The position numbers and the translations under genes are program-made. Source: Escherichia phage ECML-10. From it: DNA of 64,000 nucleotides. Positions 1 through 64,000 of this stretch are shown here, in pieces; position 1 is the first letter of the stretch; each line of letters opens with the position of its first letter. Under the pieces are notes generated by a model. The model was given only the letters and a program-made list of their open reading frames with translations. It searched no databases and was not told the origin of the DNA. The stretch lies in sequence record OL631479.1; one strand, written 5' to 3'.

Positions 1-78
1 AGCTAAGTCGTTGGCAAAATCTATTGCATCATCCAGTGCACGAAATTCACCTTCATCTTCTAAATAATCCTCATTCAT
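1..78 (-). CDS. hypothetical protein, N-terminal fragment (gene runs off the left edge)
   Basis: Minus-strand ATG at 78 opens an acidic reading frame (MNEDYLEDEGEF...) that continues past position 1; weak RBS. Confidence 0.3.
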   Translation of the reverse strand, partial: MNEDYLEDEGEFRALDDAIDFANDLA

Positions 79-184
79 GGAACGAAAAACGAGCTTAACC
101 TTAAACATAGCATTACCTGTAGACCTCGTAAGTTAAAATTGTAGCACATCATATTGCAGATCTTATCAGGTAACATTATTTTTG

Positions 185-394
185 TCAACAGATTCCGGCC
201 TTATCTCGCCTGTCTGCGTATTCTTTAATCGCAACCTCATCTGCATTAGTGACCAGGTCTTCAAAGTAACTCTCAAGCTCCTCGTCAATGTCAGGAGACC
301 AGCTCTTTTTCCTGTCAGTGTGAATTGCAGACTTGTTGAACTTATTACAGTTCTTTGCTACCGGATTATTCATTAAGCGCTCCTCAGCGTTCAT
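185..394 (-). CDS. hypothetical protein (69 aa)
   Basis: ORF track; start overlaps stop of upstream gene 384..962 by 11 nt; no clear SD. Confidence 0.4.
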   Translation of the reverse strand: MNAEERLMNNPVAKNCNKFNKSAIHTDRKKSWSPDIDEELESYFEDLVTNADEVAIKEYADRRDKAGIC

Positions 395-962
395 AGTAAA
401 TTTTATTTAACATTACCTCATCCTTTGCAGAAAGAATACCGAGATATGCATCACCGAATCTACCTGCAACAACCTCTGCGTGATACATCACTTCGTTAAT
501 ATCGTCAAGAGTGATAACTGGATGACCGTATCTCTCTGAGTATTGTCTCAGAGTGCGATGTAGGGAGTCATCATCATAGGCAGACTTTTTAATATCACAA
601 ACACGACGAATAGCCTTGATGTCGAAAAACCCTGTACGATACCAACCAAGAAAAAGGTTTCGTGCAGTGTCAACATCTACATCAATACCATCAAGAACCT
701 TATCTACAAGATAGCTGTCATCCTTTGGACCTGCTTCCTTAGTGCGAATGTAGTTGCCATCTTTTCCAGGTGACAGCTCCTTCTCATCACCAACCTGAAT
801 GCCATCATTTGGCGGTGTTAACCACTTATCCGGATGCTTACGATCACGAGCGTTAGAATGATTACGCTGGAAACCTGGCTTCCACTTGAAAGTTTTCTCC
901 ATCTGTTCTTCATTCTGATAACGTTTTGCAATCTTTTCACGGTCATCTTTGCGTGAGCTCAT
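384..962 (-). CDS. hypothetical protein (192 aa)
   Basis: ORF track; SD GAGGAGG 6 nt upstream of ATG at 962. Confidence 0.6.
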   Translation of the reverse strand: MSSRKDDREKIAKRYQNEEQMEKTFKWKPGFQRNHSNARDRKHPDKWLTPPNDGIQVGDEKELSPGKDGNYIRTKEAGPKDDSYLVDKVLDGIDVDVDTARNLFLGWYRTGFFDIKAIRRVCDIKKSAYDDDSLHRTLRQYSERYGHPVITLDDINEVMYHAEVVAGRFGDAYLGILSAKDEVMLNKIYYER

Positions 963-1467
963 AGCTGCCTCCTCTTCAAGTTATAGAAAAACTCACTGTA
1001 TCGCTTTGTAACGAGCTTTTCTATCAAACTGGTGCGATTGCATTACTTGGTATGGTTTATACAGCTGTGGAGCGATTTAGGGGCCTCATTATCCGTTTCC
1101 ACACATAAACTTTATCCAAACTCGCGCGGGAGTCTCTCAACCGACTCCTTACGGCGCTGGCAAGCTTTCGTCGGTGGCCCACATTAGTGCTCGGCCTTTG
1201 GCCTGCGCTATCGCTTCGCTCCCACACATGTTAACAGACCTGCATGTATGCACTTCTGTTATTGTGTGCACTATGGAGGCCCGGCATCTCGCCCCCTCGT
1301 AGGCGAGTGCCAATGAAGGGCCGACACTACCTATAGAAAGTAATAAATTTAAAACATGGTACTTAGGATCTAGTATATTCTACATAAGTTAAGTATATGT
1401 ACTTAGTACCATAAGTACTAGATCTTTTATTTTTTATTATTTAGTTATTTTAGTTATATTCTTTATG

Positions 1468-1548
1468 TGTCCGTATCACGGACAGTTAGTGTCCGTATTA
1501 CGGGCAGATGTGTCCGCGTGACGGACAGTAGTGTCCGTATCACGGACA
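1468..1548. promoter_or_regulatory. array of four 17-bp palindromic operator-like sites (TGTCCGTATCACGGACA and variants)
   Basis: Copies at 1468-1484, 1490-1506, 1511-1527, 1532-1548; centre-to-centre 21-22 bp. Confidence 0.6.
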
Positions 1549-1623
1549 GTTACTAGCCTCTGTTCCAGGGCGAACATAAAACATACGAATCCTTATAGTA
1601 CAGATATTTAAGTTTTTACTGGT

Positions 1624-1974
1624 CTAACCAGTTGTTGACATCCGAATAACTTCTTCTGGTGGCAAAACTTTGGAAAATGTGCATCTTTTACCTCTCCCTT
1701 GTGTGGATATTTCAACCACTCCCGCACATTCTAAAGTTTTAACGCACGCTGCTGCTTTTGTTTTCTTTATCCCAACATCTGCTGCAATTTTCCTTGTGCT
1801 GGGTGTGAAGCGTGAATTTCCTCCAAGCTTATACCAGTTGTGCAGGTAGCAGTATACAATCTTGTCATACAAGTCAAGAACAACAACCTCTCCAGTTGTG
1901 TCATTCAAAACTTTTGACATAGACAGTATTTCAAGGGGGACTTTAAGATATAGCAGCTTATCCCCATCTTTCAT
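1624..1974 (-). CDS. putative DNA-binding protein (possible HTH)
   Basis: ORF track; SD AGGAGA before ATG at 1974; C-terminal RKIAADVGIKKTKAAACVKTLECAGVV resembles a helix-turn-helix; adjacent to palindrome array. Confidence 0.5.
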   Translation of the reverse strand: MKDGDKLLYLKVPLEILSMSKVLNDTTGEVVVLDLYDKIVYCYLHNWYKLGGNSRFTPSTRKIAADVGIKKTKAAACVKTLECAGVVEISTQGRGKRCTFSKVLPPEEVIRMSTTG

Positions 1975-2021
1975 ATCTCCTGATTCTCCTTGTGTGGCAA
2001 TTTTCTTTAAAATAGCAGGGA

Positions 2022-2576
2022 TTACTCCCCGCTGTCAATAGCAAGACTCATTGCAATACGGTATGCCTCTTCTAATGGTAAGAGTCTCCCCCACACATCC
2101 CAACCGACATCAAGCTGCCTGCCAAACAACTGTTGTGTGGTTCCGTGAGCATGACCGAACAGTTGGACTGATCCATGAGGCTTTCTGTTCCACTTTGCAA
2201 ACTGGTAATGGCTCATACAGATCAAATTCTTGTTGTGGCGAAGCTCGTAATAATCTACAACCTCGTGATAGAACTCTTTCATAATTCTGACAGTCGTCCT
2301 TGTGTCATGGTTGCCACGAACAAGAATAATATGTCCGTTCAACATATTTAGAATATCCGGGAGTAAGTTGTTGATATTCTTATCATTAGTGCACGCAATA
2401 TCTCCCAAGTGGAACACAGTGTCTGCAGGTGACACAACAGAGTTCCACTCGGCGATGATTCCTGCATTCATACTGTCAAGATTGTGATCATACTGAGATC
2501 TGTGTTTTTGACATGAATCAAACTCCATGACCCGCTGGTGGAGAAAGTGTGTGTCGCTTGTTACAAAGTATTTCAT
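2022..2576 (-). CDS. calcineurin-like metallophosphoesterase (protein/polynucleotide phosphatase)
   Basis: Start moved to internal ATG (MKYFVTSDTHF); motifs DxH, GDIACTNDKN, GNHD, GHAH typical of the family. Confidence 0.75.
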   Translation of the reverse strand: MKYFVTSDTHFLHQRVMEFDSCQKHRSQYDHNLDSMNAGIIAEWNSVVSPADTVFHLGDIACTNDKNINNLLPDILNMLNGHIILVRGNHDTRTTVRIMKEFYHEVVDYYELRHNKNLICMSHYQFAKWNRKPHGSVQLFGHAHGTTQQLFGRQLDVGWDVWGRLLPLEEAYRIAMSLAIDSGE

Positions 2577-2583
2577 ACATTCC

Positions 2584-2994
2584 TCATTTAAGTTTAATGC
2601 AGTTTTTAAGCTGGCGTTCCATACGATCCACAACCCTGTCTGGAACATCATGAATGCTTTTATTACCGTGGCGGTTTTCAACCACGATCACGGTATAACT
2701 ATACCCATGACTGATTGCCATGTCAATATATTCTTGCACATGTTTTTCTTTTGTAAACGTATTACTTACCACGATACGGTCGTATCCCATACGCATCATA
2801 TCTTCTACGTTATCTTTGCACCATTTTGCTGCAAGTGTTACTTTACTTGCATCCCAGTTGTAATTTCCGTCATCGTCGTACCAGAACATGTCGTTCTCAA
2901 AATGTGGATACAGACCTTCTAAAGATAGAGCATTTGCCAGTGTTGATTTGCCAGACCCTGGTATACCACGCACGATATATAGCATTTTAGACAT
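2584..2994 (-). CDS. polynucleotide kinase-like P-loop kinase (T4 Pnkp kinase-domain homolog)
   Basis: Start moved to ATG 2994 (SD GGGGGA); P-loop GIPGSGKST, RIVVSNT and HDVPDRVV align with T4 Pnkp N-terminal kinase domain. Confidence 0.65.
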   Translation of the reverse strand: MSKMLYIVRGIPGSGKSTLANALSLEGLYPHFENDMFWYDDDGNYNWDASKVTLAAKWCKDNVEDMMRMGYDRIVVSNTFTKEKHVQEYIDMAISHGYSYTVIVVENRHGNKSIHDVPDRVVDRMERQLKNCIKLK

Positions 2995-3112
2995 AGCAAT
3001 CCCCCGTTTTAATTTTAATGATAGTATACCTAACTGTTTTGTTAATTTCAAGTGTTGACACTAGGTTGTTTGTGTGGCAGGATAGACTGACAAAATGACA
3101 AATGAGGAACGT

Positions 3113-4030
3113 ATGATGAAGTATTTTAATGCAGACGATCTAGTTGACAAAGGTCTTGTAACCAGTCGATATTATCCAGATCTTGGATTAAAGATCTATA
3201 AATATGCCAGAAAAGTATTCTACAACAATCTGTGGCATTTGTCCCCTCGTTTGCTGGAGTGCCGAGGCATTGTTGTCGGTAATGAAGGAAATGTTGTGGC
3301 ATGGCCCTTCACAAAAGTGTTTAACTTGGGAGAAAATCACACCAACCTGCCTGACAATAAGCTTGTGACGGCGGTAGAGAAAAAGAACGGATTCCTCGGC
3401 GTGGTGTCATCTCATAAAGGTGAACTATTGTTCTCAACAACCGGATCTCTTGATTCCCCATATTGTAACCTCGCAAAGGAAACCATCCGGGAGCAATGTG
3501 GTAATTTAGATCTTATCAAGAAGGTTATGGGCAATGAAAACATGACATTCATGTTTGAAATTTGTCACCCTTCAGATCCGCATATTGTTCAGGAAGATCA
3601 TGGCGCATATTTGATAGGTTGCAGATATAATGATTCTGGAATAATGCTGCCAGAAGCAGCTTTAGATGGGATTGCCAAATACCTTGGCGCAAAACGTCCT
3701 CACACTGTGCGTGAAATTCCGTTCAGCTATGCAAAAGAATTGGCTGCAGAAACAAGAGGTGAAGGGTATATGATTCGTAAGCCTTACTACCCTTATGATC
3801 TGCAGCTGAAGATCAAGTCTCCATACTATCTGGCACGGAAGGCCGTAATGAGGGGTAAAGCTTGGAAGATTTGGGATGATGATATCTTTAAACGTGTTGA
3901 CGAAGAGTTTTACGGCATGGTAAACTTCATTCGTAGCAATTACACAGAAGATGTGTGGAACTGCCTACTGGAGCAGGAACGCAGGGAGATACTCGACCAC
4001 TATTTCCACAACGAGGACTATATGCAATGA
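3113..4030 (+). CDS. RNA ligase, Rnl1 (T4 RnlA) type
   Basis: ECRGI, FNLGEN, KxNG (EKKNGFLG) lysine motif, EGYMIRK and LKIK match T4 Rnl1 motifs; start set to ATG 3113 (SD GAGGAA). Confidence 0.8.
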   Translation: MMKYFNADDLVDKGLVTSRYYPDLGLKIYKYARKVFYNNLWHLSPRLLECRGIVVGNEGNVVAWPFTKVFNLGENHTNLPDNKLVTAVEKKNGFLGVVSSHKGELLFSTTGSLDSPYCNLAKETIREQCGNLDLIKKVMGNENMTFMFEICHPSDPHIVQEDHGAYLIGCRYNDSGIMLPEAALDGIAKYLGAKRPHTVREIPFSYAKELAAETRGEGYMIRKPYYPYDLQLKIKSPYYLARKAVMRGKAWKIWDDDIFKRVDEEFYGMVNFIRSNYTEDVWNCLLEQERREILDHYFHNEDYMQ

Positions 4031-4377
4031 AGAAGTTGATTGTGTGGCTGGATGATTTGAGAGATCCGTCAAATTATGGACTCCCAGACGCTGTTTGGCT
4101 GAAGAATTCCTCCGAGTTTATGGATTTTATTAACGATAAGGGAAAGCTCTACAGACGCGTTTCTGAGTGGCATATGGACAACGACTTAGGAGAAGTATTC
4201 GAAGGATATGATTGCCTATCCATGTTGGAGGAAAAATTTGTATTCGGTAAGCCTCCAGTGGTTGACAACGTGAAGATTTTCGTACATACTTCTAATCCAT
4301 CAGCGGCTCGTAAATTCATGCTTGCAGCTGACTCGTTTAAAAAGTTTGGAATAGAGATTAAACAAAACATCTACTGA
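4027..4377 (+). CDS. hypothetical protein (117 aa)
   Basis: ATGA start/stop overlap with RNA ligase; WLDDLRDP, HMDNDLG and HTSNP conserved-looking motifs, family not recognised. Confidence 0.55.
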   Translation: MKKLIVWLDDLRDPSNYGLPDAVWLKNSSEFMDFINDKGKLYRRVSEWHMDNDLGEVFEGYDCLSMLEEKFVFGKPPVVDNVKIFVHTSNPSAARKFMLAADSFKKFGIEIKQNIY

Positions 4378-4385
4378 GGACACTT

Positions 4386-5147
4386 ATGCGACGACTGATT
4401 ATTATCTCCGGTGCTGGTTTGAGCGCTGAATCTGGTATTCCCACTTTCCGATCTGGTAGCACTGCAATGTGGGAGAATTTCAGCATCGATGAGGTGTGCA
4501 ACATCCACACCTTTGCCAAGAACTACTATAAGGTGCATGACTTTTACAATGCACGTCGTGTAGCTCTGGGCAGTGTTGATCCTAACCTTGCACATCTTCG
4601 GATCGCTGAGTGGTATTCCCGCTGGTCTGGTCGTGTGATCAACCTTACCACCAATGTAGATGATTTGCTGGAGCGTGCTGGTGTAAAACATGAAGATATT
4701 TTACATGTCCACGGGTATTTGCCTGAAATCACCTACGAAGATGCTGAAGGTAATGATGTAATTAAAAATATCGGATACACGGAGGTAGATACAGGTAAGT
4801 ATACCTGGGTTAAGCCCAATGTAGTGTTCTTCGGTGAGGTTGCTCCTAAGTATACAGACATGTATGACCTGTTGACATCTCTCACAAGCAATGATATGGT
4901 GATCCTGGTAGGTTGTTCTAACACAGTTATTAATTTTAACTGGGAATTGTTTCCTGCTACTTGTAAAGGCACAAAACTGCTGATTGTAAACAAGTATGAT
5001 TCGCAGAGTGCAGATGGAAGTGGCATTTCACGTAGCGACCTTTATCAATATGAGGATCGCGGGATCCCTGTATGGTTTAACGGTGCTGTTGACGCTTTCT
5101 CTGATAAAGTATTTATTGAAACTGTAGAAAACTTTATGGAACTTTAA
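4386..5147 (+). CDS. SIR2-family NAD-dependent deacylase/ADP-ribosyltransferase
   Basis: Sirtuin signature GAGLSAESGIPTFRSG near N-terminus and HVHG catalytic His motif. Confidence 0.75.
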   Translation: MRRLIIISGAGLSAESGIPTFRSGSTAMWENFSIDEVCNIHTFAKNYYKVHDFYNARRVALGSVDPNLAHLRIAEWYSRWSGRVINLTTNVDDLLERAGVKHEDILHVHGYLPEITYEDAEGNDVIKNIGYTEVDTGKYTWVKPNVVFFGEVAPKYTDMYDLLTSLTSNDMVILVGCSNTVINFNWELFPATCKGTKLLIVNKYDSQSADGSGISRSDLYQYEDRGIPVWFNGAVDAFSDKVFIETVENFMEL

Positions 5148-5160
5148 AAGGAGACCTTTA

Positions 5161-5874
5161 ATGCTGAATACTAAACTGATCGACAACCTGGAAAAACTGT
5201 CTCAGCCTGAAAACTACCTTTGGTCTGCCAACTGGGTGGAAAACTGGAACCGTGTGGCAGCTAAGGTGAAAAAATCATACACACCATTCGAATTACAGCT
5301 TAGCTTCATTGAGGAAGAGTTCAATGAAGTTTTGGAAGAGCTGGAGAAAGGTGATGGTGGAGATCACTTGCTAAAAGAGGCCTGCGATCTTCATGTTGTC
5401 ACAAGTTATGCCGCTTATCTTGTTAATGACAATCACGAAAAGTGGTCAAACCTGTTTGATAATCCACGAGGTATTAAGTTCAAGATTGGTGAGTTCTATG
5501 ATACACTGATCGCTGCGAAAAACACCTCTAAGCAAAGAGCGTCTGCTTACCGCTTAGCAGAGTTGTCAACAGCTTTGCTGTTCCAGCTTCGCGGTGATGT
5601 GTGCGGGATGATGCGTAAGGTTCTCAAATCGAATGACAGCAAGTTTGCACGGGTCAACCATCTACGGTATTCACACGGTGCCAGTGCAGATATGCCTGCT
5701 GAACAACTCATCGAGTTGGAGATTAAAGATCTTGAGCGACGCTTTGATGGTCGATATGAAGGTTTTGTTGCCAAGGAAGAATTCTACAACGGTAATAAAG
5801 TTATCATATTCCTTGACAGTAAAGGTAAGATCATGAAGCCTTCAAGCTTCAAGGATGTAACAGAGTATATTTAA
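5161..5874 (+). CDS. hypothetical protein; possible MazG-like NTP pyrophosphohydrolase N-domain
   Basis: ORF track; SD AAGGAG; EEEFNEVLEELEKGDGGD resembles the MazG/HisE EExxE..D motif (tentative). Confidence 0.5.
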   Translation: MLNTKLIDNLEKLSQPENYLWSANWVENWNRVAAKVKKSYTPFELQLSFIEEEFNEVLEELEKGDGGDHLLKEACDLHVVTSYAAYLVNDNHEKWSNLFDNPRGIKFKIGEFYDTLIAAKNTSKQRASAYRLAELSTALLFQLRGDVCGMMRKVLKSNDSKFARVNHLRYSHGASADMPAEQLIELEIKDLERRFDGRYEGFVAKEEFYNGNKVIIFLDSKGKIMKPSSFKDVTEYI

Positions 5875-5880
5875 CAACAT

Positions 5881-5906
5881 AGCCGGGTGATCCCGGCTTT
5901 ACTTGT
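5881..5906 (+). terminator. rho-independent terminator
   Basis: Hairpin AGCCGGG-TGAT-CCCGGCT followed by TTACTTGTTG, just after stop at 5874. Confidence 0.5.
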
Positions 5907-5916
5907 TGTGGAAAGT

Positions 5917-6246
5917 ATGCAAGTGAGGCAGATAGTTATGTACAAGCACTCTAGAGATCTTGAAAACGATGCTGTGTTTGGGGATCAGATGAAAGAGTTG
6001 GTTAAACTCATAGACAGGATAGAGGATAAGTTTGACACTAAGATCTACATCGACAGCAAAGTATTCAACCACAAAATATGGACAAATCTGTGTGTTGGGC
6101 TACATGGTGATAAAGATATTGTAAATTTGGTTGTAATAAAGTTCATAGTGTGGCAGAATAAGACTATACGTTATTCCGATCCACACTTACTTGTTTATCC
6201 TATAAAAGACCTACTACAGAAGGAGGACTGCAATGCCGTTATTTAA
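5917..6246 (+). CDS. hypothetical protein
   Basis: Track ORF 5887..6246 begins inside the terminator hairpin; start moved to ATG 5917. Confidence 0.45.
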   Translation: MQVRQIVMYKHSRDLENDAVFGDQMKELVKLIDRIEDKFDTKIYIDSKVFNHKIWTNLCVGLHGDKDIVNLVVIKFIVWQNKTIRYSDPHLLVYPIKDLLQKEDCNAVI

Positions 6247-6502
6247 TCTTGCTAAACCTGTAGAAGCCCACCAGTTTGACGGAAGCTCTTCATCAGTATC
6301 TGATCTGCAACGGTGGATTGATACAGGTGTGTTTACATCGTCACCTGTTCGGACCAGAGATCTTCGTCGCATGTGTGAGCTTGTCGAGCCTTTTGGTAAC
6401 CTTGTCTTGTACCAGGGAGATTGGCTAGTTGACTTTATGGGAGACTGGTTGGTAATGAGTAAAGAAGAGATGTTTAAAATTTTTAAGGAAGAGGCCGAGT
6501 AA
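6233..6502 (+). CDS. hypothetical protein (89 aa)
   Basis: ORF track; SD AAGGAGGA before ATG 6233. Confidence 0.5.
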   Translation: MPLFNLAKPVEAHQFDGSSSSVSDLQRWIDTGVFTSSPVRTRDLRRMCELVEPFGNLVLYQGDWLVDFMGDWLVMSKEEMFKIFKEEAE

Positions 6503-7785
6503 TGCATCAAATCAAAACAACACTGTACGCACTGAACAAAGATGGCAGCTACCAACAGTGGAAAGTATTCACTGATGGCGAAAAGGTTATCGTAGAGTTT
6601 GGCAAGCTTGACGGTAAATTGCAGTACAAAGAGACGGTATGCACACCTAAGAACGTAGGTCGTGCCAATGAGACTACAGCTGAGCAACAGGCCGAGCTTG
6701 AGGCTATCAGCAAGTGGGAAAAACAAGTCCGTCTGGGGTATGTTGAAAACATGGAAGATTGCGAGCAGGGTGTTGATCTTTTACCCATGCTGGTGCATGA
6801 CTACCTGAAGCGTGGCAAGGCACTTAAATTACCTTGCTGGATCTTGCGTAAGTTAGATGGCCTTCGTCTGCTTGTTGTTTTCCAAAATGGTGAGCCTAAA
6901 TTTATTTCCCGTGGTAATAAGTCCTATCCTATTCAAGGAAAGCTTTTAGAGCAACTTCGTTCTTTCCATTCTACCACTGGGATTAAACAACTTGATGGGG
7001 AACTATACATTCATGGTCTTCCTTTGCAGAAAATAGTGTCTCTTGCTAAACGGTGGCGCACACAGGAAGAGATTCAGGCCGAGATCGATAAAGACTATGA
7101 GGCAGATAAAAAACGCCGTCATGCCGCAATTAAGGCAGGCTTATCAACATACAAAAACTTCAACAAGGTAGATATTCCTGTCGATGTTGAGCCTGTTCGT
7201 GATGATTTGCGTTACGGTGGGTACTGTAGCTACGATCTTGAGTATCACATTTTTGATATTCCTAGCGACAAGGTGTGGTGGGATCCAGAAACAGAGTCTG
7301 GACGCTGCAAGGATCTTATGGATGCAGAGGATACCGTTACCACTCTGATGCTTGACCATATCAAGGTTGTTGACGCAGAGCTTGCGTACACAGTTGATCA
7401 TTGCGAAGAATCTGTTGGTATATTCATGTCCGAAGGATATGAAGGTACCATTATGCGTAACTTCTGTGGTAAATATGAGTATGGTCAGCGAACATCTGAA
7501 GCATTGAAATGGAAAAAGTTCAACGACGCAGAGGTGAAAGTTATTGACGTTGAGAAAGATAAGAATGATGAAGGTGTTCTTATCTGTGTTGACAAGGAAG
7601 GTGTTGTTGTTAAAATGAAGATGAAAGGCACGCACGAGGAGCGTAGCTATGACAGGATGCAGAAAATGATCGGCAAGTTTGTCACCTTCAAATATCAAGC
7701 AAGGACAGAAGACAACAACTACCAATTCCCTGTCGGTATCTGCGTCCGAAATGTTAACCCAGACACTTGGGAGGTTCTGGAATGA
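6502..7785 (+). CDS. ATP-dependent DNA ligase
   Basis: Motif I KLDGLR, motif IV EGTIMRN, motif V KWKKF, and C-terminal GKFVTFKY...FPVGICVR like Chlorella-virus/T7 ligases. Confidence 0.8.
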   Translation: MHQIKTTLYALNKDGSYQQWKVFTDGEKVIVEFGKLDGKLQYKETVCTPKNVGRANETTAEQQAELEAISKWEKQVRLGYVENMEDCEQGVDLLPMLVHDYLKRGKALKLPCWILRKLDGLRLLVVFQNGEPKFISRGNKSYPIQGKLLEQLRSFHSTTGIKQLDGELYIHGLPLQKIVSLAKRWRTQEEIQAEIDKDYEADKKRRHAAIKAGLSTYKNFNKVDIPVDVEPVRDDLRYGGYCSYDLEYHIFDIPSDKVWWDPETESGRCKDLMDAEDTVTTLMLDHIKVVDAELAYTVDHCEESVGIFMSEGYEGTIMRNFCGKYEYGQRTSEALKWKKFNDAEVKVIDVEKDKNDEGVLICVDKEGVVVKMKMKGTHEERSYDRMQKMIGKFVTFKYQARTEDNNYQFPVGICVRNVNPDTWEVLE

Positions 7786-7912
7786 TGTAGGATGGTTTAG
7801 TAGATAACGGTAGCCAATTGAATGATGGTTTTTCAATTGGCACCTACATAACCACACTATGCAGTGTTGTTGTTGATCGGGTTAGTTATGAGTAAACTGG
7901 AGAGTATGAAAA

Positions 7913-8410
7913 ATGAAACTTGATAAAAATGTTCAACGAAAAGCTTTCTTGGATCTTATTGGCTGGGCAGAGGGAACAACAACCCACCCTGCCACCAAAT
8001 GTGGAGGATACGATGTTGTAGCATACGGGATGGACGGAAAACCTGAAATCTTTACAGATTTTTCTACGCACCCTTTTGCAAACGGTCGCCCTGGTAAAGT
8101 GTTTAACTCAAAAGGGCAAAGAACTACAGCCTGCGGTAAATATCAATTTCTTGTCAAATACTGGGAACACTACAAAAAACAGCTTAAGTTGCCGGATTTT
8201 GGACCAGATAGCCAGGATAAGTGGGCAATCCAGTTGATCAGGGAACGTAAAGCACTTGAAGACATAGATAACGGTCATATTAAATCTGCTATACGTAAGA
8301 CCTCAAATATTTGGGCTTCGTTCCCATACAACCAGTACGACCAAAATCCAAAAACCATTGACAAGTTGCTTAAGAAATTTGTAGAGTTTGGAGGTGTTGT
8401 TCTGGATTAA
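7913..8410 (+). CDS. endolysin, lambda R-type lytic transglycosylase
   Basis: KAFLDLIGWAEGT, GYDV, FTDFSTHP, YQFL, SNIWASFP align closely with lambda R lysozyme. Confidence 0.9.
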   Translation: MKLDKNVQRKAFLDLIGWAEGTTTHPATKCGGYDVVAYGMDGKPEIFTDFSTHPFANGRPGKVFNSKGQRTTACGKYQFLVKYWEHYKKQLKLPDFGPDSQDKWAIQLIRERKALEDIDNGHIKSAIRKTSNIWASFPYNQYDQNPKTIDKLLKKFVEFGGVVLD

Positions 8411-8418
8411 TGATCAAA

Positions 8419-8446
8419 AGGTAGGCCACTCGCCTACCTTTCTACA
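8419..8446 (+). terminator. possible terminator hairpin
   Basis: AGGTAGGC-CACTC-GCCTACCT followed by TTCTAC (weak U tract). Confidence 0.35.
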
Positions 8447-8464
8447 CCAGAGGTGTGTTGAGAT

Positions 8465-9226
8465 ATGAAGATACATTTCTTTTTTAATGATCACTATCCT
8501 TATTGGTACAAGGATGGTGATCTAATCTTTTGGAAACCTGGCTACAGTAGGAATGGAAATAGGGCTGGACACTACAACAAAAAGACTGGATATTTCCAAG
8601 TGTACAATAAGCTGACAAATGTTAAACGTGGCAGACATAGGGAAATTTTTGACATGTTTTACGGATGTGTCACAGATACTTGGCATATCGATCATATCGT
8701 CTCTAAGAAAAATTCTACTAACGGAGTGCCTGTAGACAAGATAGAAAACCTTCAAATGTTGAAGCCTTGGGATAACTACTGTAAGAGAGCCTTGGAAAAT
8801 GTGCAAAGCAATAACACCTCTACAGTGACTGGTGTGGTATGGCTGAAAAGAGAGGGTAAGTGGAGGGCAAGTAGAAGGATAAATAGGGTAAATGTTAGGT
8901 TGGGAGATTTTGACACTTTCGAAGAGGCTAAGTCTAGGGTTGAATGGTCAATAGCCAACCCGGAAGAGGCTTTAAAGATAGTTCCAAACCCGCACAAGAA
9001 TAATATCCTGCCAGGTATTGATTGGTCTAAGAAAGATACCTGTTGGAGGGCACGAGATAACAAAGGAAGAAACTTAAGATGCTTCAACGACAGGAAGTGG
9101 CTAAATCCGTGGTGGGAGGCAGTTTGTGCAAGAAAGTCTTGGGAAGTAAACTGTCTCTACGGAGGGATGTCACTAACTGAGTGGAAGTTATCCAGAGGCT
9201 ATCCAAGACCTTGTGTTGAGGATTGA
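8465..9226 (+). CDS. HNH homing endonuclease with AP2-like DNA-binding domain
   Basis: HIDHIVSKKNSTNG...NLQML HNH motif; GVVWLKREGKWRASRRINRVNVRLGDFDTFEEA AP2-like. Confidence 0.75.
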   Translation: MKIHFFFNDHYPYWYKDGDLIFWKPGYSRNGNRAGHYNKKTGYFQVYNKLTNVKRGRHREIFDMFYGCVTDTWHIDHIVSKKNSTNGVPVDKIENLQMLKPWDNYCKRALENVQSNNTSTVTGVVWLKREGKWRASRRINRVNVRLGDFDTFEEAKSRVEWSIANPEEALKIVPNPHKNNILPGIDWSKKDTCWRARDNKGRNLRCFNDRKWLNPWWEAVCARKSWEVNCLYGGMSLTEWKLSRGYPRPCVED

Positions 9227-9289
9227 TCATTGACATAACCACACGGACGTGGTACTGTTACCTCATAAAATGTTTGAGGGGGTTTAACC

Positions 9290-9496
9290 ATGAAAGATTT
9301 TCTGTTGGCAATTTTGTTCATGGCGGCATGTCTGGCCTGTGGTGTCGTGTTTGCAGGTGAAACAGCGTATCTTGTCGATGTATATCGTGACAATGGTAAA
9401 CGTATTTGCCTTTATGAGACAAGCCAAGGTGAGCTCTACGAGCTTGTGAAACAAGGTGAGGCAGGTTCCTGCCCTCGCACCAATTTCTTTGAATGA
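9290..9496 (+). CDS. small protein with N-terminal hydrophobic signal-like segment
   Basis: SD GAGGGGG; MKDFLLAILFMAACLACGVVFAG hydrophobic N-terminus. Confidence 0.45.
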   Translation: MKDFLLAILFMAACLACGVVFAGETAYLVDVYRDNGKRICLYETSQGELYELVKQGEAGSCPRTNFFE

Positions 9497-9506
9497 GGGA
9501 GAACAC

Positions 9507-9971
9507 GTGGAAGACGGACGTTTAATGAAGTCTGAACGAAGGCTTATTGTGCAACTGATCCCAGAAACAGCTTGGTATAATAACCTCCGAAACGCTGTGA
9601 AGAAGAGTGAGTGGGATAAGATCCGCAAGAAGTGCTATAGAGAAGCCAACTACACCTGTGAGGTGTGCGGCGGTAAAGGCAGCAAACACCCAGTGGAGTG
9701 TCATGAACTTTACACTTTCGAAGAGGGAGTGATCCGGCTTGTCGGACTGATAGCACTGTGCCCGGATTGTCACACATCGGTGCATCCTGGGTTAGCAAAT
9801 ATCCGTGGAAAGTATGCTCAGGCAGTTAATCAGTTGGCTAAGGTGAATAAGATCACCAAGAGTATGGCAGAGGCGTATTACCGAGACTGCTTTGCAGAGT
9901 GGCGTGAGCTTAGTAAAGTTCCAGAATGGAAGACTGACTTTTCGTGGATAGAGGGTTACCTTGATGGCTAA
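9507..9971 (+). CDS. HNH-like zinc-finger nuclease, putative
   Basis: Start moved to GTG 9507 (SD GAGGGAG); CEVCGG...H...CPDCH Cys/His cluster. Confidence 0.5.
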   Translation: MEDGRLMKSERRLIVQLIPETAWYNNLRNAVKKSEWDKIRKKCYREANYTCEVCGGKGSKHPVECHELYTFEEGVIRLVGLIALCPDCHTSVHPGLANIRGKYAQAVNQLAKVNKITKSMAEAYYRDCFAEWRELSKVPEWKTDFSWIEGYLDG

Positions 9972-10254
9972 GAGACCTGTAAAAGAGAAATTCGATAAGA
10001 CAGCTTTTGTATTCGATACACCTCTGGACGACATCATTAGAGGTATGCAATCATTGTATCGGAAGGCTGAATCTGAGCAGCTGTCGGAATCAGAACTTTA
10101 CTGGCTCGGTTGGTGGGAGTTAAACCTGCCTAAAGCTGAAAGTTCTTCTCTGAGAACTGTTAAAACGTGCGCCCAAGAAAACGCTGCACTTGGAATCTAC
10201 CACAAAAGGAAAAGATCAACAAAAAGCTCTCCAAGAAAGACTAAAAAGTCTTGA
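9964..10254 (+). CDS. hypothetical protein
   Basis: ORF track; ATG 9964 overlaps upstream stop. Confidence 0.45.
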   Translation: MAKRPVKEKFDKTAFVFDTPLDDIIRGMQSLYRKAESEQLSESELYWLGWWELNLPKAESSSLRTVKTCAQENAALGIYHKRKRSTKSSPRKTKKS

Positions 10255-10280
10255 CAAAAGTGTTATTAATCTGATATTAT
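10251..10280 (+). promoter_or_regulatory. sigma70-type promoter (TTGACA-18-TATTAT)
   Basis: -35 at 10251-10256, -10 at 10275-10280, AT-rich context, 34 nt before gene start. Confidence 0.5.
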
Positions 10281-10313
10281 CGGTCAGATATCTATAAACT
10301 AGGAGAACTAGAT

Positions 10314-10622
10314 ATGCTTAAAATTTTTATTGTTGAAGATAAAGATATTGTCCAGTTGTATGCAAACGAGAATCATAAAGGTATGATTCTGAAGAAGGCA
10401 AGCAACCTTCATGAAAACACAATTCAACCTGGCGATGTAATTAAGATCTGTGGTTATATGATACCAGACTCCTTGATGAAAATAACCCACCACTGGGGGT
10501 CTAATCCGTTCCTTTTTGAAAAGTATTGGGATGTTGAGTCACTTATTGCAGAGAGTGATGATGCATTCCATTACAGCATCCAACCATCTTGCAGAATAAC
10601 TAACAGGAGGGTCTTTGAGTAG
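10314..10622 (+). CDS. hypothetical protein (102 aa)
   Basis: ORF track; SD AGGAGAA. Confidence 0.5.
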   Translation: MLKIFIVEDKDIVQLYANENHKGMILKKASNLHENTIQPGDVIKICGYMIPDSLMKITHHWGSNPFLFEKYWDVESLIAESDDAFHYSIQPSCRITNRRVFE

Positions 10623-11754
10623 AGAATATCCACTTATTGAGTCCATAGATTGTCTGGCTGATCTTCTTGAACCTGACGCTATAGTTTATTATGACTTCGA
10701 TCAGGTTGCATATCAAGCTGCAGCAAGTTGTGAAAAAAGGACAATTGAGGTAACACACAAAGCCTCCGGACGTAAGAAGATGTTTAAAACACGAACAGAG
10801 TTCTGGGGGCGGCAGAAGAACACAGTTGGTGGTTGGTTAAAAGCTGAGAATACCAACCGTGAAGCTGCATGTAAAAAGGCTGGCAAGGAGTTTATTCCGT
10901 GGACACGAGAAGATTTCGATGTCTTGGATATCCAAACCCCTGATCCTGTAGAGAACTGCTTGCACACAATTAAGTGTAAAGCGAATGCAGTCCTTAATTA
11001 TCTCGGTATTCCGGAAGATCGGTGCGTGGGGGTACTTGGAGGCACAGGTAATTTCAGACTAGATCTTCCCATGCCGGAAAGATATAAAGCCAACCGTAAC
11101 AATACTCTTCGACCACTGCTGCTTGGAGATGCAAGACAGTATCTCCAAAAGCAGTATAATGCTCAAGTGATCAACGGTATCGAGGCTGACGACTGGTTAG
11201 CTATCCAGCAATTTGAAGGTTGGAACCACTACCAAAAAACAGGTAAGTTCAACAAGTTTATTATCTCTATTGATAAGGACCAAAGAACACTGCCGGGGCT
11301 TGTGTTCGATCCCATGCGAAACGATAAGGGAGATTTTGTAAGGGAAACCCCTATGCTGATCGATAACGGTATGGGGAACATCTTCATGAAGCCTAATGGA
11401 GAGGTTGGTGGTTACGGAATGCTGTTCTTCGGATACCAAATGCTGTGTGGTGACTCTGCCGACAATATCAAGCCGTATCAAGGACTTATCGGTAAGGGTA
11501 AGTTCGGGGATGCCTCAGCATTCTACCTACTGTCTCAGTGCAGCACTCCAAAGGAGATGTGGGTGGCTATTATTGATCAGTACAAGAAGTGGTTCCCGAA
11601 AGGTGTTGTTAAGTATACTGACTTCAATGGTGTTGATCGTAGAATTTCCGTAGGTCAATGGATGAGTATAATTTTTGACTGTTTGTATATGAAGCGAACA
11701 TTCAATGATCAAACAAAACTTGTTAACGTTCTTAGAAATGTTGGAGCAATTTGA
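10615..11754 (+). CDS. 5'-3' exonuclease / flap endonuclease (T5 D15-like)
   Basis: GIEADDWLAIQ, SIDKDQ, LCGDSADNIKPYQGLIGKGKFG match FEN motifs; TTG start with SD AGGAGG. Confidence 0.65.
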   Translation: MSREYPLIESIDCLADLLEPDAIVYYDFDQVAYQAAASCEKRTIEVTHKASGRKKMFKTRTEFWGRQKNTVGGWLKAENTNREAACKKAGKEFIPWTREDFDVLDIQTPDPVENCLHTIKCKANAVLNYLGIPEDRCVGVLGGTGNFRLDLPMPERYKANRNNTLRPLLLGDARQYLQKQYNAQVINGIEADDWLAIQQFEGWNHYQKTGKFNKFIISIDKDQRTLPGLVFDPMRNDKGDFVRETPMLIDNGMGNIFMKPNGEVGGYGMLFFGYQMLCGDSADNIKPYQGLIGKGKFGDASAFYLLSQCSTPKEMWVAIIDQYKKWFPKGVVKYTDFNGVDRRISVGQWMSIIFDCLYMKRTFNDQTKLVNVLRNVGAI

Positions 11755-12086
11755 TGACTAAAAATTCTGTAGATAGTGCAATTATGGAAGCTGTTTTTGA
11801 GGATGATCATACAACAGGGACACTTAAAACAAAAAATACATTCGTTGTTGCCACAGGTATGTGGCGGTTGTATGAAGATGACACCATTTCATACATCCTG
11901 TACACTGATGATTACGCAGATGACCGTGTATGGTCTGCTGTTTTAAAAGAGGATTGTGAACTGATTGAGGGCGAGCGGTTATGCATGTTCCCCAGTGTGG
12001 AAACAGATGTTAAGCTTTGCTCTCTCGTCTTGTTCAAAGATAAGGCTTATGCTCCTGATGAAGGAGAGGAGGATGAGGAAGTATGA
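11754..12086 (+). CDS. hypothetical acidic protein
   Basis: ORF track; ATG 11754. Confidence 0.5.
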   Translation: MTKNSVDSAIMEAVFEDDHTTGTLKTKNTFVVATGMWRLYEDDTISYILYTDDYADDRVWSAVLKEDCELIEGERLCMFPSVETDVKLCSLVLFKDKAYAPDEGEEDEEV

Positions 12087-12712
12087 GAGAGCGTCTATTA
12101 TCCATAGACCAGTCGTTGACACACACAGCTTGCGTTGTATGGGACGATGGAAAGCCTGTTCATAAGGTTGTGTTACGAACTCAAAGCTCATCTGCAAAAG
12201 AGAAGAAACCAGGGACGGTTTCTTTTGCAACAGCTGCTGAGCGTATTGACTGGATCTGCAAACAGGTCAGATATTATATCCACACGCACGGAGTTGACAC
12301 CGTGGTTATGGAAGGACTTTCCTTCGGATCTCGCGGGGATGCCACACGTGAACTGGCTGGGTTGTTTTACGGTCTCGAAGTTATGCTTTGGGATGCTTTA
12401 GCTGATTGTGAAAATGACGGCCTGTTTAAGGTTCACACAGTGACACCAACAACTGCCAAAAAGTTTGCTCGTAGTCATCTTCCTGAAGAACTTGCTTTTG
12501 AGGAGAAGAAAAAGCTTGACAAAAAGACAGGTAAAGAGCATACTGTGAAGAAACCTGTTACGATGGATAAAAAGTTGATGGTTAAGGCCTGCGAAGTATC
12601 TGAACCAGGGTTCCTAGATGGGATCAATTTGGTACAAGGTAAGGCCGATCTCGCAGATGCTTATTGGATAGGCAGGGCGCATCTGGAGGGGTTATCGCAA
12701 AGCGTAAAATAA
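12083..12712 (+). CDS. RuvC-like Holliday junction resolvase
   Basis: LSIDQSLTHTACVV, VVMEGLSFGSRG, KADLADAYWIGRAHL match RuvC catalytic D/E/D-containing motifs. Confidence 0.6.
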   Translation: MRERLLSIDQSLTHTACVVWDDGKPVHKVVLRTQSSSAKEKKPGTVSFATAAERIDWICKQVRYYIHTHGVDTVVMEGLSFGSRGDATRELAGLFYGLEVMLWDALADCENDGLFKVHTVTPTTAKKFARSHLPEELAFEEKKKLDKKTGKEHTVKKPVTMDKKLMVKACEVSEPGFLDGINLVQGKADLADAYWIGRAHLEGLSQSVK

Positions 12713-13269
12713 GAAAGAAAGCTGTCAAAGCCCCCGTTCATAGCGGGTGGCTAAAAGATTCTAAGGACATAGCCAACTTTCGAAAAGAATTGTCAGAGGA
12801 GCAGGATGGTCTTGATCCGATCTTGTGCGAGCCACTTCGTAAGCCTTGTTTAGATCATGATCATCTGACTGGTCGTTGCAGGGGTGTTTTGTCTCAGTGC
12901 ACTAATACCTTTGAGGGGTATGTGCTTAAATACTGGATGAAATACTGTAACGAGTATACAGATTGCAGTTTATCAGAGGCGTTGCGCCGGATGGCTGACT
13001 ATCTGGAGAAAGACTACAGCGACTTCCCGCTCCACAAAAACTACAGAGATGATATGACAAAGTTCTTGAGGAGATGCTCTAAAGCTACGATTATTGCACG
13101 AGCAGAATCAGATCTCAATCTTGTCATTAATCCAGAGTGCACCAAGCATGAGGCTATTGAGTCCTACATGCAGGAGTTTATAAAGAAAACTGAGGAGAGA
13201 GATTTCTATGGGGATGAAAAAGGTATTCAATCCTTGCGACTCAGTCCTGATCAGGATGAAATACCGTAA
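12664..13269 (+). CDS. endonuclease VII-family nuclease (T4 gp49-like)
   Basis: CEPLRKPCLDHDHLTGRCRGVLSQCTN motif; start uncertain (no ATG; TTG at 12664 overlaps upstream gene). Confidence 0.6.
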   Translation: MDRQGASGGVIAKRKIRKKAVKAPVHSGWLKDSKDIANFRKELSEEQDGLDPILCEPLRKPCLDHDHLTGRCRGVLSQCTNTFEGYVLKYWMKYCNEYTDCSLSEALRRMADYLEKDYSDFPLHKNYRDDMTKFLRRCSKATIIARAESDLNLVINPECTKHEAIESYMQEFIKKTEERDFYGDEKGIQSLRLSPDQDEIP

Positions 13270-13429
13270 CTGGAAAGGTGTTGTTGCAGATCGCTGCGTT
13301 ACTGAGCCTAATTTATGGTTTGGCTCTACAGAGTATCATAAAGAAGAGCAGTGGTTGATGCATGCCTTTGATGTAGACAAGGGCGAATATCGTGACTTCG
13401 CTTTAAAAGACATTCTTCAGTTTTACTAA
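13208..13429 (+). CDS. hypothetical protein (73 aa)
   Basis: SD GAGGAGAGAG before ATG 13208; overlaps 3' end of upstream gene by 62 nt. Confidence 0.4.
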   Translation: MGMKKVFNPCDSVLIRMKYRNWKGVVADRCVTEPNLWFGSTEYHKEEQWLMHAFDVDKGEYRDFALKDILQFY

Positions 13430-13441
13430 GGAATTTTGACG

Positions 13442-14425
13442 ATGATGGCAAAGTTAACTCTTGAGCAAATTTTAACACTAAAGCAGCAGGGATACACTAA
13501 TAGACAAATTGCTCGTGAATTTTTAGGCCGTGAGTCACGTGAGAGTTGGATCCGACTACAGCTTAAACGTGCACAAGAGAATATGTCAGAGATTGTAGGA
13601 GAAGCAACGGAGCGCTTCCTTGAAGAACACAAAGGAGCTAAAGTTTGGGTGTATGATACAGAAACATCACCAACAAACGGCTGGTTCTTTGGGCACTATA
13701 AGACCAACATTCAAACCTGCGGTATTGAAATTATGCCCTATATGCTAACTTTCGCAGGTAAGTGGTTAGACAGTCCTAGTGTGGTTGACTGCGCTCTTCC
13801 CGATTACAAAATGTGGGATGAGGATATTCACAATGACCTCGAATTGATTCAGGACTTGTGGTATTATCTGGATAAATGTGATGTCGCAGTAGCCCACAAT
13901 TCAGGTTTTGACTGTGGGTGGGCAAACCAACGATTTGCATTTCACGGGTTGCCTCCAACAAGCCCATACAAAGAGGTTGACACCCTTAAAATGATCAAGA
14001 AGGCATTCCGTTTGAATGCAAACACTTTGGAGTATGCATGCAAATACTTCCAACTTGCCAGACAGAAACTGATTGACCACACATTTGAAATGTGGATCAA
14101 GTGTGTTCATGGTGATCTTGAGGCGTTTAAACAGATGCGGGAGTACAATGTTGGTGATATCCTATCTCTGGAAGGCCTGTATTTGCTGGCACGCCCGTTT
14201 GCTAAGCAGCACCCCAACATGTCATTGTACTACCAGGATGAGGAGCCAAAAGTTCGTTGCCCACGCTGCGGTGGAGAACACCTTCACGAGGAAGAAGCTT
14301 TGGCGTATACTCAACTGAGTGCATTTAAAACATATCGCTGCGAAGGTTGTGGATCTGTTGTTCGTGACCGTAACAACATCCGTACCAGAGAAGAAATGAA
14401 AAACACCCTGATTCAGATAATCTAA
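13442..14425 (+). CDS. DEDD-family 3'-5' exonuclease with C-terminal zinc ribbon
   Basis: VYDTETS and AHNSGFD exonuclease motifs; CPRCGG...CEGCG; start moved to ATG 13442. Confidence 0.7.
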   Translation: MMAKLTLEQILTLKQQGYTNRQIAREFLGRESRESWIRLQLKRAQENMSEIVGEATERFLEEHKGAKVWVYDTETSPTNGWFFGHYKTNIQTCGIEIMPYMLTFAGKWLDSPSVVDCALPDYKMWDEDIHNDLELIQDLWYYLDKCDVAVAHNSGFDCGWANQRFAFHGLPPTSPYKEVDTLKMIKKAFRLNANTLEYACKYFQLARQKLIDHTFEMWIKCVHGDLEAFKQMREYNVGDILSLEGLYLLARPFAKQHPNMSLYYQDEEPKVRCPRCGGEHLHEEEALAYTQLSAFKTYRCEGCGSVVRDRNNIRTREEMKNTLIQII

Positions 14426-14434
14426 TCAAGTATA

Positions 14435-14458
14435 GGGAGGCTTGCGCCTCCCTTTTCC
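14435..14458 (+). terminator. rho-independent terminator
   Basis: GGGAGGC-TTGC-GCCTCCC followed by TTTTCCTTTT. Confidence 0.6.
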
Positions 14459-14471
14459 TTTTGGAGGCACT

Positions 14472-15290
14472 TTGAGCAAGAAAGAGTCCAACGACAAATA
14501 TTACACAAACCCTGAGTATGCAGAATATCTTGTTGGTAAAGTAAAAGATAAGTATGGAAATTGTGCATACGTTGAGCCTTCTGCTGGAAGGGGTTCTTTT
14601 TCAAAACTATTTTCAGAGATACTGTCTTACGATCTAGTACCAGATCCTGAATTTGAAGGACCAACACCGTGCATTCAGGCAAACTTCTTGGAGGTGCATC
14701 CCAAGGCAGATGTCTTCATAGGTAACCCACCATTTGGCAAGAATTCATCTTTAGCTTGCAAATTCTTTAACCATTGTGCATCATTGCTAGAGCTTGGAGG
14801 GGCTATAGCCTTCATCTTGCCACGGACATTTGAAAAAATATTTTTTGCAAACAAACTGGACATGTCGATGCACCTTGTCTACAGTGAAAGGTGCCCTAAG
14901 AACTCGTTTCTACTTAATGGCAAACCTTATGACGTGCCGTGTGTTTTCCAAATTTGGGAGAAAAAGGCGTGCAACAGGGATCCTGTAGAGATTGGGGAGA
15001 ATAAGTTATTTTCTTTTAGCACTCCAGATGACTACGACTTCTGTGTAAGACGTGTTGGGTATAATGCTGGAAAAGTATTGGGGGAGGATGACCCAAAATC
15101 TGAAGAATCAACATATTTCATAAAATCTTTAGTTGACGGTGTTGACAGAGTGTTTGCTGAATGCTATTCTTCTTTTCAAGAAGAAGCAGGTAAGACTGCC
15201 GGAATGAAGAGTATAGGTAAGAAAGAACTACAATACATTTTGGAGACTAGGTATGATCAAAAGCATAGACTTGACCAAAGAACTTACTGA
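14472..15290 (+). CDS. DNA N6-adenine methyltransferase
   Basis: Motif I VEPSAGRGSF, motif IV GNPPFG, YYTNPE; start set to TTG 14472 (SD GGAGG) because track start lies inside the terminator hairpin. Confidence 0.65.
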   Translation: MSKKESNDKYYTNPEYAEYLVGKVKDKYGNCAYVEPSAGRGSFSKLFSEILSYDLVPDPEFEGPTPCIQANFLEVHPKADVFIGNPPFGKNSSLACKFFNHCASLLELGGAIAFILPRTFEKIFFANKLDMSMHLVYSERCPKNSFLLNGKPYDVPCVFQIWEKKACNRDPVEIGENKLFSFSTPDDYDFCVRRVGYNAGKVLGEDDPKSEESTYFIKSLVDGVDRVFAECYSSFQEEAGKTAGMKSIGKKELQYILETRYDQKHRLDQRTY

Positions 15291-15711
15291 TGCAAAAGCT
15301 TTTGGTGAGACAGCGGTACAAAGGGGGCAGGCGATGGGACTGGCACTACCTTTCGTATTAAAAGAGCACTTTACAGATTTTCAACTTATCAAGGGTGATA
15401 AGGGAATGCTTATCCTGGAGCATAAGTTGAGTAAGAAACGCTATAAAGTTGTTTTTAATTCTAAAGCTCCAACAAAACTGGGATTCAGAACTTACAATCT
15501 TAACCCATCCTACACTAAGGGTGTTGGAAGGGTAGAACAACAGCATTTCAGTGCCAGAGCTTCTTTAGCCCCTTTGATGCTAAATTTCTCAGGGGTGGCT
15601 TTAGGATACCTTGATAAGAAAAGAGTTCTTCATGTCCGTTTCACAGACTTTGTAACGCTTCTAGCCAACAACGAGGTTGATGAAAAGGGACGTGTAAAAA
15701 CAAACTTCTAA
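15253..15711 (+). CDS. hypothetical protein (152 aa)
   Basis: ORF track; SD GGAGA. Confidence 0.5.
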   Translation: MIKSIDLTKELTDAKAFGETAVQRGQAMGLALPFVLKEHFTDFQLIKGDKGMLILEHKLSKKRYKVVFNSKAPTKLGFRTYNLNPSYTKGVGRVEQQHFSARASLAPLMLNFSGVALGYLDKKRVLHVRFTDFVTLLANNEVDEKGRVKTNF

Positions 15712-15738
15712 TAACGCATAGTATGATTGGAGAACGCA

Positions 15739-15930
15739 ATGACACTAAAGTTAACAATTCCAGACAGCTTTTCAGAAGACTTTATCCCAGAAATGATGGG
15801 TAAGATGCGATCATTGCTTGATCAGATCGAGGAAGCTGTTTGGGAAGACGATGCTGTAGTGGCTAACGAGCTGGTAGATAAGTGTAAAAGTATTATTGAT
15901 GCAGTTGAAGAATACCACGGAGGTTTTTGA
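15739..15930 (+). CDS. hypothetical acidic protein
   Basis: Start moved to ATG 15739 (SD GGAGAA). Confidence 0.45.
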   Translation: MTLKLTIPDSFSEDFIPEMMGKMRSLLDQIEEAVWEDDAVVANELVDKCKSIIDAVEEYHGGF

Positions 15931-16544
15931 TGGATATTATTGTTCTTAACGCCCCACCCAGCAGTGGTAAGGATCACATTGCAGATCTCTTGTTGGAAGC
16001 TATTCCTAACTCACACCACCGTGAGGTTAAGGAGATGCTCTTCAGTGTGGCAATTAAGGCAGCTGGTGTAACTCCTCAACTCTGGAATGCACTTTATGAC
16101 CGCCACTACAAAGAAGAGCCTTGCCCTTTCTTAATGATAGACGGCAAGCATGTTTCTCCGCGAGAATGGATGATCCATTGTAGTGAAAATCTGATTAAAC
16201 CTATCTTTGGTGAAGATGCTTTCGGTAAAGCCGCAGTCGCATCTTTGAAGAAAGATTTCCCTAAAGGTAAAGGGGTTGTTGTTTACTCCGATGGTGGATT
16301 CAAAGAGGAGCTGGCATGCCTTAGCGAGTACGCGTACAGCACAGGTGGAGATCTGTTGTTGTTCCGTATTCACCGTGTCGGATATGACTGGGGAAATGAT
16401 TCCAGAACCTATCTAAGTCTGGAAAAGAACGGAATAAAAGGAATTGAGTTCGATGTTGTAAACCCTGAAGGTGCACCTTGGGAATGTGCATCGGAGATTG
16501 TGTGCAAGTATATTGATGCTAAAGAGGCCCAAGAAGAATGTTAA
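15930..16544 (+). CDS. dNMP kinase-like P-loop protein
   Basis: NAPPSSGKDHIADLL resembles T4 gp1 dNMP kinase P-loop; ATGA overlap with upstream gene. Confidence 0.45.
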   Translation: MDIIVLNAPPSSGKDHIADLLLEAIPNSHHREVKEMLFSVAIKAAGVTPQLWNALYDRHYKEEPCPFLMIDGKHVSPREWMIHCSENLIKPIFGEDAFGKAAVASLKKDFPKGKGVVVYSDGGFKEELACLSEYAYSTGGDLLLFRIHRVGYDWGNDSRTYLSLEKNGIKGIEFDVVNPEGAPWECASEIVCKYIDAKEAQEEC

Positions 16545-17131
16545 TCGGTATTGATGTAGATTTGACACTGGTAGATTCAGGAACAGCATGGTGGGAGTGG
16601 TTGGAGCGTTTATATGGTCCAGCCAGTAAGACAGTCACTAAACCTTCTAATGGGTTAATGTATTACGATCTGTCAAAGTATTGGCCTGATCGCCCCAAAG
16701 AAAACATCATAGGGCCTTTTGATTTCTGGAGTGACCCGTTCCTCTACGACTTTCTTAAGCCTGAAGAGGGGGCTATTGAGGTTATGAAAGATTTGGTGGC
16801 TCGTGGTCACAAGCTTGCATTTATCTCGGTATGCAAGAAAGGTCACCTTGCATCTAAATCAAGGTTCTTAAAGCGTTGGACTAGTGATTTTATGGATCTG
16901 GACGATCACACCCAGGGTCACGGCTTCTACGCCACGCATTTCAAGGGAAATGTGGCTGTAGATGTTATAATTGACGACAGGCATGAATACCTGAACCAAT
17001 TCGCTTCACGCCCTGAAGTTATTAAAATCCTAAAAGATACGCCTTATGAGCAATTTGAGGAGTTAAAGGTTAGTGTTGACTATACCGCTAATAGCTGGTA
17101 TAAAATAGGAAAGTTTTTAGAAGGTATTTGA
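16538..17131 (+). CDS. HAD-family 5'-deoxyribonucleotidase-like phosphatase
   Basis: HAD motif I IGIDVDLTLVD; KLAFISV motif-II-like; C-terminal DDRHEYL. Confidence 0.6.
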   Translation: MLIGIDVDLTLVDSGTAWWEWLERLYGPASKTVTKPSNGLMYYDLSKYWPDRPKENIIGPFDFWSDPFLYDFLKPEEGAIEVMKDLVARGHKLAFISVCKKGHLASKSRFLKRWTSDFMDLDDHTQGHGFYATHFKGNVAVDVIIDDRHEYLNQFASRPEVIKILKDTPYEQFEELKVSVDYTANSWYKIGKFLEGI

Positions 17132-17132
17132 A

Positions 17133-17333
17133 ATGGGCAGATGTTCTAAAGGTGGCGATCCTGTAGTCAGATACGGTGACTGGCTAGAGGTGTATGATCT
17201 GGGAGGTAAGCTGGTGTATGCCTCCAGGATCACCCAAGACATGTGCTCCGATATGTTCAACAGATACCTTGCATTTAAGGCCAACATAAACCCAGACGAA
17301 ATTTCCAAAATTAAAACAAGGAGAGCTAAATAA
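17133..17333 (+). CDS. hypothetical protein (66 aa)
   Basis: ORF track; stop overlaps next start. Confidence 0.45.
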   Translation: MGRCSKGGDPVVRYGDWLEVYDLGGKLVYASRITQDMCSDMFNRYLAFKANINPDEISKIKTRRAK

Positions 17334-18316
17334 TGCTAAAACTGTGCACTGCAAAGATCATTGCTGACAGCATTTCCGAGAAAGGTAAGCGCATCACAAC
17401 TTTTGAGCTAGAGTATCCTCGAATTATTCACTCAGAGCTTATGACGCACCGAGTGTTCAGCCGAAACGCCATGTCTTCCCGTGCAGTGCCTGTCGGAAAG
17501 ATGCTGCAACAGATTGTGGAGAATCCGGCAATGCCAGTTCGCTTCGGTGTAAATAAGCGAGGAATGGAAGATGGTGGGGAACACGATCAAAAGATCCGTG
17601 TAGAGTACACTGATATGGAGCTAACTCCGGAAGAGTTTTGGAAAGAAGCTGCAAAAAACGCCGCTTGGCATGCAGAGAAGTTTGCCCTTGCTGGTTACCA
17701 TAAGCAAGTATGTAACCGCTTAGTGGAGCCTTTTCAGCGCATGAAAACAGTTGTAACAAGCACCGAGTGGAATAATTTTTTCCACCTCCGTTGCTGGCAC
17801 GATGCGGATCCTACGATTCAGATGTTAGCTAATTGTATGTGGGAGGCTCTTGTGAATAGCACTCCTGAAATCCTTAAACCGGGTCAATGGCACACTCCAT
17901 ATGTAGAGCACGTTTATTTGGACGGGGAGTTTAACTACGCTGTACGTGACACAGAAGGAAAGCTCTGCATTCTCGATACTAAAGAAGCTCTGTCTATCAG
18001 TGCTAGTTGCTGTGCACAAGTATCTTATCGAAATATTGACAGCACGTTTGAAAAGGCAGACAGTGTGGCTAAAAAATTGATTGGTGGGGATCGTATTCAT
18101 GCAAGCCCTTACGAGCACCAGGCAACACCTATGGATCACGATAACGCAATGGAACGTTTAAACTACTACCTGTCTTCATGTGAAATCACACAAGACATCA
18201 GTACTTGGCAGGAAGGTGTAACCCATCAAGACCGTGATGGTAAATTCTGGTCTGCCAACTTTTGTGGGTGGGTTCAGCACAGACAACTGCTTAATAACCA
18301 CTTCGTGAAAGGTTAA
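17333..18316 (+). CDS. thyX: flavin-dependent thymidylate synthase ThyX-like
   Basis: THRVFSRNAMSSR resembles ThyX signature RHRxxSxNxxSxR (first Arg replaced). Confidence 0.5.
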   Translation: MLKLCTAKIIADSISEKGKRITTFELEYPRIIHSELMTHRVFSRNAMSSRAVPVGKMLQQIVENPAMPVRFGVNKRGMEDGGEHDQKIRVEYTDMELTPEEFWKEAAKNAAWHAEKFALAGYHKQVCNRLVEPFQRMKTVVTSTEWNNFFHLRCWHDADPTIQMLANCMWEALVNSTPEILKPGQWHTPYVEHVYLDGEFNYAVRDTEGKLCILDTKEALSISASCCAQVSYRNIDSTFEKADSVAKKLIGGDRIHASPYEHQATPMDHDNAMERLNYYLSSCEITQDISTWQEGVTHQDRDGKFWSANFCGWVQHRQLLNNHFVKG

Positions 18317-18345
18317 TCCTATCACAGCGATAGGTAACTTTTGTG

Positions 18346-18374
18346 TTGACTAATAGTATTAGATAATCTATAAT
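18346..18374 (+). promoter_or_regulatory. sigma70-type promoter (TTGACT-17-TATAAT)
   Basis: -35 at 18346-18351, -10 at 18369-18374. Confidence 0.5.
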
Positions 18375-18414
18375 AATGGCTCACTTTGTTGGTGAGCCAG
18401 AAATGGAGACAGAT

Positions 18415-18876
18415 ATGAGTAATGTTATGATTCCTAAAAAGACATTTATTTCAGTTACTTTGGATTTCCTATCTACCGTTCCCGGGTTTAACGTTCGCAC
18501 ACGAAACGGTCTCCGAGCTGCACTCTTTGCCGTAGGGTTTGATTTAAAAAGTATTGATGTTCTTCGTGGAAAAAACGTTCGATGCAAAAATAAGCCAACA
18601 CATTATCGAAAGGCAGATGTATTTGCTGGTGTCATGCGTGCAGACTTTAGATACCCGCAAATGTATAACGGTGTAGATATTTTAGATGTGGATAAAGCAC
18701 CTGGTGAGGCAATGCTTGTTCAAGATCTTCCGTATGATATTCCTGTAGAGGATCGTGTTAATGTAAGAAAGTATACAAAACAATCTGAAAAGGCTGAAGA
18801 TATTCATATTGTTGATGAACCTTTCAATTTTGAAGATCTGCATCGCCTGGAAAAATTATTCGGTATTGAAAGCTAA
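18415..18876 (+). CDS. hypothetical protein
   Basis: Track start 18376 lies upstream of predicted transcript start; moved to ATG 18415 (SD GGAGA). Confidence 0.45.
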   Translation: MSNVMIPKKTFISVTLDFLSTVPGFNVRTRNGLRAALFAVGFDLKSIDVLRGKNVRCKNKPTHYRKADVFAGVMRADFRYPQMYNGVDILDVDKAPGEAMLVQDLPYDIPVEDRVNVRKYTKQSEKAEDIHIVDEPFNFEDLHRLEKLFGIES

Positions 18877-18886
18877 GGTGGTGAAG

Positions 18887-19117
18887 ATGAGTCATAACTC
18901 CAAGTGGAAGGATCTTGGTTTTGCAAGTCGGTCAGAGTATGTTGGTTGGCTTTGGTTCAACGGCCTGACAAATGATATTAAAATGTATGATGATGTTTAT
19001 TATGACGAGTATACAGGCAAAATTATAAATATCTCTGTAGAAGAGGATACCTTTATCCAGCAAGATACTGATACCTGCCTTGATAAATACGTTGATGAAG
19101 TGGAGGAAGCAAATTGA
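18887..19117 (+). CDS. hypothetical acidic protein
   Basis: Start moved to ATG 18887 (SD AAGGTGGTG). Confidence 0.5.
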   Translation: MSHNSKWKDLGFASRSEYVGWLWFNGLTNDIKMYDDVYYDEYTGKIINISVEEDTFIQQDTDTCLDKYVDEVEEAN

Positions 19118-21429
19118 TCACCAAGGTAATTAAAAGCAACGGATGTGAAGTGGCATTCGATCCAGAACGTTTAAATAAGGCAGCTATTTTCGGTGACGAC
19201 GGTAACGGCAATTGGTCACATATTGCACTGGATGCATACAAACGACTGTATGATGGATGTACAACCAAAGAAGTTAACCAAGCTATCATAGACTCCTGTG
19301 TTAGCCGTAAAGACGAAGCACATTCCTGTATGGCTGGTCGTGTTCTTATTGGTCAGATTTATAAAGAGGCTTTTGGAGGGTTTACAAAGATCCCTTCCTT
19401 ACCATCATTTTACAACGACATGGTTGAGAAAGGGTATTGGGAGGATATGGGATATAGCTTTACCGAGCTAAACACTTTAGACGCTGTTATTGACCACAGT
19501 AAAGATCTCGGTTATGGCTATGCAGTCCTTAAACAGTTTCGCGACAAATACGGGATCAAGGATACTCTTAAAGACACCTTGTTTGAATCTCCCCAGATGA
19601 TGTTTATGGGGATAGCAATGGCTGTCATGAAGAATATGCCGAAAGAACGTCGTATCAACGATGTTGTAAAATTATACACTTATCTGTCCGACTTAAAGAT
19701 CAATGCCCCGACACCGTACTTAAACGGGCTGCGCACAGGTAAGACAGGGTATGCATCTTGTTGTGTAATAAAAGCTGACGATACAGCAAAATCTATTGGT
19801 GTGGCACGTGAAGTTGCGTACACAATGACGGTTAACCAAGCAGGTATCGGCTACTATTTATCATCAAGATCTGCAGGTGATGGTGTTCGCGGTAACACTA
19901 TTAAACACATGGGTAAGATTCCATATTATCGAGGTATTGACGCTGGGGTTAAGGAGAACAGGCAACAATCACGTGGCGGTTCTGCAACAGTATCATTCCT
20001 TGCACTAGACCCGCAGATTGATGAGCTAATCCGCTTGAGAAACCCTATGACTGTTGCTTCAAAAAGAATCAACACCATGGACTACTCCATCGGTATTAAT
20101 AGGTCGTTTATCAACCGTGTGGCTAAGAATTTAGATTGGATGCTTGTTTCTTATAAGCACGCTCCTCAACTGCATGAGGGTATCTTCACCATGTCTATGG
20201 AGGAGTTTGATGCAGAGGTTGATCGTATTGCTAAAGATGACAGTATCCCTAAAACATGGATCCGAGCCAGAGATCTTGCTGTTGAACTGATCACGCAGCG
20301 TACTGAGGTGGGAAGGCTGTATGTATACTGGACAGATGAGATGAATAGACATACACCTTTTAAAGATGTGATCTATTCAAGTAACCTGTGTGCAGAAATA
20401 GCCCTCCCTACAAAAGGCTATTCAGATATGCGTAATATCTTCAAGTACGATGCTGATGATGGAGAGGTTGCATTGTGCTTCCTGTCATCTCTTGTAGCTG
20501 GAAGGGTTACTCCAGAGGAGTATGAGGATGTTGCATACTACACGGTGCTTATGATTGACAATGTTATGGAAATCATGACATATCCGTATGAAAATATGGA
20601 AAGCACAGTTAAAAAACGCAGATCCATCGGGGTTGGCCTTACCAATGTTGCACATTTTATTGCCAGCCACAAGGTTACTTACGGATCTCCTGAAAGTAAA
20701 CAGCTTGTTCACGATCTTGCAGAACTTCACAGCTACAGCTTGCATAAGGCAAGTTTACGGTTGGCAAAAGAGCGTGGTGTCTGCGAGTGGATGCATAAAA
20801 CAAAATATCCAGAAGGTTGGTTACCAATCGACACCTATAACAAAGAGGTCGATAGCGTGGTGAAAGATCCTTCTCTTAAACAGGATTGGGAAGGGTTACG
20901 TAAAGAAATTATTGAAAATGGTGGGCTACGTAATAGCGTTCTTGAAGCATATATGCCTAATGAAAGCTCTTCGCTGGCAACAAACACCACTAACGGGGTT
21001 TATCCTGTCCGTGAGCACATTATCTTTAAAAAGTCGCCACAAGGGCAGGTGCTGTTTATCGTTCCTGACTATGATGAGTTGAAAGAGTATTACACCTCGG
21101 CTTGGGACGTTGATACTAACGACATGATCGATATGTATGCTGTGATTCAAAAATTTACAGGTCAGGCAATCAGCGCGGATTTATACATAGACTACACCAA
21201 GTTGAAAGATGGTAAAATTTCAATGAAGGAGCAGCTAGGGTACCTTATCCGTGCCACTAAATTCGGGATGAAGACATGGTATTATTTAAACTCCAGGGTT
21301 GGTGCTGGTGACTCATTGGCAGAGGAACTTCATGCCAAGAAACAGGCTGAAGATGAAACCAGAAAGAACTACCCTTTGATTGCAGATAGTTCGGTTGAAG
21401 ATCCGTATTGCGAAAGTTGTGCACTATAA
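19114..21429 (+). CDS. nrdA: ribonucleotide reductase class Ia large subunit
   Basis: 771 aa; N-terminal ATP cone; active-site SNLCAEI; TTG start with SD GGAGGAAG. Confidence 0.9.
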   Translation: MITKVIKSNGCEVAFDPERLNKAAIFGDDGNGNWSHIALDAYKRLYDGCTTKEVNQAIIDSCVSRKDEAHSCMAGRVLIGQIYKEAFGGFTKIPSLPSFYNDMVEKGYWEDMGYSFTELNTLDAVIDHSKDLGYGYAVLKQFRDKYGIKDTLKDTLFESPQMMFMGIAMAVMKNMPKERRINDVVKLYTYLSDLKINAPTPYLNGLRTGKTGYASCCVIKADDTAKSIGVAREVAYTMTVNQAGIGYYLSSRSAGDGVRGNTIKHMGKIPYYRGIDAGVKENRQQSRGGSATVSFLALDPQIDELIRLRNPMTVASKRINTMDYSIGINRSFINRVAKNLDWMLVSYKHAPQLHEGIFTMSMEEFDAEVDRIAKDDSIPKTWIRARDLAVELITQRTEVGRLYVYWTDEMNRHTPFKDVIYSSNLCAEIALPTKGYSDMRNIFKYDADDGEVALCFLSSLVAGRVTPEEYEDVAYYTVLMIDNVMEIMTYPYENMESTVKKRRSIGVGLTNVAHFIASHKVTYGSPESKQLVHDLAELHSYSLHKASLRLAKERGVCEWMHKTKYPEGWLPIDTYNKEVDSVVKDPSLKQDWEGLRKEIIENGGLRNSVLEAYMPNESSSLATNTTNGVYPVREHIIFKKSPQGQVLFIVPDYDELKEYYTSAWDVDTNDMIDMYAVIQKFTGQAISADLYIDYTKLKDGKISMKEQLGYLIRATKFGMKTWYYLNSRVGAGDSLAEELHAKKQAEDETRKNYPLIADSSVEDPYCESCAL

Positions 21430-21435
21430 TTTTAA

Positions 21436-21457
21436 AGGGGCTTCGGCCCCATTTTAG
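21436..21457 (+). terminator. rho-independent terminator
   Basis: GGGGC-TTCG-GCCCC followed by ATTTTA. Confidence 0.55.
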
Positions 21458-21468
21458 AGGTTAGAATA

Positions 21469-22557
21469 ATGGCTGTATTTAATGCTGAGAACACCGCTCA
21501 TAAAACTGGTGACTATCCGCTGTTTCTAGGACAGCAAATGGGTATGTATGACTCTATCAACAAAAAATATCCACAACTGTTTGAACTATACAAAAAACAA
21601 AAAGAGCAAGATTGGGCAGAGGATGAAGTGGATTTGTCGCAATCTATTTCAGATTTTGTAACATGCTCCAAGTCAACTTATGACGTGATGGTGCAGACCT
21701 TGATGTGGCAATGGGAGGCTGATAGCGTTGCGGCAAGATCGATCATCTGCCTCTTTTCACCATTCATCACTAATAGTGAGCTTTTCACTCTATTGATGAA
21801 ACAGTCAGAGATTGAAGTTCTTCACGCACTAACTTACTCAGAGATTGTTAGACAATGCCTCCCCAATGCCCGTGAGATTATAGAAGAGATTCAGGAAAAC
21901 CAAAACGTTCTGAGCAGATCTGGCGTTATTGTCAAATACATGCAAGAGCTCGAGGTTATTGGTGCAAAATACCGACTGGATCCTTCTAGTGTTGAAGAAG
22001 ATGTTGTGCGGAAATGCATTCTTAGAGCGCTTTTTGCACTTTTAGCCCTGGAAAGTATTGAGTTTATTGCAAGTTTTGCATGCACTTTCGCAGTAGCTGA
22101 ACAGGGTATCTTTGTTCAGGTGGCGCAGCTTGTTCAAAAAATCATGCTTGACGAAATGCTACATTCGAAAGGTGATTTTGCCATCATTGATATCCTGCTT
22201 AATGATCCCACATGGGAGAAAAGCTTCCTTGAGATAAAGGGGGAGTTAAAAGAGATTCTTGATGAAGTACGAACCAAAGAGTACGGTTGGAGTGACTATA
22301 TTTTCAGCGAAGGAAGGGCGATTATAGGTCTTAACTCACCGTTGCTTAAAGAATGGGTTGACTATAACTGCTCACCGATTTATGATTACTACGACATCGA
22401 CAAAGACTTTGTGCCGCCAACAAAGGACCCGCTACCGTTTATGCAGGTGTGGATGAAACCTTCATTGCAACAGACGGCGAACCAAGAAATGTCGAACACT
22501 GACTACCGCGTCAACACAACTGTTAACGACGCTGAAGAAGAAATTTGGGAGTTTTAA
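21469..22557 (+). CDS. nrdB: ribonucleotide reductase class Ia small subunit
   Basis: 362 aa directly downstream of nrdA; size and position typical of the radical-generating subunit. Confidence 0.8.
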   Translation: MAVFNAENTAHKTGDYPLFLGQQMGMYDSINKKYPQLFELYKKQKEQDWAEDEVDLSQSISDFVTCSKSTYDVMVQTLMWQWEADSVAARSIICLFSPFITNSELFTLLMKQSEIEVLHALTYSEIVRQCLPNAREIIEEIQENQNVLSRSGVIVKYMQELEVIGAKYRLDPSSVEEDVVRKCILRALFALLALESIEFIASFACTFAVAEQGIFVQVAQLVQKIMLDEMLHSKGDFAIIDILLNDPTWEKSFLEIKGELKEILDEVRTKEYGWSDYIFSEGRAIIGLNSPLLKEWVDYNCSPIYDYYDIDKDFVPPTKDPLPFMQVWMKPSLQQTANQEMSNTDYRVNTTVNDAEEEIWEF

Positions 22558-22560
22558 TAT

Positions 22561-22839
22561 ATGAGCTGCGAAAAATCTTTTTTCATCATCATTTACGGTA
22601 AGGATAACTGCCCACATTGTGTCAGAGCAAAAGAATTTGCAATCAGCAAAGGTCTGCCTTTTGTATATAAGACACTTGGCGAGGGCTACACAAAAGAAGA
22701 GCTTATTGAGAAGTGTAGTCCAATCGTCCCCCGAACGTTGCCGCAGATCTTCTTAGAAAGCGATCTTGACAGTATCCATATAGGCGGTGCCGACGATTTC
22801 ATCTCTTTTGTTAAGAATGGTTTTGGAGAGAAAAAGTGA
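22561..22839 (+). CDS. glutaredoxin-like redoxin
   Basis: CPHC active site, GGADDF motif, 92 aa, between nrdB and nrdD. Confidence 0.7.
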   Translation: MSCEKSFFIIIYGKDNCPHCVRAKEFAISKGLPFVYKTLGEGYTKEELIEKCSPIVPRTLPQIFLESDLDSIHIGGADDFISFVKNGFGEKK

Positions 22840-23681
22840 AAGTTGTAAAACGGGACGGTAGAGAAGAGTTCTATAACGGAATTAAGGTGATCAAGGCGGC
22901 AGAGTCCGCCTTATTTGAGTCTGGACATACTGAAGAAGAAGCTTACCGGATCGCCTGCGAGGTTAATGAAGTTGTTGCTAACAATCTACCAACCGACCAG
23001 TGCACGATCTCTGTAAAAAATATCCATATCCTTGTTGAAGACGCTCTTATGGATATGGGTTTAAAATGTGCAGCCAGAGAATACATCCAGTATAGGCAGA
23101 CAAGAGATAATAACAGAGAGGCAGGTGGAAAACTGCTCGCAGATATTAGTGGCTTCTTGGATCGCACTTGTGATGAATTTACAAAAGAAAACGCAAATAA
23201 GCCTACCAATCATGTACACACTCATCGTGACCTGCTTGCAGGCATCCTTAGCAAACACCTTGCATCAACACAGATCCTGCCAGACCGTGTCTCAGAAGAG
23301 CACAATAAAGGCTTCATCCATGTGCATGATCTTGACTACTTGATCAGTCCGTTAACAAACTGTTGTTTGGTAAATTATCCAGATATGTTGGAAAACGGAT
23401 TCAACATTGGTAACGCCCATGTCAGTAAGCCGAAGTCAATAGGGGTTGCAACAACAATCCTTAGCCAAATCTCTAGTGCGGTAGCTAGTGCTCAATATGG
23501 GGGTCAGACTATGAGCCATATTGATCATTATCTGGCACAGTATGCTGAAGCGACCTATGAGAAGAACCTTAAATTTTGCCAGGAACATTGGTTGCCAGAT
23601 GCTGAGACTGTTGCAATGCAAATGACAGATAAAGACGTATTTGACAGTATGCAGACATTACTTTATCAAATCAACACGTTA
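22836..23681 (+). CDS. nrdD: anaerobic ribonucleotide reductase NrdD, exon 1 (3' boundary approximate)
   Basis: MKVVKRDGREEFYNGIK ATP cone aligns with E. coli NrdD N-terminus; frame stops at 23697 just after conserved NTL. Confidence 0.7.
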
Positions 23682-24483
23682 ACCTCTGTCAACGGTTAAC
23701 AAACTGGCCGTTGTAAAACTCTCCTAACCTCATAAGAGGGGTCGGTAAATCCGGCTAACGGGGAACGCTAAGGCGAAAGCTATGCCAATCCCGTGACTAG
23801 TTCTTACAGGAGTTGGAACGGTTGTAACGACTAACGAAAGGCAGAGATGCTTGACAAACATTTCTGAACCAAGTAGTGTAGGGGTTAGTTGAAATACTAA
23901 CTTCGAAATGGAGAGGCTCTATGAAAAAGATCATTCTTAATGGTGAAGAATCAAACTATGTGATTGATGAGGTTGGAAACGTATACGGAAAACGTGGAAT
24001 GCTACACCCAATATTGTGGGGAGGTTATGGAAAAGGTAACAAGCATGTTAAACGCCGTTATATGTACTCTTTCAACCACAAAGGTAAAAAGATTCGAATC
24101 CAAACCTCAAGGATTGTTGCCTTGTATTGTTTGCCGGATGTCCCAGAAGACCCTGAAAACTGGGAAGTGAATCATAAAGATGGCAATACATTGAATGATC
24201 ATCCGTCTAACCTAGAGTGGGTTTTGCCGGAAGATAATAAGAGACATGCTTTCCGAACAGGACTTTGTCCAGGTAAGTGCTATAGGAAAGTGCAGGCATA
24301 CAAAGGGAAAACCTTGGTGGGTGAATATCCTTCACTCTATGCCTGTGCAAAAGCCTTAAATTTGAACGTAGGTAACGTTCATAGGGCTATCGAAGGAAAT
24401 GCCGAAGGTAAGCATCTCACAATAAAGGGTTATTATCTTATTGAAGTAGAGTAAGAGATAGTCTGGCCCTGTGGAAACACAGG
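23682..24483 (+). mobile_element. probable group I intron interrupting nrdD (boundaries approximate)
   Basis: About 800 nt between two nrdD halves whose products align contiguously with E. coli NrdD; contains a free-standing HNH ORF; exon 1 would end in T and the proposed intron in G. Confidence 0.5.
23921..24454 (+). CDS. intron-encoded HNH homing endonuclease
   Basis: VNHKDGNTLNDHPSNLEWV HNH motif; NUMOD-like YVIDEVGNVYGKRG; SD GGAGAGG. Confidence 0.7.
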   Translation: MKKIILNGEESNYVIDEVGNVYGKRGMLHPILWGGYGKGNKHVKRRYMYSFNHKGKKIRIQTSRIVALYCLPDVPEDPENWEVNHKDGNTLNDHPSNLEWVLPEDNKRHAFRTGLCPGKCYRKVQAYKGKTLVGEYPSLYACAKALNLNVGNVHRAIEGNAEGKHLTIKGYYLIEVE

Positions 24484-25756
24484 GAGGAGACAGCAGACTC
24501 CATTCATCACATTAAGTTTAGGACTGGATACCTCGGTCTTTGGTAGAATGATTACCAAAAACTACTTGAAAGTCCACAAAATGGGTCTTGGTGAAGAACG
24601 TATCACACCTGTGTTCCCTAAAGTGCTGTTCTTCCTAGAAGAGGGTGTCAACATGAACCCTGGAGATCCTAACTATGATTTGAAACGATTAGCTCTGGAA
24701 TGCTCTGCAGAGCGGATTTATCCTGACTTTGTTTCTGTTCCACTAAATCGTAAAGTGACAGGCTCGACAGATGGTAAAGTAACGAGCATGGGTTGCCGGA
24801 GTTTTCTTAGCAAATACAATGACTTGGAAACAGGCGAGGAGAAATACCTTGGTAGATTTAACTTAGGCGTTGTTAGCCTTAACCTGCCAATGATTGCGGC
24901 AAAAGCTAAGACGGAAGGTGTTGATTTCTTTGCCGTTCTTGACGAGTATCTGGATTTGGCATATGAAGCTCACCTTGTAAGGGTTAACCGTCTGAAAGGC
25001 ACCAAAGCAGGGCAGAACCCTATCATGTGGTGTGAAGGCGCTCTTGCTCGCCTGGATCCTGAAGAGAGTATTGATAAACTCTTCTATGACGGGTACGCTT
25101 CCATCAGTATTGGGTATATTGGTGTGTATGAAACCTGTCAGATTTTGGGCAGGGAGGGTGACAAGGCTTTAGCTCTTGGAATACTTCAGCACATGAGAGA
25201 TGCTTGTGAGCGATACAAGAAGGAAAGTAGACTAGCGTTTAGCTTGTACGGCACCCCTTCTGAGAGTCTATGCTATAAAGCTGCAACCTGTCTGGATCGT
25301 GAATATCCTGAAGTGTTGAAGCACGAGCATGAATATCTCACCAACAGTTTCCATCAGCCAGTATGGATCAATAGCTCTCCTTTTGATAAGTGGGAGTATG
25401 AGGAAGGTTTTGCTATGATCTCCTCTGGTGGCAACATCGGATACGTAGAGACACCAAATCTGAAAAACAACTTAGATGCTTTGGAAGCTCTTGTTGATTT
25501 CGGATATAAACACATTATGTATTTTGGTATCAACCAGCCTGTGGATAAATGTCTCAAGTGTGGTTTCTCTGGTGAGTTCAGTGCAACAGCTAAAGGCTTT
25601 GTATGCCCAGAGTGCGGAAACCATGAAGAGGGAACGATCAGCGTAATTCGACGTGTGTCTGGATACCTTTCCAGTCCTAACTCTCGTCCTTACAATAAAG
25701 GTAAGCAAGCGGAAGTTATCGAGCGAGTTAAGCACTACGGAAGTTGTGGTTGCTGA
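24484..25756 (+). CDS. nrdD: anaerobic ribonucleotide reductase NrdD, exon 2 (5' boundary approximate)
   Basis: GLDTSVFGRM...EEGVNMNPGDPNYD aligns with E. coli NrdD; C-terminal Zn ribbon and glycyl-radical motif RVSGYL. Confidence 0.7.
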
Positions 25757-25822
25757 TACTTGACAAAAGCCACAAGGATGTGGCACACTTAGTTCAAAGA
25801 TTAGAGCTAAGAAGGTTCAGCA

Positions 25823-26950
25823 GTGTCCAGAAAACTTACAACAGATGAGTTTATAAAGAGGGCAAAAGCAGTTCATGGAGATAAGTATGATTACTCTAAG
25901 GTTGAGTATGTAAATGCCTGCACCAAGGTTATAATTATCTGCCCATATCATGGAGAATTTGAACAAGCTACCCACCAACACCTTGCAGGACGAGGCTGCC
26001 GGGAATGTGGAAAGCTAAAAATGGCACAAAGCCACATTATACCACATAAGGAGTGGTTGAATGTTATCCAAGAGGTCAATCCTTATGTCGAAGTGATTGG
26101 AGAAATAATAAGCTGCAGAACAAAAGTGCCGTGCCGCTGCAAAATTTGCAGTCATGAATGGTCAGCAATGCCTTATCTTCTTAAACAAGGACATGGGTGC
26201 CCTAGATGCGGCAAGCTAAAATTCGCACAAAGCAGAGCTATAGCCCATACCGAGTGGGTCGAGGACATAACGAAGAAAAATACATATATTGAAATAGTAG
26301 AAAGGGTTAAAAATAGCGATACACCAGTATTGGCACGATGCAAAATTTGTAGTCATGAATGGTTAGCAAGACCATCCCATCTTAAACGAGGGCATGGGTG
26401 CCCTAGATGTAAAGGCAATGCAAAGAGATCCCATGTGGAATGGGTAGGGCATATAAAGGTTGTCAATCCAAGTATTAAAGTGCTTGGAAAAATTAAAAAC
26501 GGCAGTGCAAAAGTATTATGTAGGTGTAAGATTTGTGATTATGAATGGTCTCCTGCTCCTATTAGGCTCAAGCAAGGACATGGGTGCCCTAGATGTGCTA
26601 ACTACGGCTTTTTATCGTACAATCACGGCAAACTTTACATTATGGTTGATGACTTAGAAGTACCAACACTTATGAAGATCGGTATTAGCGTCAGTGTCGA
26701 AGAGAGAAAAGATAGGATATTGAAAAGTGCCAAAAGGGCAGGGGTAGGTATTTATGATCTCTACCTGGCGAAAACGTGGGAAGGATCAACTCAAAACATG
26801 GCAGATTTAGAAAAATCTGTGCATAAGGCCTTCAGCAAGTATAAAATAAACTTCCCTGTAAAATTTGATGGTAGCACAGAATTCTTCTACTACAGGCCTG
26901 AAGTGTTTGACACGGTGGAAGAAGTATACAGGAAGATTTGTGGTAAATGA
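25823..26950 (+). CDS. T5orf172-domain (GIY-YIG superfamily) putative homing endonuclease with four N-terminal Zn-ribbon repeats
   Basis: Four CxxC...GHGCPRC modules; C-terminal KLYIMVDD...LMKIGISVSVEERKDRI resembles the T5orf172 domain; GTG start. Confidence 0.6.
   Translation: MSRKLTTDEFIKRAKAVHGDKYDYSKVEYVNACTKVIIICPYHGEFEQATHQHLAGRGCRECGKLKMAQSHIIPHKEWLNVIQEVNPYVEVIGEIISCRTKVPCRCKICSHEWSAMPYLLKQGHGCPRCGKLKFAQSRAIAHTEWVEDITKKNTYIEIVERVKNSDTPVLARCKICSHEWLARPSHLKRGHGCPRCKGNAKRSHVEWVGHIKVVNPSIKVLGKIKNGSAKVLCRCKICDYEWSPAPIRLKQGHGCPRCANYGFLSYNHGKLYIMVDDLEVPTLMKIGISVSVEERKDRILKSAKRAGVGIYDLYLAKTWEGSTQNMADLEKSVHKAFSKYKINFPVKFDGSTEFFYYRPEVFDTVEEVYRKICGK
26104..26610 (+). repeat. intragenic tandem repeats (about 190-200 nt period) encoding the Zn-ribbon modules
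   Basis: Near-identical stretches GCAAAATTTG(C/T)AGTCATGAATGG and GGACATGGGTGCCCTAGATG recur three times. Confidence 0.6.
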
Positions 26951-27002
26951 TCGTAGAAAGATATGCATATCTTAAATATGCTATTAACTAAGGAGGTTCA
27001 GT

Positions 27003-27119
27003 ATGTCATCGGGTATCTATAAAATCTGCAAGTGCGGTTGTCATTGTAATCTTCGTTGGTGCAAGGCACTGGACGATTTTATTTGGCATTGCCCTAAATG
27101 TGATGCGGAGTATCTATGA
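27003..27119 (+). CDS. Cys-rich 38-aa micro-protein (putative zinc ribbon)
   Basis: SD AAGGAGG before ATG 27003; 8 Cys in 38 aa (CKCGCHC...CPKC); stop overlaps nrdG start (ATGA). Confidence 0.4.
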   Translation: MSSGIYKICKCGCHCNLRWCKALDDFIWHCPKCDAEYL

Positions 27120-27589
27120 ACATTGCCGGATACACAGAAATATCTTACACCGAAGGGCCAGGTATTAGAACTGCCTTATGGGTATCTGGGTGCCCACACG
27201 CCTGCCCTGGTTGCTTTAATCAGGCATTTTGGTCAAAAGATAAAGGAAGAGAGTTCACTGAAGAAGACTTGCAAAAAATCTTGTCAGATTTAGATAACCC
27301 GTCTGTGTGCGGTATCTCTCTGCTGGGTGGAGAACCCTTAGCATACTATAATGAGCCAGATATTATTAACCTGATGGAGAAAATTAAGGAAAAATTTGGT
27401 GACAAGAAAACTATTCTTGTATATACTGGGTTCACATTTGACCATATCTCTAGCGATGTTCTTAAACTGGCTGATATCATCATTGACGGTAAGTATGTAA
27501 AAGATTTACCAACCAAGAAACCGTTCCGAGGTAGCGATAACCAAAGAATGTTTAAAAAAGTATCAGGCGGTTGGGTTCAGGTAGACTAG
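27116..27589 (+). CDS. nrdG: anaerobic ribonucleotide reductase activating protein (radical SAM)
   Basis: Radical-SAM cysteine cluster GCPHACPGC; 157 aa. Confidence 0.85.
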   Translation: MNIAGYTEISYTEGPGIRTALWVSGCPHACPGCFNQAFWSKDKGREFTEEDLQKILSDLDNPSVCGISLLGGEPLAYYNEPDIINLMEKIKEKFGDKKTILVYTGFTFDHISSDVLKLADIIIDGKYVKDLPTKKPFRGSDNQRMFKKVSGGWVQVD

Positions 27590-27592
27590 TTG

Positions 27593-27622
27593 TTGACAAA
27601 GCTTTGTTTAGATAGGTATAAT
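27593..27622 (+). promoter_or_regulatory. sigma70-type promoter (TTGACA-18-TATAAT)
   Basis: -35 at 27593-27598, -10 at 27617-27622. Confidence 0.55.
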
Positions 27623-27653
27623 TATCGTAAAATGAAAGCAGAGGAGGTGCCAA

Positions 27654-27767
27654 ATGGCTAAAAAAGCCTTGAAGAAGGCGTACAAGAAAGAGATTGCGCT
27701 TGAGCTTAAGAAAAAACACAAGCGTGAAAAGAAACATCATGAGGATGAAGAGGGGGTGCAACAGTGA
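27654..27767 (+). CDS. small lysine-rich 37-aa protein
   Basis: SD GAGGAGG before ATG 27654; MAKKALKKAYKKEIALELKKKHKREKKHH; below track size cutoff. Confidence 0.4.
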   Translation: MAKKALKKAYKKEIALELKKKHKREKKHHEDEEGVQQ

Positions 27768-28114
27768 CACAAGAACGTATCGATTTGGCTAATAAGTTTG
27801 TAGATCTCATTTTGCCACGGTTAGTTACTCAACATGCAGACGCTATTTCTACTAATCTTGATGGCTTACGTCTAATGCTAAATCGCACAGATGACCCTCG
27901 TATTCGGGCTGATTTAGAAGCCTCTGCCAACAAACTGGAAAAGTTCTTGCAAGTAGATACGCAAGAAGCCTTACACAAGATTATGGTGGAAGGTTTCTCT
28001 AAAGAATTTACCATTAAAGAGCTTAAGGAGCTGATCCACCAAGAAGAGATGAATATCCGAGTTCAGGCTGTTGCAAGCAGCATGGAGGCGGCTATTGAAA
28101 AACTGTTGCAGTAA
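27764..28114 (+). CDS. hypothetical protein (116 aa)
   Basis: ORF track; GTG start overlapping upstream stop. Confidence 0.5.
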   Translation: MTQERIDLANKFVDLILPRLVTQHADAISTNLDGLRLMLNRTDDPRIRADLEASANKLEKFLQVDTQEALHKIMVEGFSKEFTIKELKELIHQEEMNIRVQAVASSMEAAIEKLLQ

Positions 28115-28152
28115 AAGTACTTGGCACATCTCAATCTGAAAGGAGTCCCAAC

Positions 28153-28941
28153 ATGGGTCGAGCTAAAGAAACAAAACGCATGCGTGATGAAGCTAGAGAG
28201 GCTCGCAAATCTGATCGCCTGCGTAAGGCTGCTGAGAAATTTGCTGACGAACGAGAGCACACCGCTCCAGCTCTCCGACCAATGAATAAAAAGCAGCAAA
28301 AGTATCTTGATTATCTAGGGTCACGTAAGATTATTATTGTAAACGGTGTGTTTGGATCCGGTAAGACATTCATGGCATCTGCATATGCAGGTGATCTTCT
28401 GCGTAAGAATGAGATTGATAAGATCATTGTTGCACGTCCTTATGTACAGACCGGAAAATCAAGCGGATACAAACCGGGAACGTCAATGCAGAAGCTTTGG
28501 CCTTACCTTCGTAGTATGATGGACACGATTTGTCGTCGTGTTGGCAAAGGTGCTTTTGCCGCAATGCTGGGAGACGGTCAGAACAGCCGTATCGAGATTT
28601 GTGAAGTTGAAAGCATTCGTGGTCGTAGTTTCGATGAGCGATGCTTTGTCCTGATTGACGAGGCACAGCAAACTAACCCTGAAGAAATGTTGTCAATTAT
28701 CACAAGGATCTCTGATCAGGCCACCCTTGTAATTATGGGCGATAATAGCCAACGTGACATCCCTGGTAAATCTGGCCTTGCATGGGTGACGGATTTCTTT
28801 ACTCGTCATCCAGATCCTGAGGTTGGAATGATCAGCTTTGATAGTCCAGACGATGTCGTTCGTTCCGGGTTGGGTCGTCAGATTGCACTCAATCTTATTG
28901 AGGATCGTGCAAATCATATTTGGACCCCTGTTTCCGAGTAA
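28153..28941 (+). CDS. phoH: PhoH-like ATPase
   Basis: P-loop GVFGSGKTFMA; 262 aa; SD AAAGGAG. Confidence 0.8.
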   Translation: MGRAKETKRMRDEAREARKSDRLRKAAEKFADEREHTAPALRPMNKKQQKYLDYLGSRKIIIVNGVFGSGKTFMASAYAGDLLRKNEIDKIIVARPYVQTGKSSGYKPGTSMQKLWPYLRSMMDTICRRVGKGAFAAMLGDGQNSRIEICEVESIRGRSFDERCFVLIDEAQQTNPEEMLSIITRISDQATLVIMGDNSQRDIPGKSGLAWVTDFFTRHPDPEVGMISFDSPDDVVRSGLGRQIALNLIEDRANHIWTPVSE

Positions 28942-28985
28942 TACAGAAGGGTGGTTATTCCACCCTTAAATATCTAAAACAGTTG

Positions 28986-29014
28986 TTGACAAATAGGCAA
29001 GCTTTAGATATTAT
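28986..29014 (+). promoter_or_regulatory. sigma70-type promoter (TTGACA-17-TATTAT)
   Basis: -35 at 28986-28991, -10 at 29009-29014. Confidence 0.5.
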
Positions 29015-29042
29015 TATCGGACAAAACAAGGAGAAGGACAGT

Positions 29043-29354
29043 ATGGCCACAATACAAGAGAAACTGAATAAAATATACTGCCTGTTTGTCTATAACGGCG
29101 AGACAATTTTGGCATATAAAGGATCCAAGAATGTATGGATCAAGGACAGTGGTGGTAATATAATCAATTTAGCGTTGCTACGTGAGCGCCGACACAGATT
29201 CTTTATCGAGTCTAGAATTATTGAAAGTAGTACCTGCTACAGAACAGGCGATAAAGTAATTGTTGACAATGATACGTGGTATGTGGTAGACTGGCAATCA
29301 TTGAGCTGTGATGCTTCTGACAATCGTAAGTACTCTATAGTGATTGCTAAATAA
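29043..29354 (+). CDS. hypothetical protein
   Basis: Track start 28920 is upstream of the promoter; moved to ATG 29043 (SD AAGGAGAAGGA). Confidence 0.5.
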   Translation: MATIQEKLNKIYCLFVYNGETILAYKGSKNVWIKDSGGNIINLALLRERRHRFFIESRIIESSTCYRTGDKVIVDNDTWYVVDWQSLSCDASDNRKYSIVIAK

Positions 29355-29414
29355 AGGTAAATGTGAATCAGGTTTAAATAAATAGCTTTCAACTTCCAAT
29401 ATTAAGGATTTCTC

Positions 29415-30464
29415 ATGAATTTAACACCTCGCAGCACCATGGTACACGGCATGAAAGAAAAACAGAACGGTTTCGAACCTATGAGTAATAAAATGTTCGG
29501 TATGCCGGGTGGTATTATGGAAACATACAGCTACCCAACACCAGTTGTTGACCACGTTCTTTATATCGACGATTTGGAAGACTTACAAGATCATATGTCT
29601 CGTCTGCAGACGATCCGTATGGCTCAGCCGGAAGAAAGCATTCGGGTGATCATCAATAGCCCTGGGGGTTGCGTGCACATTGCAATGGCTTATCTGCAGG
29701 CATTCCGCGAGTCTCAGGCAAGCGTTGTTGCACATGCTGAAGGGATGTGTTGCTCTGCTGGAACAATCTTATGGCTTGGTTGCAAAGAACGTACTGTGGC
29801 TCCGGACACAGAATTTATGTTCCACTACTATCAAGGTGGCACTTATGGTAACGGTGTGAACATGAATACTCAGGTCAGCTACTGGAAAAAACGTTTTGAA
29901 CGCCTGATCGAAAAATACTACGGTGAGGTGCTGACAGAAGATGAGATCGCATCCATCACAGCTGGTGGCGAAGTGTGGTTGGACGGAGAAGAGCTGGCAG
30001 CACGCACTGGAGCTATTATTCTGGATGAAGGCAACATACAACGCATCCAGAACGGACAAAAACCGAAAAAGCTTCTGGCAAAAGGTGATGAGGAAGGCGT
30101 GTTAGGTGAAGCAGGTCTTCCGGAGATTCACCAGTGCACATCTTTAGATGAGTTAGTTCATGCTGTTGAATCTGCAAAAGAGGGTGGTTCGAAAGGTGAT
30201 GTTCACACTGTGTTCCTGAATCTGCAGATGGAAAGTGGCGAGACCGTCCGAATTGCCCTGGGTGAGATTACTTCAGAAGATCTGCAGAGATTCTCTGTCG
30301 TTGAACTTCAGGATATTCTGTCTCAATTGAAGACCACTCTGAACGGCGGTGAAGAGGTTAAGGTGAAAGATAAGACTCGCAAGCGTCTTGTGGACAATAT
30401 TATTAAAACAGCAAAAGAGCTCAATGAAAAAATCCTGGGTGCAGGAATTGTCGAAGAAGCTTAA
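29415..30464 (+). CDS. ClpP-like serine protease
   Basis: VINSPGG, GMCCSAG (Ser) and FMFHYYQGG (His) resemble ClpP catalytic motifs. Confidence 0.6.
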   Translation: MNLTPRSTMVHGMKEKQNGFEPMSNKMFGMPGGIMETYSYPTPVVDHVLYIDDLEDLQDHMSRLQTIRMAQPEESIRVIINSPGGCVHIAMAYLQAFRESQASVVAHAEGMCCSAGTILWLGCKERTVAPDTEFMFHYYQGGTYGNGVNMNTQVSYWKKRFERLIEKYYGEVLTEDEIASITAGGEVWLDGEELAARTGAIILDEGNIQRIQNGQKPKKLLAKGDEEGVLGEAGLPEIHQCTSLDELVHAVESAKEGGSKGDVHTVFLNLQMESGETVRIALGEITSEDLQRFSVVELQDILSQLKTTLNGGEEVKVKDKTRKRLVDNIIKTAKELNEKILGAGIVEEA

Positions 30465-30476
30465 ACATTAATTCTA

Positions 30477-30499
30477 AAGCCCTCTTCGGAGGGCTTTTA
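30477..30499 (+). terminator. rho-independent terminator
   Basis: AGCCCTC-TTCG-GAGGGCT followed by TTTTAT. Confidence 0.65.
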
Positions 30500-30515
30500 T
30501 GATCTGGAGATTTGC

Positions 30516-31049
30516 ATGACTTGTGCTAGAAAACCTGATGAACAACGTAACGCATACGATGAGTATGTGACACCGGAGTGGTGTGCAGAAGGGCTGTATG
30601 ACCTCATTCCGTTCCCAGAAGATTGGACCTATTTGGAGCCTTGCAGAAATAGCGCCTCAGGCGTGTTCTACTCCCGTATGCCGTTAGGATCTGCATGGGG
30701 AGAAATCCAAGAAGGTGTTGACTATCTGAATACAGAATACAACCATGTTGACTGTATTATCACCAACCCACCGTACAGCTTGGCTCGTGAGTTTGTAGAC
30801 AAGGCGTTGAAAGATGCTGACGTAGTTATTATGCTTTTGCGTCTTAATTTTCTGGAAAGCAAAGCCAGATTTGAATGGTGGCTTGATAATGCACCTACCA
30901 CTGTGATCACAATATCTAAGCGTCCATCATTCCAATCGAATGGCAGAACTGACGGGCAAGCATATGCATATTTTGTATGGGACAAGAAAAACCGTCTAGA
31001 CTTGCCGCCATTTATGTGGTTGGCACCACCAGAGGCAGATTTGAAATGA
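30516..31049 (+). CDS. DNA N6-adenine methyltransferase (phage Dam-like)
   Basis: CIITNPPYSLAREF motif IV (NPPY). Confidence 0.7.
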   Translation: MTCARKPDEQRNAYDEYVTPEWCAEGLYDLIPFPEDWTYLEPCRNSASGVFYSRMPLGSAWGEIQEGVDYLNTEYNHVDCIITNPPYSLAREFVDKALKDADVVIMLLRLNFLESKARFEWWLDNAPTTVITISKRPSFQSNGRTDGQAYAYFVWDKKNRLDLPPFMWLAPPEADLK

Positions 31050-31330
31050 AAATGAGTGCTAAGGACAAGTTGCACCAGTTAGCGCTAAAACGTCCTGTAA
31101 CGCTCCCTGACGAGCTTAACTCCATTTATGATGCGATTGTAGGGGAGATACAAAATAAAGCGTTAGCAGGCTTTCTGGGATGCGGATTTTCGATAAATCT
31201 ACCCTCACATCTCTCAGATTACTTCCCGCATATTGTTGGGGATTTGAGGGCAGGAGGTCTGCAGGTAGATGTTGTTGGCATCTCTCCAGAGAAAAATAAC
31301 ACGGTTGCCTACTTGACAGTAACCTGGTAG
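31046..31330 (+). CDS. hypothetical protein
   Basis: ATGA overlap with upstream gene; start moved to ATG 31046. Confidence 0.5.
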   Translation: MKMSAKDKLHQLALKRPVTLPDELNSIYDAIVGEIQNKALAGFLGCGFSINLPSHLSDYFPHIVGDLRAGGLQVDVVGISPEKNNTVAYLTVTW

Positions 31331-31364
31331 TTGTGTATTGTTGTTATCAACAAGGGGGTCATTT

Positions 31365-31604
31365 ATGTACAAGTCATTTTCAATTTACTCAAGACAGGCG
31401 AAACACTACACAGAGATCCTGATTACTCAGAAAAAATCTGTAGAGGGTGAGTGGGAGTATCACCATAAAATGTTGCGTCCAGCTTGGGTTTTTGATAGAC
31501 TTATTGCTATGATCCCTCTTGGAGAAGTATACCCTCTGACAGGTCATAGGGATGCTTGGGATTTAATTGATTACATAGATTCATTTAAGGAGCCCAGTGT
31601 ATGA
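31365..31604 (+). CDS. hypothetical protein
   Basis: Start moved to ATG 31365 (SD AAGGGGG). Confidence 0.45.
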   Translation: MYKSFSIYSRQAKHYTEILITQKKSVEGEWEYHHKMLRPAWVFDRLIAMIPLGEVYPLTGHRDAWDLIDYIDSFKEPSV

Positions 31605-31999
31605 AGATTGAGATCACTAAAGAAGGTAAGAAAGTGTCTGGAGACTATGCAACAGTAATTCGAGATTTAATGTTTGAAACCACCAAGTTCGGCACATCTA
31701 AAGTTGGTCAAACGGTGAGTGTGCAAGGTAATATCACCTCAGGAGAGAAGATAATCATCGTGATCAAAGGACAAGATCCTGTGGAAGGAACAGTGGGCCG
31801 AGGAGGCTACCTGTGCATTTCTGAAGAACCGCGCATGCTGGTTGCTGATGACTCCACAGGTAAAAAGCGGGTATGTAACACTGACGAGGTGATGATTATC
31901 TATCCAGTCAACCCAGATGATCCTGCAACATGGATTGTGGGGAATGAAATCTTCTCTTTAGAAGAGTTATCCTTCCCAGCTCCGCGCTCTGTTCAGTAA
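31601..31999 (+). CDS. hypothetical protein (starts MKIEIT)
   Basis: ORF track; ATGA overlap. Confidence 0.5.
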   Translation: MKIEITKEGKKVSGDYATVIRDLMFETTKFGTSKVGQTVSVQGNITSGEKIIIVIKGQDPVEGTVGRGGYLCISEEPRMLVADDSTGKKRVCNTDEVMIIYPVNPDDPATWIVGNEIFSLEELSFPAPRSVQ

Positions 32000-32038
32000 T
32001 AATTTATCTTACCAGGGACGGTAGAAGTAGGAGGTAGC

Positions 32039-32272
32039 ATGAAAGTTAAATTTCTTACAGATTTAGGGTACCCTTCCTTGGTTGACTGCGTTGGTAAAAT
32101 TGTGGAAGCAAAACGACTATCTGCAAACGATAATGTTGTCATGGTTAAGGGAAAAGATTTACTATCTGCAGGTGCAGAGTCTGGCAGGATCTCTCCTGAC
32201 TATACGTATTACCTGTCTTTAAGTAATCTACCAGAACGAGGCGGCAAAGGCCTTGAAGTTGTGGAGGAGTGA
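32039..32272 (+). CDS. small acidic protein, MK(V/I)K family member
   Basis: SD GGAGG; MKVKFL start, C-terminal LEVVEE shared with paralogs. Confidence 0.5.
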   Translation: MKVKFLTDLGYPSLVDCVGKIVEAKRLSANDNVVMVKGKDLLSAGAESGRISPDYTYYLSLSNLPERGGKGLEVVEE

Positions 32273-32796
32273 CAGGTATGCTACTGGTTGATTGGAAAGA
32301 TTTTTATGGCGATAAAGACCCGAAAGCATTTATATATAAGCCTTGGAGATACTCAGAGAGTCAAATTGCTGCAATAAACCTTACAGCAAAGCGCCGAAAA
32401 ATTATTGAAAGTAAATATAGATACGCCCAGCTAGTGGCTGGTGTTTCTCCACAGGTAGAGGGTTTTGTACTTAAACTGTACGAAAAGTTTATGAATTACG
32501 ATTTGTCATTCGTGAAGGTGGGCGAGGATTTATCCCCTGGTAACAACGTAACCCGTTGGAAAGTTTCGTGTGACAAAAAACTCCCGATCAGTATTGAGGT
32601 GTGTCGATACTGGGGGTATCATGATTGTGGATTGTATGACTACCATGATGTGGAAATAAAGCCACGCAATCATCTAAGCGACCCAGAAAAAGATTACTTG
32701 AAGCATGTGATTCTTTCCATGTTTGGAGGGTATATCACAGAGAAAAATAGCGAAGACAGAGTATCCTTTCTTAACAGTTTGAACCAGGAGATGTAA
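32269..32796 (+). CDS. hypothetical protein (175 aa)
   Basis: ORF track; SD GGAGGAG. Confidence 0.55.
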   Translation: MTGMLLVDWKDFYGDKDPKAFIYKPWRYSESQIAAINLTAKRRKIIESKYRYAQLVAGVSPQVEGFVLKLYEKFMNYDLSFVKVGEDLSPGNNVTRWKVSCDKKLPISIEVCRYWGYHDCGLYDYHDVEIKPRNHLSDPEKDYLKHVILSMFGGYITEKNSEDRVSFLNSLNQEM

Positions 32797-32797
32797 T

Positions 32798-33034
32798 ATG
32801 GCCATAGATACTGTGTTGGTTTGGTATTGCGCATTGACCTTTCTGACAATGGTTGTTTTAGCAACTCTTTGCATCATATCTTGTAGAAAAATTAAGTTTG
32901 ACGACTTTATAACTATAATCACTGCCGCACCTTTTTGGCCTGTCGTTCTCTTCATTGTTGTTATGTGCTTGGTAGATCACTGTAAAACCGTCAGAAAAAT
33001 GAAGGAGGCAGATAAGAATGGTAACAGTGACTGA
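32798..33034 (+). CDS. small membrane protein (2 predicted TM segments)
   Basis: Hydrophobic stretches VLVWYCALTFLTMVVLATLCIIS and ITAAPFWPVVLFIVVMCLV. Confidence 0.5.
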   Translation: MAIDTVLVWYCALTFLTMVVLATLCIISCRKIKFDDFITIITAAPFWPVVLFIVVMCLVDHCKTVRKMKEADKNGNSD

Positions 33035-33254
33035 AACTGTTTATACTGTTCTTAGGGAGATTGCATTCTATACAGACCTTAGTTCAGTATCTTCATGGGA
33101 AAAGAGTGTGTATTTAAAATGGTGCGTGAAATTAGAGGTGACCTTCTAATGTTTCAAGCCATGTTTATTGAAATGCTCTCCGGAGTATTACTGCTGGTAG
33201 CCATTTTGGGTGGTGCGGCACTAATGTATAATTATCTTGAAAAAGGGGACAGTA

Positions 33255-33440
33255 ATGACAAAAAATAAATCCTTAGAACAGGCTGAAAACCTTCTCCACG
33301 AGCTGGTAAAGGAGTGGAAAGTTGAATACTCAGATTTTAATGCAAGAGAGGGGGAAGATTATTGGCCTACGGAGCGCTCAGAGGGAGAGTGGTATCAAGA
33401 TTTCATAGAATGGTTATATCAGACGTGTGATGAGGGGTGA
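33255..33440 (+). CDS. hypothetical acidic protein
   Basis: Start moved to ATG 33255 (SD AAGGGGA); a 39-aa hydrophobic ORF at 33149-33268 overlaps in another frame. Confidence 0.4.
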   Translation: MTKNKSLEQAENLLHELVKEWKVEYSDFNAREGEDYWPTERSEGEWYQDFIEWLYQTCDEG

Positions 33441-33898
33441 CGATGTTTGTTAAATATGTAAAAACGTGCCTCAACAACCTTGGTAGAGAGCATTGGTACA
33501 CCTTGCTTGAAAAAGGAGAAATTTTAACAAAATCTGGAAAGATAACTTTGATACCCTTGGATGATAAAGACCCGTCACTACTTGTCATAGATGATTACGT
33601 TACAGGTGTGTCGTACGAGGTCTCTGTGGAGAGGTTAATACGCAGATCTGGAGGGCCTTATGACCGAAGAGAGTATGTTTTCGATTCTGTTACAGAGAAG
33701 GAGGATCCGTCTCTAATGTTTAGGATGGTAATCAGGGATATGAAATCATCTATAAATAGGATCGTAAAGGACATTAAAGAGCCTTTTAGGGTAAAAGTTA
33801 AGAAGTTTTTTGATTCTAAGATTAACATACTCGCCGTTGTGCTAGGCGTAATTCAACTTCTGTTAATTTTGCACTATCTTGAACTGTTGTTCAAGTAG
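33437..33898 (+). CDS. hypothetical protein with C-terminal TM helix
   Basis: ORF track; ILAVVLGVIQLLLILHYLELL. Confidence 0.5.
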   Translation: MTMFVKYVKTCLNNLGREHWYTLLEKGEILTKSGKITLIPLDDKDPSLLVIDDYVTGVSYEVSVERLIRRSGGPYDRREYVFDSVTEKEDPSLMFRMVIRDMKSSINRIVKDIKEPFRVKVKKFFDSKINILAVVLGVIQLLLILHYLELLFK

Positions 33899-33958
33899 TG
33901 TGCAACAAGGCACAAAGGATGTGCCATGATTAAATAAACTAAGAAAGAGGTAGAGAGA

Positions 33959-34306
33959 ATGCCAAAGATTAAGTCGGTATTAATGTGGGCAGCTGTTGTA
34001 GCTTTTGTAGGATACTGGACTTGGGAAACTGAATTAAAAGATATCGGATATACCAGTCTTGAGAGCAAGGCATGCATTGGCATAACCGATGCATTCAGGC
34101 AAAATGCTATGGATCACGAATGTGTTGATGCAGATATAGATGAGAAACTGTCTAAGGACAAGGATTTTTACCATGGTCATGCCTTGCTTGATAGTGGTGA
34201 CACTGTGGAATTCTGGTCGTGGTTCCGTGAAGATGGAACAATAAAGACAGCAGTAAAGATTTCCAACAAAGAGTTAATGCTGTTGCAGCAGAAGGAGGTG
34301 CAATGA
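33959..34306 (+). CDS. membrane-anchored protein (N-terminal TM)
   Basis: SD AAGAGG; VLMWAAVVAFVGYWTW. Confidence 0.5.
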   Translation: MPKIKSVLMWAAVVAFVGYWTWETELKDIGYTSLESKACIGITDAFRQNAMDHECVDADIDEKLSKDKDFYHGHALLDSGDTVEFWSWFREDGTIKTAVKISNKELMLLQQKEVQ

Positions 34307-34590
34307 TTTGGATATCCTACACTGATGGCACCATGCTGTATACCGCAGGTACTAGGTATGAAGTTCAGGAGGACGATAAAAAATTTATCGTAAAAACATT
34401 TGACAAGGACGACAACCTTTTGCTAGAATTGACTTACAAGGTTGGAGAGGTATCCGATATCCAATTGGATTGTGGTCATAAAGATAATCCACTCAAAAAA
34501 CCTGGAATAGGCAAGGCTTCAGAAGAACGTTTGTCTCGTATTGCAGAAAGCGTTTCTCCCCAAAAATCTAAGAAGAGGAGTAGAAAATGA
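34303..34590 (+). CDS. hypothetical protein
   Basis: ORF track; ATGA overlap. Confidence 0.45.
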   Translation: MIWISYTDGTMLYTAGTRYEVQEDDKKFIVKTFDKDDNLLLELTYKVGEVSDIQLDCGHKDNPLKKPGIGKASEERLSRIAESVSPQKSKKRSRK

Positions 34591-34787
34591 GTGACAAAAT
34601 TCTTAAATTTAATACCTACTATGAGAATGATTTGAACGATCTGTATTATATAGTGCGTAGCGAAAACCCGAATGTAGTACTGTTTTGCCGAGAACCTTTC
34701 AAAGGAGAGGAGATTGAATCTACCATGAATGTGGATCAGATTTCACACCTGCTGCTCCTTGGATCATTAAAAGAGGCAGTATTCTAA
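34587..34787 (+). CDS. hypothetical protein
   Basis: ORF track; ATGA overlap. Confidence 0.45.
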   Translation: MSDKILKFNTYYENDLNDLYYIVRSENPNVVLFCREPFKGEEIESTMNVDQISHLLLLGSLKEAVF

Positions 34788-34806
34788 ACCAGGATGGAGG
34801 GTTTTT

Positions 34807-34992
34807 ATGAAGCACTATTGTCTGTCTGGCAGAATGGGTGCAGATTGTGATTGGGTTTTCTTAAAACTTGTCAGTATTCGAGAGTTCATTCCAGAGGAAG
34901 AGCAAGAAAGTGAGCTGATGTCATGGATCAACCATTACGGTAACACTTTTCGGCATGTTAAGGTGGAAGAGTTGCCAAGCGAGGCTGATTGA
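34807..34992 (+). CDS. hypothetical protein
   Basis: ORF track; SD GGAGGG. Confidence 0.4.
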   Translation: MKHYCLSGRMGADCDWVFLKLVSIREFIPEEEQESELMSWINHYGNTFRHVKVEELPSEAD

Positions 34993-35087
34993 CTATGATT
35001 GCATCAATATTAACGTTTATGGGTGGCGTGGCATTCGGATTCATTGTTTGCCTGTTTATAGTGATTATGTCTATGCGAGGCTGAATT

Positions 35088-35381
35088 ATGAAACTTTTTG
35101 AGTGGTTTAAAAAGTTTAAATATAAAGCTGTAGCCATCGTGCCGTGGTCCATTCAGTGGGTGGACGATGAGGGATTACCAATTCCAGGTGATAAAGACAC
35201 GGGATACTGGATCATGCTTGAGAACGGGTTCGGTAAACGGAAATATTCCTGCACGGATACCTCAGGAGCATCTTTTAGGAGAATTCCTGGGTATAAATGT
35301 ATGATTGTGTGGAAGATGTCTGGTGTACCTCCGGCCAATGCACAATATCTTACTACCAATCCAACCACAGAAGAGGACTAG
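35088..35381 (+). CDS. hypothetical protein
   Basis: ORF track. Confidence 0.45.
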   Translation: MKLFEWFKKFKYKAVAIVPWSIQWVDDEGLPIPGDKDTGYWIMLENGFGKRKYSCTDTSGASFRRIPGYKCMIVWKMSGVPPANAQYLTTNPTTEED

Positions 35382-35383
35382 TA

Positions 35384-35665
35384 ATGAAAAAGATTTGCGA
35401 TACAGATGTGGAGTTCAAGGTGTGTAGTAAGGAGACCTATTGGGAAGTGAGACAAAAGGTATATTTGTTTGGACTTATCCCATATTGGTCCAAATTCTAC
35501 TGGGGAGCAGATGAATTAGGGAGATATGCCACCAAAGCTATGGCGCTTATAGGTATAGCTGAATATATTGCTGCTAGGGACAGGGCTGGAAAAACCTGCT
35601 ACTACACTGCTGACGAGATTCGTAACAGTGTTTACGTCCCCCAACCACCTGAAGGAGACCGTTGA
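35384..35665 (+). CDS. hypothetical protein
   Basis: Start moved to ATG 35384 (track start overlapped upstream gene). Confidence 0.45.
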   Translation: MKKICDTDVEFKVCSKETYWEVRQKVYLFGLIPYWSKFYWGADELGRYATKAMALIGIAEYIAARDRAGKTCYYTADEIRNSVYVPQPPEGDR

Positions 35666-35889
35666 TGAAAGTTAAAGTTTTAGATTCAAGCTTCTATATT
35701 GGTCAGGAGCCTTTAGTGGGTAAAGTGTTTACCGCTGTCCATAACGAAGATTATCCTGACCTTTTAAAAATAAAGGGTGCAGATCTTATTGCCGCTGGTG
35801 CATCTCAGGAATGCTTTGACAGTCAGTGGACCTACAACTTTGCCCTAGGTGAGGATGTAGAGATAGTGGAGGACGATCATGAAGGTTAA
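35665..35889 (+). CDS. small acidic protein, MK(V/I)K family member
   Basis: MKVKVLDSSFYIGQ start; C-terminal EDVEIVEDDHEG. Confidence 0.5.
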   Translation: MKVKVLDSSFYIGQEPLVGKVFTAVHNEDYPDLLKIKGADLIAAGASQECFDSQWTYNFALGEDVEIVEDDHEG

Positions 35890-36133
35890 AATTCTTGATT
35901 CTAACGTCTACTTGGGGCAATCCTTCCTGAAAGGAAAGGTCGTACCTGCGGTATACTTTGAAGGGTTGCCGTGGGATGATCCTGTGCGGCAACATCACAG
36001 TTATGTAGGCCACAACGTGGTGTTTATCTTGGGATCAGACCTGATCACCGCTGGTGCACCTGAATATTATTTCGGGGAAGAGTCCTATTATGCCTTTGGG
36101 GTAGGGTCAGATGCAGATATTGTAGAGCTGTGA
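35879..36133 (+). CDS. small acidic protein, MK(V/I)K family member
   Basis: MKVKILDSNVYLGQ start, very similar to preceding gene; C-terminal GSDADIVEL. Confidence 0.5.
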   Translation: MKVKILDSNVYLGQSFLKGKVVPAVYFEGLPWDDPVRQHHSYVGHNVVFILGSDLITAGAPEYYFGEESYYAFGVGSDADIVEL

Positions 36134-36145
36134 TGGGTAACCGTT

Positions 36146-36544
36146 GTGAAAAATAAACTGTTCAAAGTTACAATGAAAATTCGCGGAGCTTGGAGCGTAA
36201 AGCAAGGGCGTATCCCAGAATTTGAGAAAGATTTCTACGTAGTCTCCACCTCGGAGGAGGCTGCATGCTGGCAGGCTGGCTATGCCTATGCAAGAACCTG
36301 GTACGAAGGATACCAGACTGGGGGCTATGACGGAGAAATTGTCAGCAAGGGTGTAGAAGAAATTAATGTGTTGACAAGTGAAAAAGTTTTTGTTATAGTG
36401 CATCCAGATTCCAGAGTGAAGCATTACTGGAATGCCAGAACAAAAACTTGGACACCGTTTGCAGACTCTGCTACACCACTTTTAAACCAAAAAGCTCTTG
36501 ACTCTGCCCCGAGCTATGGGGTTGTTGAAGAAAAGCTAAACTGA
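36146..36544 (+). CDS. hypothetical protein, paralog of 38355..38750
   Basis: Shares HP.S...YW....WTP motif block with 38355..38750. Confidence 0.5.
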   Translation: MKNKLFKVTMKIRGAWSVKQGRIPEFEKDFYVVSTSEEAACWQAGYAYARTWYEGYQTGGYDGEIVSKGVEEINVLTSEKVFVIVHPDSRVKHYWNARTKTWTPFADSATPLLNQKALDSAPSYGVVEEKLN

Positions 36545-36561
36545 AACAGTGAGGTGTCACT

Positions 36562-36852
36562 ATGATGGATTTAATTCTAAATATTGATAACGCAGAAGAA
36601 TTTAAAGACGATGGTGTAACAAGCATGGACAAACCCTGCTCTGCTAAGGTTGACTCAAAATGGACCTACAAGTTTGACGGAGAGATCTTTGCAAATGATG
36701 AGAAGGTTGTAGATGCTGCAGCCATTTTAAACGCTCTAGGGTACGACCCTGTGAATTCTTTGATCAAGGATCCTGTTGAGTTTGCAGAGTATGTTCGAAA
36801 AATGGCAGATCTTGCTGCGGATATTTTAAAAACTATAGACAACAAGCTGTAA
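36562..36852 (+). CDS. hypothetical acidic protein
   Basis: ORF track; SD GAGGTG. Confidence 0.5.
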   Translation: MMDLILNIDNAEEFKDDGVTSMDKPCSAKVDSKWTYKFDGEIFANDEKVVDAAAILNALGYDPVNSLIKDPVEFAEYVRKMADLAADILKTIDNKL

Positions 36853-36934
36853 AAACTGTTGACACAACGCTTCAGATTTAGTATCATTGTTTTCAAAGAG
36901 GGTTTGGTTCCCTCTTCTTTAAAAGGAACACGTT

Positions 36935-37252
36935 ATGCAAATTGAAATCACTGGCAACGTAGAAATCACTGAAGGTATGGTGTCTTTCATTTCCCACAAA
37001 ATGTCTAAGCTGGAGCGTTTGCACCCCTCTGCCAACTATACACGTGTGAGTGTAAAAGTTGAAAATGATCACCAGGAAGTCATGGCGTTCATTTTTGACA
37101 CTTCCGGAAAAGAAGTTATTGCCAAAGCTAAAGGCAGTGACGCTTACGAGGCAACTGACCGTATGGTAGATGTTGCAGCACGTCAGTTGGCTAAATGCGG
37201 TGGAAAGAAAGGTAAAGGGAAGGGCAAAGTAAAGATTGACTTTGGAGAATGA
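36935..37252 (+). CDS. hpf: ribosome hibernation promoting factor (HPF/RaiA/YfiA family)
   Basis: MQIEITGNVEITEG, KLERL, VSVKVEN and GKEVIAKAKGSDAYEATDRMVDVAARQLAK align with E. coli HPF/YfiA (from memory). Confidence 0.7.
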   Translation: MQIEITGNVEITEGMVSFISHKMSKLERLHPSANYTRVSVKVENDHQEVMAFIFDTSGKEVIAKAKGSDAYEATDRMVDVAARQLAKCGGKKGKGKGKVKIDFGE

Positions 37253-37389
37253 GGTGCTACAATGGGCGTGATTAAGAAATTAGTACCAAATGTAGAGATT
37301 GCATGCTTTGAAATTATGTTTGCAATCGCAGTTGTAGTTAATGTGTTAGGTTACGGCTATTAATATCAAATAATTGAGGAGACCTCTAA

Positions 37390-37659
37390 ATGAAAATTAA
37401 ATTATTCAAAACTGAGCTGGCAGACAAAAACTGTGGACTGGTTGAAGGCATGATCGTTGAAGCACAACCAGTGGACTACATGAAGGTAGTTCGTGATGCC
37501 TTGGGTGAAGGCTTTGATCTGATGGAGCCAGCTCTGCGAGAAGATGTTATCGAGATGGCTAAAAAGCACACACCTGAAGGCTTGGTGGTGTTTGTTGCAC
37601 CGGGTAACGGAGAAGAGTTGATTGTAACTCCTGATGTGTATGAGATTGTAGAAGAGTAA
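37390..37659 (+). CDS. small acidic protein, MK(V/I)K family member
   Basis: MKIKLFK start; C-terminal VYEIVEE; SD GAGGAGA. Confidence 0.5.
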   Translation: MKIKLFKTELADKNCGLVEGMIVEAQPVDYMKVVRDALGEGFDLMEPALREDVIEMAKKHTPEGLVVFVAPGNGEELIVTPDVYEIVEE

Positions 37660-37754
37660 TCCTGCTTGGATTAGCATACTTCTCTCAATAAAAAGAAAAG
37701 TTTGTAATTATTTGTGGGAAAGGAATCCCCATCTCTTGCCAGAGGTGATACTAT

Positions 37755-38018
37755 ATGATTGTTTATTTTAAAACTTCAGGTGGATACCCTGATTCTCAAA
37801 GCTTGATCGGAAAAACGTGCACAGCATACTCACCTCTTGATGAGGAGGTAAGCGATATTCTACGAGATATGTATCGGATTGATCCCCAAGAAGCTTTTGA
37901 TCAAAACCTTGTATTTGTCAAGGGCTCAGACATGAAGTCTTTGGGAGCATTCCCTGAAGCAGATGATGATGCCGTTTATTCGTTCATGACTCCTTTTGAA
38001 GCTATGGTTGTTGGGTGA
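37755..38018 (+). CDS. small acidic protein
   Basis: ORF track; SD AGAGGTGA. Confidence 0.5.
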   Translation: MIVYFKTSGGYPDSQSLIGKTCTAYSPLDEEVSDILRDMYRIDPQEAFDQNLVFVKGSDMKSLGAFPEADDDAVYSFMTPFEAMVVG

Positions 38019-38022
38019 GAAT

Positions 38023-38355
38023 ATGAAAGTACGATTTATTGGTGAAACAATTCCTGTGCATCTCCGGTCGCCTGAAGATTCTGCAGATCTTGCATCTCAG
38101 AAGGCGAGAGGTTATGATAAGAAAGTAATCTCAAACGATGTAGAACTTGAGGCTACTAGTTTACCTGACCCTGCTGCATTCTTTAATCATTATGGATACT
38201 ATTTCAGCAATCTGATGAATATCGGTGAGCTTGTGTTTATTAGTGGTGGAGAAATTGTTAGCAAGCTTGGCGGCGATCCGGATGTCTTTCATGAAACCTG
38301 TCCTTTTGCATTTGTGGTAGGTTCAGATGTGGAAGTTATTGAGGAGGTGCGGTAA
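38023..38355 (+). CDS. small acidic protein, MK(V/I)K family member
   Basis: Start moved to ATG 38023 (MKVRFIG); C-terminal GSDVEVIEEV. Confidence 0.5.
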   Translation: MKVRFIGETIPVHLRSPEDSADLASQKARGYDKKVISNDVELEATSLPDPAAFFNHYGYYFSNLMNIGELVFISGGEIVSKLGGDPDVFHETCPFAFVVGSDVEVIEEVR

Positions 38356-38750
38356 TGGTAAGACTATACCGTGTTGAGTATAGCTCAGATACTGTATACA
38401 ACGTAAGAAGCAAAGATCGCAGCGACAGAGTGCAAGAAATGTATGTTCTTGCCGACAGTCCGCTATCTGCAGCGTTCAAGGCAGGGGCTCTTGCATCTCG
38501 TTGGAAATTTGAAGGTGGATCTTTCTATGAAGAAACCCTTGAAGATTCTGTTGTTATTTCTTCTGTAGAGGTTTCAGATGACTACGAAGGGAAAAAGTTC
38601 GTAATGCGGCACCCACACAGCAACATTGCGTACTACTGGGATGTTCTGAACAACGAGTGGACCCCAGATCTTCAGAAGGCTACTGTGCTAACACCGTTTT
38701 TGGCAGATAAGTTTCCACCAGAAGGTAATTTATCCGCACTGTTTCAGTAA
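38355..38750 (+). CDS. hypothetical protein, paralog of 36146..36544
   Basis: FVMRHPHSNIAYYWDVLNNEWTP matches VFVIVHPDSRVKHYWNARTKTWTP. Confidence 0.5.
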   Translation: MVRLYRVEYSSDTVYNVRSKDRSDRVQEMYVLADSPLSAAFKAGALASRWKFEGGSFYEETLEDSVVISSVEVSDDYEGKKFVMRHPHSNIAYYWDVLNNEWTPDLQKATVLTPFLADKFPPEGNLSALFQ

Positions 38751-38826
38751 TTTTCTTGCACACAGGTGTTGACAACGCCAACCCTGTGTGAAATAATACC
38801 TTCATCTTAACAAGACAGGAGACCGA

Positions 38827-39087
38827 TTGATGAAGATTAAATTGAAAAACCTTGAAACGGCAGAGATTCAGGACGGTGTAGATTTCCGTTCTAAAGATGG
38901 TGACATCTTAGAGGTAAATCTTCCAACCTACACGCTGATTAAAGGTTTTGGCAACGTTCCGGAAGAGGATATTCCAGAAATTCTTATGATGTTGATTCTT
39001 GACGGAACTGTGTTTGTAGGTGAAGGTGAGAACGCTATTGCAATCCCAAGCCATTTTTATGAAGTAGTCGACGAAGAGGTGCTGTAA
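38827..39087 (+). CDS. small acidic protein, MK(V/I)K family member
   Basis: MMKIKLKN start; C-terminal FYEVVDEEVL. Confidence 0.5.
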   Translation: MMKIKLKNLETAEIQDGVDFRSKDGDILEVNLPTYTLIKGFGNVPEEDIPEILMMLILDGTVFVGEGENAIAIPSHFYEVVDEEVL

Positions 39088-39438
39088 ATGAAAGTAGAAA
39101 TTACCGGTTTTGATGTGAATGCGGTTCCGGAAGATATTTTATCTAAATTGCCGGAAGGTTTTGGTAACGGTGTTGTGGTGGATGCTGTTCCTCCTACCAA
39201 AGACATTCTGCTGCAGTATGGTGTAGCAGAGGAAGATGTTGATAAAGTTCTTACAATGATGGCAATCGATCGTGTTGTCGTTGTTAAAGGTCTCGATAAT
39301 TTTGAGAGTGATCCTCTGATTATTCGTGGAGATGACTACAAAATCATCGATAATGAAGGCCAAGAGTTCTATGAGCCTTGTGCAGAAGATATTCTTAACT
39401 TATTACTGGAAGCAGGCACCGAAGAGGAGGACGAATAA
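39088..39438 (+). CDS. small acidic protein, MK(V/I)K family member
   Basis: MKVEITGFD start; acidic tail. Confidence 0.5.
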   Translation: MKVEITGFDVNAVPEDILSKLPEGFGNGVVVDAVPPTKDILLQYGVAEEDVDKVLTMMAIDRVVVVKGLDNFESDPLIIRGDDYKIIDNEGQEFYEPCAEDILNLLLEAGTEEEDE

Positions 39439-39767
39439 TGAAGATTGACCCGTTACTGAAGGCTCGTGCAGAAAAAGCGTACACCATTAAGCTGACCAAC
39501 CTGGTTCCTACTTGTCATCCAGATGTAGGTTGGCCCGAAGGTTTGGTGGAGGGAACTGTAACAGCTGCATACCTTCCTAACATCAAATACCTCATGGAGA
39601 TCTTAGAGATGGATGAGGAAACTGCAGAACAGTTCCAGTTGGATATGAAACAGAGTGGGACTCTGGTTATTCACGGGTGGTATAATACTAAAGATGCAGA
39701 AGACCCTCTGGTAACTTCTAATCTGGCATATGAAATCTTAGGGCCTTTGAACCTGGAGGAAGACTAA
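39438..39767 (+). CDS. small acidic protein
   Basis: ORF track; ATGA overlap; MKIDPLL start. Confidence 0.5.
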   Translation: MKIDPLLKARAEKAYTIKLTNLVPTCHPDVGWPEGLVEGTVTAAYLPNIKYLMEILEMDEETAEQFQLDMKQSGTLVIHGWYNTKDAEDPLVTSNLAYEILGPLNLEED

Positions 39768-40054
39768 TGAAAGATCTGGTTAAGATTAAGATTAAAGATA
39801 CCAATGGGGAGCTCAGCCATTTTGGAATTAATGATGGTGACGAGCTGATCGCACACCTGCCTACCAAGGAGGTTGTAAGCAAAGCAGTTGCCGGAGAAGA
39901 AGCTGCAATGCAGGCTGCAGGTGTGGATGAAAACTATGTAGCTATGTGCATGTGCCGAGATCAGGTTGTTCTGTATAAAGCGTATCGACCAAACGGAGCC
40001 ACGGAGTGGCTTGTATTCCGACCCGAAGGATATGAAATCTTAGAGGCACTATGA
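39767..40054 (+). CDS. small acidic protein
   Basis: ORF track; MKDLVKIKIK start. Confidence 0.5.
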   Translation: MKDLVKIKIKDTNGELSHFGINDGDELIAHLPTKEVVSKAVAGEEAAMQAAGVDENYVAMCMCRDQVVLYKAYRPNGATEWLVFRPEGYEILEAL

Positions 40055-40143
40055 TAAATCTTGCCAAGGTTGCAACGGCACTGTTAATTATTTGCTGGTC
40101 AGTAACCTTAACACTGTGTCTTGTATTTCAGTGAGGTGCTTGT

Positions 40144-40407
40144 ATGAACATCCTGATGTGGGTTATAGCAGTGGCGTTTGTTGCATGTTTTTGCTGCTGG
40201 GTTGCGGTGAGGATTTCTGTAGCTACCCTTCGGAAGTTGGGGTTCTCAGAATGGGATATTAATATCCTTTCTTTTCGCAATGAGACAATATCAGCCGCCC
40301 TGCTTTGTAAGAAATTCAAGTGGGAACCTTGTGAGGTCATGAACTATCTAAGAACGGGAGATATCCCTGAAAGATTTAAAAAAGTTCTTGACGGTAAGGA
40401 TAAATGA
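40144..40407 (+). CDS. small membrane protein
   Basis: MNILMWVIAVAFVACFCCWVAV hydrophobic N-terminus. Confidence 0.45.
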   Translation: MNILMWVIAVAFVACFCCWVAVRISVATLRKLGFSEWDINILSFRNETISAALLCKKFKWEPCEVMNYLRTGDIPERFKKVLDGKDK

Positions 40408-40435
40408 TAGTATAGTGACTAACAAGAGGTGAGGA

Positions 40436-40576
40436 ATGACAGATTTTACTGAAGCTTTAATGATGGCCTTGTCTGTTTTAGCGCTATCGGTGTGTTTTGG
40501 GGCGTTATTCACATCTCTGGTTAAAGTTTTACATACAGTATTATTACCCAAGGAGCGCAGTAATGACGAAGATTGA
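40436..40576 (+). CDS. 46-aa hydrophobic micro-protein
   Basis: SD AAGAGGTGAGGA before ATG 40436; ALMMALSVLALSVCFGALF TM-like; below track cutoff. Confidence 0.35.
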   Translation: MTDFTEALMMALSVLALSVCFGALFTSLVKVLHTVLLPKERSNDED

Positions 40577-40814
40577 CTTGAATGCTGGCGACCATGTTGT
40601 TGTCAAATGCATCGGAGATTATCTTGGATTCACAATCGGCAATACTTACGAGGCGGTAGTGGCGAAGGTTTATCATGATAAAGTCCTCAGTCTTGTATTT
40701 GACTGCGATGATGATGGGGATGACCGATACGTCTGTGAGGTGCTGGCACGAGACGATAGTGAAGACCAGAAATTCCTGGTTATTGAACTGAACGGTATTT
40801 TTGTAGAACGTTAA
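40563..40814 (+). CDS. hypothetical protein
   Basis: Start moved to ATG 40563 (SD AAGGAG). Confidence 0.45.
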   Translation: MTKIDLNAGDHVVVKCIGDYLGFTIGNTYEAVVAKVYHDKVLSLVFDCDDDGDDRYVCEVLARDDSEDQKFLVIELNGIFVER

Positions 40815-40842
40815 TTTAAAACAACATAAGGAGACTCTTACT

Positions 40843-41148
40843 ATGGCTAAATCTAAAGTTGAACTGTTCACCTCTCTTCCTTCTGACACTGCAGAGCGTG
40901 ATCGCCTTCGCAAAACAATCGAAGAACTGGTGGAACTCCAACTTCAGATTAAAGATCTGAAAGATGCCATCAAGGATATCATTCTTGTTGAGAAGCAGGA
41001 TCATCTGTATTCTCCTAAATTCATCAAATCTCTGGTGGCTACCGAGTTCGATATTCGATATGAGGCTGAAAAACGTCGAGCTAAAATCGAAGAAGAGGTT
41101 GAGCACATGTCCGAGGCAGACATTCTGTTCAAACGCTCTGTAGAATAA
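40843..41148 (+). CDS. hypothetical protein, predicted coiled coil
   Basis: SD AAGGAGA; charged heptad-like sequence. Confidence 0.5.
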   Translation: MAKSKVELFTSLPSDTAERDRLRKTIEELVELQLQIKDLKDAIKDIILVEKQDHLYSPKFIKSLVATEFDIRYEAEKRRAKIEEEVEHMSEADILFKRSVE

Positions 41149-41156
41149 TGACAAAG

Positions 41157-41181
41157 AGAGGGGCTTGGGCCCCTCTTTTTA
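41157..41181 (+). terminator. rho-independent terminator
   Basis: AGAGGGGC-TTGG-GCCCCTCT followed by TTTTT. Confidence 0.65.
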
Positions 41182-41203
41182 CTATCTATGAAGGAGATTT
41201 GAG

Positions 41204-41530
41204 ATGGGTATACCGATCACTGTAAAAGAATTGAATGAACGTGATGCAGGTGGTCTATGGCCTGCACGAAAAATACGCTGCGTCTACATGAAAGAGAACC
41301 TTGAACATCTTGATCAACAGATCAAGGTCGGTGATATTTTCGAGGTCTTCTATTCCAATCGTCGCAACTGGGAAACCATTCAGCCTTCTGGTTTTGTTCT
41401 TGCCAAACTTGACACTGGAGAAGTGATTATCCCAGGGTTGGATATTGTCTTCGAAATTATCCAGGAGTGGGATCCGGATAAGATTAGATATGAAGAGTTA
41501 TTCGGTGAAGGTATTATCAAACCTGTGTGA
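41204..41530 (+). CDS. hypothetical protein (108 aa)
   Basis: ORF track; SD AAGGAGA. Confidence 0.5.
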   Translation: MGIPITVKELNERDAGGLWPARKIRCVYMKENLEHLDQQIKVGDIFEVFYSNRRNWETIQPSGFVLAKLDTGEVIIPGLDIVFEIIQEWDPDKIRYEELFGEGIIKPV

Positions 41531-41538
41531 GGTGGATT

Positions 41539-41838
41539 ATGTCTACAAAGACGGCTAAATACTCCTACATGCCATCAACCTCTGCAGAGGTAGATTTTAG
41601 TTTCGATGTGTTTCCACTGTTTGAGGTGGTTCTGGCATACCCAACAATACTATCTACTCCGGAATCACTTGTGCCTGTTAAGTTGCAGAACGCCATGCAT
41701 TCTATGCACTACAACAATAAATGCAGGCACAGATGGTGTCAGGACGAGGAAAAAGATCTGGATAGTTTGAGAGATTTTGACAGTCACCTTTTGACACCTT
41801 TCAGCTACTCCAACCTTGATAAGCCATCATGGGTATAG
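41539..41838 (+). CDS. hypothetical protein
   Basis: Start moved to ATG 41539 (SD GAGGTGG). Confidence 0.45.
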   Translation: MSTKTAKYSYMPSTSAEVDFSFDVFPLFEVVLAYPTILSTPESLVPVKLQNAMHSMHYNNKCRHRWCQDEEKDLDSLRDFDSHLLTPFSYSNLDKPSWV

Positions 41839-41862
41839 CAAAATATCAAATTTAAGACACCT

Positions 41863-41890
41863 AGGACGCTCTGTGGCGTCCTTTTCTTTA
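41863..41890 (+). terminator. rho-independent terminator
   Basis: GGACGC-TCTGTG-GCGTCC followed by TTTTCTTT. Confidence 0.6.
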
Positions 41891-42051
41891 TCTGGTGCAC
41901 GATTGCATACCTTGGACAGATAATCTCCTTACAGAGCGTTTAAGAGCTTCCTACAAACAACTCTCTTTTTCGAGCGTAGCGAGAACGCACGTCCGTTTTG
42001 ACCCAAATCCCCATACGCTCGGATTTTAACCAAACCCTCGCGGCGTTTCTA

Positions 42052-42080
42052 TTGACACATTACCGCTCCAGTGATAGTAT
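42052..42080 (+). promoter_or_regulatory. sigma70-type promoter (TTGACA-17-TAGTAT)
   Basis: -35 at 42052-42057, -10 at 42075-42080. Confidence 0.45.
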
Positions 42081-42198
42081 CCACACATAGTTTGTAGAAT
42101 ATGGAATACACAATGAGAACATTGTCCGAAGTTTTAGTAGTGATCCTGATGATCATTACGTCCATAGCGGCTGTTGCCGGAATACTCACGGGTGGAAC

Positions 42199-42411
42199 AT
42201 GATCAACACGCATGCACCTGAAGAGACATCCGAAGGAGTGACCATATGTCCATTGTCTGAGCCAGTGAAAGAGGAAAACTTCGATTCTGAAGATTCTCCA
42301 TCTTCGCTCCAGGTAGATCCTGAGGCTGATGACCTAACGTGGGAAGACATCGTAGACATCTGGTTCTCCATTATGCCTGAGCACGAAGAGTTCAGAGGTG
42401 GTAGACTATGA
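42199..42411 (+). CDS. hypothetical acidic protein (70 aa)
   Basis: ORF track; weak SD. Confidence 0.4.
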   Translation: MINTHAPEETSEGVTICPLSEPVKEENFDSEDSPSSLQVDPEADDLTWEDIVDIWFSIMPEHEEFRGGRL

Positions 42412-42532
42412 AGCACCGAGCCCACACAGGTTCCTCATGCTAAAGCATGGCCTGAAGAGGCAAACGTGTATAATTCCAGTGCATTGGAACGTATAAAACC
42501 CTGTTCACACTCTCATTTCCAGAGGAGATTTC

Positions 42533-42748
42533 ATGAAGATAGAAATATTTGGTGGAGCTGACAACACTCGTGGCCTGATTTACCTTGAATTCGATGAAAC
42601 ATACCTGCCAGAGGTGTTAAATATAGACTCTGTTGCTGAGGCTTTGGGAGTAAACCCTAAAGAACTCCACTCTTGTGCTGAGATCGATGGTTGGGAAGAG
42701 ACCATGAACATTGATTTCAGTGAAGTAGAGGATGAACCGCTGGACTGA
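42533..42748 (+). CDS. small acidic protein, MK(V/I)K family member
   Basis: MKIEIFGG start; SD GGAGA. Confidence 0.5.
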   Translation: MKIEIFGGADNTRGLIYLEFDETYLPEVLNIDSVAEALGVNPKELHSCAEIDGWEETMNIDFSEVEDEPLD

Positions 42749-44329
42749 CACACAATTAGCTGCCCGGCTAAAGTGCTGGAAGCACCTATAACACATCTTT
42801 CAACTAAATTTCCCACCACCACAATCACTTACCTCCCACACATGACTGTTTGCTTGTTTAGTGAGCAGTCATGCCTTGACATTCTTGCCTATCCTGATAA
42901 AATTAAGTTCTTCTCTTTTCTTTTACCGAGTAATTCGGGTTTTCTGTTCTCTTCGGTTTGAAGGGGTATGGAGATACACCTGAGTGAACAGGGTGAACAA
43001 CCGAACATTTGGCTATGGCATTAGCATGGCGAAGCGGACGGGTGACGAAAGAGGGGCCGGAGGACACCAGTCACTGCCATATGATATATGGGTGATAACC
43101 TGAAGAGTCTGAATAAGTGTTTAAGTACCAGTCAGAGGAAAAGGTGAATGGTAGCCGAAGGGGGAGGGGGTTTCTTGTATCTTTAATTTGTATATTATGT
43201 ATACATTCGTAAACCAATCTCATCTGAATCTGTTTACCACACAAAGTGGATAGAGACAAATATTACCTATTAAACTTGAATTATTTATAGAAAATACTAC
43301 AACACTACTTAAGTATTTGATTTTACACACAAATCCTGCAGATATTCACCCCCCATATTTAACATACTTGTAACATATTCCATACTCTACCTGACCGATC
43401 AACTCACCCAACTACATCCTCCATATTTCCCCTGTCTGTACTACCCCTGCCCAGCCGGGAGTCCCGTCATATCTGGCTTTCCAGCAAATATCACACCCAC
43501 AAATATCATTGCCTGAAGAGGGTTTCATCCCATAATACATGCCTTACCTGAAGAGCGCTTCATATACCCCGTAAATTTTTTAATTGACACCCTCCCCGCC
43601 GCCGGAGGGGGTTGGCTTTTCCCACACAGACCCGAAGAGCCAGCCAGAAATATCTGAACAGGTCCAGCTATGCCACGATTTTGACCTGACCTACAGGAGT
43701 GCTTCCCTGTCAGGAGCCGGTAGCGACTGGAGTGCTGCCAGGCGGACGAAATGGGAATACTTCTCATTCTTATAATAATTCTCAAATATCGAGGCAGTGA
43801 GGCAAATTAATAGGTGAGGCCGTTCACACAGTGGCACAACATTTGCAACCTATCTTGTGTGGGGGAATGAGAATACCTATCATTGTGAGAATAGTTATCA
43901 TTACGGGCAATTTAACATAATACCCATTATGCGCACCACTGGCGATCCATACAGGGATTGATAACATGAGTTACTGTTTATGCATATAACAATTATATTT
44001 CTTACTATTTGTGTGGGATATAGTTAGCAGCCAATAGATTAGATATTGACCTGTAGACTTCTGACCGTCCAGACGTCTAAACGCCCACACAACAAGGCTT
44101 ATACATACATCGCTGAATGTAAACAGGGCCGCAAAAATGCTACCATACCAGATTGTAAATTTTTCATACAGCACTTGACAAAGAGGAGAAAAACTTGTCT
44201 GACACTTTAGACACAATAGTGACATAATGGTGACACACTGGGCATACTCAACACACTGGATACAATAACAGTTGTTACTATTGCATGCTTCACTGTTCAC
44301 GTATAGATTGTTTACACAGAGATGATAAG

Positions 44330-44620
44330 CCATGCCATTCGTTTGCATGACAATAATTAACTTGTTTACAATCTTTCACTGGCTATGCCAGGTGACCTTT
44401 GGTCACCCCTTCGGGTGTTTCTATGACATAATATAAAAGCAGGGCAACTATTAGAAGATCTATAGTTGCCTTGCTTGTTATGTCACGATTAACTAAATAC
44501 AAGGCAACTATGATCTGATTAATAGTTTGCAGACAAACTATCACGGGGGTGATGGTTACTGCTTTTATATTATGTCGCGACTCCGTCGCGCCATGCCATT
44601 CGTTTGCATAGTTGCCTTAT
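44330..44620. repeat. complex of direct and inverted repeats (GGCAACTAT iterons, 18-bp inverted pair, CCATTCGTTTGCAT direct pair)
   Basis: GGCAACTAT/ATAGTTGCC four times; GACATAATATAAAAGCAG at 44424-44441 with reverse complement at 44561-44578; CCATTCGTTTGCAT at about 44334 and 44596. Confidence 0.55.
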
Positions 44621-45234
44621 TGTTACGAATAAAACAATTGCATTGTTAATGATTTCTTATCTTTCTCTTAGTCATCTAATGATTCCAGTCAGTATAGTAA
44701 TGTACAGTAAACATTAGACGACTAAAGATTTCTCTGTTTATTATAACTCACCGTTATAATTTCGAGCTGTTTACGAAAAATGTTGACATCCTAGCCGATT
44801 TATGTTATGCAGTTTACACGAATAATTATTTTATGCAGGTATTGACTATTCCGTTATTCTATGGTTGGAATAAATACTTAGCAGGCTATAGACTGGTGAG
44901 CGTACGTAAATTCTGAGATCTGGCGGCTATAGTTATACTCGATTTTTCACGTAGAACACGCTTTTGTGGTTATGTAAGTGCATGAATTATAAGAATTTTT
45001 ATTTGTTGACAAGATATTGAAGATATGCATCAGGTTAAAATTTATGCAATAGCGGCATTACGTGCAATTTTGGAAGGAAAAGCGTGTAAAAATGGCCCTG
45101 CTACCACACAATGAAAGGTTATGCAATAGCTATTTTACATGTATATTTGTACAGTGTGTGGGATTGATGGCTCGTCAATTATTCCACTTGCCAGGTAGGG
45201 CCGTTTGTGGTAGGAAAAGAGAAGACAAAAAGAA

Positions 45235-45251
45235 AGGGGCTTTAAGCCCCT
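45235..45251 (-). terminator. rho-independent terminator for minus-strand block
   Basis: AGGGGC-TTTAA-GCCCCT; minus-strand reading is followed by TTTCTTTTT. Confidence 0.55.
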
Positions 45252-45270
45252 GACCGTTCATCTTGTTGTA

Positions 45271-45534
45271 TTATTTGTTGCTCATCCAGTTTTCCCAAGC
45301 TGCCTGATAATCTGCCTCACTACGGCGGATCTCTTCTTGTTCTTCAAGTCGGATCTCTTCTTCCAGGTACCCCAAGATGTCAGCCTTTTTGGTCTGGCGT
45401 AGCATCCAGTCATCTTTTTTGCGGGTAAAGATCTTATAAGCTTTCTCGCAAACCTCTTTTTTGCTACCTTTCTGGACTTCCAGAACACGATAAGCCATAT
45501 ATTGAACTAGTTTGAGCTGGTCAAGACGTTTCAT
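45271..45534 (-). CDS. hypothetical protein (87 aa)
   Basis: SD AAAGAGGAAAAA before ATG 45534. Confidence 0.55.
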   Translation of the reverse strand: MKRLDQLKLVQYMAYRVLEVQKGSKKEVCEKAYKIFTRKKDDWMLRQTKKADILGYLEEEIRLEEQEEIRRSEADYQAAWENWMSNK

Positions 45535-45596
45535 GATGTTTTTCCTCTTTATGTGGTTTTTGTTCAGTGGGCCTTTTGGCCCGTGTCATTATCTTA

Positions 45597-45869
45597 TTAC
45601 TTACGGCGGCAGAATTCAAGCGTTTTTAATTGATAATCTTCCTCAGCCTGGAGTACAACCGCCTCGATCATTTCGTTGGCATTGTTGAAGCCATACCCTT
45701 TAGCGAACTCATCCGCACCACCTTCGTGATCATGTTCTGCGTTCATCGCTTCCACGAAATGGAATTCAAGATTATTGAGATAAGGGCTTGATGTTCCGTC
45801 CTCTTTTTCGATGAGATCCCAAATAGCATTAAAACGTGATTCGACTTCTTGATTAATCCAGCTTGACAT
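45597..45869 (-). CDS. hypothetical acidic protein (90 aa)
   Basis: SD GAGAGGAAAA before ATG 45869. Confidence 0.55.
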   Translation of the reverse strand: MSSWINQEVESRFNAIWDLIEKEDGTSSPYLNNLEFHFVEAMNAEHDHEGGADEFAKGYGFNNANEMIEAVVLQAEEDYQLKTLEFCRRK

Positions 45870-46080
45870 AATGTTTTCCTCTCTTCTGGTTGTTGTGTGG
45901 GCACTTTTGCCCCTTCAAGATAAATGTTACCCCACCACCTGGCAGATGTCAACGGTTTTTATAGTTCTTATATGACAGGCAGGCCCGGTGATTGTCTCCC
46001 CCCGTCGCCAGGTGCCTGCCGTGTAATAAGTATAACAAAAAACAGGACCATTGCAAGCCCTGTTTTCTAGTTAATAAGGA

Positions 46081-46272
46081 TTATATTTTTTCGCCTATGT
46101 AGTCCGGTCGGTTTTTCTCTGTCATGCGCTTTAGCAATTCTTGCATGTTACTTATGGCTTGTAGTGTATCCTCTTCCAGACTTGAATCAACATAATCAGG
46201 ATCGTCTATGACCTTTCTATGATTATGATAACGCAGTACCGCCAATACCTTTCTAACTTGTTCAACATTCAT
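46081..46272 (-). CDS. hypothetical protein (63 aa)
   Basis: ORF track; weak SD. Confidence 0.45.
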   Translation of the reverse strand: MNVEQVRKVLAVLRYHNHRKVIDDPDYVDSSLEEDTLQAISNMQELLKRMTEKNRPDYIGEKI

Positions 46273-46421
46273 TTTTATCGCTCTTTAAAACAAGGTGCCA
46301 ACCGTTTCTAGTAGATCACTGACCACCAGGACAATACTGATCAGCACATATCTAACCATAAGGGGAAAGAGCGCCAGCGATCCCGCCACAATCCCCAAGG
46401 TAATGATTATCTTTTTCACGG

Positions 46422-46706
46422 TTAACGGTTAACGTAAGCTTTACCGTTCACGGTTATGGGTAGATCCTCCAGGTCTGGATCTTCCTTAAGGTCGCGAGCA
46501 AGCTCACCGCACCGGATACCCTCGAATCCGTAGTACTCTGTTGTACCGTCATTAAAAGTTTTAGCGGCAAGGCATAAGCGATAAGTAACCCCGATTTGAT
46601 TGACGGCATGGATATCCGTTAGATCAACCTCTTTTGCCAGCTCTTTAGCCATTACAGGCGCATTAAGTCCAACAACCAGGGCAACTACTGCGATCATCTT
46701 TTTCAT
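46422..46706 (-). CDS. secreted/periplasmic small protein (signal peptide)
   Basis: MKKMIAVVALVVGLNAPVMAKE signal-peptide-like N-terminus; SD AGAGGA. Confidence 0.55.
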   Translation of the reverse strand: MKKMIAVVALVVGLNAPVMAKELAKEVDLTDIHAVNQIGVTYRLCLAAKTFNDGTTEYYGFEGIRCGELARDLKEDPDLEDLPITVNGKAYVNR

Positions 46707-46797
46707 TGTGTCTATCCTCTTTCTGCTACGTTTAAGGCGGCGGTAACCGCCTGTTTATGTTTTGTTGGTTAATTTTCGGGTATCGGTATAAATTAAA

Positions 46798-47031
46798 CTA
46801 TGCTGTACGCTCAACTATAACAACGGCTTGAGGGATCTCACCTTCAACCACTATCAAGGCTTTTTTCTGCGTGATAGATATCTTTACCCGCTTCAGTGTG
46901 GCGGTAAAATCTTTCATTTCGTCACGTGGTGTTTTAGTGCAATGCCAGATCTCGGGCTTGCCGATCTGTAAGCTGCGCAAGAATTCCGTTTTACCTGTTT
47001 TATTCGTGATCATTTGATTCACCTTATCCAA
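46798..47031 (-). CDS. hypothetical protein
   Basis: ORF track; alternative ATG at 47013. Confidence 0.45.
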   Translation of the reverse strand: MDKVNQMITNKTGKTEFLRSLQIGKPEIWHCTKTPRDEMKDFTATLKRVKISITQKKALIVVEGEIPQAVVIVERTA

Positions 47032-47180
47032 TACCGTGGGAAGATAGGATCATGTTAGCCATAGTTGCAACCACTCCAACCGATAATGCCAGGCCAACTA
47101 CTACAACCGTGAAAATTTTATCTAACATGATTCTACCCTCATTAATGGGCGTTGCCTTATTGCCCCGCCCTACGAAATAC

Positions 47181-47208
47181 ATTCTACCTGATTTACAATT
47201 GTTGTCAA
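47181..47208 (-). promoter_or_regulatory. sigma70-type promoter on minus strand (TTGACA-16-TAGAAT)
   Basis: Plus-strand tgtcaa at 47203-47208 and attcta at 47181-47186. Confidence 0.45.
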
Positions 47209-47214
47209 ACTATT

Positions 47215-47394
47215 TTAACGATAATCATCATATGCTTTATTGACCTGGCGAATATAACATTCAAAAGCTAGATCAATAGATTTATATTCACGGATATATT
47301 CACCATAGGAAACCACATACATTTCTATAGCTTCCTCATATGCGAGGAGAATAGAATCTAAGCCTACGATCTCAGTCTTTGCAATAATAGCCAT
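47215..47394 (-). CDS. hypothetical protein (59 aa)
   Basis: SD GAGGA before ATG 47394; just below track size cutoff. Confidence 0.4.
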   Translation of the reverse strand: MAIIAKTEIVGLDSILLAYEEAIEMYVVSYGEYIREYKSIDLAFECYIRQVNKAYDDYR

Positions 47395-47470
47395 GATTTT
47401 TATCCTCTTTGTGGTTGGTGGGGCTTGTTGCCCCCATTTGATTTATATATTACAGTCTTATATGGTCATG

Positions 47471-47704
47471 TCAACTATTTTCAAAAAATTTTTCTGCTGT
47501 GATATTTTTCCCGGTAGGGTTCGCTACTTTTAAAATTCTATCATGCACCGGACGCCCGAAAGAATAAGATCCGTATACAGTAAACCAATAATTGCCGTCA
47601 GGCTGTACTATTACCGTCGCATATGGTACGCCTTTTTCGTTTTTGCTGACAAAATAGATCACATTGCCATTAATAGCCTCGGCGCGTTTAATTTGTTCCA
47701 TCAT
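47471..47704 (-). CDS. hypothetical protein (77 aa)
   Basis: SD AGGTGA; 5' leader hairpin GGGGCC-GAAAA-GGCCCC upstream. Confidence 0.55.
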   Translation of the reverse strand: MMEQIKRAEAINGNVIYFVSKNEKGVPYATVIVQPDGNYWFTVYGSYSFGRPVHDRILKVANPTGKNITAEKFFENS

Positions 47705-47767
47705 GATGATTCACCTATCTTTATTTTTTCATAGTTTCAGGAGGGGGCCTTTTCGGCCCCGCCAGGT

Positions 47768-48052
47768 TTATTTATTGATAGCGTGCAGCGGGAAAGGTAC
47801 GCCAGGTTGATAGATAACCTTTACAACCTCATCAGGACAAAAGAAATTGCAGAACTCACCGCAATAGGCCTCATCCTCTTTCAACTCTTCATCAACATAC
47901 TCAAAAAAGTAGTCGATGCTTGGATAATCTTGACCAGGGTTATAATCAACCATAGTGAGGACCAGTTCAAGATCATTGCGGATGATATGCATACCAGCTT
48001 TTAAATACTTCGCTTCCATTTTTACTACATCGCCAGCGGTAACAATAGCCAT
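47768..48052 (-). CDS. hypothetical protein
   Basis: Start moved to ATG 48052 (SD AGGAG). Confidence 0.5.
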   Translation of the reverse strand: MAIVTAGDVVKMEAKYLKAGMHIIRNDLELVLTMVDYNPGQDYPSIDYFFEYVDEELKEDEAYCGEFCNFFCPDEVVKVIYQPGVPFPLHAINK

Positions 48053-48184
48053 GGTTTTAACTCCTGTTTCTGTTAATGATTGGAGGCATAACCCCCCTCG
48101 ACAACTCTTATTATCCATATTGTAGGGCTTGATGCAAGTACTTCTTTAAAAAATTTTTAAGTGCCTTGGAGGCCGCTGTAACGC

Positions 48185-48219
48185 CAAAATAATAAAGGCC
48201 ATGCAACCGCATAGCCTTT
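48185..48219 (-). terminator. possible terminator hairpin
   Basis: AAAGGCCATGC-AACC-GCATAGCCTTT (one mismatch); minus-strand reading followed by ATTATTTTGG. Confidence 0.4.
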
Positions 48220-48277
48220 ATGTGATTATATCGCTGCAGGCCCTGCTAGGGGCCTTATTTTGCATCATTTGCCGGAA

Positions 48278-48586
48278 CTATACAGAGAAAACATCGTTCA
48301 CAATAGCGATCACAATGCCGCCCACCTTGTCACGGTCAACAATGCACAAATCACCATAGATCATGTGGTAGTCTGGATGATCTTTCACGGAATAGTCAAT
48401 GAGCGTTTTCTTGTCGTCCAGCTTTGTAACTTCCATTCTCATAACGATATGAGAATCATCAAAGGCATTATTCCGAAAAGTCATAGCCTGACCACCATGG
48501 CACCCAGTGATCTCCACTTCCACACCGTCTACGATCTGACCATTAAAGAAATAAAGATTATTAGCCAGGATAAACATGTTTATCAC
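48278..48586 (-). CDS. hypothetical protein (102 aa)
   Basis: SD AAGGAG before ATG 48586. Confidence 0.55.
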   Translation of the reverse strand: MINMFILANNLYFFNGQIVDGVEVEITGCHGGQAMTFRNNAFDDSHIVMRMEVTKLDDKKTLIDYSVKDHPDYHMIYGDLCIVDRDKVGGIVIAIVNDVFSV

Positions 48587-48635
48587 TCCTTGTTAACTGC
48601 GTGTTATTTTTACCACGATTAAAATTTACTTTACT

Positions 48636-48659
48636 GATGGCCCTGGCGTCAAGGCCATC
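48636..48659. repeat. conserved stop-codon-adjacent stem-loop element, copy 1 (GATGGCC-N10-GGCCATC)
   Basis: Element tttactttactGATGGCCctggcgtcaaGGCCATCtaaaaataaattta; core ends 12 nt before stop of 48671..48871. Confidence 0.6.
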
Positions 48660-48670
48660 TAAAAATAAAT

Positions 48671-48871
48671 TTACAGGCCTACAATCTCTTTGATTCGTTT
48701 AACTGCTGCCTCAGCGCCTTGGGGGTAGAAATTATGGTAACCGATCACGCGAGTGATACTAATTGCAGTTTGATGATCTTCATAATAGCCCTTGAAGATT
48801 TCTTGACCGTCAATCAGCACGGCAATTTTTTCTTCTTTTTTGAAGTTAATAACGCGGATATTGTTGCTCAT
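48671..48871 (-). CDS. hypothetical protein (66 aa)
   Basis: SD AAAGGAGAAA before ATG 48871. Confidence 0.55.
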   Translation of the reverse strand: MSNNIRVINFKKEEKIAVLIDGQEIFKGYYEDHQTAISITRVIGYHNFYPQGAEAAVKRIKEIVGL

Positions 48872-48974
48872 TTTGTTTCTCCTTTCTGGTTTTTGTGTTG
48901 GTGGGGATTAGCTCCCCGTTGATTATTATTATCCATATTTCGGACCGGATTGCAACACCCCGGAAGAAAAATTT

Positions 48975-49008
48975 TTTGAAAAAGTTAGGCCCCCAGGGAT
49001 CGGGGGCC
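48975..49008 (-). terminator. rho-independent terminator
   Basis: GGCCCCC-AGGGATC-GGGGGCC; minus-strand reading followed by TAACTTTTTCAAAAAATTTTTC. Confidence 0.55.
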
Positions 49009-49012
49009 GTTA

Positions 49013-49132
49013 TCAGTTACTTACAGCGATAAAATACATCCCTACGCCTAACAATATTTCAAGGGCGATGATCTCAAGCCATACCATAACCCGGCGCACC
49101 TTATCGGTGCGGGGCTTATCCTTGGTTGTCAT
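49013..49132 (-). CDS. 39-aa membrane micro-protein
   Basis: SD AAAGGGGGAGA before ATG 49132; hydrophobic VMVWLEIIALEILLGVGMYFIAV; below track cutoff. Confidence 0.4.
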   Translation of the reverse strand: MTTKDKPRTDKVRRVMVWLEIIALEILLGVGMYFIAVSN

Positions 49133-49374
49133 CGTCTCCCCCTTTCATCCTGGTAGTAGTGACGTGGTTTACAATGGCCCCCAGGAGTACCATCACCACG
49201 CACATCACAAGAAAAATTATCTCTGTCGTTGTTCGATCCATTGTTATAAAATTCCTTAAGATCAGGCCTGAAAATAAAGCGTTCGTTATTGAATCCATCA
49301 CGCCAGGCGGCTGGCTTCAAATCTTCATCAAAGGGATTAATTAACGTGGTATTATTTAAACGGCTGGCCCACAT
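49129..49374 (-). CDS. hypothetical protein
   Basis: Start moved to ATG 49374 (SD GAGAGGAA). Confidence 0.45.
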   Translation of the reverse strand: MWASRLNNTTLINPFDEDLKPAAWRDGFNNERFIFRPDLKEFYNNGSNNDRDNFSCDVRGDGTPGGHCKPRHYYQDERGRR

Positions 49375-49723
49375 ATTTTCTATTCCTCTCAAATAGGCGA
49401 TCCGCCTCAGTTAAACAAATCTCATGGGCGTGATCTCTGGTTTTAGCTTCATCGAAAACCTGTTGTGCAAGGCTGCAGCGTAGGGAGACTGGAAGATCAC
49501 TATAATAGGCGTTGACAAATGTTTGCGCGTCATACAGGTCGGAAAATACTTTACCCTTTCTATTATCGCCTTTGTCAACAATTGCAAGGATAACAAGTAC
49601 AATAGTTGCAACCACCCCCAGGAAAATAGATATAATAAACCATAAAAAGGCGGATCTACCCATCTTGCCAGCGATCCAGGCGTTAAACAAGGCAACTAAT
49701 ACGGCCAAAATAATAAATTCCAT
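49352..49723 (-). CDS. membrane protein (2 N-terminal TM helices)
   Basis: Start moved to ATG 49723 (SD AAAGAGGT); MEFIILAVLVALFNAWIAG and FLWFIISIFLGVVATIVLVILAIV. Confidence 0.5.
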   Translation of the reverse strand: MEFIILAVLVALFNAWIAGKMGRSAFLWFIISIFLGVVATIVLVILAIVDKGDNRKGKVFSDLYDAQTFVNAYYSDLPVSLRCSLAQQVFDEAKTRDHAHEICLTEADRLFERNRKYVGQPFK

Positions 49724-49787
49724 TCTATGTACCTCTTTTGCAGTTCTGTTTAACAATAAGGCGGCAAATATGCCGCCTGTTACCTGA

Positions 49788-50168
49788 TTAAAAATTATCG
49801 CCGTAAATCTTTCCGCTTTCTGCCCACACCACCACGCGGGGCATACTATCCCACACGTCTTGTTTTAGATTGAGCGCGTGCAATTCTTCGGTGGTGCCCA
49901 TACCAGGCACGGGCTGATTGTATACTGCAAAACGACCACCTGCATAATCATAGGCCAGGGTTAAATCACACTGAATCATCTTTTTGATCATGGCGTTGAG
50001 CATAGCGTTAGCCGCATACTGGTCACGTTTTAAAGGCAACTCTTTGATTAGTTTGCGATAGTTTTCAATGTGATCGCACACTGTTTCACGTGGAAGATCT
50101 TTCATATCCTCGCGAAAGGTAACCAGGTTAAACATAACGGTGTCAATAGCTTTAGTAGTGTTTTTCAT
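49788..50168 (-). CDS. hypothetical protein (126 aa)
   Basis: SD AAAGAGGAAAAC before ATG 50168. Confidence 0.55.
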   Translation of the reverse strand: MKNTTKAIDTVMFNLVTFREDMKDLPRETVCDHIENYRKLIKELPLKRDQYAANAMLNAMIKKMIQCDLTLAYDYAGGRFAVYNQPVPGMGTTEELHALNLKQDVWDSMPRVVVWAESGKIYGDNF

Positions 50169-50482
50169 AATGTTTTCCTCTTTGTTTTGTGTGGGGCAAA
50201 CGTCTTGCCCCCCTTGAGTTTTAATATAGCAAGTTTTTAGATTATTGCAACACTTTATTTATGAAAAACTCATCTCTCCATATTCATCCACATCAAACCG
50301 CCAATCATTGGCCTCAATAAGGCCGATCAGGTTTTCGGTAGTGAACTGTTCTAGATAGGCCTCCTCCAGGTCTACGTAAACCTTGCGGGATAGCTCCCGT
50401 ACCGTCTCGGTGATCAGCTCTTCCAGGTCTTCCACTTTGTTTTCTTTGTTAGTGGCGGGAAGTTTTCCCGTTTACATGCTTA

Positions 50483-50510
50483 AGTATACTTATCGAGATT
50501 TACTTGTCAA
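50483..50510 (-). promoter_or_regulatory. minus-strand promoter (TTGACA-16-TATACT) with downstream GGGAAAACTTCCC hairpin
   Basis: Plus-strand tgtcaa at 50505-50510, agtata at 50483-50488; hairpin at 50457-50469. Confidence 0.5.
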
Positions 50511-50760
50511 CACTATTTTTTAAATTATTGTGGCGCAAAATGTTTAAAATCTCTTCAACGTCATCAACACGGCGGCAATTTTTAAACGCTACCAATTGCC
50601 CCAAGATTTTGATCACTGGGCGGCCTTGCCAGTGCCCCTGGAGAAAGCGCGCTTTAACTTTATCGGTGGAACTATCACGCCACCAAACTGCTTTATTATT
50701 GCAGTAGTAAAAATTATTCAGGACAACATCAACTTTATCAAAATTTTTTAATTTACGCAT
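50500..50760 (-). CDS. hypothetical protein (86 aa)
   Basis: SD AGGAAGGAG before ATG 50760. Confidence 0.55.
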   Translation of the reverse strand: MRKLKNFDKVDVVLNNFYYCNNKAVWWRDSSTDKVKARFLQGHWQGRPVIKILGQLVAFKNCRRVDDVEEILNILRHNNLKNSVDK

Positions 50761-50795
50761 GGCGTTTACTCCTTCCTTCTTGCTTTGATGTGGTT

Positions 50796-50824
50796 AGTAT
50801 ATCCGGACTGTTCCAAGGTGTCAA
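50796..50824 (-). promoter_or_regulatory. minus-strand promoter (TTGACA-17-TATACT)
   Basis: Plus-strand tgtcaa at 50819-50824, agtata at 50796-50801. Confidence 0.5.
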
Positions 50825-50969
50825 TCTTTAAATAAAATCACTGTTAATGATATTTTTAACACCATAAAACGGCCCTAGGTGATGTTTTCAGGTCAATAAA
50901 GGGGATTGCATAGGTAGGGGCTTTTGTGGCGTTTGTGGGGCCAACCAGGGGCGCTATTCGTAGGATAGA

Positions 50970-50999
50970 AATAAAAAGCCCCGCACAATGGCGGGGCGT
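50970..50999 (-). terminator. rho-independent terminator
   Basis: GCCCCGC-ACAATG-GCGGGGC; minus-strand reading followed by TTTTTATTTC. Confidence 0.6.
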
Positions 51000-51005
51000 T
51001 GGTTG

Positions 51006-51203
51006 CTATTTGTCTTTATGGCGGTACCGTTCCGCCTGTCGTTCACGTTCCAAAAGCAGGCCCGGCAGTTTACGATCATAATGATTCCGCCAGATCTTCC
51101 CAAATCTTTTTGGCTTATTTAGTTTATTGTTACGCTGGCGGCGTTCCGGCAGCTCTTCGGAATCATGAGATCGCTTTACAATCTTTTCAAAATTAATCTT
51201 CAT
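51006..51203 (-). CDS. small basic protein
   Basis: Start moved to ATG 51203 (SD AAGGGGGG); Arg/Lys-rich. Confidence 0.5.
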   Translation of the reverse strand: MKINFEKIVKRSHDSEELPERRQRNNKLNKPKRFGKIWRNHYDRKLPGLLLERERQAERYRHKDK

Positions 51204-51540
51204 ATATTCCCCCCTTGCTAACTTCAATATTGGCCTGAATAGCCCGGATACGGCGCTTTATAACTTCCTGATCTGTGTGATCGTATCCCCAAAAGTCTAC
51301 AATTTTTGCGCCCCCCGCTTCCAGGCGGTACAGTGTTTCCTGCATTTTGTAAGCCGGGATCGGTCGCGGTGTTACTTGGTCACCTTCTTTATTTTTATAC
51401 TTTATAATATAATCTTCATTATCGTTGAATGTCCAAAATGGATATTCTGCAAGGGCGGTACTTTCCTTTTTATCCTGGATCTTGTTTACAATTAAAGCCG
51501 TAGCAATAGCGCCAATAATAAAACTAGCCCCGCTGATCAT
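51193..51540 (-). CDS. membrane-anchored protein
   Basis: Start moved to ATG 51540 (SD AAAGGAGA); MISGASFIIGAIATALIV. Confidence 0.5.
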   Translation of the reverse strand: MISGASFIIGAIATALIVNKIQDKKESTALAEYPFWTFNDNEDYIIKYKNKEGDQVTPRPIPAYKMQETLYRLEAGGAKIVDFWGYDHTDQEVIKRRIRAIQANIEVSKGGIYED

Positions 51541-51615
51541 GTACTTTCTCCTTTCATTGTGTTGATAAACTATCTTTATAGATGGCCCTGCTACCAGGAC
51601 CACCGAAAAACCAGC

Positions 51616-51861
51616 TTATTTGACGATACCGACAAAACAGATCCCGCCTTCCCCTATATAGGCAATATCGGTAATTTGATAATTTGTCAAGATCCGCGTG
51701 TTCAGATCATTAATAAAATCGGTCATCGCGTTGGTGTAGTTGTCTTCCGTGTCTAAGGCATAATCCCAGGTGTAAACCTTTTTACGTCCGAAGCCTTTTA
51801 CCATGATACGGGCGCTTTTGGTGTTGGTAGGGGCATAATATTTGGTGATTAGTGCTGCCAT
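51616..51861 (-). CDS. hypothetical protein (81 aa)
   Basis: SD AGGAG before ATG 51861. Confidence 0.55.
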   Translation of the reverse strand: MAALITKYYAPTNTKSARIMVKGFGRKKVYTWDYALDTEDNYTNAMTDFINDLNTRILTNYQITDIAYIGEGGICFVGIVK

Positions 51862-51915
51862 GGTTTTAACTCCTATGCATTAGTTCAGTGTTAACAGTAT
51901 AACGTTTACTTTATT

Positions 51916-51939
51916 GATGGCCCTGGAGTCAAGGCCATC
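51916..51939. repeat. conserved stop-codon-adjacent stem-loop element, copy 2
   Basis: tttactttattGATGGCCctggagtcaaGGCCATCtaaaaataaattta; core ends 12 nt before stop of 51951..52292. Confidence 0.6.
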
Positions 51940-51950
51940 TAAAAATAAAT

Positions 51951-52292
51951 TTACTCGTTTTCTTCCAGTTCTGCAAGCTCTTCTTTCACTTCTTCAAGCT
52001 CTGTATGCAATTCCTGGTATTCTTCATCGTCCTCAATATCCAGGCTGTCGATGTAGTCGCTAAATCCGCAGCGGTAAGCGATAGGATCTAGCTCCTTGAG
52101 GATACGCGACGGAAGAAAAGAAATGTTTCCGATCATAATTTCGCCGTAGATCTCGTCTAACCATTCATCATAGTTTTCGTCGTACTTGTCCTCGTCGATT
52201 TCAAAGTTATCGATCTTGTTCTCAAGGTCTGCGATCTGTTTTTTCAGCGCGGCGATCTGCATAGCTTTTTCTGCGGCGGTCATAGTAGTCAT
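51951..52292 (-). CDS. hypothetical acidic protein, predicted coiled coil
   Basis: SD AAAAGGAGAAAA before ATG 52292. Confidence 0.55.
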   Translation of the reverse strand: MTTMTAAEKAMQIAALKKQIADLENKIDNFEIDEDKYDENYDEWLDEIYGEIMIGNISFLPSRILKELDPIAYRCGFSDYIDSLDIEDDEEYQELHTELEEVKEELAELEENE

Positions 52293-52343
52293 AGTGTTTT
52301 CTCCTTTTGTGTGCTCTGGGAAGTTTTCCCGTTTACGTGTTTA

Positions 52344-52371
52344 AGTATATCGATCTAAGTTAGTTTGTCAA
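52344..52371 (-). promoter_or_regulatory. minus-strand promoter (TTGACA-16-TATACT) with downstream GGGAAAACTTCCC hairpin
   Basis: Plus-strand tgtcaa at 52366-52371, agtata at 52344-52349; hairpin at 52317-52330. Confidence 0.5.
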
Positions 52372-52491
52372 TTAAAAATTTAAGAAAAATTTTGCAAAAC
52401 TGTTAGCGCTACTCATTAACATTTGCGCCAGGATGTAACCGACAACGCAAACGATAATAGTTATCTTTGTGTATTGGCGTGTAGTGCTCAT
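52369..52491 (-). CDS. 40-aa hydrophobic micro-protein
   Basis: SD AAAGGGGG before ATG 52491; below track cutoff. Confidence 0.35.
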
Positions 52492-52536
52492 CTTAAAGCC
52501 CCCTTTTTCGCTTAGTTGAGATTAGTTTACTTTATT

Positions 52537-52560
52537 GAAGGCCCTGGAGTCAAGGCCATC
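52537..52560. repeat. conserved stop-codon-adjacent stem-loop element, copy 3 (one mismatch in stem)
   Basis: tttactttattGAAGGCCctggagtcaaGGCCATCtaaaaataaactta; core ends 12 nt before stop of 52572..52976. Confidence 0.55.
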
Positions 52561-52571
52561 TAAAAATAAAC

Positions 52572-52976
52572 TTAGTAAGTTTTCAGTACTTTACCGTCCA
52601 ACCTGTCAAGCTGGATCTCGATAGCTGCAGAAAACCTATTGTAAACCACATCGCCCATAGAATCCAACCAGTCTATGACATTATACACTTGCTCTTTGTT
52701 CTTGCAGGTCCGGATCCGTTTCATGATGTAAGCCGGATCAATATTGGTACTCTCGTTGGTGTTCCCCTGTACCTGGTTTGCCGTATTAGTTACATCTTTA
52801 ATGGCCTTTACCACCACCTGGAATGGCTTTAAGGTGCCTTTTGCGTTCATCTCACGCGCTTTTGCGGCGCGGTTGTTATATGTTACACAACGGCGGCAAA
52901 TGTTGACCAAATGCATGTCAATAATTTTTTCATCGTTTGCCAGTTCGTTCATGATGCGGCGTACGTTCTTATTCAT
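52572..52976 (-). CDS. hypothetical protein (134 aa)
   Basis: SD AGAGGAAAAG before ATG 52976. Confidence 0.55.
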   Translation of the reverse strand: MNKNVRRIMNELANDEKIIDMHLVNICRRCVTYNNRAAKAREMNAKGTLKPFQVVVKAIKDVTNTANQVQGNTNESTNIDPAYIMKRIRTCKNKEQVYNVIDWLDSMGDVVYNRFSAAIEIQLDRLDGKVLKTY

Positions 52977-53055
52977 AGCTTTTCCTCTGTGTTGGCGGGA
53001 TGTTCCCCGCCTTTTGTGTCTAGTTTACTTAAATTTTGCAGCGTGTCAATGATTT

Positions 53056-53454
53056 TTATTCGTGGGCGCATGTTACAATGTGCTTTTTATAGCCTAGGTG
53101 GTCAGCAAGTGCCGACAAAAACTCTTCTTCGTAGATCCAGCCGTCGGCAGTGATCCCCATAGCATTTAATGCGCTCTCAAGTGCTGCGTTAGCTTTATCA
53201 TAACCGTGACCGCCCGCCTTGCCGCCAGTATAGCCGTACTTATTGTTCTTGTTGTCGTGTATCCAAAAAACGCAGTAGTGAGTGTTCCCGCTGGCGGCGG
53301 CATAATACCGGATCTCAGCTACTTCGTGCAAATTATTGTCATCGTCCAGGCCCACCAGATTATAAGCCTTGTAAAATCCACGATCACGGCGGCAGTTCTT
53401 GACATCAGAAAAAGAAAAGTCCGCATTATCAAAATTAAAGGTAGTGGTTTTCAT
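53056..53454 (-). CDS. hypothetical protein (132 aa)
   Basis: SD AAGAGGA before ATG 53454. Confidence 0.55.
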   Translation of the reverse strand: MKTTTFNFDNADFSFSDVKNCRRDRGFYKAYNLVGLDDDNNLHEVAEIRYYAAASGNTHYCVFWIHDNKNNKYGYTGGKAGGHGYDKANAALESALNAMGITADGWIYEEEFLSALADHLGYKKHIVTCAHE

Positions 53455-53486
53455 GATTTTATCCTCTTAGTGTCTTTTGTGCTTTT

Positions 53487-53515
53487 AGTGTATTTTGTGT
53501 CAGGCCATATGTCAA
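53487..53515 (-). promoter_or_regulatory. minus-strand promoter (TTGACA-17-TACACT)
   Basis: Plus-strand tgtcaa at 53510-53515, agtgta at 53487-53492. Confidence 0.45.
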
Positions 53516-53518
53516 TAC

Positions 53519-53716
53519 TTATTTTTTATTAAACCAGTGGTTGATCTGGCCTTTTGTCAGGGCGCAACGATTAAGTTGGTGCCGGGTATAGCTCTGACCG
53601 CGACGGAATTTATAAAGGCCTTGCCCGTTGTTGATGGTTACGTCCACCTGGCAAACCATTTGATCGGTGACCACCTGGCGAGTGCTGCGACGTACTTTGA
53701 TTCCGTAGGCGTTCAT
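53519..53716 (-). CDS. hypothetical protein
   Basis: Start moved to ATG 53716 (SD GAGAGGA). Confidence 0.45.
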   Translation of the reverse strand: MNAYGIKVRRSTRQVVTDQMVCQVDVTINNGQGLYKFRRGQSYTRHQLNRCALTKGQINHWFNKK

Positions 53717-53795
53717 GATTTTTTTATCCTCTCTGTTAATTAGTGTGGTGTTGTTCACCTTGCGAGGATAAGAATAACAAGAACTGTCCGAGCTG

Positions 53796-53957
53796 TCAAC
53801 CATTAGTTAAAATTATTTTTGCCCCTGCCAGGTTAACCATCATTTTTTCGTACTCTTCTTTATGTTCCAACGCTCCCGCCATAGCCTTTTCAACCAGGGC
53901 GATAGCCTCAGCGTCATTAATAGCTACATTTTCCAGGGGGATTATATTACCTTTCAT
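53796..53957 (-). CDS. 53-aa hypothetical protein
   Basis: SD GGGGAGGT before ATG 53957; below track cutoff. Confidence 0.4.
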   Translation of the reverse strand: MKGNIIPLENVAINDAEAIALVEKAMAGALEHKEEYEKMMVNLAGAKIILTNG

Positions 53958-54149
53958 TTTTGTACCTCCCCTTCAATTGTTACCTATCCTATAGCATAGG
54001 CCCACCAGGTTTACAAGCCTTCATTCTCTCCTGCCTGGTCAGTTAGGTCCTGCCAGGCTGGCCCCGCCAGGTTGCAGCGGTTAGCGCATCAGGTTAGAAA
54101 AATTTTTTGAAAAGTGTTGACAGCGGCCCCGCCAGGTGGCACAATATAC

Positions 54150-54400
54150 CTATCGAAAGGACGGCAGGCACCGGTGACGGGGGAGACAACCACCGGGGAT
54201 GGGCGCTGCATAAAATGAGAACGGTTATCATTATCATTTAAAAATTTATGCAAAAAATCCTTGCTTTCTTTGTCCTGTGTGATACTATAATAACAAGCCG
54301 GGGCAACAGGGGCCGGGAGACAATCACCGGGCCTGCCCGTTATTCTGCAAACGAGAATGATTATCATTCAAAATTCTAAATGAGAACTCCTCGCATTTAA
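54150..54400. repeat. two copies of a duplicated noncoding unit carrying Fur-box-like palindromes
   Basis: GGGAGACAA(C/T)CACCGGG and ...GAGAA(C/T)G(G/A)TTATCATT... occur twice; GAATGATTATCATTC is a perfect 15-bp palindrome. Confidence 0.5.
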
Positions 54401-54419
54401 TAAATTTAATTAGCATGCT

Positions 54420-54960
54420 AATTACCCTCCGTAACAATTTCCTATAAAACAGTATCCCATAAAATATTCCCATATAGAAATTTTAAAAATCCATTTCTGA
54501 AAACGAAAAATCGATTTCGTCCCCAAAAATTTCAGGTCGAGATCCGGAACGATTTCCAGAAAATCCGATTCAGAAAACGAAAAACAGATCGAGTACTGAG
54601 AAATTTATCGAGAAAAATTTTCAGAAAATCCAAGCCATGAAATGAAAAGTAGATCGAGTACTTGGAAAGCTGCACCGCAACTTCAAGATAGTGGTTAGAT
54701 TGTTACCATAGAAGGTTAAGGGCAAGTGGAGGAAGTTCTAGTAGAGGGAGGTTAGCATGTGTGGGAAATCTATAATGGTGGCCTGGAATATGGTGCAAAC
54801 GATAGGATGAGTTATTCAGCTTGTCGCGCCTACTCTGAAAAATCCATTTTAGTTTTCGATCCATTTTCTGATTTTCTAAGAATTTTAAAATATCCAGCCC
54901 GGTGAAATATCAAAAGGAGGAAATCCATTTTAGAAATCCCCCTTACACTTGATATGCCAG
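54420..54960. repeat. AT-rich iteron-dense noncoding region
   Basis: Repeated GAAAATCC, TTCAGAAAACGAAAAA, AGATCGAGTACT and AAATCCATTTTAG motifs; no credible ORF. Confidence 0.55.
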
Positions 54961-54973
54961 GAATTTTCAAGTA

Positions 54974-55303
54974 TCAGCTGTCTTTGTTTTTAGGTTTGTA
55001 CATGCGTAAAGGTATGGTCTTTGTAACATTCCATTTCCTCAATCCTTCCCAGCTCCAGTTGTGGGCGTGGTATCCGGTTATGCATGCACTACTGGAGTGA
55101 TCGTAAGCATAAGAGAACGCTAAGCGCACCAGGTGGGGCCAGTCCTTCCATGGTTGTGGACCGTAAGCTTTTCTCCAACACCGACACAAACTAAATGTCT
55201 CAAGGATAGGAAGGATAACAAACCCATACACTGTCACCAAAATAGTCAGTGCAATGATTGTCAGGAACACATACCCTGCAGTTGAAATGATGATCTCTGT
55301 CAT
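54974..55303 (-). CDS. membrane protein (N-terminal TM helices)
   Basis: SD AAAGGGGA before ATG 55303; ISTAGYVFLTIIALTILVTVYGFVILPIL. Confidence 0.55.
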   Translation of the reverse strand: MTEIIISTAGYVFLTIIALTILVTVYGFVILPILETFSLCRCWRKAYGPQPWKDWPHLVRLAFSYAYDHSSSACITGYHAHNWSWEGLRKWNVTKTIPLRMYKPKNKDS

Positions 55304-55497
55304 TTGTCGTCCCCTTTCTTACGGATATAAATGTGAGAACCTGCCTGTATATAAATTTCTCGACCATCTTCTGCGAAGATGTGGAATACACGGTCACCTT
55401 CGTACTCAATACGAGATATCTTCATAATGGTCTTTCCACCTGGGATACGGATCTCGTCCCCCACAGCGATGTTCCATGCAGATTTAAGCTTAAACAT
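55300..55497 (-). CDS. hypothetical protein
   Basis: Start moved to ATG 55497 (SD AAAGGAGGGTG). Confidence 0.5.
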   Translation of the reverse strand: MFKLKSAWNIAVGDEIRIPGGKTIMKISRIEYEGDRVFHIFAEDGREIYIQAGSHIYIRKKGDDK

Positions 55498-55735
55498 CTG
55501 CACCCTCCTTTGGGAACTTGAACTCTGGCATAGCCATATACGCTACAACAGGGTTGTGATCAAAGTAGAACTGACCGTTAATTATCCCGGTTTTACTCAC
55601 ATAGTTACCAGATCCTGCAAGAACAACCTCGCAAGCTCCGAAATCTACATTGCCATCCTCATCAGCCATGGCTACGATATACTTTCCTAGAGGCATGTTT
55701 TTAACGCCGTCTACAAATGTCCACCCTTTGTTCAT
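55490..55735 (-). CDS. hypothetical protein (81 aa)
   Basis: SD AGGAGA before ATG 55735. Confidence 0.55.
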   Translation of the reverse strand: MNKGWTFVDGVKNMPLGKYIVAMADEDGNVDFGACEVVLAGSGNYVSKTGIINGQFYFDHNPVVAYMAMPEFKFPKEGADV

Positions 55736-55755
55736 ACTTTATCTCCTGCACTTTC

Positions 55756-56088
55756 TTAAGGTAACCAGTAAACAATCTCGCCTTTCAGCTTCATGTCGTT
55801 TCCAACATAAATTTCCCAGCCATCCATCTTAGCAACTGTAGGCCCAAAGTCATCCGCACCCCTTACCTCTTTCCAGGCTCCGTAGTCAGGTTGCCAGATA
55901 TAGAATCCACCTTCTTTGTCCCATGCTCCGTACACTACGTTTAACAGGTTTCCCATTGCAACAATGGTGGGCCGTGGGAATAATACATCTACAGATGCGC
56001 CACAATTTCGGGTATCTTTTAAGTTGCAATCCCAAAAGATGTCTGCCAGTGTGGCGGCGATAGCTTTACGTCTTTCTAATGTTACCAT
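55756..56088 (-). CDS. hypothetical protein (110 aa)
   Basis: ORF track; weak SD. Confidence 0.5.
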   Translation of the reverse strand: MVTLERRKAIAATLADIFWDCNLKDTRNCGASVDVLFPRPTIVAMGNLLNVVYGAWDKEGGFYIWQPDYGAWKEVRGADDFGPTVAKMDGWEIYVGNDMKLKGEIVYWLP

Positions 56089-56097
56089 GTATCATAC

Positions 56098-56289
56098 TCA
56101 CTTGTTGTTAATAAGTTCTAAAACTTTCTGTCTTACTTTGTCAAGGTCTGTTGATTCAAAAACTGTGCGATATCCCCAACTTTGCCCATAGGAGTGACTG
56201 CAATCTCCGTAGCACCATTGCTCAATTTGATAGTATTCAAGGAAGGGGTGCTGTCTAACTATGATGCCATCCCGGTTAAAAATTACCAT
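56098..56289 (-). CDS. hypothetical protein (63 aa)
   Basis: ORF track. Confidence 0.45.
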   Translation of the reverse strand: MVIFNRDGIIVRQHPFLEYYQIEQWCYGDCSHSYGQSWGYRTVFESTDLDKVRQKVLELINNK

Positions 56290-56352
56290 AATACGTCGCT
56301 CTCTGTTAGTCTGTGCGTATATTATACACTGTAGTTTTCAGATGTCAATCTT

Positions 56353-56547
56353 TTACAGGTTACTCCAGTATGCTCGGCATTTACATTTCGGGCAATGAGG
56401 CTCTTTTATGTAATAACCATCAGTCTTTGGAACACTTTTTGGTGCAGTTTTAAGATTGTACCGAGTAAAACACCGGAAGCAGGTTACCTCTCCAACCTGT
56501 TGATCGTTTATCCACTCGCCAGAGTAAAGCTCTCTCTTGTTTCTCAT
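56353..56547 (-). CDS. small zinc-ribbon protein
   Basis: Start moved to ATG 56547; CFRCF...CPKCKC Cys cluster. Confidence 0.45.
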   Translation of the reverse strand: MRNKRELYSGEWINDQQVGEVTCFRCFTRYNLKTAPKSVPKTDGYYIKEPHCPKCKCRAYWSNL

Positions 56548-56576
56548 AATTCTCTCCCAAATCCTCTGCAATCTTA

Positions 56577-56744
56577 TACCAAAATCTCCAGCCAGAAAGC
56601 ACACGGGAACACTTTGATGATTGAATCTTTACCTGGTTCAGCAGTTCTTTTTCCGTAGGGTAGGTAGAAATACCCTCCTGCAGATTCGAACACAGCCCCT
56701 TCGGTTGTATCTATCACAGCCAGAATTAAGATTTTAGTCTCCAT
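56577..56744 (-). CDS. 55-aa hypothetical protein
   Basis: SD GAGAGGGAG before ATG 56744; below track cutoff. Confidence 0.35.
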
Positions 56745-56797
56745 AGTGCTCCCTCTCTCAATCGTTGTGGTGACTATACCATCTCAAAAACCAGCTG

Positions 56798-57256
56798 TCA
56801 ACACTTTTTGTACTCCACCACGATAATATTCATATCAAAAGTGGCAAGGTTAATAACGTCCTCTACGTGCTCCCACTTCAAACCGCCTATGCCGCACCCG
56901 ATCTTAGGGATGTAGAATGGTAAAGTCGATCCACTGAATACCTCATTGACTAGCTCAAAGCCTTTCAGGATTGAGAAATATTCAGCATTAGGCCCTGGGT
57001 AGAACTGAGTATACAGATTGATTCCGTAGACAATACCTCTCGGAGATAAGTGCTCCCATCGGGAGAACGCACCCAGTTTACTTAGGCAACCATATCTAGT
57101 CTCTTTGTCAGCTGCCAATGCTTGAGGGAACTCACGGGAAATCTGTTTTGCTATCCCCTTGCCCATTGTGTGGAAGCAGTTACAACCGTGGATCAGGTGA
57201 CCAGCACCGCTCTTAAAAAGGGAGATTAAATCTCCCTCTACAGTATCAATAATCAC
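56798..57256 (-). CDS. macro-domain protein (ADP-ribose binding/processing)
   Basis: EGDL, HLIHGCNCFHTMGKGIAKQI and PKIGCGIGGL match macro-domain motifs; start set to GTG 57256 (SD AGAGGAG). Confidence 0.6.
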   Translation of the reverse strand: MIIDTVEGDLISLFKSGAGHLIHGCNCFHTMGKGIAKQISREFPQALAADKETRYGCLSKLGAFSRWEHLSPRGIVYGINLYTQFYPGPNAEYFSILKGFELVNEVFSGSTLPFYIPKIGCGIGGLKWEHVEDVINLATFDMNIIVVEYKKC

Positions 57257-57671
57257 GGTATGCCAGCTCCTCTTCCGCAATTTCAAAAAACTCAGTCCAG
57301 CACTGTGGCATATTGGAGTTACCGAAGTGGCTTTCATAGTAAAGGTTCTCACCACTTGGAAGATAGAAATCTGTTACCTCATAGAATCCACAATCGTCGC
57401 ACTCGCCTTCTTCAAACTTAGCCTCAACCTTAATACCGAGGAAGGTGAAAAGTTTATGGATATCTTCAGTTTCGAACTCCCAGTGAATGTTGTTTTCCGC
57501 ATCGGTGTAGAACTGGATCAGCAGACCATTGTCCAGTTTACCAAAATACTCTGTGAAGTAACTTCCTTCCCAGAAATCTTTATGACAAATAATATCCATG
57601 CGTTTGCCCATAATAATGGTGTGAGCGTTTTGGGCATCGTCACGAATCAGTTTTGGCATTTCATAGATCAT
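57246..57671 (-). CDS. hypothetical protein (141 aa)
   Basis: SD GGAGAA before ATG 57671. Confidence 0.55.
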   Translation of the reverse strand: MIYEMPKLIRDDAQNAHTIIMGKRMDIICHKDFWEGSYFTEYFGKLDNGLLIQFYTDAENNIHWEFETEDIHKLFTFLGIKVEAKFEEGECDDCGFYEVTDFYLPSGENLYYESHFGNSNMPQCWTEFFEIAEEELAYRDY

Positions 57672-57739
57672 CTTAGTTCTCCGGGTTCAACAGGTGGTGG
57701 TGCTACAGGAAGATCATAAAACATGGCTATCACAGTCTC

Positions 57740-57937
57740 TTACACAGGAATTGCTTCAAATAGACCGTTATCTATACCGTCCTTCAGATAGAGATTATAT
57801 TCTATGTCGGTATCTGTATAAAGGGCAGCATCCAGCATTCTATCCGTGAGTCCATCCATCGGGTGGAGAAACCACCACCCACGCCAGTCAAAGTAACAGC
57901 CTGGTGCATCTTCTCTTACACGGATTCGATAAATCAT
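57740..57937 (-). CDS. hypothetical protein (65 aa)
   Basis: SD AGGAGG before ATG 57937. Confidence 0.55.
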   Translation of the reverse strand: MIYRIRVREDAPGCYFDWRGWWFLHPMDGLTDRMLDAALYTDTDIEYNLYLKDGIDNGLFEAIPV

Positions 57938-58033
57938 GGGCAGTGGCCTCCTGTTAGCTATACATCCCAGTTTTCTTCGTTCATCACGTCCTCCCGTTCT
58001 ATGAAGTTATAATTGCACACCTTTCAACCTGTG

Positions 58034-58450
58034 TCAACAGAAAACTTCAACAAATTCTTCCACAGTTTTAATGTCGTGGGAAAAAGGTTTACGGCTATAG
58101 CGGGCAATAGCACTATCAACCACCGCCCGGTACTCCAAATCTTCAGAATATTTCATGAAGCATTGCAGCGTCTCTGGGCAGATAGCTAAATAGCTCCACC
58201 ACCCCTCTTCAGATTGGTAGTCGAATCCCATACTCTCCAACCATGAAGCATATACTCCTGCACCCTCTAGCCAGTGGGTATTTTCATCAAGAAATTTATT
58301 CACCGACATGTGTGCTTCCAGGCACTCGTCAAGCTCTTTTCCGTTAACCAGCCATGCACTGACTGTGGCGCATCCGAGGTCTACAGATTGAGTTGGCAGG
58401 TTGTATTGGTCATAGTTCTCAGGTTTAACAATGATATCTTCTAATGTCAT
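58034..58450 (-). CDS. hypothetical protein (138 aa)
   Basis: SD AAGGAGA before ATG 58450. Confidence 0.55.
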   Translation of the reverse strand: MTLEDIIVKPENYDQYNLPTQSVDLGCATVSAWLVNGKELDECLEAHMSVNKFLDENTHWLEGAGVYASWLESMGFDYQSEEGWWSYLAICPETLQCFMKYSEDLEYRAVVDSAIARYSRKPFSHDIKTVEEFVEVFC

Positions 58451-58512
58451 TTTTCAGATCTCCTTATACAAAAATGCCCCACCCTTTCGGGCAGGGCTAT
58501 GTTAGTTAGGTG

Positions 58513-59136
58513 CTAAAAGTATTCATAGAGGTATCCATCTGGGGCTGGAATTTTTTCATGAATGTAGTAATCAACACATATTCCGGTTTCTCTTCTGCAA
58601 GAATTGTGGGATACCCATTCTTTGAGAACGTTGCCATTCATGTCCAGCCTCCTTACATTTTTACACCGTCTACCGCTGGTGCTTCTATGCAACAGAATAT
58701 CCTCTGTCTGCTTGTCTTTATTTTCTCCCCAAGTCGTTAAACGGATATTATCAAAAGAGTACCCTTTGAAATCATCTATCCTGTCACAAGAAGGCTTTTT
58801 CCTTTTGTCGTATCCGCTGGCTACCCACTGGTCATACAACTCTTTGTAACCGTTTAGGTATAGCCACTCCTTAAACTCTTTTTTGGTGTAAGTCGGAGGT
58901 GGGTGACCTCTCTTCTTACTGTTGCACTTTTGAGTCTTGTACAACACGCGGATCACACCTTTTTCTGAAGAGTCGTGGGAAAATTGGTCAGCCTCCCTGC
59001 TGGCCTTCTTGCAACACTCTTTGCACTTATTAAGATGACCGTCAGACATCTTTGGGTGTTTGTAGAACTCGGAGAGGTTTTTCACCTCTCCGCACTTGAT
59101 GCACCTCTTACAATGCGTGGATTCTACTTTTGCCAT
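58513..59136 (-). CDS. putative HNH-type homing endonuclease with N-terminal Cys-rich finger
   Basis: [10 protein letters not shown]...CKECC finger; [23 protein letters not shown] resembles HNH_3; C-terminal [20 protein letters not shown] resembles endonuclease DNA-binding modules; start approximate. Confidence 0.5.
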
Positions 59137-60379
59137 ATTGCAAACCCACCGGAGCGAAAGGTATGTCATCACAGAAGTCGTACTGTGCTGGATTCTGATC
59201 CATCGGGTCATCTTCCTCATCATTTACAGGAGGGGCGTCTACAGTGTTTTGCTGTGGAGCTGCTTCCTGTTTGGCAGCCTGAGGTTCTTGATGGTCAGTT
59301 GACCCAGCACCGTTCTTGATCCAATCGTACAACGGCTCAGCCAGATTAGTCAAGACATCTTTTGCTTCTACAGTAATTGCCGCTGCAAAATCATCAACTT
59401 TCGTTTTCTTGTCAATACGGCGACAAGCGTTCAACACTGCATTACCGACACTGGCACCTACTTCATCTTCAGTTCGGTTGGTGGCTTGAGCATACTCTTT
59501 CTTAAGCTCAATGGTGACTACGTGCAGTGTTTTAGCCACGCCCAGTGGGTCGTCTACCTTAAACCCGCGATCCAGGATGATCTGCAACGCATTGATGCTA
59601 TGCCCCGTTTCCACACCGATAGGGTCGTAAGAGGATTTACGCTTGCCACCGGAGCCTTGAGTGCCGTTCTCTGCCTTAGGAGGATAGGCCTTGAAACCAC
59701 TGATAATGTTTCCAGTGTCTTTGTCAACAATGGCTGCAACACGACCACCTACCACCAGGTCTTTAAGCTGCTCATCAGTGACAACCATAGCACCTTCGCC
59801 AATCTTGTGGTCATTAACAGTAACCACGTTGCCAACAATCTGAGTCACATCACCATAGATGCGTAAAACGTCCTGATTGGCATTCTGCTGAGGTTTCTGC
59901 TTCTGGCCTTGTGATTGTGCACCTTGTTGCTGTTTTTGCTGCTGAGTCGCTGCTGGAGCCTCTCCTGCACCCAGCTTGACCATCTTAGCCAGTGAGCCTT
60001 TGTAATAGGTCTTACCGTTATGCTCGTTTGCCTTCAAAGGGATATTTACGATCCATCCTGGCGTTACGGTTTCCCACTTGTCATCAATCTTAACAGAGAC
60101 AGAGTCTTGATGCCCCGGTTTAAGCAGCTTATCACCCATGCTGATCCAGACTTCTTCACCGCCTTGAAGCAGGTTATCAGAGGAATCCAGTTCAGAAATC
60201 AGTAAAGAGATAGTGTGGCTGGATTCAATTTTCTTACCTTGCCACACGGTGGTTTTAATACCTGTTGCAGGATCAGCCCCTTTAATAGGTTTAATGCTAA
60301 CACGCTTGATCATGCCGTGAGCCAGTAAAACAGTTTCACGCGGATTCATCGGGTTAGCGAATTGTTGAATAACGCTCAT
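59108..60379 (-). CDS. hypothetical protein with Gln-rich linker and acidic tail containing DDIPF
   Basis: 423 aa; [20 protein letters not shown] low-complexity linker; C-terminal DFCDDIPF resembles SSB tail motif; ATG overlaps upstream stop. Confidence 0.55.
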
Positions 60380-60744
60380 TATTTGTCTCCTTGTTCTTCG
60401 TTAGTGTTTGCCGTGTGTGCAAACCCTGCTTGAATTAATTTGTCCTGAACTTGAGCCAACAGGCCCATTGCAAAACTTGTGGTCCCAGAGAGGGCCATCA
60501 ACATATCTCGTTGTTGAGCTACCCAACCTAAGGCATAGTCCAAACGACGATATTTTTCTTCTTCACGCAGAGCCTGAAATAATTGTTCAGCCTCCGGTTG
60601 TTGTGTGAGCTCCTGAAGTCTTCCCATGAAAGAAGAAAGCACTAGCAAAAGAGACACTTGATCTTTACTTAACCCTAAGAAAAATTCTTGAGGTTGTTCT
60701 TGCTCGTTCATCGCAACCGACTCTTGATCGTTCATTTGTTCCAT
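60379..60744 (-). CDS. hypothetical protein (121 aa)
   Basis: SD GGAGAT before ATG 60744. Confidence 0.55.
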   Translation of the reverse strand: MEQMNDQESVAMNEQEQPQEFFLGLSKDQVSLLLVLSSFMGRLQELTQQPEAEQLFQALREEEKYRRLDYALGWVAQQRDMLMALSGTTSFAMGLLAQVQDKLIQAGFAHTANTNEEQGDK

Positions 60745-60827
60745 TATGGAATCTCCGATTTTATTTGAACAACATAGAAGGAGACACTATTTTAGCATCC
60801 CCTTCTGTAAATTACAATAGGTATTTG

Positions 60828-61073
60828 TTAGCCAATCACTTCGAAAGTTCCCCAATTCCCGTCCAGCAGGCAGGTGATCGGATCCCCATCGTCGTCAAAG
60901 ATTTCAAAGTTTTCAGCATCCAGGATGTGGCCCTCGAACACAATACTTTCGTCGCCACCACCAGAGATAACAGCGTATTCCTTACCTTGTGTCAAGTTTT
61001 GACACCCTTTGCCACCAAAACCTACTTCAACACAACGTACTTTCTGTCCTGCGCGAGCAACTACTTCAGCCAT
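60828..61073 (-). CDS. hypothetical protein (81 aa)
   Basis: SD AGGAGA before ATG 61073. Confidence 0.55.
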   Translation of the reverse strand: MAEVVARAGQKVRCVEVGFGGKGCQNLTQGKEYAVISGGGDESIVFEGHILDAENFEIFDDDGDPITCLLDGNWGTFEVIG

Positions 61074-61090
61074 CTTAAGGTCTCCTGATA

Positions 61091-61393
61091 TTAATCGTCA
61101 AGTTCAAAATAGATTTTAACAGCTTCATCAAAGATTGGAATCCCGATGTTGTTGATAAGCTGCCAAACTACCATATCTTTACCGGGGTCTGGGAGAATGT
61201 CAACCTTTCTCCATGCGCTGTATATCCAGTTCGGACCACCTTCTGCACTAACTGGCAGATTTTCACCAGCCTCCTGCAGATACTTATACAGCAAAAGATA
61301 TTCTGGATACTCTAGAACACTGTCCTCTGTAGTGTATAGCAGTTCACGGTATACTTTTAAGAACCCTGCGGGGGTGATGTTTTCAGTCTTCAT
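61091..61393 (-). CDS. hypothetical protein
   Basis: Start moved to ATG 61393 (SD AGGAGAGG). Confidence 0.5.
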   Translation of the reverse strand: MKTENITPAGFLKVYRELLYTTEDSVLEYPEYLLLYKYLQEAGENLPVSAEGGPNWIYSAWRKVDILPDPGKDMVVWQLINNIGIPIFDEAVKIYFELDD

Positions 61394-61772
61394 TTGCTGC
61401 CTCTCCTGCATTCATCAGATCTGCCATAGCGTCACCAACGAAGAGAACAACCACATCGTTGACAGCGTCAGTATCATCTTTGTTGACGTTGCTGAATTTA
61501 GGACACACAGCAATGATCATATAGACACCGTTACCCACCTGAACTGTCCGTGTGGTGCACATCATGGCGGTATTTGTGCCTTCTTTGAAGGCGAAGCCTT
61601 GAAGACGCTCCTCTAAAGTGTTACCGGTAGATTTCAGAAGCGCCAGCTCGTCCAAGGCATAGATGATATCTCCGGAAGTTAGTGTTGCCTTGCCATCAGA
61701 CACCATAATCACTCCATCAGCACCGTCAAGCTTAGAGGCTTCAAAGATATCAATATCCCAAATATTTTTCAT
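61383..61772 (-). CDS. hypothetical protein
   Basis: Start moved to ATG 61772 (SD GAGGAAG); ATGA overlap with upstream stop. Confidence 0.5.
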   Translation of the reverse strand: MKNIWDIDIFEASKLDGADGVIMVSDGKATLTSGDIIYALDELALLKSTGNTLEERLQGFAFKEGTNTAMMCTTRTVQVGNGVYMIIAVCPKFSNVNKDDTDAVNDVVVLFVGDAMADLMNAGEAANED

Positions 61773-62032
61773 CACGCTTCCTCGTCGTCTAAGGAGTTGA
61801 AGATTTCACCGAAGTATTCTAAGACTTCTAGCTCCCGTGTGGTGCAGAAAACACAGTCACCGTTGTCATCCTCGATAACGGCCTCTTTACCCAGCACATC
61901 TACTTCAAGTTTATCGTTCAACAGGACAGCCCCTGTGTAAACTTTGTCGGCTGTGCAGTCCCGAAAAGCAGAGTCCTTCTCCAGATAGTCTGGCTTAACC
62001 TTGGCTTTAATTCGTTGATATTGTTTGGTCAT
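61772..62032 (-). CDS. small Cys-containing protein, paralog of 62096..62350
   Basis: Start moved to ATG 62032 (SD AAAGGGGA); AFRDCT...DDNGDCVFCTTRELEV matches AFKDCT...DDEGDSVWCTVNEVVFV. Confidence 0.5.
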   Translation of the reverse strand: MTKQYQRIKAKVKPDYLEKDSAFRDCTADKVYTGAVLLNDKLEVDVLGKEAVIEDDNGDCVFCTTRELEVLEYFGEIFNSLDDEEA

Positions 62033-62095
62033 TACTGTGGTCCCCTTTCGTTTGGATAGGGCCATTATAATAGGTCCTATCACTGTTGTCAAGTA

Positions 62096-62350
62096 TTAAT
62101 GTTCAGGTTTTACAAAAACTACCTCGTTAACAGTGCACCAGACAGAGTCCCCTTCATCATCTTTAAAGGTAAGGCACTGTGCTGAGTTTTCCAGCTCATC
62201 AATCTCTTCTTGTGATAAAGGAGCCCCTTCTTCCAGAAGGGCTTTTACCAAAGGGTTCTCACAAAACTCTGCTTCATAAATTGCACCGACTGTGCAATCT
62301 TTAAAAGCTCGGTCATTTGCAACGCATTCTGGCTTCAAAGTAATTTTCAT
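62096..62350 (-). CDS. small Cys-containing protein, paralog of 61772..62032
   Basis: SD GAGGAGA before ATG 62350. Confidence 0.55.
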   Translation of the reverse strand: MKITLKPECVANDRAFKDCTVGAIYEAEFCENPLVKALLEEGAPLSQEEIDELENSAQCLTFKDDEGDSVWCTVNEVVFVKPEH

Positions 62351-62426
62351 CTTGGCAGTCTCCTCAGTTATTTAAAAATCAACGCTCTGTTTGTGTGAAG
62401 CATCTTATATCTAATCTTACTTCTTG

Positions 62427-62798
62427 TCAATGGCTATTTTCAATCAGCCACGCAGGGTCGAGGTAAATTTGTTGGCGTGTTGCCCAATGACAAACTTCAT
62501 TGTACATCTGAATCTCTTTGTCTGTCAATTCACGAATAGGCTCATCTATACCCTCATTTTTGTGGTAATCCCAGTCGGCATCGATTTCCCACAGCCATGA
62601 CTTGTTGTCACCACGCTTACGCACACAAAAGTCACCCGGACGGCCTGCCAATGCATTTAAGAACTCGTTCTCCGCTCGCTCTTGGAGAATACTAAGGAGC
62701 AAAACGTTAGAACATGACCGTAGAATATGCTTCAGCTCACAATCATCAATCTCAACTTCAATACGTTGTTTGACTGTGTGGGTACCTTTTACTAACAT
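62427..62798 (-). CDS. hypothetical protein
   Basis: Start moved to ATG 62798 (SD GAGGAGG). Confidence 0.5.
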   Translation of the reverse strand: MLVKGTHTVKQRIEVEIDDCELKHILRSCSNVLLLSILQERAENEFLNALAGRPGDFCVRKRGDNKSWLWEIDADWDYHKNEGIDEPIRELTDKEIQMYNEVCHWATRQQIYLDPAWLIENSH

Positions 62799-62808
62799 CC
62801 TACCTCCT

Positions 62809-63003
62809 CTAAACGAACTCTGCAAGGGTTGTGTTGTTCACTGCACCGCAGTAAATGGAGTATCCCAGCCCATTAGAGTGCAGAAACCACGGCGTTCCGA
62901 AATTATCTTTCACGTAGACATCGCCGTTGCTTGTAAAGGGCCAATATTCTTCGCCAAGGGTAAAATACCTACTCATACCTTCAGCAAGATACTTTACTTT
63001 CAT
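62809..63003 (-). CDS. small protein, member of a three-gene paralog run
   Basis: SD GAAGAGGA; GTPWFLHSNGLGYSIY motif shared with neighbours. Confidence 0.5.
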   Translation of the reverse strand: MKVKYLAEGMSRYFTLGEEYWPFTSNGDVYVKDNFGTPWFLHSNGLGYSIYCGAVNNTTLAEFV

Positions 63004-63227
63004 AGGTCCTCTTCTACAGCTACAAACTTGGCAAGCAGGGTGGTTCCGTAGATATGATACTCACCGTTTGCCAGATGGGAGATAAACCAGGCAATCCCTT
63101 CCTCGTCTTTAATCATCTTGTTTGCACGATTTTTATCGTAATAAACCTCGTAGGTCTTTCCTTCTTTAAAGAATGACAGGTCTGTCATCTTTTCTTCTAC
63201 AAAAGTAGCTTTAACCAAAGTTGTCAT
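63000..63227 (-). CDS. small protein, member of a three-gene paralog run
   Basis: SD AAGGAGA; GIAWFISHLANGEYHIY. Confidence 0.5.
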   Translation of the reverse strand: MTTLVKATFVEEKMTDLSFFKEGKTYEVYYDKNRANKMIKDEEGIAWFISHLANGEYHIYGTTLLAKFVAVEEDL

Positions 63228-63508
63228 TGATCGGTCTCCTTCTTGTTAAGTCTGAATACTGCAATAATAACATTCCCAAGGTGCAGTGTCAAATCATTTC
63301 CAAGATACCACAACATTCCACGGTCATCTTTGATGAAAGGGTAACAATCTGGTGCCTTCCAGACATTGTACACTTTCCCAACCTGAAAGAAATCAGGCCC
63401 TGTTGGGATTTTGGTACCAGGCCACACTTGAGATACCTGAACACACTCCACCTGCATAATAACAGGGATAGTCATAGATGTAAATGTTTTTGTTGGTTCT
63501 ACTACCAT
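63224..63508 (-). CDS. small protein, member of a three-gene paralog run
   Basis: Start moved to ATG 63508 (SD AAAGAGGAGA); RGMLWYLGNDLTLHLGNVI. Confidence 0.5.
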   Translation of the reverse strand: MVVEPTKTFTSMTIPVIMQVECVQVSQVWPGTKIPTGPDFFQVGKVYNVWKAPDCYPFIKDDRGMLWYLGNDLTLHLGNVIIAVFRLNKKETDQ

Positions 63509-63557
63509 AAAAGTCTCCTCTTTGCTCAACAACACTTCCATGTGTTGATAGTTTACA

Positions 63558-63914
63558 TTAGTGACAATCACCCCAATTACGACCACACAAGTATTCACCT
63601 GTGATCTGGAACGGGACTCCCATCATTTTAGAAGCTTGCCAGAAGCAATGTACCACCATTTCGCCCACAGGACTCCAGATAAGTTCAAGCTTTCCGTCAT
63701 CGTTCAGGATAGGATCGTACACCGTGTTTCCGTCTCTGTCAACCACTTCGTTTCCGTTTTCATCCTTGCGTGCCTTTTTGTACTTATGACCGTCAAACAC
63801 ATGAAGTTTGGCCTCCTGCTCTGCCTTAAATGCTTCCAATTCTTCAATTGTGTCGAAGGTGTACACAGTCTTATACTTAGGCGTGTCAGGAACCTGAAGT
63901 TGGTACTCATCCAT
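63558..63914 (-). CDS. hypothetical protein (118 aa)
   Basis: ORF track; weak SD. Confidence 0.45.
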   Translation of the reverse strand: MDEYQLQVPDTPKYKTVYTFDTIEELEAFKAEQEAKLHVFDGHKYKKARKDENGNEVVDRDGNTVYDPILNDDGKLELIWSPVGEMVVHCFWQASKMMGVPFQITGEYLCGRNWGDCH

Positions 63915-64000
63915 CTGTTCAGGTAGGTCGTTAAGCTACCCCGCACCATTACGTGCATAGCCATACAGTTTCCTGTATGGATCGGACTACCTCACTGCCT

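What the first reader, a model, noticed from the sequence alone, without database searches (positions are those of the whole stretch)
22836..25756. nrdD split by a probable group I intron carrying an HNH homing endonuclease
Two ORFs (22836-23699 and 24548-25756) together align with E. coli NrdD. The first ends right after the conserved NTL, and the in-frame sequence upstream of the second ORF's Met already encodes NrdD residues (GLDTSVFGRM...). The roughly 800-nt insert contains a free-standing HNH endonuclease gene (23921-24454) with its own SD. A candidate splice joins T23680 to G24484, giving ...QINTL-RRQQTPF..., with the intron ending in G. This is my best guess, not a computed boundary.
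Basis: partly seen in the sequence, partly recalled or inferred. Interest (0 to 1): 0.65.

Follow-up and report, generated by a model that had tools for sequence, protein, structure and literature searches.

The report
Group I intron splitting phage nrdD

Summary
The proposed splice junction is wrong.

- **Origin:** the window comes from a Vequintavirus (rV5-like) coliphage.
- **Boundaries:** nrdD is split by a 797-nt insert, 23697-24493. Six intron-less relatives, rV5 among them, read ...AACGGG|CAAACT... exactly where the window reads ...AACGGT|[797 nt]|CAGACT....
- **Spliced product:** a 707-aa NrdD reading NTLTSVNG|QTPF, collinear with T4 NrdD.
- **RNA fold:** the insert folds as a T4-td-like group IA2 intron.
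  - P1 has a U23696·G23707 wobble, and G24493 is the terminal G.
  - P3-P9 are present, with P7.1/P7.2 and the P3/P7 pseudoknot.
  - Of 78 pairs, 97.9% are paired and 10 show compensatory changes against a 257-nt ORF-less version found in 14 relatives.
- **Rfam:** RF00028 gives only sub-threshold hits (27.7-29.8 bits, E down to 8e-6). The proven T4 td intron also falls below threshold, and the T4 nrdB intron is not detected at all.
- **HNH gene:** the ORF (23921-24454) lies in the P8 loop, resembles I-HmuI, and is under purifying selection. Its Shine-Dalgarno sequence is the 3' strand of P3.
- **Prior annotation:** GenBank records of near-identical phages already annotate nrdD as a joined CDS with a nested homing endonuclease.

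Splicing itself remains untested. Low novelty.

The parts
22836..23696 (+). nrdD exon 1 (287 codons; GTG start with GGAGAG Shine-Dalgarno; ATP-cone plus N-terminal part of the NrdD barrel; ends ...NTLTSVNG, GGT)
   Evidence: The boundary is fixed by intron-less alleles.
23697..24493 (+). Group IA2 intron, 797 nt. It begins UAA, which is the stop of the exon-1 ORF, and ends with terminal G24493.
   Evidence: boundaries; RF00028 hits; structure.
23690..23713 (+). P1 hairpin. Exon bases 23690-23696 plus intron bases 23697-23698 pair with the internal guide 23705-23713. The U23696·G23707 wobble marks the 5' splice site.
   Evidence: helix 1: 9 pairs, 100% paired, with a C-G to A-U compensatory change between the two intron types. 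Reproduced by MFE folding.
23719..23724 (+). P3 5' strand (CUCUCC)
   Evidence: Pairs with 23910-23915. helix 2, has one compensatory C-G/G-C change and a U-A/U·G change. The long-range pair is also found by the unconstrained MFE fold.
23728..23755 (+). Two small extra hairpins (23728-23739 and 23741-23755) inserted between P3 and the J3/4-P4 junction. They are absent from the T4 td and T4 nrdD introns.
   Evidence: helices 3 and 4 (a G-C/C-G compensatory change plus an inserted A-U pair).. Comparison with T4 sequences.
23759..23793 (+). P4 (23759-63 / 23789-93) enclosing P5 (23767-85, GAAA loop)
   Evidence: Invariant among the variants (helices 5-7). The motif AACGGGGAA...CAAUCCCGUG is shared with T4 td.
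23795..23823 (+). P6 / P6a
   Evidence: helix 8: two compensatory pairs.
23828..23833 (+). P7 5' strand (CGACUA). It forms a pseudoknot with 24459-24465.
   Evidence: helix 9. UAACGACUA is shared with T4 td, T4 nrdD and the second intron of phita32.
23834..23877 (+). P7.1, expanded by a 35-nt hairpin relative to the ORF-less intron form
   Evidence: (helix 10).
23881..23904 (+). P7.2
   Evidence: helix 11 (one compensatory pair). The GUAGGG...GAAA(C/U) context matches T4 td and T4 nrdD.
23910..23915 (+). P3 3' strand (GGAGAG), which is also the Shine-Dalgarno sequence of the HNH ORF
   Evidence: direct reading of the sequence.
23917..24451 (+). P8 (23917-22 pairs with 24446-51). The HNH ORF fills its loop, and the AUG 23921-23 lies in the 5' strand of P8.
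   Evidence: helix 12: three compensatory pairs out of six.
23921..24454 (+). Intron-encoded HNH homing-endonuclease gene (177 aa, I-HmuI-like). Its stop codon UAA lies in J8/7.
   Evidence: HNH_3; PHROG 59; 1U3E I-HmuI, E=2.7e-4, residues 8-160; substitutions mostly at third codon positions.
24459..24465 (+). P7 3' strand (UAGUCUG, one bulged U), preceded by J8/7 UAAGAGA
   Evidence: aligned to the RF00028 AAGAUAUAGUCU consensus, helix 9.
24467..24484 (+). P9 hairpin with GAAA tetraloop
   Evidence: helix 13 (one compensatory pair, one G-C/G·U change).
24485..24493 (+). 3' tail AGGAGACAG ending in the terminal guanosine G24493
   Evidence: These 9 nt are absent from all six intron-less alleles examined.
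24494..25756 (+). nrdD exon 2 (420 codons plus stop). It starts CAG ACU CCA = QTP and contains the MGCRSF active-site Cys, a Zn-ribbon and the RVSGY glycyl-radical motif.

Best explanation
Window 23697-24493 is a mobile group I intron of subgroup IA2 (T4-td-like) inserted in the class III ribonucleotide reductase gene nrdD of an rV5-like (Vequintavirus) coliphage.

Inferred mechanism:
- The nrdD pre-mRNA folds so that exon bases 23690-23696 pair with the internal guide 23707-13 (P1, U23696·G23707).
- An exogenous guanosine bound in P7 attacks after U23696. The freed exon 1 then attacks after the terminal G24493.
- This joins GGU|CAG and yields a 707-aa NrdD (…NTLTSVNG-QTPF…). The intron's first three bases, UAA, stop translation of unspliced RNA.

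The P8 loop carries a 177-aa I-HmuI-like HNH endonuclease. During mixed infection it presumably nicks or cuts intron-less nrdD alleles near …GTCAACGGG|CAAACTCC…. Recombinational repair then copies the intron, with co-conversion of neighbouring synonymous sites.

The ORF's Shine-Dalgarno sequence is the 3' strand of P3 and its AUG lies in P8. Ribozyme folding and endonuclease translation should therefore be mutually exclusive.

Shown here: exact boundaries, RNA architecture with covariation, an intact and selected HNH ORF, and the three-way population polymorphism. Inferred only: splicing, endonuclease activity and specificity, and homing.
For: 1. **Boundaries.** rV5 and five other intron-less Vequintavirus alleles are collinear and read AACGGG|CAAACT exactly where the window has AACGGT|797 nt|CAGACT. 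The spliced CDS is 2124 nt, the same as rV5 nrdD.
2. **Protein continuity.** Pfam NRDD matches 1-154 then 155-562. Apart from the 3-residue RRQ gap that came from my trial junction, the alignment to T4 NrdD (1H78) is ungapped across NTLxSxNG-QTPF. That gap disappears with the 24494 junction.
3. **Covariance model.** RF00028 matches at full model length at 27.7 bits (E=8.8e-5) in the window and 29.8 bits (E=8e-6) in the ORF-less form. As calibration, the proven T4 td intron scores only 40.3 bits (below the gathering score of 50) and T4 nrdB gave no RF00028 match at E<=0.05.
4. **Structure.** The model has 78 pairs in 13 helices with 97.9% of cells paired, against 35-50% when partners are slid. 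Ten pairs have changes on both sides, in P1, P3, P6, P7.2, P8, P9 and one extra hairpin. Unconstrained MFE folds recover 67/71 and 63/68 of the model's nested pairs, with z=-3.8.
5. **Subgroup.** The order P7 - P7.1 - P7.2 - GAAAC - P3' - P8 - AGAUAGUCUG matches the T4 td and T4 nrdD introns read from NC_000866.
6. **ORF-less form.** A 257-nt version sits at the identical site in 14 records, so the interruption does not depend on the HNH gene.
7. **Splice-site base.** All intron-containing alleles examined have T at -1 (needed for U·G). All six intron-less alleles have G.
8. **HNH gene.** Pfam HNH_3 is above its cut-off, PHROG 59 matches, and I-HmuI (1U3E) aligns over residues 8-160. In FV3, 15 of 17 substitutions are at third codon positions.
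9. **Prior annotation.** GenBank MZ501093 and MZ501048 annotate nrdD as a two-piece join with a nested 'putative homing endonuclease'. The BASEL paper says intron boundaries were set comparatively (PMC8594841).
Against: - No RNA or biochemical evidence of splicing exists for this intron, in the window or in the searchable literature.
- RF00028 does not reach its gathering score.
- P10 is weak: 3 bp in the window type and 2 bp in the ORF-less type.
- The covariation rests on only two diverged intron lineages (7 distinct rows), so the compensatory events are few and not independent. My alignment of the variable parts was made by hand.
- The metal-ligand Asp74 of I-HmuI aligns with Asn84 here, so full endonuclease activity is not guaranteed.
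- The two-hairpin insertion between P3 and P4 is atypical for the core.
Confidence: 0.9

Rival explanations
1. The gene is split but not spliced. A homing-endonuclease insertion has cut nrdD into two genes whose products assemble after translation, as reported for Aeromonas phage Aeh1 nrdA split by mobE.
For: Most GenBank records annotate two separate nrdD CDSs plus an HNH gene. Non-splicing HEG-split RNR genes exist (PMC3653736 and PMC7344957). RF00028 is below its gathering score.
Against: - A complete group I core with compensatory changes flanks the ORF.
- The 257-nt ORF-less form interrupts the gene at the same nucleotide.
- Exon 2 has no start codon at the junction. The first ATG (24548) is an internal Met that T4 NrdD also has, 18 codons into conserved sequence.
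- The boundaries are flush with intron-less alleles, with U·G at one end and the terminal G at the other.
Confidence: 0.05
2. It is a group I intron, but it uses the 3' splice site the first reader and the Rfam alignment suggest (after G24484, or G24487). That would leave 2-3 extra residues (RRQ/RQ) in NrdD.
For: The RF00028 alignment ends at G24484. G24484 and G24487 are each followed by an in-frame codon if exon 1 ends at 23696.
Against: All six intron-less alleles and T4 NrdD lack these residues; the 9 nt 24485-24493 are simply absent. The tail differs in sequence and length between intron types (AGGAGACAG, GUGGGGACCG, GUGGAGACAG), yet in all of them it ends in G immediately before CA(A/G)AC.
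Confidence: 0.04
3. It is a degenerate, splicing-dead intron remnant, so nrdD is a pseudogene in this phage.
For: There is an atypical insertion between P3 and P4, a weak P10, and a sub-threshold Rfam score.
Against: - Both exons are intact and in frame, 94-98% identical to those of intron-less relatives, with synonymous-type differences at the junction.
- nrdG is retained.
- Helices are maintained by compensatory changes across two intron lineages present in 41 phage records.
Confidence: 0.03

Closest known systems
Bacteriophage T4 nrdD (sunY) group IA2 intron encoding I-TevII
   Same: Same host gene (class III RNR large subunit) and the same IA2 architecture. There is no P2. The order is P1 - GUAAAA - P3 - P4/P5 - P6 - P7 - P7.1 - P7.2 - GAAAC - P3' - P8 - AGAUAUAGUCUG. 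It is a mobile intron with an internal endonuclease gene.
   Different: - The insertion site differs: T4's lies 11 codons upstream (QAYE|YEVNTLFSSNG, against NTLTSVNG|QTPF here).
- The endonuclease family and location differ: GIY-YIG-family I-TevII in the T4 intron, against an HNH in the P8 loop here. That the T4 ORF sits in P9.1 is from memory.
- Sequence similarity is limited to short core motifs.
- T4's intron scores 105 bits on RF00028 against 28-30 here.
- This intron has two extra hairpins between P3 and P4 and only a single P9 hairpin.
Bacteriophage T4 td intron (I-TevI) and the td-like second nrdD intron of phage phita32 / C2 / JEP1
   Same: The IA2 core motifs are nearly identical: AACGGGGAA…CAAUCCCGUG, UAACGACUA, GUAGGG, GAAAC, AGAUAGUCUG.
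   Different: The host gene or site differs. The ORF lies in the P6 region rather than P8. P2 is present in td. The phita32 second intron sits at SMG|CRSF (window 24793|24794) and is absent from the window.
I-HmuI, the HNH nicking homing endonuclease of the Bacillus phage SPO1 DNA-polymerase group I intron (PDB 1U3E). Similar HNH nickases in IA2 phage introns include I-PfoP3I (PMC3428280).
   Same: About the same length (177 against 174 aa) and alignable over residues 8-160. The catalytic His and the two Asn of the HNH/N motif are conserved (H85, N97, N106). Both are encoded inside a phage group I intron.
   Different: Similarity is weak (E=2.7e-4). The best phage relatives outside Vequintavirus are below 40% identical in the rows listed. 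Asp74 of I-HmuI is Asn84 here. Target gene and site differ. Nicking versus double-strand cleavage has not been tested.
The same intron as already annotated in BASEL-collection Vequintaviruses (MaxBurger MZ501093, AlexBoehm MZ501048)
   Same: 97.9% identical over the whole locus. nrdD is annotated as a two-segment join with a nested 'putative homing endonuclease', and the joined lengths are consistent with introns of 797 and 257 nt.
   Different: Those records start nrdD at an internal ATG (+213 nt), which drops the ATP-cone. No structure, subgroup or splicing data were found in the searchable literature.

Membership tests
Group I intron (RF00028) | P1 helix formed by the 5' exon end and an internal guide sequence, with a U·G wobble at the 5' splice site | tested here: met
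   23690-23698 pairs with 23705-23713, with U23696·G23707. There is a C-G/A-U compensatory change between intron types (helix 1). T at -1 is present in every intron-containing allele examined and in none of the six intron-less alleles.
Group I intron (RF00028) | Terminal guanosine as the last intron nucleotide, with precise in-frame excision | tested here: met
   G24493 precedes CAG ACU. Removing 23697-24493 reproduces the intron-less reading frame and the length of 2124 nt.
Group I intron (RF00028) | Conserved catalytic core P3-P9, including the P3/P7 pseudoknot and J8/7 | tested here: met
   13 helices, 78 pairs, 97.9% paired, 10 pairs with changes on both sides, and slid controls at 35-50%. 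MFE folding reproduces the model. J8/7-P7' AAGAGAUAGUCU aligns to the Rfam consensus.
Group I intron (RF00028) | Score at or above Rfam's gathering threshold (50 bits) | tested here: not met
   27.7 bits (window) and 29.8 bits (ORF-less form), with E=8.8e-5 and 8e-6. Calibration: T4 td scores 40.3 bits and T4 nrdB gave no RF00028 match at E<=0.05, although both are annotated group I introns in NC_000866 and are known from the literature to self-splice.
Group I intron (RF00028) | Guanosine-dependent self-splicing of the transcript | not testable with these tools
   Needs RT-PCR or in vitro splicing.
Subgroup IA2 (T4 td / nrdD / Twort type) | Peripheral P7.1 and P7.2 hairpins between the P7 5' strand and the P3 3' strand | tested here: met
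   P7.1 is 23834-77 and P7.2 is 23881-904, followed by GAAAU and P3'. The order and motifs are the same as in T4 td and T4 nrdD read from NC_000866.
Subgroup IA2 (T4 td / nrdD / Twort type) | Short J3/4 directly linking P3 to P4 | tested here: not met
   A 31-nt block of two hairpins plus a repeated UAA (23725-23755) separates P3 from UAA-P4. T4 td and T4 nrdD have only UAAA / UAAAA there. This is a departure in a peripheral feature, not in the core.
HNH homing endonuclease, I-HmuI-like | HNH/N catalytic motif, with family profile matches | tested here: met
   Pfam HNH_3 29.3 bits (cut-off 24.8). PHROG 59 E=1.5e-26. 1U3E E=2.7e-4 over residues 8-160. H85, N97 and N106 align with H75, N87 and N96 of I-HmuI, but D74 aligns with N84.
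HNH homing endonuclease, I-HmuI-like | Site-specific cleavage or nicking of the intron-less allele, and intron homing | not testable with these tools
   Indirect evidence only. There is a three-way presence/absence polymorphism among >90%-identical phages (27 with HNH intron, 14 with ORF-less intron, about 80 intron-less). Synonymous differences specific to each intron type flank the site.
Class III ribonucleotide reductase NrdD | ATP-cone, NrdD barrel, active-site Cys, C-terminal Zn-ribbon and glycyl-radical motif in one polypeptide | tested here: met
   After removal of the intron: Pfam ATP-cone, NRDD 1-562 contiguous, and Gly_radical. The motifs MGCRSF, CLKC…CPEC and RVSGY are present. T4 NrdD (1H78) matches at E=4.7e-48 over the junction region.
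T4 nrdD intron / I-TevII element (same element?) | Same insertion site and same endonuclease family | tested here: not met
   The T4 site is 11 codons upstream. I-TevII is annotated as GIY-YIG-family, not HNH. Only short core motifs are shared.
Non-spliced HEG-split gene (Aeh1 nrdA/mobE type) | No ribozyme; each gene half has its own translation signals | tested here: not met
   A ribozyme core is present. Exon 2 lacks a start at the junction. An ORF-less form exists at the same site.

The most novel reading that the evidence does not exclude
The most novel reading not excluded is that this is a structurally unusual IA2 ribozyme. It has a covariation-supported two-hairpin module inserted into the normally 3-4-nt J3/4 junction, so the junction would have to tolerate or exploit a peripheral domain. 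The homing-endonuclease gene's Shine-Dalgarno sequence is the P3 3' strand and its AUG is in P8. Ribosome loading on the HNH ORF and ribozyme folding would then act as a mutually exclusive switch, timing endonuclease expression against nrdD splicing. The coexistence of intron-less, ORF-less and HNH-bearing alleles in otherwise >90%-identical phages would also make this a natural system for watching HEG invasion of a pre-existing intron.
Probability: 0.3. Interest if true: 0.35.

Novelty: already known. Interest (0 to 1): 0.2.

Why it matters
Mainly for correct annotation. Most public records of these phages list two 'nrdD' fragments and a stray HNH gene, when the likely product is one 707-aa spliced NrdD. 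The exact boundaries (23696|24494) and the secondary-structure model given here would let annotators join the CDS.

The case also shows that RF00028's gathering threshold misses phage IA2 introns whose core is interrupted by an ORF, or that have extra peripheral hairpins.

Biologically it adds one more example of ribonucleotide reductase genes as hot spots for mobile introns. nrdD in this phage genus has at least two intron sites, and both differ from the T4 site. It also offers a tidy three-allele population for homing studies. None of this changes current understanding.

Tried and rejected
Rejected. It deletes the conserved TSVNG and adds RRQ, whereas intron-less alleles and T4 NrdD give TSVNG|QTPF.
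- **My first trial junction (23696/24485).** Also rejected, for the 3-residue RRQ insertion.
- **P1 drawn around the palindromic GUUAAC at 23678-23700.** This gives U-A at the splice site and is not maintained in the ORF-less type. Rejected in favour of CAACGGU/GCCGUUG.
- **An alternative 'P2' (CUCUC/GAGGG, 23719-23740).** It works in the window but loses a pair in AlexBoehm, whereas P3 (CUCUCC/GGAGAG against CUCUGC/GCAGGG) is kept by a compensatory change. No other P3 5' strand exists.
- **Rfam at gathering threshold.** No hits in the window.
- **MAFFT alignment of the two intron types.** It misaligned P7.1-P8, so I aligned by hand and passed N-padded rows to the tools.
- **My covariance model R1.** It found only the intron itself. 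It found no further related intron in the window and none of the T4 introns at E<=1.
- **Pairwise local alignment with the T4 introns.** Only 11-27-nt core motifs matched.
- **Promoter and terminator scan.** Nothing convincing inside the intron.
- **Literature searches.** No description of this particular intron. The rV5 paper reports only terminase introns, and rV5's own nrdD is intron-less.
- **tRNA scan.** None in the window.
Full report
**What is there**

The window belongs to an rV5-like coliphage (Vequintavirus). Region 22836-25756 is 97-98% identical to phages magaca, MaxBurger, isim and FFH2.

The local gene order is thyX, nrdA, nrdB, grx, nrdD (split), an endonuclease-like ORF, nrdG, phoH.

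The first covers profile positions 1-154 and has an N-terminal ATP-cone. The sequence from 24485 onward covers positions 155-562 and has a glycyl-radical domain. Between them lies an intact 177-aa HNH ORF, 23921-24454.

**Exact boundaries**

Phage rV5 itself and five further Vequintaviruses have an uninterrupted nrdD. Across the site they read …TCTGTCAACGGG|CAAACTCCATTC…. The window reads …TCTGTCAACGGT|[23697-24493]|CAGACTCCATTC….

- The insert is therefore exactly 797 nt.
- The spliced CDS is 2124 nt, the same as rV5 nrdD, and encodes 707 aa with …QINTLTSVNG-QTPFITLSLGLDTS….
- T4 NrdD (PDB 1H78) has NTLFSSNG-QTPF at this position. My first trial junction at 24485 produced a 3-residue insertion (RRQ) in that alignment, which disappears with 24494.
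The whole first ORF is exon, and its TAA stop is the first three bases of the intron.

**Is it a group I intron?**

Rfam at its gathering threshold finds nothing in the window.

With an E-value threshold, RF00028 matches at full model length:

| Sequence | Bits | E-value |
|---|---|---|
| Window, 1.2-kb region | 27.7 | 8.8e-5 |
| Window, whole | 27.7 | 0.0047 |
| ORF-less relative (AlexBoehm) | 29.8 | 8e-6 |

As a calibration I ran the same scan on T4:

| T4 intron | RF00028 result |
|---|---|
| nrdD | 105 bits |
| td | 40.3 bits (below the 50-bit cut-off) |
| nrdB | no match at E<=0.05 |

Missing the cut-off is therefore not evidence against a group I intron.

Fourteen phage records carry a 257-nt ORF-less intron at the identical nucleotide, and 27 carry the 797-nt HNH form. 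The remaining roughly 80 of about 120 Vequintavirus records appear intron-less; the last figure is inferred by subtraction. The two intron forms are about 86% identical where they can be aligned, which gives comparative information.

**Secondary structure**

I aligned the two forms by hand and obtained a complete model. Coordinates were verified.

| Element | Window coordinates | Note |
|---|---|---|
| P1 | 23690-98 / 23705-13 | U23696·G23707 wobble |
| P3 | 23719-24 / 23910-15 | |
| Extra hairpins | 23728-39 and 23741-55 | |
| P4 | 23759-63 / 23789-93 | |
| P5 | 23767-85 | |
| P6 | 23795-823 | |
| P7 | 23828-33 / 24459-65 | |
| P7.1 | 23834-77 | |
| P7.2 | 23881-904 | |
| P8 | 23917-22 / 24446-51 | |
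| P9 | 24467-84 | GAAA loop |
| 3' tail | 24485-93 | ends in the terminal G24493 |

- Over 7 distinct sequences, 78 pairs are 97.9% paired, against 35-50% when partners are slid by 1-3 columns.
- Ten pairs change on both sides: P1, P3, one extra hairpin, P6 (two pairs), P7.2, P8 (three pairs) and P9.
- These changes derive from only two lineages, so they count as a handful of events, not a statistical proof.
- Independently, unconstrained MFE folding of either form recovers 67/71 and 63/68 of the model's nested pairs, including long-range P3, with z=-3.8.
- The order P7 - P7.1 - P7.2 - GAAAC - P3' - P8 - AGAUAGUCUG, and the motifs AACGGGGAA…CAAUCCCGUG, UAACGACUA and GUAGGG, are those of the T4 td and T4 nrdD introns (read from NC_000866). 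This places the intron in subgroup IA2.
- Every intron-containing allele examined has T at exon position -1, as the U·G pair requires. All six intron-less alleles examined have G.

**The endonuclease gene**

- The ORF fills the P8 loop. Its AUG lies in the 5' strand of P8, its UAA in J8/7, and its Shine-Dalgarno GGAGAG(G) is the 3' strand of P3.
- By inference, translating the ORF and folding the ribozyme should exclude each other. Reviews describe the general issue of ORFs extending into core sequence (PMC3984707).
- The protein matches Pfam HNH_3 above its cut-off and PHROG 59. It aligns over residues 8-160 with I-HmuI, the SPO1 intron nickase (1U3E, E=2.7e-4). H85, N97 and N106 are conserved, but Asn84 stands in place of Asp74.
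- Among the phage copies, substitutions fall mostly at third codon positions (15 of 17 in FV3, with 2 amino-acid changes), which indicates purifying selection.
- Outside Vequintavirus, the relatives listed from the phage collection are below 40% identical.

**Mechanism (inferred)**

- Guanosine-initiated two-step transesterification joins GGU|CAG.
- The HNH enzyme nicks or cuts intron-less nrdD alleles during co-infection, and repair copies the intron in.
- Synonymous differences specific to each intron type on both sides of the site fit co-conversion: TCT GTC AAC GGT|CAG ACT CCA TTC against TCG GTA AAC GGT|CAA ACC CCT TTT.

**Rivals**

- A non-spliced, HEG-split gene of the Aeh1 nrdA/mobE kind is unlikely. 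A ribozyme core is present, the ORF-less form splits the gene at the same base, and exon 2 has no start at the junction. Its first ATG is an internal Met that T4 NrdD also has.
- A 3' splice site at 24484 or 24487 is contradicted by the intron-less alleles.
- A dead remnant is unlikely, given intact exons, retained nrdG and maintained helices.

**Comparison with known elements, and novelty**

- T4's nrdD intron is the obvious analogue, but it is a different element. It sits 11 codons upstream (…QAYE|YEVNTLFSSNG…), encodes the GIY-YIG-family I-TevII, and shares only short core motifs.
- Split nrdD genes are the most common split RNR genes in phages (PMC3653736).
- HNH-bearing introns in Vequintavirinae RNR, polymerase and terminase genes have been shown to splice in phage CB7 (PMC7344957).
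- GenBank records from the BASEL collection already annotate this very locus as a joined nrdD CDS with a nested putative homing endonuclease (MaxBurger), and as a joined CDS for the ORF-less form (AlexBoehm, RudolfGeigy). The paper states that intron boundaries were determined comparatively (PMC8594841).
- I found no paper describing its structure or splicing.
- The finding is therefore correct in kind, already known at the annotation level, and of low surprise.
- The modestly unusual points are the two-hairpin insertion between P3 and P4, the SD/P3' overlap, and the clean three-allele polymorphism.

Noticed in passing
window 25823-26950 (+), between nrdD (ends 25756) and nrdG (27116-27589): A 375-aa ORF with repeated DUF4379/CapR treble-clef zinc-finger units and a C-terminal T5orf172 domain; PHROG 559 and 681 call it an endonuclease. 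It looks like a free-standing homing-endonuclease-like gene. Most relatives (for example magaca) have only a 117-nt ORF here. No phage record covers more than about 51% of this stretch; partial 80-88% matches occur in JEP1, nom and WalterGehring (annotated there as 'putative homing endonuclease').
   Followed up: partly
window 24793|24794 (codons …TSMG|CRSF…); L002 (phita32) 2259-3020: Some relatives (phita32, Campylobacter-labelled phage C2, JEP1) carry a second nrdD intron of 762 nt, very like T4 td, with a 169-aa ORF near P6. It sits immediately before the active-site Cys codon. The window lacks it, and its downstream codons differ synonymously (TGC CGG AGT against TGT AGA AGT). RF00028 gives 35.3 bits on its 3' half.
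   Followed up: partly
window 23725-23758: There is a two-hairpin insertion between the P3 5' strand and J3/4-P4, bracketed by a repeated UAA, where T4 td and T4 nrdD have only UAAA / UAAAA. Both hairpins are kept by compensatory or added pairs in the ORF-less intron type. I do not know of a named equivalent, and a literature search for P3.1 gave nothing relevant.
   Followed up: partly
window 23910-23923: The HNH gene's Shine-Dalgarno sequence (GGAGAGG) is the P3 3' strand, and its AUG lies in the P8 5' strand. In MaxBurger an A-to-G change at the position equivalent to 23896 creates an upstream in-frame ATG inside the P7.2 loop. The BASEL annotation uses that ATG as the start.
   Followed up: no
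window 23696 and 24496; loci L004, L013-L017: There is a perfect association in the sequences examined. Intron-containing alleles have GGT at the last exon-1 codon, and all six intron-less alleles have GGG. HNH-type introns are followed by CAG; ORF-less introns and intron-less alleles are followed by CAA. This implies the intron-less alleles are not recent precise-loss derivatives.
   Followed up: yes
window 23834-23877 compared with L001 1300-1309: The HNH-bearing intron form also has a 35-nt hairpin expansion of P7.1 that the ORF-less form lacks. So the two forms differ by more than the presence of the ORF, being about 14% diverged in the core.
   Followed up: partly
window 22836 (GTG) compared with 23049 (ATG): BASEL and some other records start nrdD at the internal ATG, 213 nt downstream. 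The GTG at 22836 overlaps the grx stop and is preceded by GGAGAG. It gives an N-terminal ATP-cone starting at residue 1 (Pfam E=1.9e-14), so the longer start is probably correct.
   Followed up: partly
L012 and L007 (phage T4): RF00028 at an E-value threshold finds T4 nrdD (105 bits) and td (40.3 bits, below gathering) but gives no match to the T4 nrdB intron. Rfam's gathering threshold therefore under-calls ORF-containing phage IA2 introns.
   Followed up: yes
window 24461-24464 with 24488-24491: In MFE folds of both intron types, the P7 3' strand (GUCU) can alternatively pair with the 3' tail (AGAC in the window, GGAC in the ORF-less form) around P9. This could be a P9.0-like or competing pairing. 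I did not analyse it further.
   Followed up: no
phage collection records labelled 'Campylobacter phage' (for example MG065690 A135, MG065655 C2): About 19 'UNVERIFIED Campylobacter phage' records are Vequintavirus genomes more than 95% identical to coliphages at this locus. The host labels look doubtful.
   Followed up: no

What the first reader, a model, noticed from the sequence alone, without database searches (positions are those of the whole stretch)
25823..26950. T5orf172-type endonuclease with four tandem zinc-ribbon repeats inserted between nrdD and nrdG
The N-terminal 280 aa consist of four repeats of a module (...W...I...N.....VIG.I.......CRCKIC.HEW...P..L..GHGCPRC...), with the nucleotide repeats still recognisable (about 190-200 nt period). 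The C-terminus resembles the T5orf172/GIY-YIG-like domain. A free-standing endonuclease between nrd genes is a typical homing-endonuclease location. A 38-aa Cys-rich micro-ORF (27003-27119) with a strong SD follows and overlaps the nrdG start.
Basis: partly seen in the sequence, partly recalled or inferred. Interest (0 to 1): 0.55.

Follow-up and report, generated by a model that had tools for sequence, protein, structure and literature searches.

The report
Zinc-finger homing nuclease beside phage nrdD
This is an ordinary selfish "homing endonuclease" gene: four zinc-finger DNA-binding modules fused to a GIY-YIG-type (T5orf172) nuclease, inserted between two ribonucleotide-reductase genes of an rV5-like E. 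coli phage. The class was described in 2023, so it is a new example rather than a new kind.

Summary

The window is a Vequintavirus (rV5-like). About three quarters of related genomes lack the gene; they carry a conserved 64-nt nrdD/micro-ORF spacer instead. In the window, 1205 bp (25786-26990) replace 22 bp of that spacer. About 26 of 121 relatives carry only 39-53% identical alleles at the same site, built from shuffled sets of two zinc-module types on a shared nuclease domain.

- Module 1 is a different subtype (DUF723-like) from modules 2-4 (DUF4379/CapR-like).
- The 38-aa Cys-rich ORF is a conserved resident gene, not part of the insert.
- This architecture and its preference for RNR genes are already published (Barth et al. 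2023).

New details: a 58-nt recoded tract in nrdD (window 25597-25654) tracks with the endonuclease across phages (22/26 against at most 14/95 records). The window lacks it, and a recombination junction sits at the gene's left edge. Cleavage activity and target site remain untested.

The parts
25823..26950 (+). Free-standing T5orf172-family homing endonuclease gene (375 aa, GTG start)
   Evidence: ORF. Pfam and PHROG hits. A 99% identical 375-aa product is called in public assemblies.
25786..26990 (+). The whole inserted cassette relative to endonuclease-free relatives. These 1205 bp replace 22 bp of the conserved nrdD/micro-ORF spacer.
   Evidence: blastn against EdH4: window 25785 = L001 4238 and window 26991 = L001 4261. 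The empty spacer is conserved in 5 endonuclease-free genomes.
25823..26035 (+). Zinc module 1 (aa 1-71), type A: 'HGDKYDYS...CPxHG...GCxxC', DUF723-like; ligands C40, H43, C59, C62
   Evidence: Weak DUF723 hit, E 0.012, below cutoff. The same module type recurs in alleles of phiWec189, typing phage 14 and navn.
26036..26236 (+). Zinc module 2 (aa 72-138), type B (DUF4379/CapR-like); ligands C106, C109, C126, C129
   Evidence: DUF4379 26.6 bits and CapR 24.5 bits, both above cutoff. It is the reference copy of the DNA repeat.
26237..26428 (+). Zinc module 3 (aa 139-202), type B; ligands C173, C176, C193, C196
   Evidence: DUF4379 37.8 bits, CapR 27.5 bits. Matches PDB 6sga_Fd, a DUF4379 protein, at E 3.4e-4.
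26429..26608 (+). Zinc module 4 (aa 203-262), type B; ligands C235, C238, C255, C258
   Evidence: DUF4379 22.3 bits, just below cutoff when scanned alone. C255 and C258 are invariant in 43 homologues.
26609..26947 (+). T5orf172 / GIY-YIG-superfamily nuclease domain (aa 263-375). Invariant residues: Y272, K285, G287, R295, E330, H334, E353.
25760..25785 (+). Conserved left-junction element: TTGACA plus the hairpin GCCACAAGGATGTGGC (25769-25784). The insertion begins immediately after it.
   Evidence: Identical in endonuclease-free and most endonuclease-carrying genomes. In empty sites it forms TTGACA-N18-CATATT (10/12, with TG) and a hairpin with a T-rich tail. In the window the second hexamer and the tail are replaced.
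25750..25823 (+). Predicted mRNA structure that pairs the endonuclease SD (25809-25815) and the first base of the start codon with the nrdD stop region. A possible translational brake.
   Evidence: MFE -29.9 kcal/mol, z -3.9, 0 of 200 shuffles as stable. Kept in two other alleles by wobble changes only, with no compensatory changes. Inferred, not shown.
25597..25654 (+). nrdD segment encoding FVCPECGNHEEGTIS (second CxxC of the C-terminal zinc site, just before the glycyl-radical motif). The window has the 'standard' version; most endonuclease-carrying relatives have a recoded version (24 of 58 nt differ). Candidate target or immunity tract.
   Evidence: Alignment. Recoded tract found in 36 of 121 records: 22/26 endonuclease-carrying against at most 14/95 endonuclease-free.
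27003..27119 (+). Resident 38-aa Cys-rich gene, translationally coupled to nrdG. It is a neighbour of the cassette, not part of it.
   Evidence: phrog_20137, E 4.6e-30. Present in all 15 loci examined, with or without the endonuclease; 27 extra codon types against 8 extra amino-acid types.

Best explanation
The ORF is a free-standing homing endonuclease gene of the T5orf172 family, part of the GIY-YIG superfamily. It sits in the nrdD/nrdG spacer of an rV5-like coliphage (Vequintavirus).

Proposed mechanism:
1. The N-terminal string of four independently folded zinc modules (one DUF723-like, three DUF4379/CapR-like) binds an extended DNA sequence in genomes that lack the gene.
2. The tethered C-terminal GIY-YIG-type domain cuts nearby.
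3. During mixed infection the break is repaired from the endonuclease-carrying genome. This copies the ~1.2-kb cassette and variable lengths of flank into the empty site.

Shown here: the domain identities, the nuclease fold, conservation of catalytic-type residues, presence/absence at a precise site, several shuffled alleles at that site, and a recombination junction at the gene's edge.

Inferred: nuclease activity, the target, and homing itself. The target is probably within ~200 bp of the insertion. There are two candidates: the conserved hairpin/promoter-like spacer that the insertion itself disrupts, or the nrdD zinc-site-coding tract at 25597-25654. Translation may be damped by an mRNA structure that covers the SD.
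For: Domain content:
- Pfam T5orf172 43.6 bits (cutoff 20), DUF4379 59.7 bits, CapR 47.3 bits; per-module hits. PHROG 559/681 'endonuclease' at E 1e-75 and 1e-68.
- AlphaFold model has mean pLDDT 87 with low-confidence linkers between modules.
- Y272, K285, G287, R295, H334 and E353 are invariant in 43 homologues.

Mobility signature:
- A clean empty site exists in EdH4, FV3, S127, rV5 and V18.
- Most sampled Vequintavirus records are empty. About 26 of 121 have a homologue at the same site, only 39-53% identical.
- Alleles are shuffles of two module types (AAA, AAAA, AAB, ABA, AABA, ABBB) on a nuclease domain conserved at about 80-87% nt (74% in typing phage 14).
- The same allele (2 aa differences; 6 of 8 nt differences synonymous) occurs in three other genomes with different nrdD intron content.
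- Window against those genomes: about 99% identity inside the gene but about 90% in the 400 nt to its left. That left flank is about 99% identical to endonuclease-free EdH4, so an exchange boundary lies at the gene's edge.
- A recoded nrdD tract is linked to the endonuclease: 22/26 against at most 14/95 records.

Literature:
- Barth et al. 2023 (PMC10448857) describe T5orf172 homing endonucleases with repeated CapR/DUF723/DUF4379 zinc fingers, degenerate DNA repeats and domain swapping. 33% of neighbourhoods contain RNR genes, and the genes sit at boundaries of genetic exchange.
- A T5orf172 protein (ICP1 Odn) cleaves DNA in vitro, and mutating the conserved Glu abolishes cleavage (PMC8263062).
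Against: - No cleavage or homing data exist for this protein or any Vequintavirus allele.
- The window genome carries the endonuclease together with the 'standard' nrdD tract. So do Mangalyan, typing phage 14 and phiWec189. That is awkward if the tract is the cleavage site.
- The tract association is a count of records, not corrected for shared ancestry. It could be plain hitch-hiking of donor flank.
- Barth et al. themselves caution that bioinformatics cannot tell an actively homing gene from a domesticated one.
- The SD-sequestering RNA structure has no compensatory support.
Confidence: 0.8

Rival explanations
1. A domesticated endonuclease-derived protein that no longer homes. It could be a sequence-specific repressor of the downstream micro-ORF/nrdG unit (like PLE CapR, or I-TevI autorepression). 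It could also be a weapon against competing phages or satellites (like ICP1 Odn).
For: CapR-type zinc modules act as a transcriptional repressor in PLE, and Odn is a T5orf172 nuclease turned against a satellite. The insertion sits exactly on a promoter-like element with a hairpin upstream of the micro-ORF and nrdG. The window genome tolerates the gene alongside the 'standard' nrdD tract.
Against: The gene is absent from about three quarters of close relatives. Where present it is occupied by very divergent alleles, which is the pattern of a selfish insert rather than a fixed regulator. Catalytic-type residues are invariant. No satellite-derived DNA-binding domain such as RepA_N is present.
Confidence: 0.12
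2. A decaying, inactive remnant of a homing endonuclease that persists only by linkage.
For: Homing endonuclease genes are expected to decay after fixation. The window allele has a private V308 where relatives have Ala. It coexists with an apparently unprotected nrdD tract.
Against: The 375-aa ORF is full length, with all 16 zinc ligands and all invariant nuclease residues intact. Four genomes share it, and 6 of 8 nt differences are synonymous. The site is far from fixed in the genus.
Confidence: 0.06
3. An ordinary conserved phage gene of the nrd operon that happens to contain zinc ribbons, not a mobile element.
For: It is co-oriented with the nrd genes, tightly packed among them, and has no strong promoter of its own.
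Against: Precise presence/absence at a conserved 64-nt spacer. Alleles at the same site are only 39-53% identical, while the flanks are 90-98% identical.
Confidence: 0.02

Closest known systems
T5orf172-family homing endonucleases of vibriophage ICP1 and other phages (Barth, Dunham & Seed 2023, PMC10448857), e.g. ICP1 gp174 and gp165
   Same: N-terminal array of repeated CapR/DUF723/DUF4379 zinc fingers with a C-terminal T5orf172 nuclease. Degenerate repeats are visible in the DNA, and modules are exchanged between alleles. They are free-standing, sit next to essential genes including ribonucleotide reductases, and lie at boundaries of genetic exchange.
   Different: Different host phage lineage (E. 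coli Vequintavirus), and the module order here is A-B-B-B. This particular nrdD/nrdG site and its allele series did not turn up in the two literature searches run. Sequence identity to ICP1 proteins was not measured here.
ICP1 Odn (Gp88), an origin-directed T5orf172 nuclease (PMC8263062)
   Same: T5orf172 nuclease domain with the conserved Arg and Glu. It is the only relative read about here with demonstrated in vitro DNA cleavage and a Glu-to-Ala dead mutant.
   Different: Odn's DNA-binding part is a RepA_N domain taken from a satellite, and it serves as anti-satellite defence. The window protein has zinc-finger modules and no RepA_N.
PLE CapR (PMC8096241)
   Same: Modules 2-4 match the Pfam 'CapR homology domain' PF21817. 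The CapR DNA-binding domain is described as a zinc finger.
   Different: CapR is a domesticated repressor in a satellite. The window protein keeps an apparently intact T5orf172 nuclease domain and shows a mobile-element distribution.
I-TevI and the T4 Seg proteins (GIY-YIG homing endonucleases); T4 MobE between nrdA and nrdB
   Different: Domain order is reversed: the nuclease is C-terminal here and N-terminal in I-TevI. The DNA-binding modules are different (zinc modules instead of I-TevI's zinc-finger linker, minor-groove helix and HTH). The second motif reads KIG, not YIG. There is no sequence-level hit to PF01541, only to T5orf172 and MUG113.

Membership tests
T5orf172 domain (PF10544), GIY-YIG superfamily | Profile match above Pfam's curated gathering score | tested here: met
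   Whole protein 43.6 bits against a cutoff of 20, aa 272-372 covering profile positions 4-100 of 101. The isolated domain scores 31.7 bits.
T5orf172 domain (PF10544), GIY-YIG superfamily | GIY-YIG alpha/beta fold | tested here: met
T5orf172 domain (PF10544), GIY-YIG superfamily | Conserved catalytic-type residues (Tyr of the first motif, Arg, metal-binding Glu) | tested here: met
   Y272 (KLYIM), K285-I-G287, R295, H334 and E353 (STEFF) are invariant in 43 homologues. Their equivalence to I-TevI Y6/R27/E75 and Odn E180 is inferred from motif order, not from a residue-level superposition.
T5orf172 domain (PF10544), GIY-YIG superfamily | Endonuclease activity | not testable with these tools
   Needs purified protein and a cleavage assay.
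Free-standing homing endonuclease gene | Presence/absence polymorphism at one precise site among close relatives, without disrupting host genes | tested here: met
   1205 bp replace 22 bp of a conserved intergenic spacer. About 26 of 121 records are occupied.
Free-standing homing endonuclease gene | Not inside a self-splicing intron or intein | tested here: met
   The only Rfam hit in 22500-28500 is a sub-threshold group I intron match at 24197-24484, inside nrdD. Nothing was found in 25786-26990. The gene is intergenic.
Free-standing homing endonuclease gene | Traces of gene conversion or exchange at its borders | tested here: met
   Identity to genomes with the same allele drops from about 99% inside the gene to about 90% in the 400 nt to its left, where the window instead matches endonuclease-free EdH4 at about 99%. 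A recoded nrdD tract is linked to the endonuclease.
Free-standing homing endonuclease gene | Cleaves the endonuclease-free allele, while its own genome is immune | tested here: inconclusive
The insertion alters the spacer itself, so immunity is possible if the target is there. However, the window keeps the 'standard' nrdD tract that most carriers have recoded.
CapR / DUF4379 / DUF723 zinc-finger DNA-binding modules | Profile matches above gathering score | tested here: met
   Whole protein: DUF4379 59.7 bits (cutoff 24.5, 3 stretches) and CapR 47.3 bits (cutoff 24.2, 3 stretches). Scanned alone, modules 2 and 3 pass, module 4 is just below (22.3), and module 1 gives only a weak DUF723 hit (15.9 against 20.9).
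CapR / DUF4379 / DUF723 zinc-finger DNA-binding modules | Four zinc ligands per module (CxxC/CxxH ... CxxC) | tested here: met
   All 16 positions are present. Most are invariant or at least 90% conserved in 43 homologues.
CapR / DUF4379 / DUF723 zinc-finger DNA-binding modules | Zinc and sequence-specific DNA binding | not testable with these tools
   Needs metal analysis and EMSA, footprinting or SELEX.

The most novel reading that the evidence does not exclude
The Vequintavirus nrdD/nrdG site holds a natural allelic series of modular zinc-finger nucleases: AAA, AAAA, AAB, ABA, AABA and ABBB arrays on one shared nuclease domain, all at one insertion site. Together with the linked 58-nt recoded nrdD tract (25597-25654) acting as the target/immunity determinant, this series could serve to work out a module-by-module DNA-recognition code for CapR/DUF723-type fingers. 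The window phage, which carries the endonuclease with an unprotected tract, would then be a transitional or self-restrained genotype, for example held in check by the SD-sequestering RNA structure.
Probability: 0.25. Interest if true: 0.55.

Novelty: new member of a known kind. Interest (0 to 1): 0.3.

Why it matters
It adds a well-delimited example to a recently defined class of phage homing endonucleases. It has a clean empty site, at least six module arrangements at one locus, and a concrete candidate target tract. That makes the Vequintavirus nrdD/nrdG spacer a convenient system for three experiments: testing whether T5orf172 proteins really home, finding where they cut, and learning how strings of CapR/DUF723 zinc modules read DNA. 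For annotation, the gene (usually 'hypothetical protein' or 'zinc-ribbon domain-containing protein') can be labelled a putative T5orf172/GIY-YIG homing endonuclease. It does not change what is known about the class.

Tried and rejected
- Tandem Repeats Finder found no DNA tandem repeat. The repeats are too diverged and only appear with seed-and-extend.
- A self-tblastn found no paralogue elsewhere in the 64-kb window.
- A PDB sequence search found only a DUF4379 protein, 6sga_Fd, and no nuclease. A fold search was needed for the nuclease domain.
- I first thought polymorphisms in the first ~50 nt of the micro-ORF (e.g. Ser/His/Arg at codon 14) were linked to the endonuclease. Endonuclease-free genomes show the same variants, so I rejected this.
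- I looked for an outside donor of the foreign nrdD 3' end and spacer seen in navn and naam. The full-length version occurs only in endonuclease-carrying Vequintaviruses, and other genera are about 70% identical, so the donor is unknown.
- No sigma-70-like promoter was found directly upstream of the gene in the window.
- The predicted SD-sequestering RNA fold gained no compensatory support from the two other alleles with the same leader type.
- No simple rule links module composition to the nrdD tract type. ABBB and the typing-phage-14-type allele each occur with both tract versions.

Full report
**1. What is there**

The window is part of an rV5-like coliphage (genus Vequintavirus). A 3-kb query around the finding matches 119 phage records at 89-98% identity, almost all named Escherichia phages of Vequintavirinae. 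The local gene order on the + strand is:
- nrdB
- glutaredoxin
- nrdD, interrupted
- the ORF in question
- a 38-aa ORF
- nrdG

The ORF 25823-26950 (GTG start, 375 aa) is preceded by AAGAAGG at 25809-25815. Public assemblies carry a 99% identical product of the same length (P0001).

**2. Check of the observation**

The N-terminal 262 aa divide into four modules: aa 1-71, 72-138, 139-202 and 203-262. They align along their whole length, and each keeps four zinc-ligand positions. The repeats are still visible in the DNA. There are three copies of 134 nt at 201 and 186 nt spacing (68-70% identical), plus a 70-nt pair at 201 nt spacing that joins modules 1 and 2. TRF misses them.

Pfam gives these hits, all above their cutoffs:
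- DUF4379, 'probable treble clef zinc finger': 59.7 bits, 3 stretches
- CapR homology domain: 47.3 bits, 3 stretches
- T5orf172: aa 272-372, 43.6 bits against a cutoff of 20
- MUG113: 31.4 bits

Scanned one at a time, modules 2-4 are DUF4379/CapR-like. Module 1 gives only a weak DUF723 hit. So the array is A-B-B-B rather than four equal repeats.

**3. The nuclease domain**

In an alignment of 43 homologues the invariant residues are G269, Y272, D276, T282, K285, G287, R295, E330, H334 and E353. This gives a 'KLY...KIG...R...H...E' pattern of the T5orf172/GIY-YIG type.

An AlphaFold model built on that alignment is confident (mean pLDDT 87). Confidence drops only in the three inter-module linkers, as expected for beads on a string.

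**4. Evidence that it is an insert**

Phage EdH4 has an intact nrdD followed by a 64-nt spacer and the 38-aa ORF. Window 25785 corresponds to EdH4 locus position 4238, and window 26991 to 4261, so 1205 bp replace 22 bp. The same empty spacer is nearly invariant in FV3, S127, rV5 and V18, although these genomes are only 90-97% identical to the window overall.

In a spread sample of 58 full-length records most have the empty-site span. tblastn finds a homologue at this position in about 26 of 121 Vequintavirus records, at only 39-53% amino-acid identity to the window protein (coordinates cross-checked).

Seven such alleles were extracted. All end in a similar nuclease domain (about 80-87% nt identity to the window, 74% in typing phage 14). 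Their N-terminal parts are different strings of the same two module types:
- phiWec189: AAA
- typing phage 14: AAAA
- navn, naam and nom: AAB
- JEP1: ABA
- Mangalyan: AABA
- window: ABBB

Most alleles also share about 45 nt after the stop codon, so that stretch belongs to the cassette.

**5. Exchange at the borders**

The window's exact allele occurs in three other assemblies (L013-L015). It differs by 2 amino acids (R13K, V308A), and 6 of 8 nt differences are synonymous. These assemblies differ from each other in nrdD intron content.

Against these three, the window has 1-2 mismatches per 200 nt inside the gene but 17-23 per 200 nt in the 400 nt to its left. In that stretch the window is about 99% identical to endonuclease-free EdH4. 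A recombination junction therefore lies at the left edge of the cassette. This is the pattern Barth et al. 2023 describe for nuclease genes.

**6. A linked recoded tract**

Most of the left-flank difference is a 58-nt block in nrdD (window 25597-25654), in which 24 nt differ. It changes FVCPECGNHEEGTIS to FCCPACGCHDEQYIS. This is the second CxxC of the NrdD C-terminal zinc site, just before the RVSGY glycyl-radical motif.

The recoded version is found in 36 of 121 phage records. That is 22 of the 26 endonuclease-carrying records and at most 14 of about 95 endonuclease-free ones. Fisher's exact test gives p about 4e-11, but this counts records and is not corrected for shared ancestry.

Its left end is the same everywhere. 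Its right end varies: about 25654 in nom and L013-15, about 25710 in JEP1, and through the end of nrdD into a foreign spacer in navn and naam.

This fits a cleavage site inside the tract, where repair always converts the tract and sometimes reaches the gene. It equally fits an eroding piece of donor flank. Two allele types (ABBB and the typing-phage-14 type) occur with both tract versions.

The other candidate target is the spacer itself. In empty genomes the insertion point lies directly after a conserved hairpin, GCCACAAGGATGTGGC. That hairpin is part of a TTGACA-N18-CATATT promoter-like site and carries a T-rich tail. Every occupied genome is altered from that point on. I cannot decide between the two candidates with these tools.

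**7. Expression**

No consensus promoter lies directly upstream of the gene in the window. The 101 nt from the nrdD stop region into the ORF start (25750-25850) fold at -29.9 kcal/mol (z -3.9). The fold pairs the SD and the first base of the start codon (25750-25823). Typing phage 14 and JEP1 keep the fold through G-U wobble changes only, with no compensatory pairs. RBS occlusion is a familiar way of restraining T4 endonuclease genes (my own knowledge). Here it is only a prediction.

**8. Comparison with what is known**

Barth, Dunham & Seed (2023, PMC10448857) define this class. In their survey:
- 87% of T5orf172 homing endonucleases carry CapR, DUF723 or DUF4379 zinc fingers, often several per protein.
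- Degenerate repeats are visible in the DNA.
- Recombination occurs between repeats and between alleles.
- 33% of their gene neighbourhoods contain a ribonucleotide reductase.

ICP1 Odn shows that a T5orf172 domain cleaves DNA, and that mutating the conserved Glu kills the activity (PMC8263062).

Neither literature search (T5orf172 with 'homing endonuclease'; Vequintavirus with 'homing endonuclease') turned up a description of this Vequintavirus site. GenBank mostly labels these genes 'hypothetical protein'. The finding is therefore a new member of a known kind.

**9. Verdict**

The gene is an ordinary, apparently intact, free-standing T5orf172/GIY-YIG homing endonuclease with a four-module zinc-finger DNA-binding array.

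The added value of this re-examination is fourfold:
- the exact insert limits;
- the module-shuffled allele series at one site;
- the exchange junction at the gene's edge;
- two explicit, testable candidates for the target.

Interest is modest at 0.3.

Noticed in passing
window 23696-24492 (HNH ORF 23921-24454): nrdD is split by a precise 797-bp insertion relative to the intact nrdD of EdH4. It carries a 177-aa HNH endonuclease ORF (PF13392 29.3 bits; phrog_59). It gives a sub-threshold group I intron match at 24197-24484 (27.7 bits against a gathering score of 50, E 4e-4). Locus L014 has an ORF-less version of about 254 nt at the same site, which also matches Intron_gpI over its whole length (29.3 bits). 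This is probably a group I intron with a homing endonuclease. Splicing is untested.
   Followed up: partly
window 24793/24829; L015 1210-2006; also navn (L004) and JEP1 (L006): A second optional insertion site lies in nrdD. It is empty in the window but holds a 797-bp element with a 169-aa ORF in L015, navn and JEP1 (Intron_gpI 35.3 bits, sub-threshold). As a result nrdD exists in one, two or three pieces in different Vequintaviruses, independently of the T5orf172 gene.
   Followed up: partly
window 27003-27119: The 38-aa ORF MSSGIYKICKCGCHCNLRWCKALDDFIWHCPKCDAEYL is conserved in all 15 loci examined, with or without the endonuclease. All 7 Cys are invariant, and variation is mostly synonymous (27 extra codon types against 8 amino-acid types). 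It is translationally coupled to nrdG (ATGA overlap). It matches phrog_20137 but no Pfam family. It may be a small zinc-binding partner of the anaerobic reductase; its function is unknown.
   Followed up: partly
between window 27119 and 27116 equivalents; rV5 L011 1650-2034, naam L008, Mangalyan L005: rV5, naam, Mangalyan and others carry an extra ~390 bp between the 38-aa ORF and nrdG, with a 78-aa ORF annotated 'putative minor capsid protein'. The window and EdH4 lack it. This is another indel hotspot in the same operon.
   Followed up: no
window 27593-27622: A perfect sigma-70 consensus (TTGACA-18-TATAAT, 12/12) lies just downstream of nrdG. It is at the position where the rV5 record annotates promoter P118.
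   Followed up: no
GenBank records MG0656xx (e.g. MG065646, MG065674): About 19 records named 'Campylobacter phage', with host given as C. jejuni, are 93-97% identical to E. coli rV5-like phages across this region. Their naming or host assignment looks doubtful.
   Followed up: no
L016 (phage mEp021, MH706966.1 7737-9224): The lambdoid-type coliphage mEp021 has 9 tblastn matches to this protein. One is a 495-aa 'zinc-ribbon domain-containing protein' (49% identical over the full query) between its replication protein and helicase genes, next to an HNH endonuclease. Many E. coli chromosomal (prophage) proteins are 45-57% identical. The family is widespread in enterobacterial phages of unrelated types.
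   Followed up: no

What the first reader, a model, noticed from the sequence alone, without database searches (positions are those of the whole stretch)
31601..42748. Tandem array of about a dozen small acidic paralogous proteins (MK[VI][KE][IVFL] start, C-terminal [YF]E[IV]VEE-like tail)
At least twelve consecutive plus-strand ORFs of 70-130 aa share a conserved N-terminal beta-strand-like start (MKVKFL, MKVKVL, MKVKIL, MKIKLF, MKVRFI, MKIKLK, MKVEIT, MKIEIT, MKIEIF, MQIEIT) and many end in an acidic tail (LEVVEE, VEIVEDD, DADIVEL, VYEIVEE, VEVIEEV, YEVVDEEVL). They are translationally coupled, with ATGA or short overlaps. One member (36935-37252) is recognisably an HPF/RaiA ribosome hibernation factor, so the whole family may be diverged copies of a ribosome-binding or other host-takeover fold. 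A diversified multi-copy family of this size in a phage early region is unusual and I do not recognise it as a described system.
Basis: partly seen in the sequence, partly recalled or inferred. Interest (0 to 1): 0.8.

Follow-up and report, generated by a model that had tools for sequence, protein, structure and literature searches.

The report
Small SH3-like barrel paralogs in rV5-like phage
In the accessory small-gene region of an rV5-like E. coli phage, ten of about 38 genes fall into two old paralog groups of tiny SH3-like beta-barrel proteins of unknown function, unrelated to the neighbouring ribosome hibernation factor; this is a modest finding with a close precedent in phage T4.

Summary
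The window is a Vequintavirus (rV5-like) genome, 98.3% identical to Escherichia phage JES2013. The N-terminal motif M[KQ][VI][KER][IVLF] occurs in only 10 of 577 ORFs in the window, and all 10 lie at 31.6-42.7 kb. However, the genes are not consecutive and they are not one family.

Profile tests separate:
- Family A, 5 genes; three match phrog_5009.
- Family B, 5 genes.
- Family C, a two-gene group.

All A, B and C genes are under purifying selection (dN/dS 0.00-0.21). Each has a 1:1 ortholog in a divergent relative, except C1 (g36146). A natural BASEL isolate lacks two A genes and one C gene, so those are dispensable.

Family A belongs to a wider uncharacterised family of roughly 70-aa phage proteins.

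The function is unknown. My best guess is that these are small binding modules, like T4 GoF/MotB.1/Frd.2. This is a new member of a known kind, of modest interest.

The parts
32039..32272 (+). Family A member (77 aa, MKVKFL...LEVVEE), predicted SH3-like barrel, phrog_5009
   Evidence: phrog_5009 E 8.5e-36. Leave-one-out HMM E 7e-8. 44% identical to a single-copy homolog in lambdoid prophages.
35665..35889 (+). Family A member (74 aa). This is the sequence that was modelled.
35879..36133 (+). Family A member (84 aa) with a 10-aa insertion after strand 2; overlaps g35665 by 11 nt
   Evidence: Hybrid g35665/g35879 genes exist in other genomes (P0011, P0017).
37755..38018 (+).
   Evidence: HMM from three A members gives E 1.7e-7. 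Leave-one-out E 2.8e-5. Weak phrog_5009 match, E 1.2e-4.
38023..38355 (+). Family A member (110 aa, MKVRFI...VEVIEEVR) with a long insertion after strand 2
   Evidence: HMM E 2.5e-6. Leave-one-out E 2.2e-6. Alignment.
37390..37659 (+). Family B member (89 aa, MKIKLF...YEIVEE)
   Evidence: Profile of three B members gives E 2.5e-5. Leave-one-out E 0.0017, top non-included hit.
38830..39087 (+). Family B member (85 aa). This is the sequence that was modelled. First gene after the promoter at 38769.
39088..39438 (+). Family B member (116 aa, net charge -21) with an extra acidic C-terminal extension
   Evidence: Leave-one-out E 2.3e-8.
39438..39767 (+). Family B member (109 aa) with an N-terminal extension before the IKLTNL strand. 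This is the weakest member.
   Evidence: Iterative profiles converge on it from several seeds. Leave-one-out E 0.032, but still the top non-included hit.
39767..40054 (+). Family B member (95 aa, MKDLVKIKIKD...YEILEAL)
   Evidence: Leave-one-out E 4.3e-5. Its ortholog is split into two ORFs in rV5.
36146..36544 (+). Family C member (132 aa), directly after an A-A pair; phrog_7379
   Evidence: BLASTP E 1.7e-8 to g38355. phrog_7379 E 8e-74.
38355..38750 (+). Family C member (131 aa), directly after the second A-A pair
36935..37252 (+). Short HPF (ribosome hibernation promoting factor) homolog. Not related to families A, B or C.
   Evidence: PF02482 E 1.4e-12. E. coli HPF 2rql E 7e-12 over 1-89. 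No similarity to A or B.
36859..36887 (+). Sigma-70-type promoter (TTGACA, 17 nt, TATCAT) upstream of HPF, g37390, g37755, g38023 and g38355
   Evidence: 11/12 match. Same site annotated as P144 in rV5.
38769..38797 (+). Sigma-70-type promoter (TTGACA, 17 nt, AATAAT, with TG) upstream of the four-gene B cluster
   Evidence: 11/12 match. Same site annotated as P150 in rV5.
41157..41176 (.). GC-rich hairpin after g40843, the likely end of the transcription unit
   Evidence: Terminator-like hairpin; the scan called it on the minus strand. A Rho-independent terminator is annotated on the + strand at the equivalent place in rV5.
31601..31999 (+). g31601 (132 aa, MKIEIT...).
   Evidence: No profile hit. 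Own family phrog_5748.
42533..42748 (+). g42533 (71 aa, MKIEIF...).
   Evidence: E 0.002 with one leave-one-out B profile, covering only the N-terminal 53 profile positions. No hit with the full B profile.

Best explanation
The span is the accessory small-gene region of a Vequintavirus (rV5-like myovirus). Ten of its roughly 38 genes belong to two old paralog groups, A and B, with five genes each.

Each protein is predicted to be a stand-alone five-stranded SH3-like beta-barrel. The MK[VI]K[ILF] N-terminus is strand 1 and the [YFV]E[IV][VIL][ED] C-terminus is strand 5. In the SH3 topology these two strands pair, which would explain why the two motifs travel together. That step is inferred from the topology and was not read off the models.

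Family B, and the long family A members, carry their extra residues in the same loop, between strands 2 and 3. Whether A and B share ancestry is about even odds.

A third two-gene family, C, follows each A-A pair, so an old A-A-C block duplication is possible.

The genes sit behind sigma-70-type promoters together with an unrelated HPF gene.

Shown: paralogy, predicted fold, purifying selection, 1:1 retention of each A/B paralog in a divergent relative, and dispensability of two A genes and one C gene.

Inferred, at roughly 30% confidence: each barrel acts as a small binding module that engages a different host or phage macromolecule (protein or RNA) to tune the infected cell. [quoted passage not shown]
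For: Identity of the window: 98.3% identical to Escherichia phage JES2013. The block is full-length in 116 of 120 Vequintavirus records at 92.7-98.4% identity.

Paralogy:
- BLASTP E 1e-15, 2e-7 and 2e-8 for the strongest pairs.
- Iterative HMMs converge on the same groups from several seeds.
- Leave-one-out HMMs recover every left-out member as the top non-included hit.

Fold:
- AF2 pLDDT 91.9 (A) and 90.1 (B).
- BFVD returns small uncharacterised proteins of many large phages at TM 0.7-0.83.

A-B link:
- hhalign aligns strands 1-2 with P 0.012, 0.0014 and 0.0027 using progressively deeper profiles.
- 0 of 150 column permutations reach the real score (18.0 against a mean of 8.3, sd 1.5).

Selection and retention:
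- dN/dS against FV3 is 0.02-0.21 for all A, B and C genes with any differences. Against V5 it is 0.00-0.18, apart from the frameshifted g39767 ortholog.
- A relative at 35-90% amino-acid identity keeps all 5 A genes, all 5 B genes, C2 and HPF in the same order.

Wider family A:
- An exhaustive HMM search finds about 40 clusters of small (mostly 63-87 aa) proteins with the same signature. Some carry two or three domains in one polypeptide.
- All 22 tested members match phrog_5009.
- There is a single-copy homolog between the Q antiterminator and the holin in lambdoid prophages.

Promoters.

Precedent: T4 GoF/MotB.1/Frd.2 (PMC12152347).
Against: - No experimental or annotation-based clue to function. 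Pfam, NCBIfam and PDB sequence searches are empty, and all PHROG matches are 'unknown function'.
- A-B homology is below the usual thresholds, with hhalign probability 1-18%. Part of the signal comes from Met1-Lys2.
- Only one member of each family was modelled.
- Early timing is inferred from promoter consensus only.
- Phage Bas59 lacks g35665, g35879 and g36146 and still plates on K-12, so at least those are not needed in the laboratory.
- In lambdoid phages the family A homolog sits in the late, Q-dependent region, so 'early takeover' is not a general property of the family.
Confidence: 0.6

Rival explanations
1. One reading: a single family of about a dozen members made of diverged copies of the HPF/RaiA ribosome-binding fold.
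For: g36935 is a real HPF and lies inside the array. It shares the M-x-[IV]-[KE]-[IV] start with the other genes.
Against: - HPF shows no similarity to any A, B or C gene in BLASTP or HMM tests; the best E is 0.14-0.5.
- A and B members have no PF02482 hit at E up to 0.1.
- The HPF start is shared with cellular HPF.
Confidence: 0.02
2. A and B are unrelated families that converged on a common small barrel. On this view the shared N- and C-terminal look reflects only generic amphipathic beta-strands, plus Shine-Dalgarno sequences embedded in the last codons.
For: - hhalign probability is only 1-18%.
- PHROGs keeps the five B genes in five separate families, none linked to phrog_5009.
- Six of the 10 tails carry the next gene's SD, and unrelated neighbours also end in acidic residues.
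- SH3-like barrels are very common among small phage proteins.
Against: - Both families have the same strand order and the same insertion site, between strands 2 and 3.
- The two families are interleaved in one 4.4-kb block.
- The hhalign score exceeds all 150 column permutations.
- g37390 ends in YEIVEE with no gene within 95 nt downstream, and remote family A homologues keep the E[IV][IV]EE ending in other contexts. The tail is therefore not only an SD effect.
Confidence: 0.4
3. The acidic small proteins are DNA mimics or anti-restriction (anti-defence) proteins of the Ocr/ArdA/Arn kind.
For: - Family B is strongly acidic, with net charge -6 to -21 over 85-116 aa. Family A ranges from -1 to -10.
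- The genes lie in accessory regions, and the lambdoid homolog sits in the moron region between Q and the lysis genes.
Against: [quoted passage not shown]
- The predicted fold is a compact barrel, not an elongated DNA-shaped mimic.
- Strong within-genus conservation and low dN/dS give no sign of an arms race.
Confidence: 0.1
4. The ORFs are spurious or decaying, and the motif is a compositional artefact.
For: The ORFs are short and nearly all are annotated 'hypothetical'. One ortholog is frameshifted in rV5.
Against: - dN/dS is 0.00-0.21 with intact reading frames in V5 and FV3.
- SD sequences precede nearly every start.
- Orthologs are retained at 35-83% identity in a divergent relative.
- The AF2 models are confident.
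Confidence: 0.01

Closest known systems
T4 GoF / MotB.1 / Frd.2 'LSm-like fold' early proteins (Kim et al. 2025, PMC12152347)
   Same: - Several sequence-dissimilar small proteins of one large lytic coliphage share a predicted five-stranded SH3-topology barrel.
- They lie in dispensable regions and are not essential in the laboratory.
- Their function is unknown, with an RNA or protein binding role suspected.
   Different: - The T4 proteins carry the barrel as an N-terminal domain followed by other C-terminal domains. Here most members are the bare barrel of 74-116 aa.
- There are ten copies here rather than three.
- No sequence comparison with the T4 proteins was made here.
phrog_5009 (with phrog_13367), an uncharacterised phage protein family
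   Same: g32039, g35665 and g35879 match at E 3e-32 to 6e-39. All 22 remote homologues tested also match it. The family signature is MKVK.L..GY.G...VGKV..A...I.G.DLI.AGA....F.....Y.F....E[IV][IV]EE.
   Different: - PHROGs places g37755 (phrog_13920) and g38023 (phrog_13661) in other families, although leave-one-out profiles link them to A.
- The five-copy expansion is specific to Vequintavirus.
- No function is attached to the PHROG.
SH3 / KOW / PsaE small beta-barrels (for example Spt5 KOW 4zn3, PsaE 8z11_e, PhnA C-terminal domain 2akl)
HPF/RaiA/YfiA ribosome hibernation factors (Pfam PF02482)
   Same: g36935 is a member, and it lies in the same transcription unit as A and B genes.
   Different: Families A, B and C have neither the sequence signature nor the predicted fold.

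Membership tests
HPF/RaiA (PF02482, Ribosomal_S30AE) | Match to the Pfam profile above the gathering score | tested here: not met
   For the A and B genes there is no hit at E up to 0.1. Only g36935 meets it, at 48.6 bits against a cut-off of 23.7.
HPF/RaiA (PF02482, Ribosomal_S30AE) | Beta-alpha-beta-beta-beta-alpha fold (from established knowledge of HPF structures) | tested here: not met
phrog_5009 (uncharacterised phage family) | Full-length match to the PHROG profile | tested here: met
   g32039 E 8.5e-36, g35665 E 6.1e-39, g35879 E 3e-32. g37755 is weak at 1.2e-4. g38023 has no match at E 0.01 or better, but leave-one-out HMMs link it to A at E 2e-6.
SH3-like small beta-barrel fold | Five antiparallel strands in SH3 order, with structural neighbours that are SH3-type barrels | tested here: met
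One A+B superfamily (common ancestry) | Significant profile-profile similarity | tested here: inconclusive
   hhalign probability 1.3%, 3.6%, 17.7% and 11.1%, with P 0.039 to 0.0014. The score is above 150 of 150 column permutations.
T4 GoF/MotB.1/Frd.2 LSm-like family | Sequence-profile link to the T4 N-terminal domains | not tested
The resemblance is at the level of the description in PMC12152347.
DNA-mimic anti-restriction proteins (Ocr/ArdA type) | Protection of the phage from restriction-modification systems | tested here: not met
   Not tested directly. The BASEL study reports that Vequintavirinae are exceptionally RM-sensitive (PMC8594841). The predicted fold is also not an elongated mimic.

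The most novel reading that the evidence does not exclude
The ten SH3/KOW-like barrels and the co-transcribed HPF would form one coordinated module for taking over host gene expression. Each barrel would act as a decoy for a KOW- or Sm-type interaction surface on the ribosome, on the partners of NusG, S10 or Rho, or on Hfq targets. HPF would silence host ribosomes. On this reading the paralog expansion reflects one ancestral binder diversifying onto many targets.
Probability: 0.06. Interest if true: 0.7.

Novelty: new member of a known kind. Interest (0 to 1): 0.3.

Why it matters
rV5-like phages are common E. coli phages used in biocontrol and typing, and most of their genes are annotated as hypothetical. 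This analysis shows that a quarter of one 11-kb hypothetical block collapses into two or three old paralog groups with a confident SH3-like fold prediction. It also shows that family A is a widespread roughly 70-aa phage domain, found as single genes, as tandem genes and as tandem domains within one protein. That gives a concrete handle for functional work.

The work also corrects a tempting but wrong link to the ribosome hibernation factor.

By itself it does not open a new mechanism. Sequence-divergent small-barrel families in phage dispensable regions already have a precedent in T4.

Tried and rejected
- **g41204 as a sixth A member.** It entered at E 0.0024 in an iterative search over 40 genes. 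It fell to E 0.16-0.9 with deeper or leave-one-out profiles and vanished with the widest profile. Rejected.
- **g42533 as a sixth B member.** It reached E 0.002 with only one leave-one-out profile, covered only the N-terminal 53 positions, and had no hit with the full profile. Left unresolved.
- **Iteration threshold.** Iterative search at E below 0.01 once pulled in the DNA methyltransferase g30516. That threshold is too lax, so I relied on leave-one-out ranks instead.
- **Giant proteins in the exhaustive search** (P0098, P0110, P0126, P0135). The one with Pfam matches, P0110, is an immunoglobulin I-set repeat protein. P0135 had no Pfam match, and P0098 and P0126 were not scanned. I treat all of these as probable repeat-inflated false positives.
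- **Recent duplication at DNA level.** There are no long direct repeats. Only the 31-nt G.DLI.AGA motif is shared between g35665 and g35879.
- **Searches that returned nothing useful.** Pfam, NCBIfam, PDB sequence and Rfam searches.
- **afdb50 fold library.** It was not available.
- **Family C homolog search.** Only Vequintavirus-like contigs, with no annotation.
- **Literature.** The rV5 genome paper does not mention these paralogs. I found no Vequintavirus transcriptome study.


Full report
**Identity of the window.** The 11-kb span is 98.3% identical to Escherichia phage JES2013 and 92-97% identical to more than 100 other Vequintavirus (rV5-like) genomes. In the RefSeq annotations of JES2013 and rV5 it holds about 38 plus-strand genes. 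Nearly all are 'hypothetical'. The exceptions are a RaiA/HPF homolog, a virion structural protein and a 'transcriptional regulator'. Upstream lie PhoH, a ClpP-like protease and a DNA methyltransferase. I re-derived the gene set directly from the window, because small indels shift the coordinates relative to JES2013.

**Checking the observation.** The start motif M[KQ][VI][KER][IVLF] occurs in 10 of 577 ORFs (35 aa or longer) in the whole 64-kb window, and all ten are inside 31601-42748. The ten genes are not consecutive, however. They are scattered among about 28 other genes. Translational coupling is real for many of them, with gaps from -11 to +5 nt. The four genes at 38830-40054 are spaced 0, -1 and -1 nt apart.

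**Paralogy.** All-against-all BLASTP of 39 genes gave three significant links:
- g35665 to g35879, E 1e-15.
- g32039 to g35665, E 1.5e-7.
- g36146 to g38355, E 1.7e-8.

A tail of weaker links followed. Iterated HMMs then defined the groups:
- Family A: g32039, g35665, g35879, g37755, g38023.
- Family B: g37390, g38830, g39088, g39438, g39767. Several different seeds converged on this set.
- Family C: g36146, g38355.

An iteration at E below 0.01 once captured an obvious false positive, the methyltransferase g30516. I therefore ran leave-one-out tests with ortholog-enriched alignments against all 577 window ORFs. In every case the left-out paralog was the best hit outside the training set. E values were 2e-20 to 3e-5 for A and 2e-8 to 0.03 for B, against 0.14 or worse for unrelated ORFs. 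The single exception was g42533, at E 0.002.

That g42533 match covers only the first 53 profile positions and is absent with the full B profile, so I leave it unresolved. g31601 and the HPF g36935 show no relation to anything else in the region.

**The HPF gene.** g36935 matches Pfam PF02482 at 48.6 bits (cut-off 23.7). It aligns over residues 1-89 with E. coli HPF (2rql, E 7e-12), whose own start is MQLNITG. The 'MQIEITG' start is therefore an HPF family trait and not evidence of kinship with the neighbours.

**Fold.** I built deeper alignments from database homologues and ran AlphaFold2 on one member of each family.
- Family A (g35665) gave pLDDT 91.9, with strands at 2-5, 21-23, 33-37, 56-61 and 65-69 and a short helix at 38-43.
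- Family B (g38830) gave pLDDT 90.1, with strands at 2-5, 26-28, 61-63, 70-72 and 77-79 and two helices at 34-38 and 45-57.

In both families the conserved N-terminus is strand 1 and the conserved [YFV]E[IV][VIL][ED] C-terminus is strand 5. In SH3 topology these two strands pair, which would explain why the two motifs co-occur. This last point is an inference from the fold, not something read off the models. The helical insertion of family B lies between strands 2 and 3. That is the same loop where the longer A members (g35879, g37755, g38023) carry their insertions.

**Are A and B one family?** hhalign aligns only the strand 1-2 hairpin.

| Profiles compared | Probability | P |
|---|---|---|
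| Five-sequence alignments | 1.3% | 0.039 |
| Deeper profiles | 3.6% | 0.012 |
| Widest family A profile | 17.7% | 0.0014 |
| Both widened | 11.1% | 0.0027 |

The real score of 18.0 exceeded all 150 column-permuted controls (mean 8.3, sd 1.5, maximum 12.3) and the reversed control (11.4). The invariant Met-Lys start contributes to that excess. I rate common ancestry at about even odds.

**The acidic tails.** In six of the ten A/B genes the last codons contain the next gene's Shine-Dalgarno sequence (GGAGG read as Glu codons). Unrelated genes of the same operons also end in acidic residues. The tail is not only an SD by-product, though. g37390 ends in YEIVEE with no gene within 95 nt downstream. 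Remote family A homologues from other genomes also keep the E[IV][IV]EE ending.

**Wider distribution.**
- k-mer-seeded searches found A, B and C almost only on contigs of about 135 kb that resemble Vequintavirus. HPF also appears confined to the genus in the phage collection.
- The exhaustive HMM search with family A found 46 clusters at E of 0.001 or better. Most are full-length matches to small proteins (mostly 63-87 aa) with a striking common signature: MKVK.L..GY.G...VGKV..A...I.G.DLI.AGA....F.....Y.F....E[IV][IV]EE.
- Some homologues hold two or three copies in one polypeptide (P0107, P0108). In others the domain is N-terminal to further sequence (P0128, P0130, P0119, P0120).
- All 22 tested members match phrog_5009, which has no known function, and none matches Pfam.
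- A few giant proteins also hit. The one with Pfam matches (P0110) is an immunoglobulin I-set repeat protein, so I treat these as probable repeat-inflated artefacts.
- One single-copy homolog sits between the Q antiterminator and the holin in lambdoid prophages and in phage MagusPhagus. Another lies in the replication module of a 42.5-kb phage contig.
- Foldseek against BFVD matched small uncharacterised proteins of many large phages, including CS01, Merlin, Sf20, RB49, ZCKP1 and phiPMW, at TM 0.7-0.83.

**Evolution.**
- There are no DNA-level repeats apart from a 31-nt stretch encoding G.DLI.AGA in g35665 and g35879, so the duplications are old.
- Hybrid genes that join the g35665 N-terminus to the g35879 C-terminus at exactly that motif exist in other genomes (P0011, P0017).
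- dN/dS is 0.02-0.21 against FV3 for all A, B and C genes with any differences. Against V5 it is 0.00-0.18, apart from the frameshifted g39767 ortholog.
- A divergent metagenomic relative at 35-90% protein identity keeps all five A genes, all five B genes, C2 and HPF in the same order. B orthologs (35-56% identity) diverge faster than several neighbours.
- Each A-A pair is followed by a C gene (35665-35879-36146 and 37755-38023-38355). This hints at an ancient block duplication, but I could not test it.
- BASEL phage Bas59 has window 32322-36458 replaced by 338 nt. That removes g35665, g35879 and most of g36146, so those genes are dispensable on K-12.

**Expression.** Near-consensus sigma-70 promoters lie at 36859-36887, before HPF, and at 38769-38797, before the B cluster. 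They match the promoters P144 and P150 annotated in rV5. A hairpin at 41157-41176 corresponds to rV5's annotated terminator. Early expression is therefore plausible but not demonstrated. I found no transcriptome study.

**Mechanism.** No tool gave a functional lead. I commit to the reading that these are stand-alone binding modules, with different paralogs engaging different host or phage macromolecules, at about 30% confidence. The reasons are:
- SH3, KOW and LSm barrels are interaction domains (established knowledge).
- Long-term 1:1 retention of each paralog implies distinct roles.
- The closest precedent is the T4 GoF/MotB.1/Frd.2 set. These are non-essential early proteins with SH3-topology barrels, and one mutant alters mRNA stability (PMC12152347).

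An Ocr-like anti-restriction role is unlikely, because Vequintavirinae are reported as exceptionally RM-sensitive (PMC8594841).

**Verdict.** The HPF-fold interpretation is rejected. The set is a new member of a known kind: sequence-divergent small-barrel paralog families in the dispensable regions of large lytic phages. Interest is modest.

Noticed in passing
window 61772-63227, minus strand: Another cluster of small beta-rich ORFs that look similar. 62350-62096 (84 aa, MKITLK...) and 62092-61772 (106 aa) are paralogs at 30% identity, E 2.5e-6. Their neighbours 63227-63000 (ends FVAVEEDL) and 63003-62809 (MKVKYL...) may be further small barrels.
   Followed up: partly
window 32322-36458 versus L010 (MZ501061, Bas59 EduardKellenberger): A natural 4.1-kb replacement by 338 nt removes many of the small genes, including two family A genes and one family C gene. 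It also creates an ORF annotated as 'putative glycosidase' across the junction.
   Followed up: partly
window 35775-35805 and 36031-36061; P0011, P0017: This 31-nt repeat encodes G.DLI.AGA and is the only DNA-level repeat between paralogs. It coincides with the crossover point of the hybrid g35665/g35879 genes found in other genomes, which indicates copy-number change by homologous recombination.
   Followed up: partly
window 39767-40054 versus L002 (rV5 NC_011041 gp148/gp149): The rV5 reference has a 2-nt length difference that splits this family B gene into two annotated ORFs. This is either a pseudogene or a sequencing error.
   Followed up: no
GenBank records MG0656xx ('Campylobacter phage ...'): Eighteen records labelled as Campylobacter jejuni phages are 95-97.5% identical to this E. 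coli Vequintavirus over the whole region. They are probably mislabelled or contaminant assemblies.
   Followed up: no
window 36562-36852 (g36562) versus 35816-35842: g36562 (96 aa) shares a 27-nt stretch (octapeptide DS.WTY.F) with the C-terminal half of family A member g35665. It may be a remnant of a family A fragment fused to other sequence.
   Followed up: no
L011 9004-9324 and 11389-11685 (metagenome contig DRR842919_19104): In the divergent relative, C1 is replaced by an unrelated 106-aa gene, and a PF27050 (Phage_P22_Y8K6) gene is inserted between C2 and the B cluster. Gene turnover therefore happens at the family boundaries.
   Followed up: no
window 40563-40814 and 41204-41530: g40563 (83 aa) and g41204 (108 aa) look like further beta-rich small proteins (for example GDHVVVK...TYEAVV and IKVGDIFEVFY).
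   Followed up: partly
window 43000-56800: This stretch of about 13 kb has no ORF of 150 aa or more. GC skew changes sign near 42-43 kb, where the coding strand switches. It is probably another block of small genes on the minus strand.
   Followed up: no
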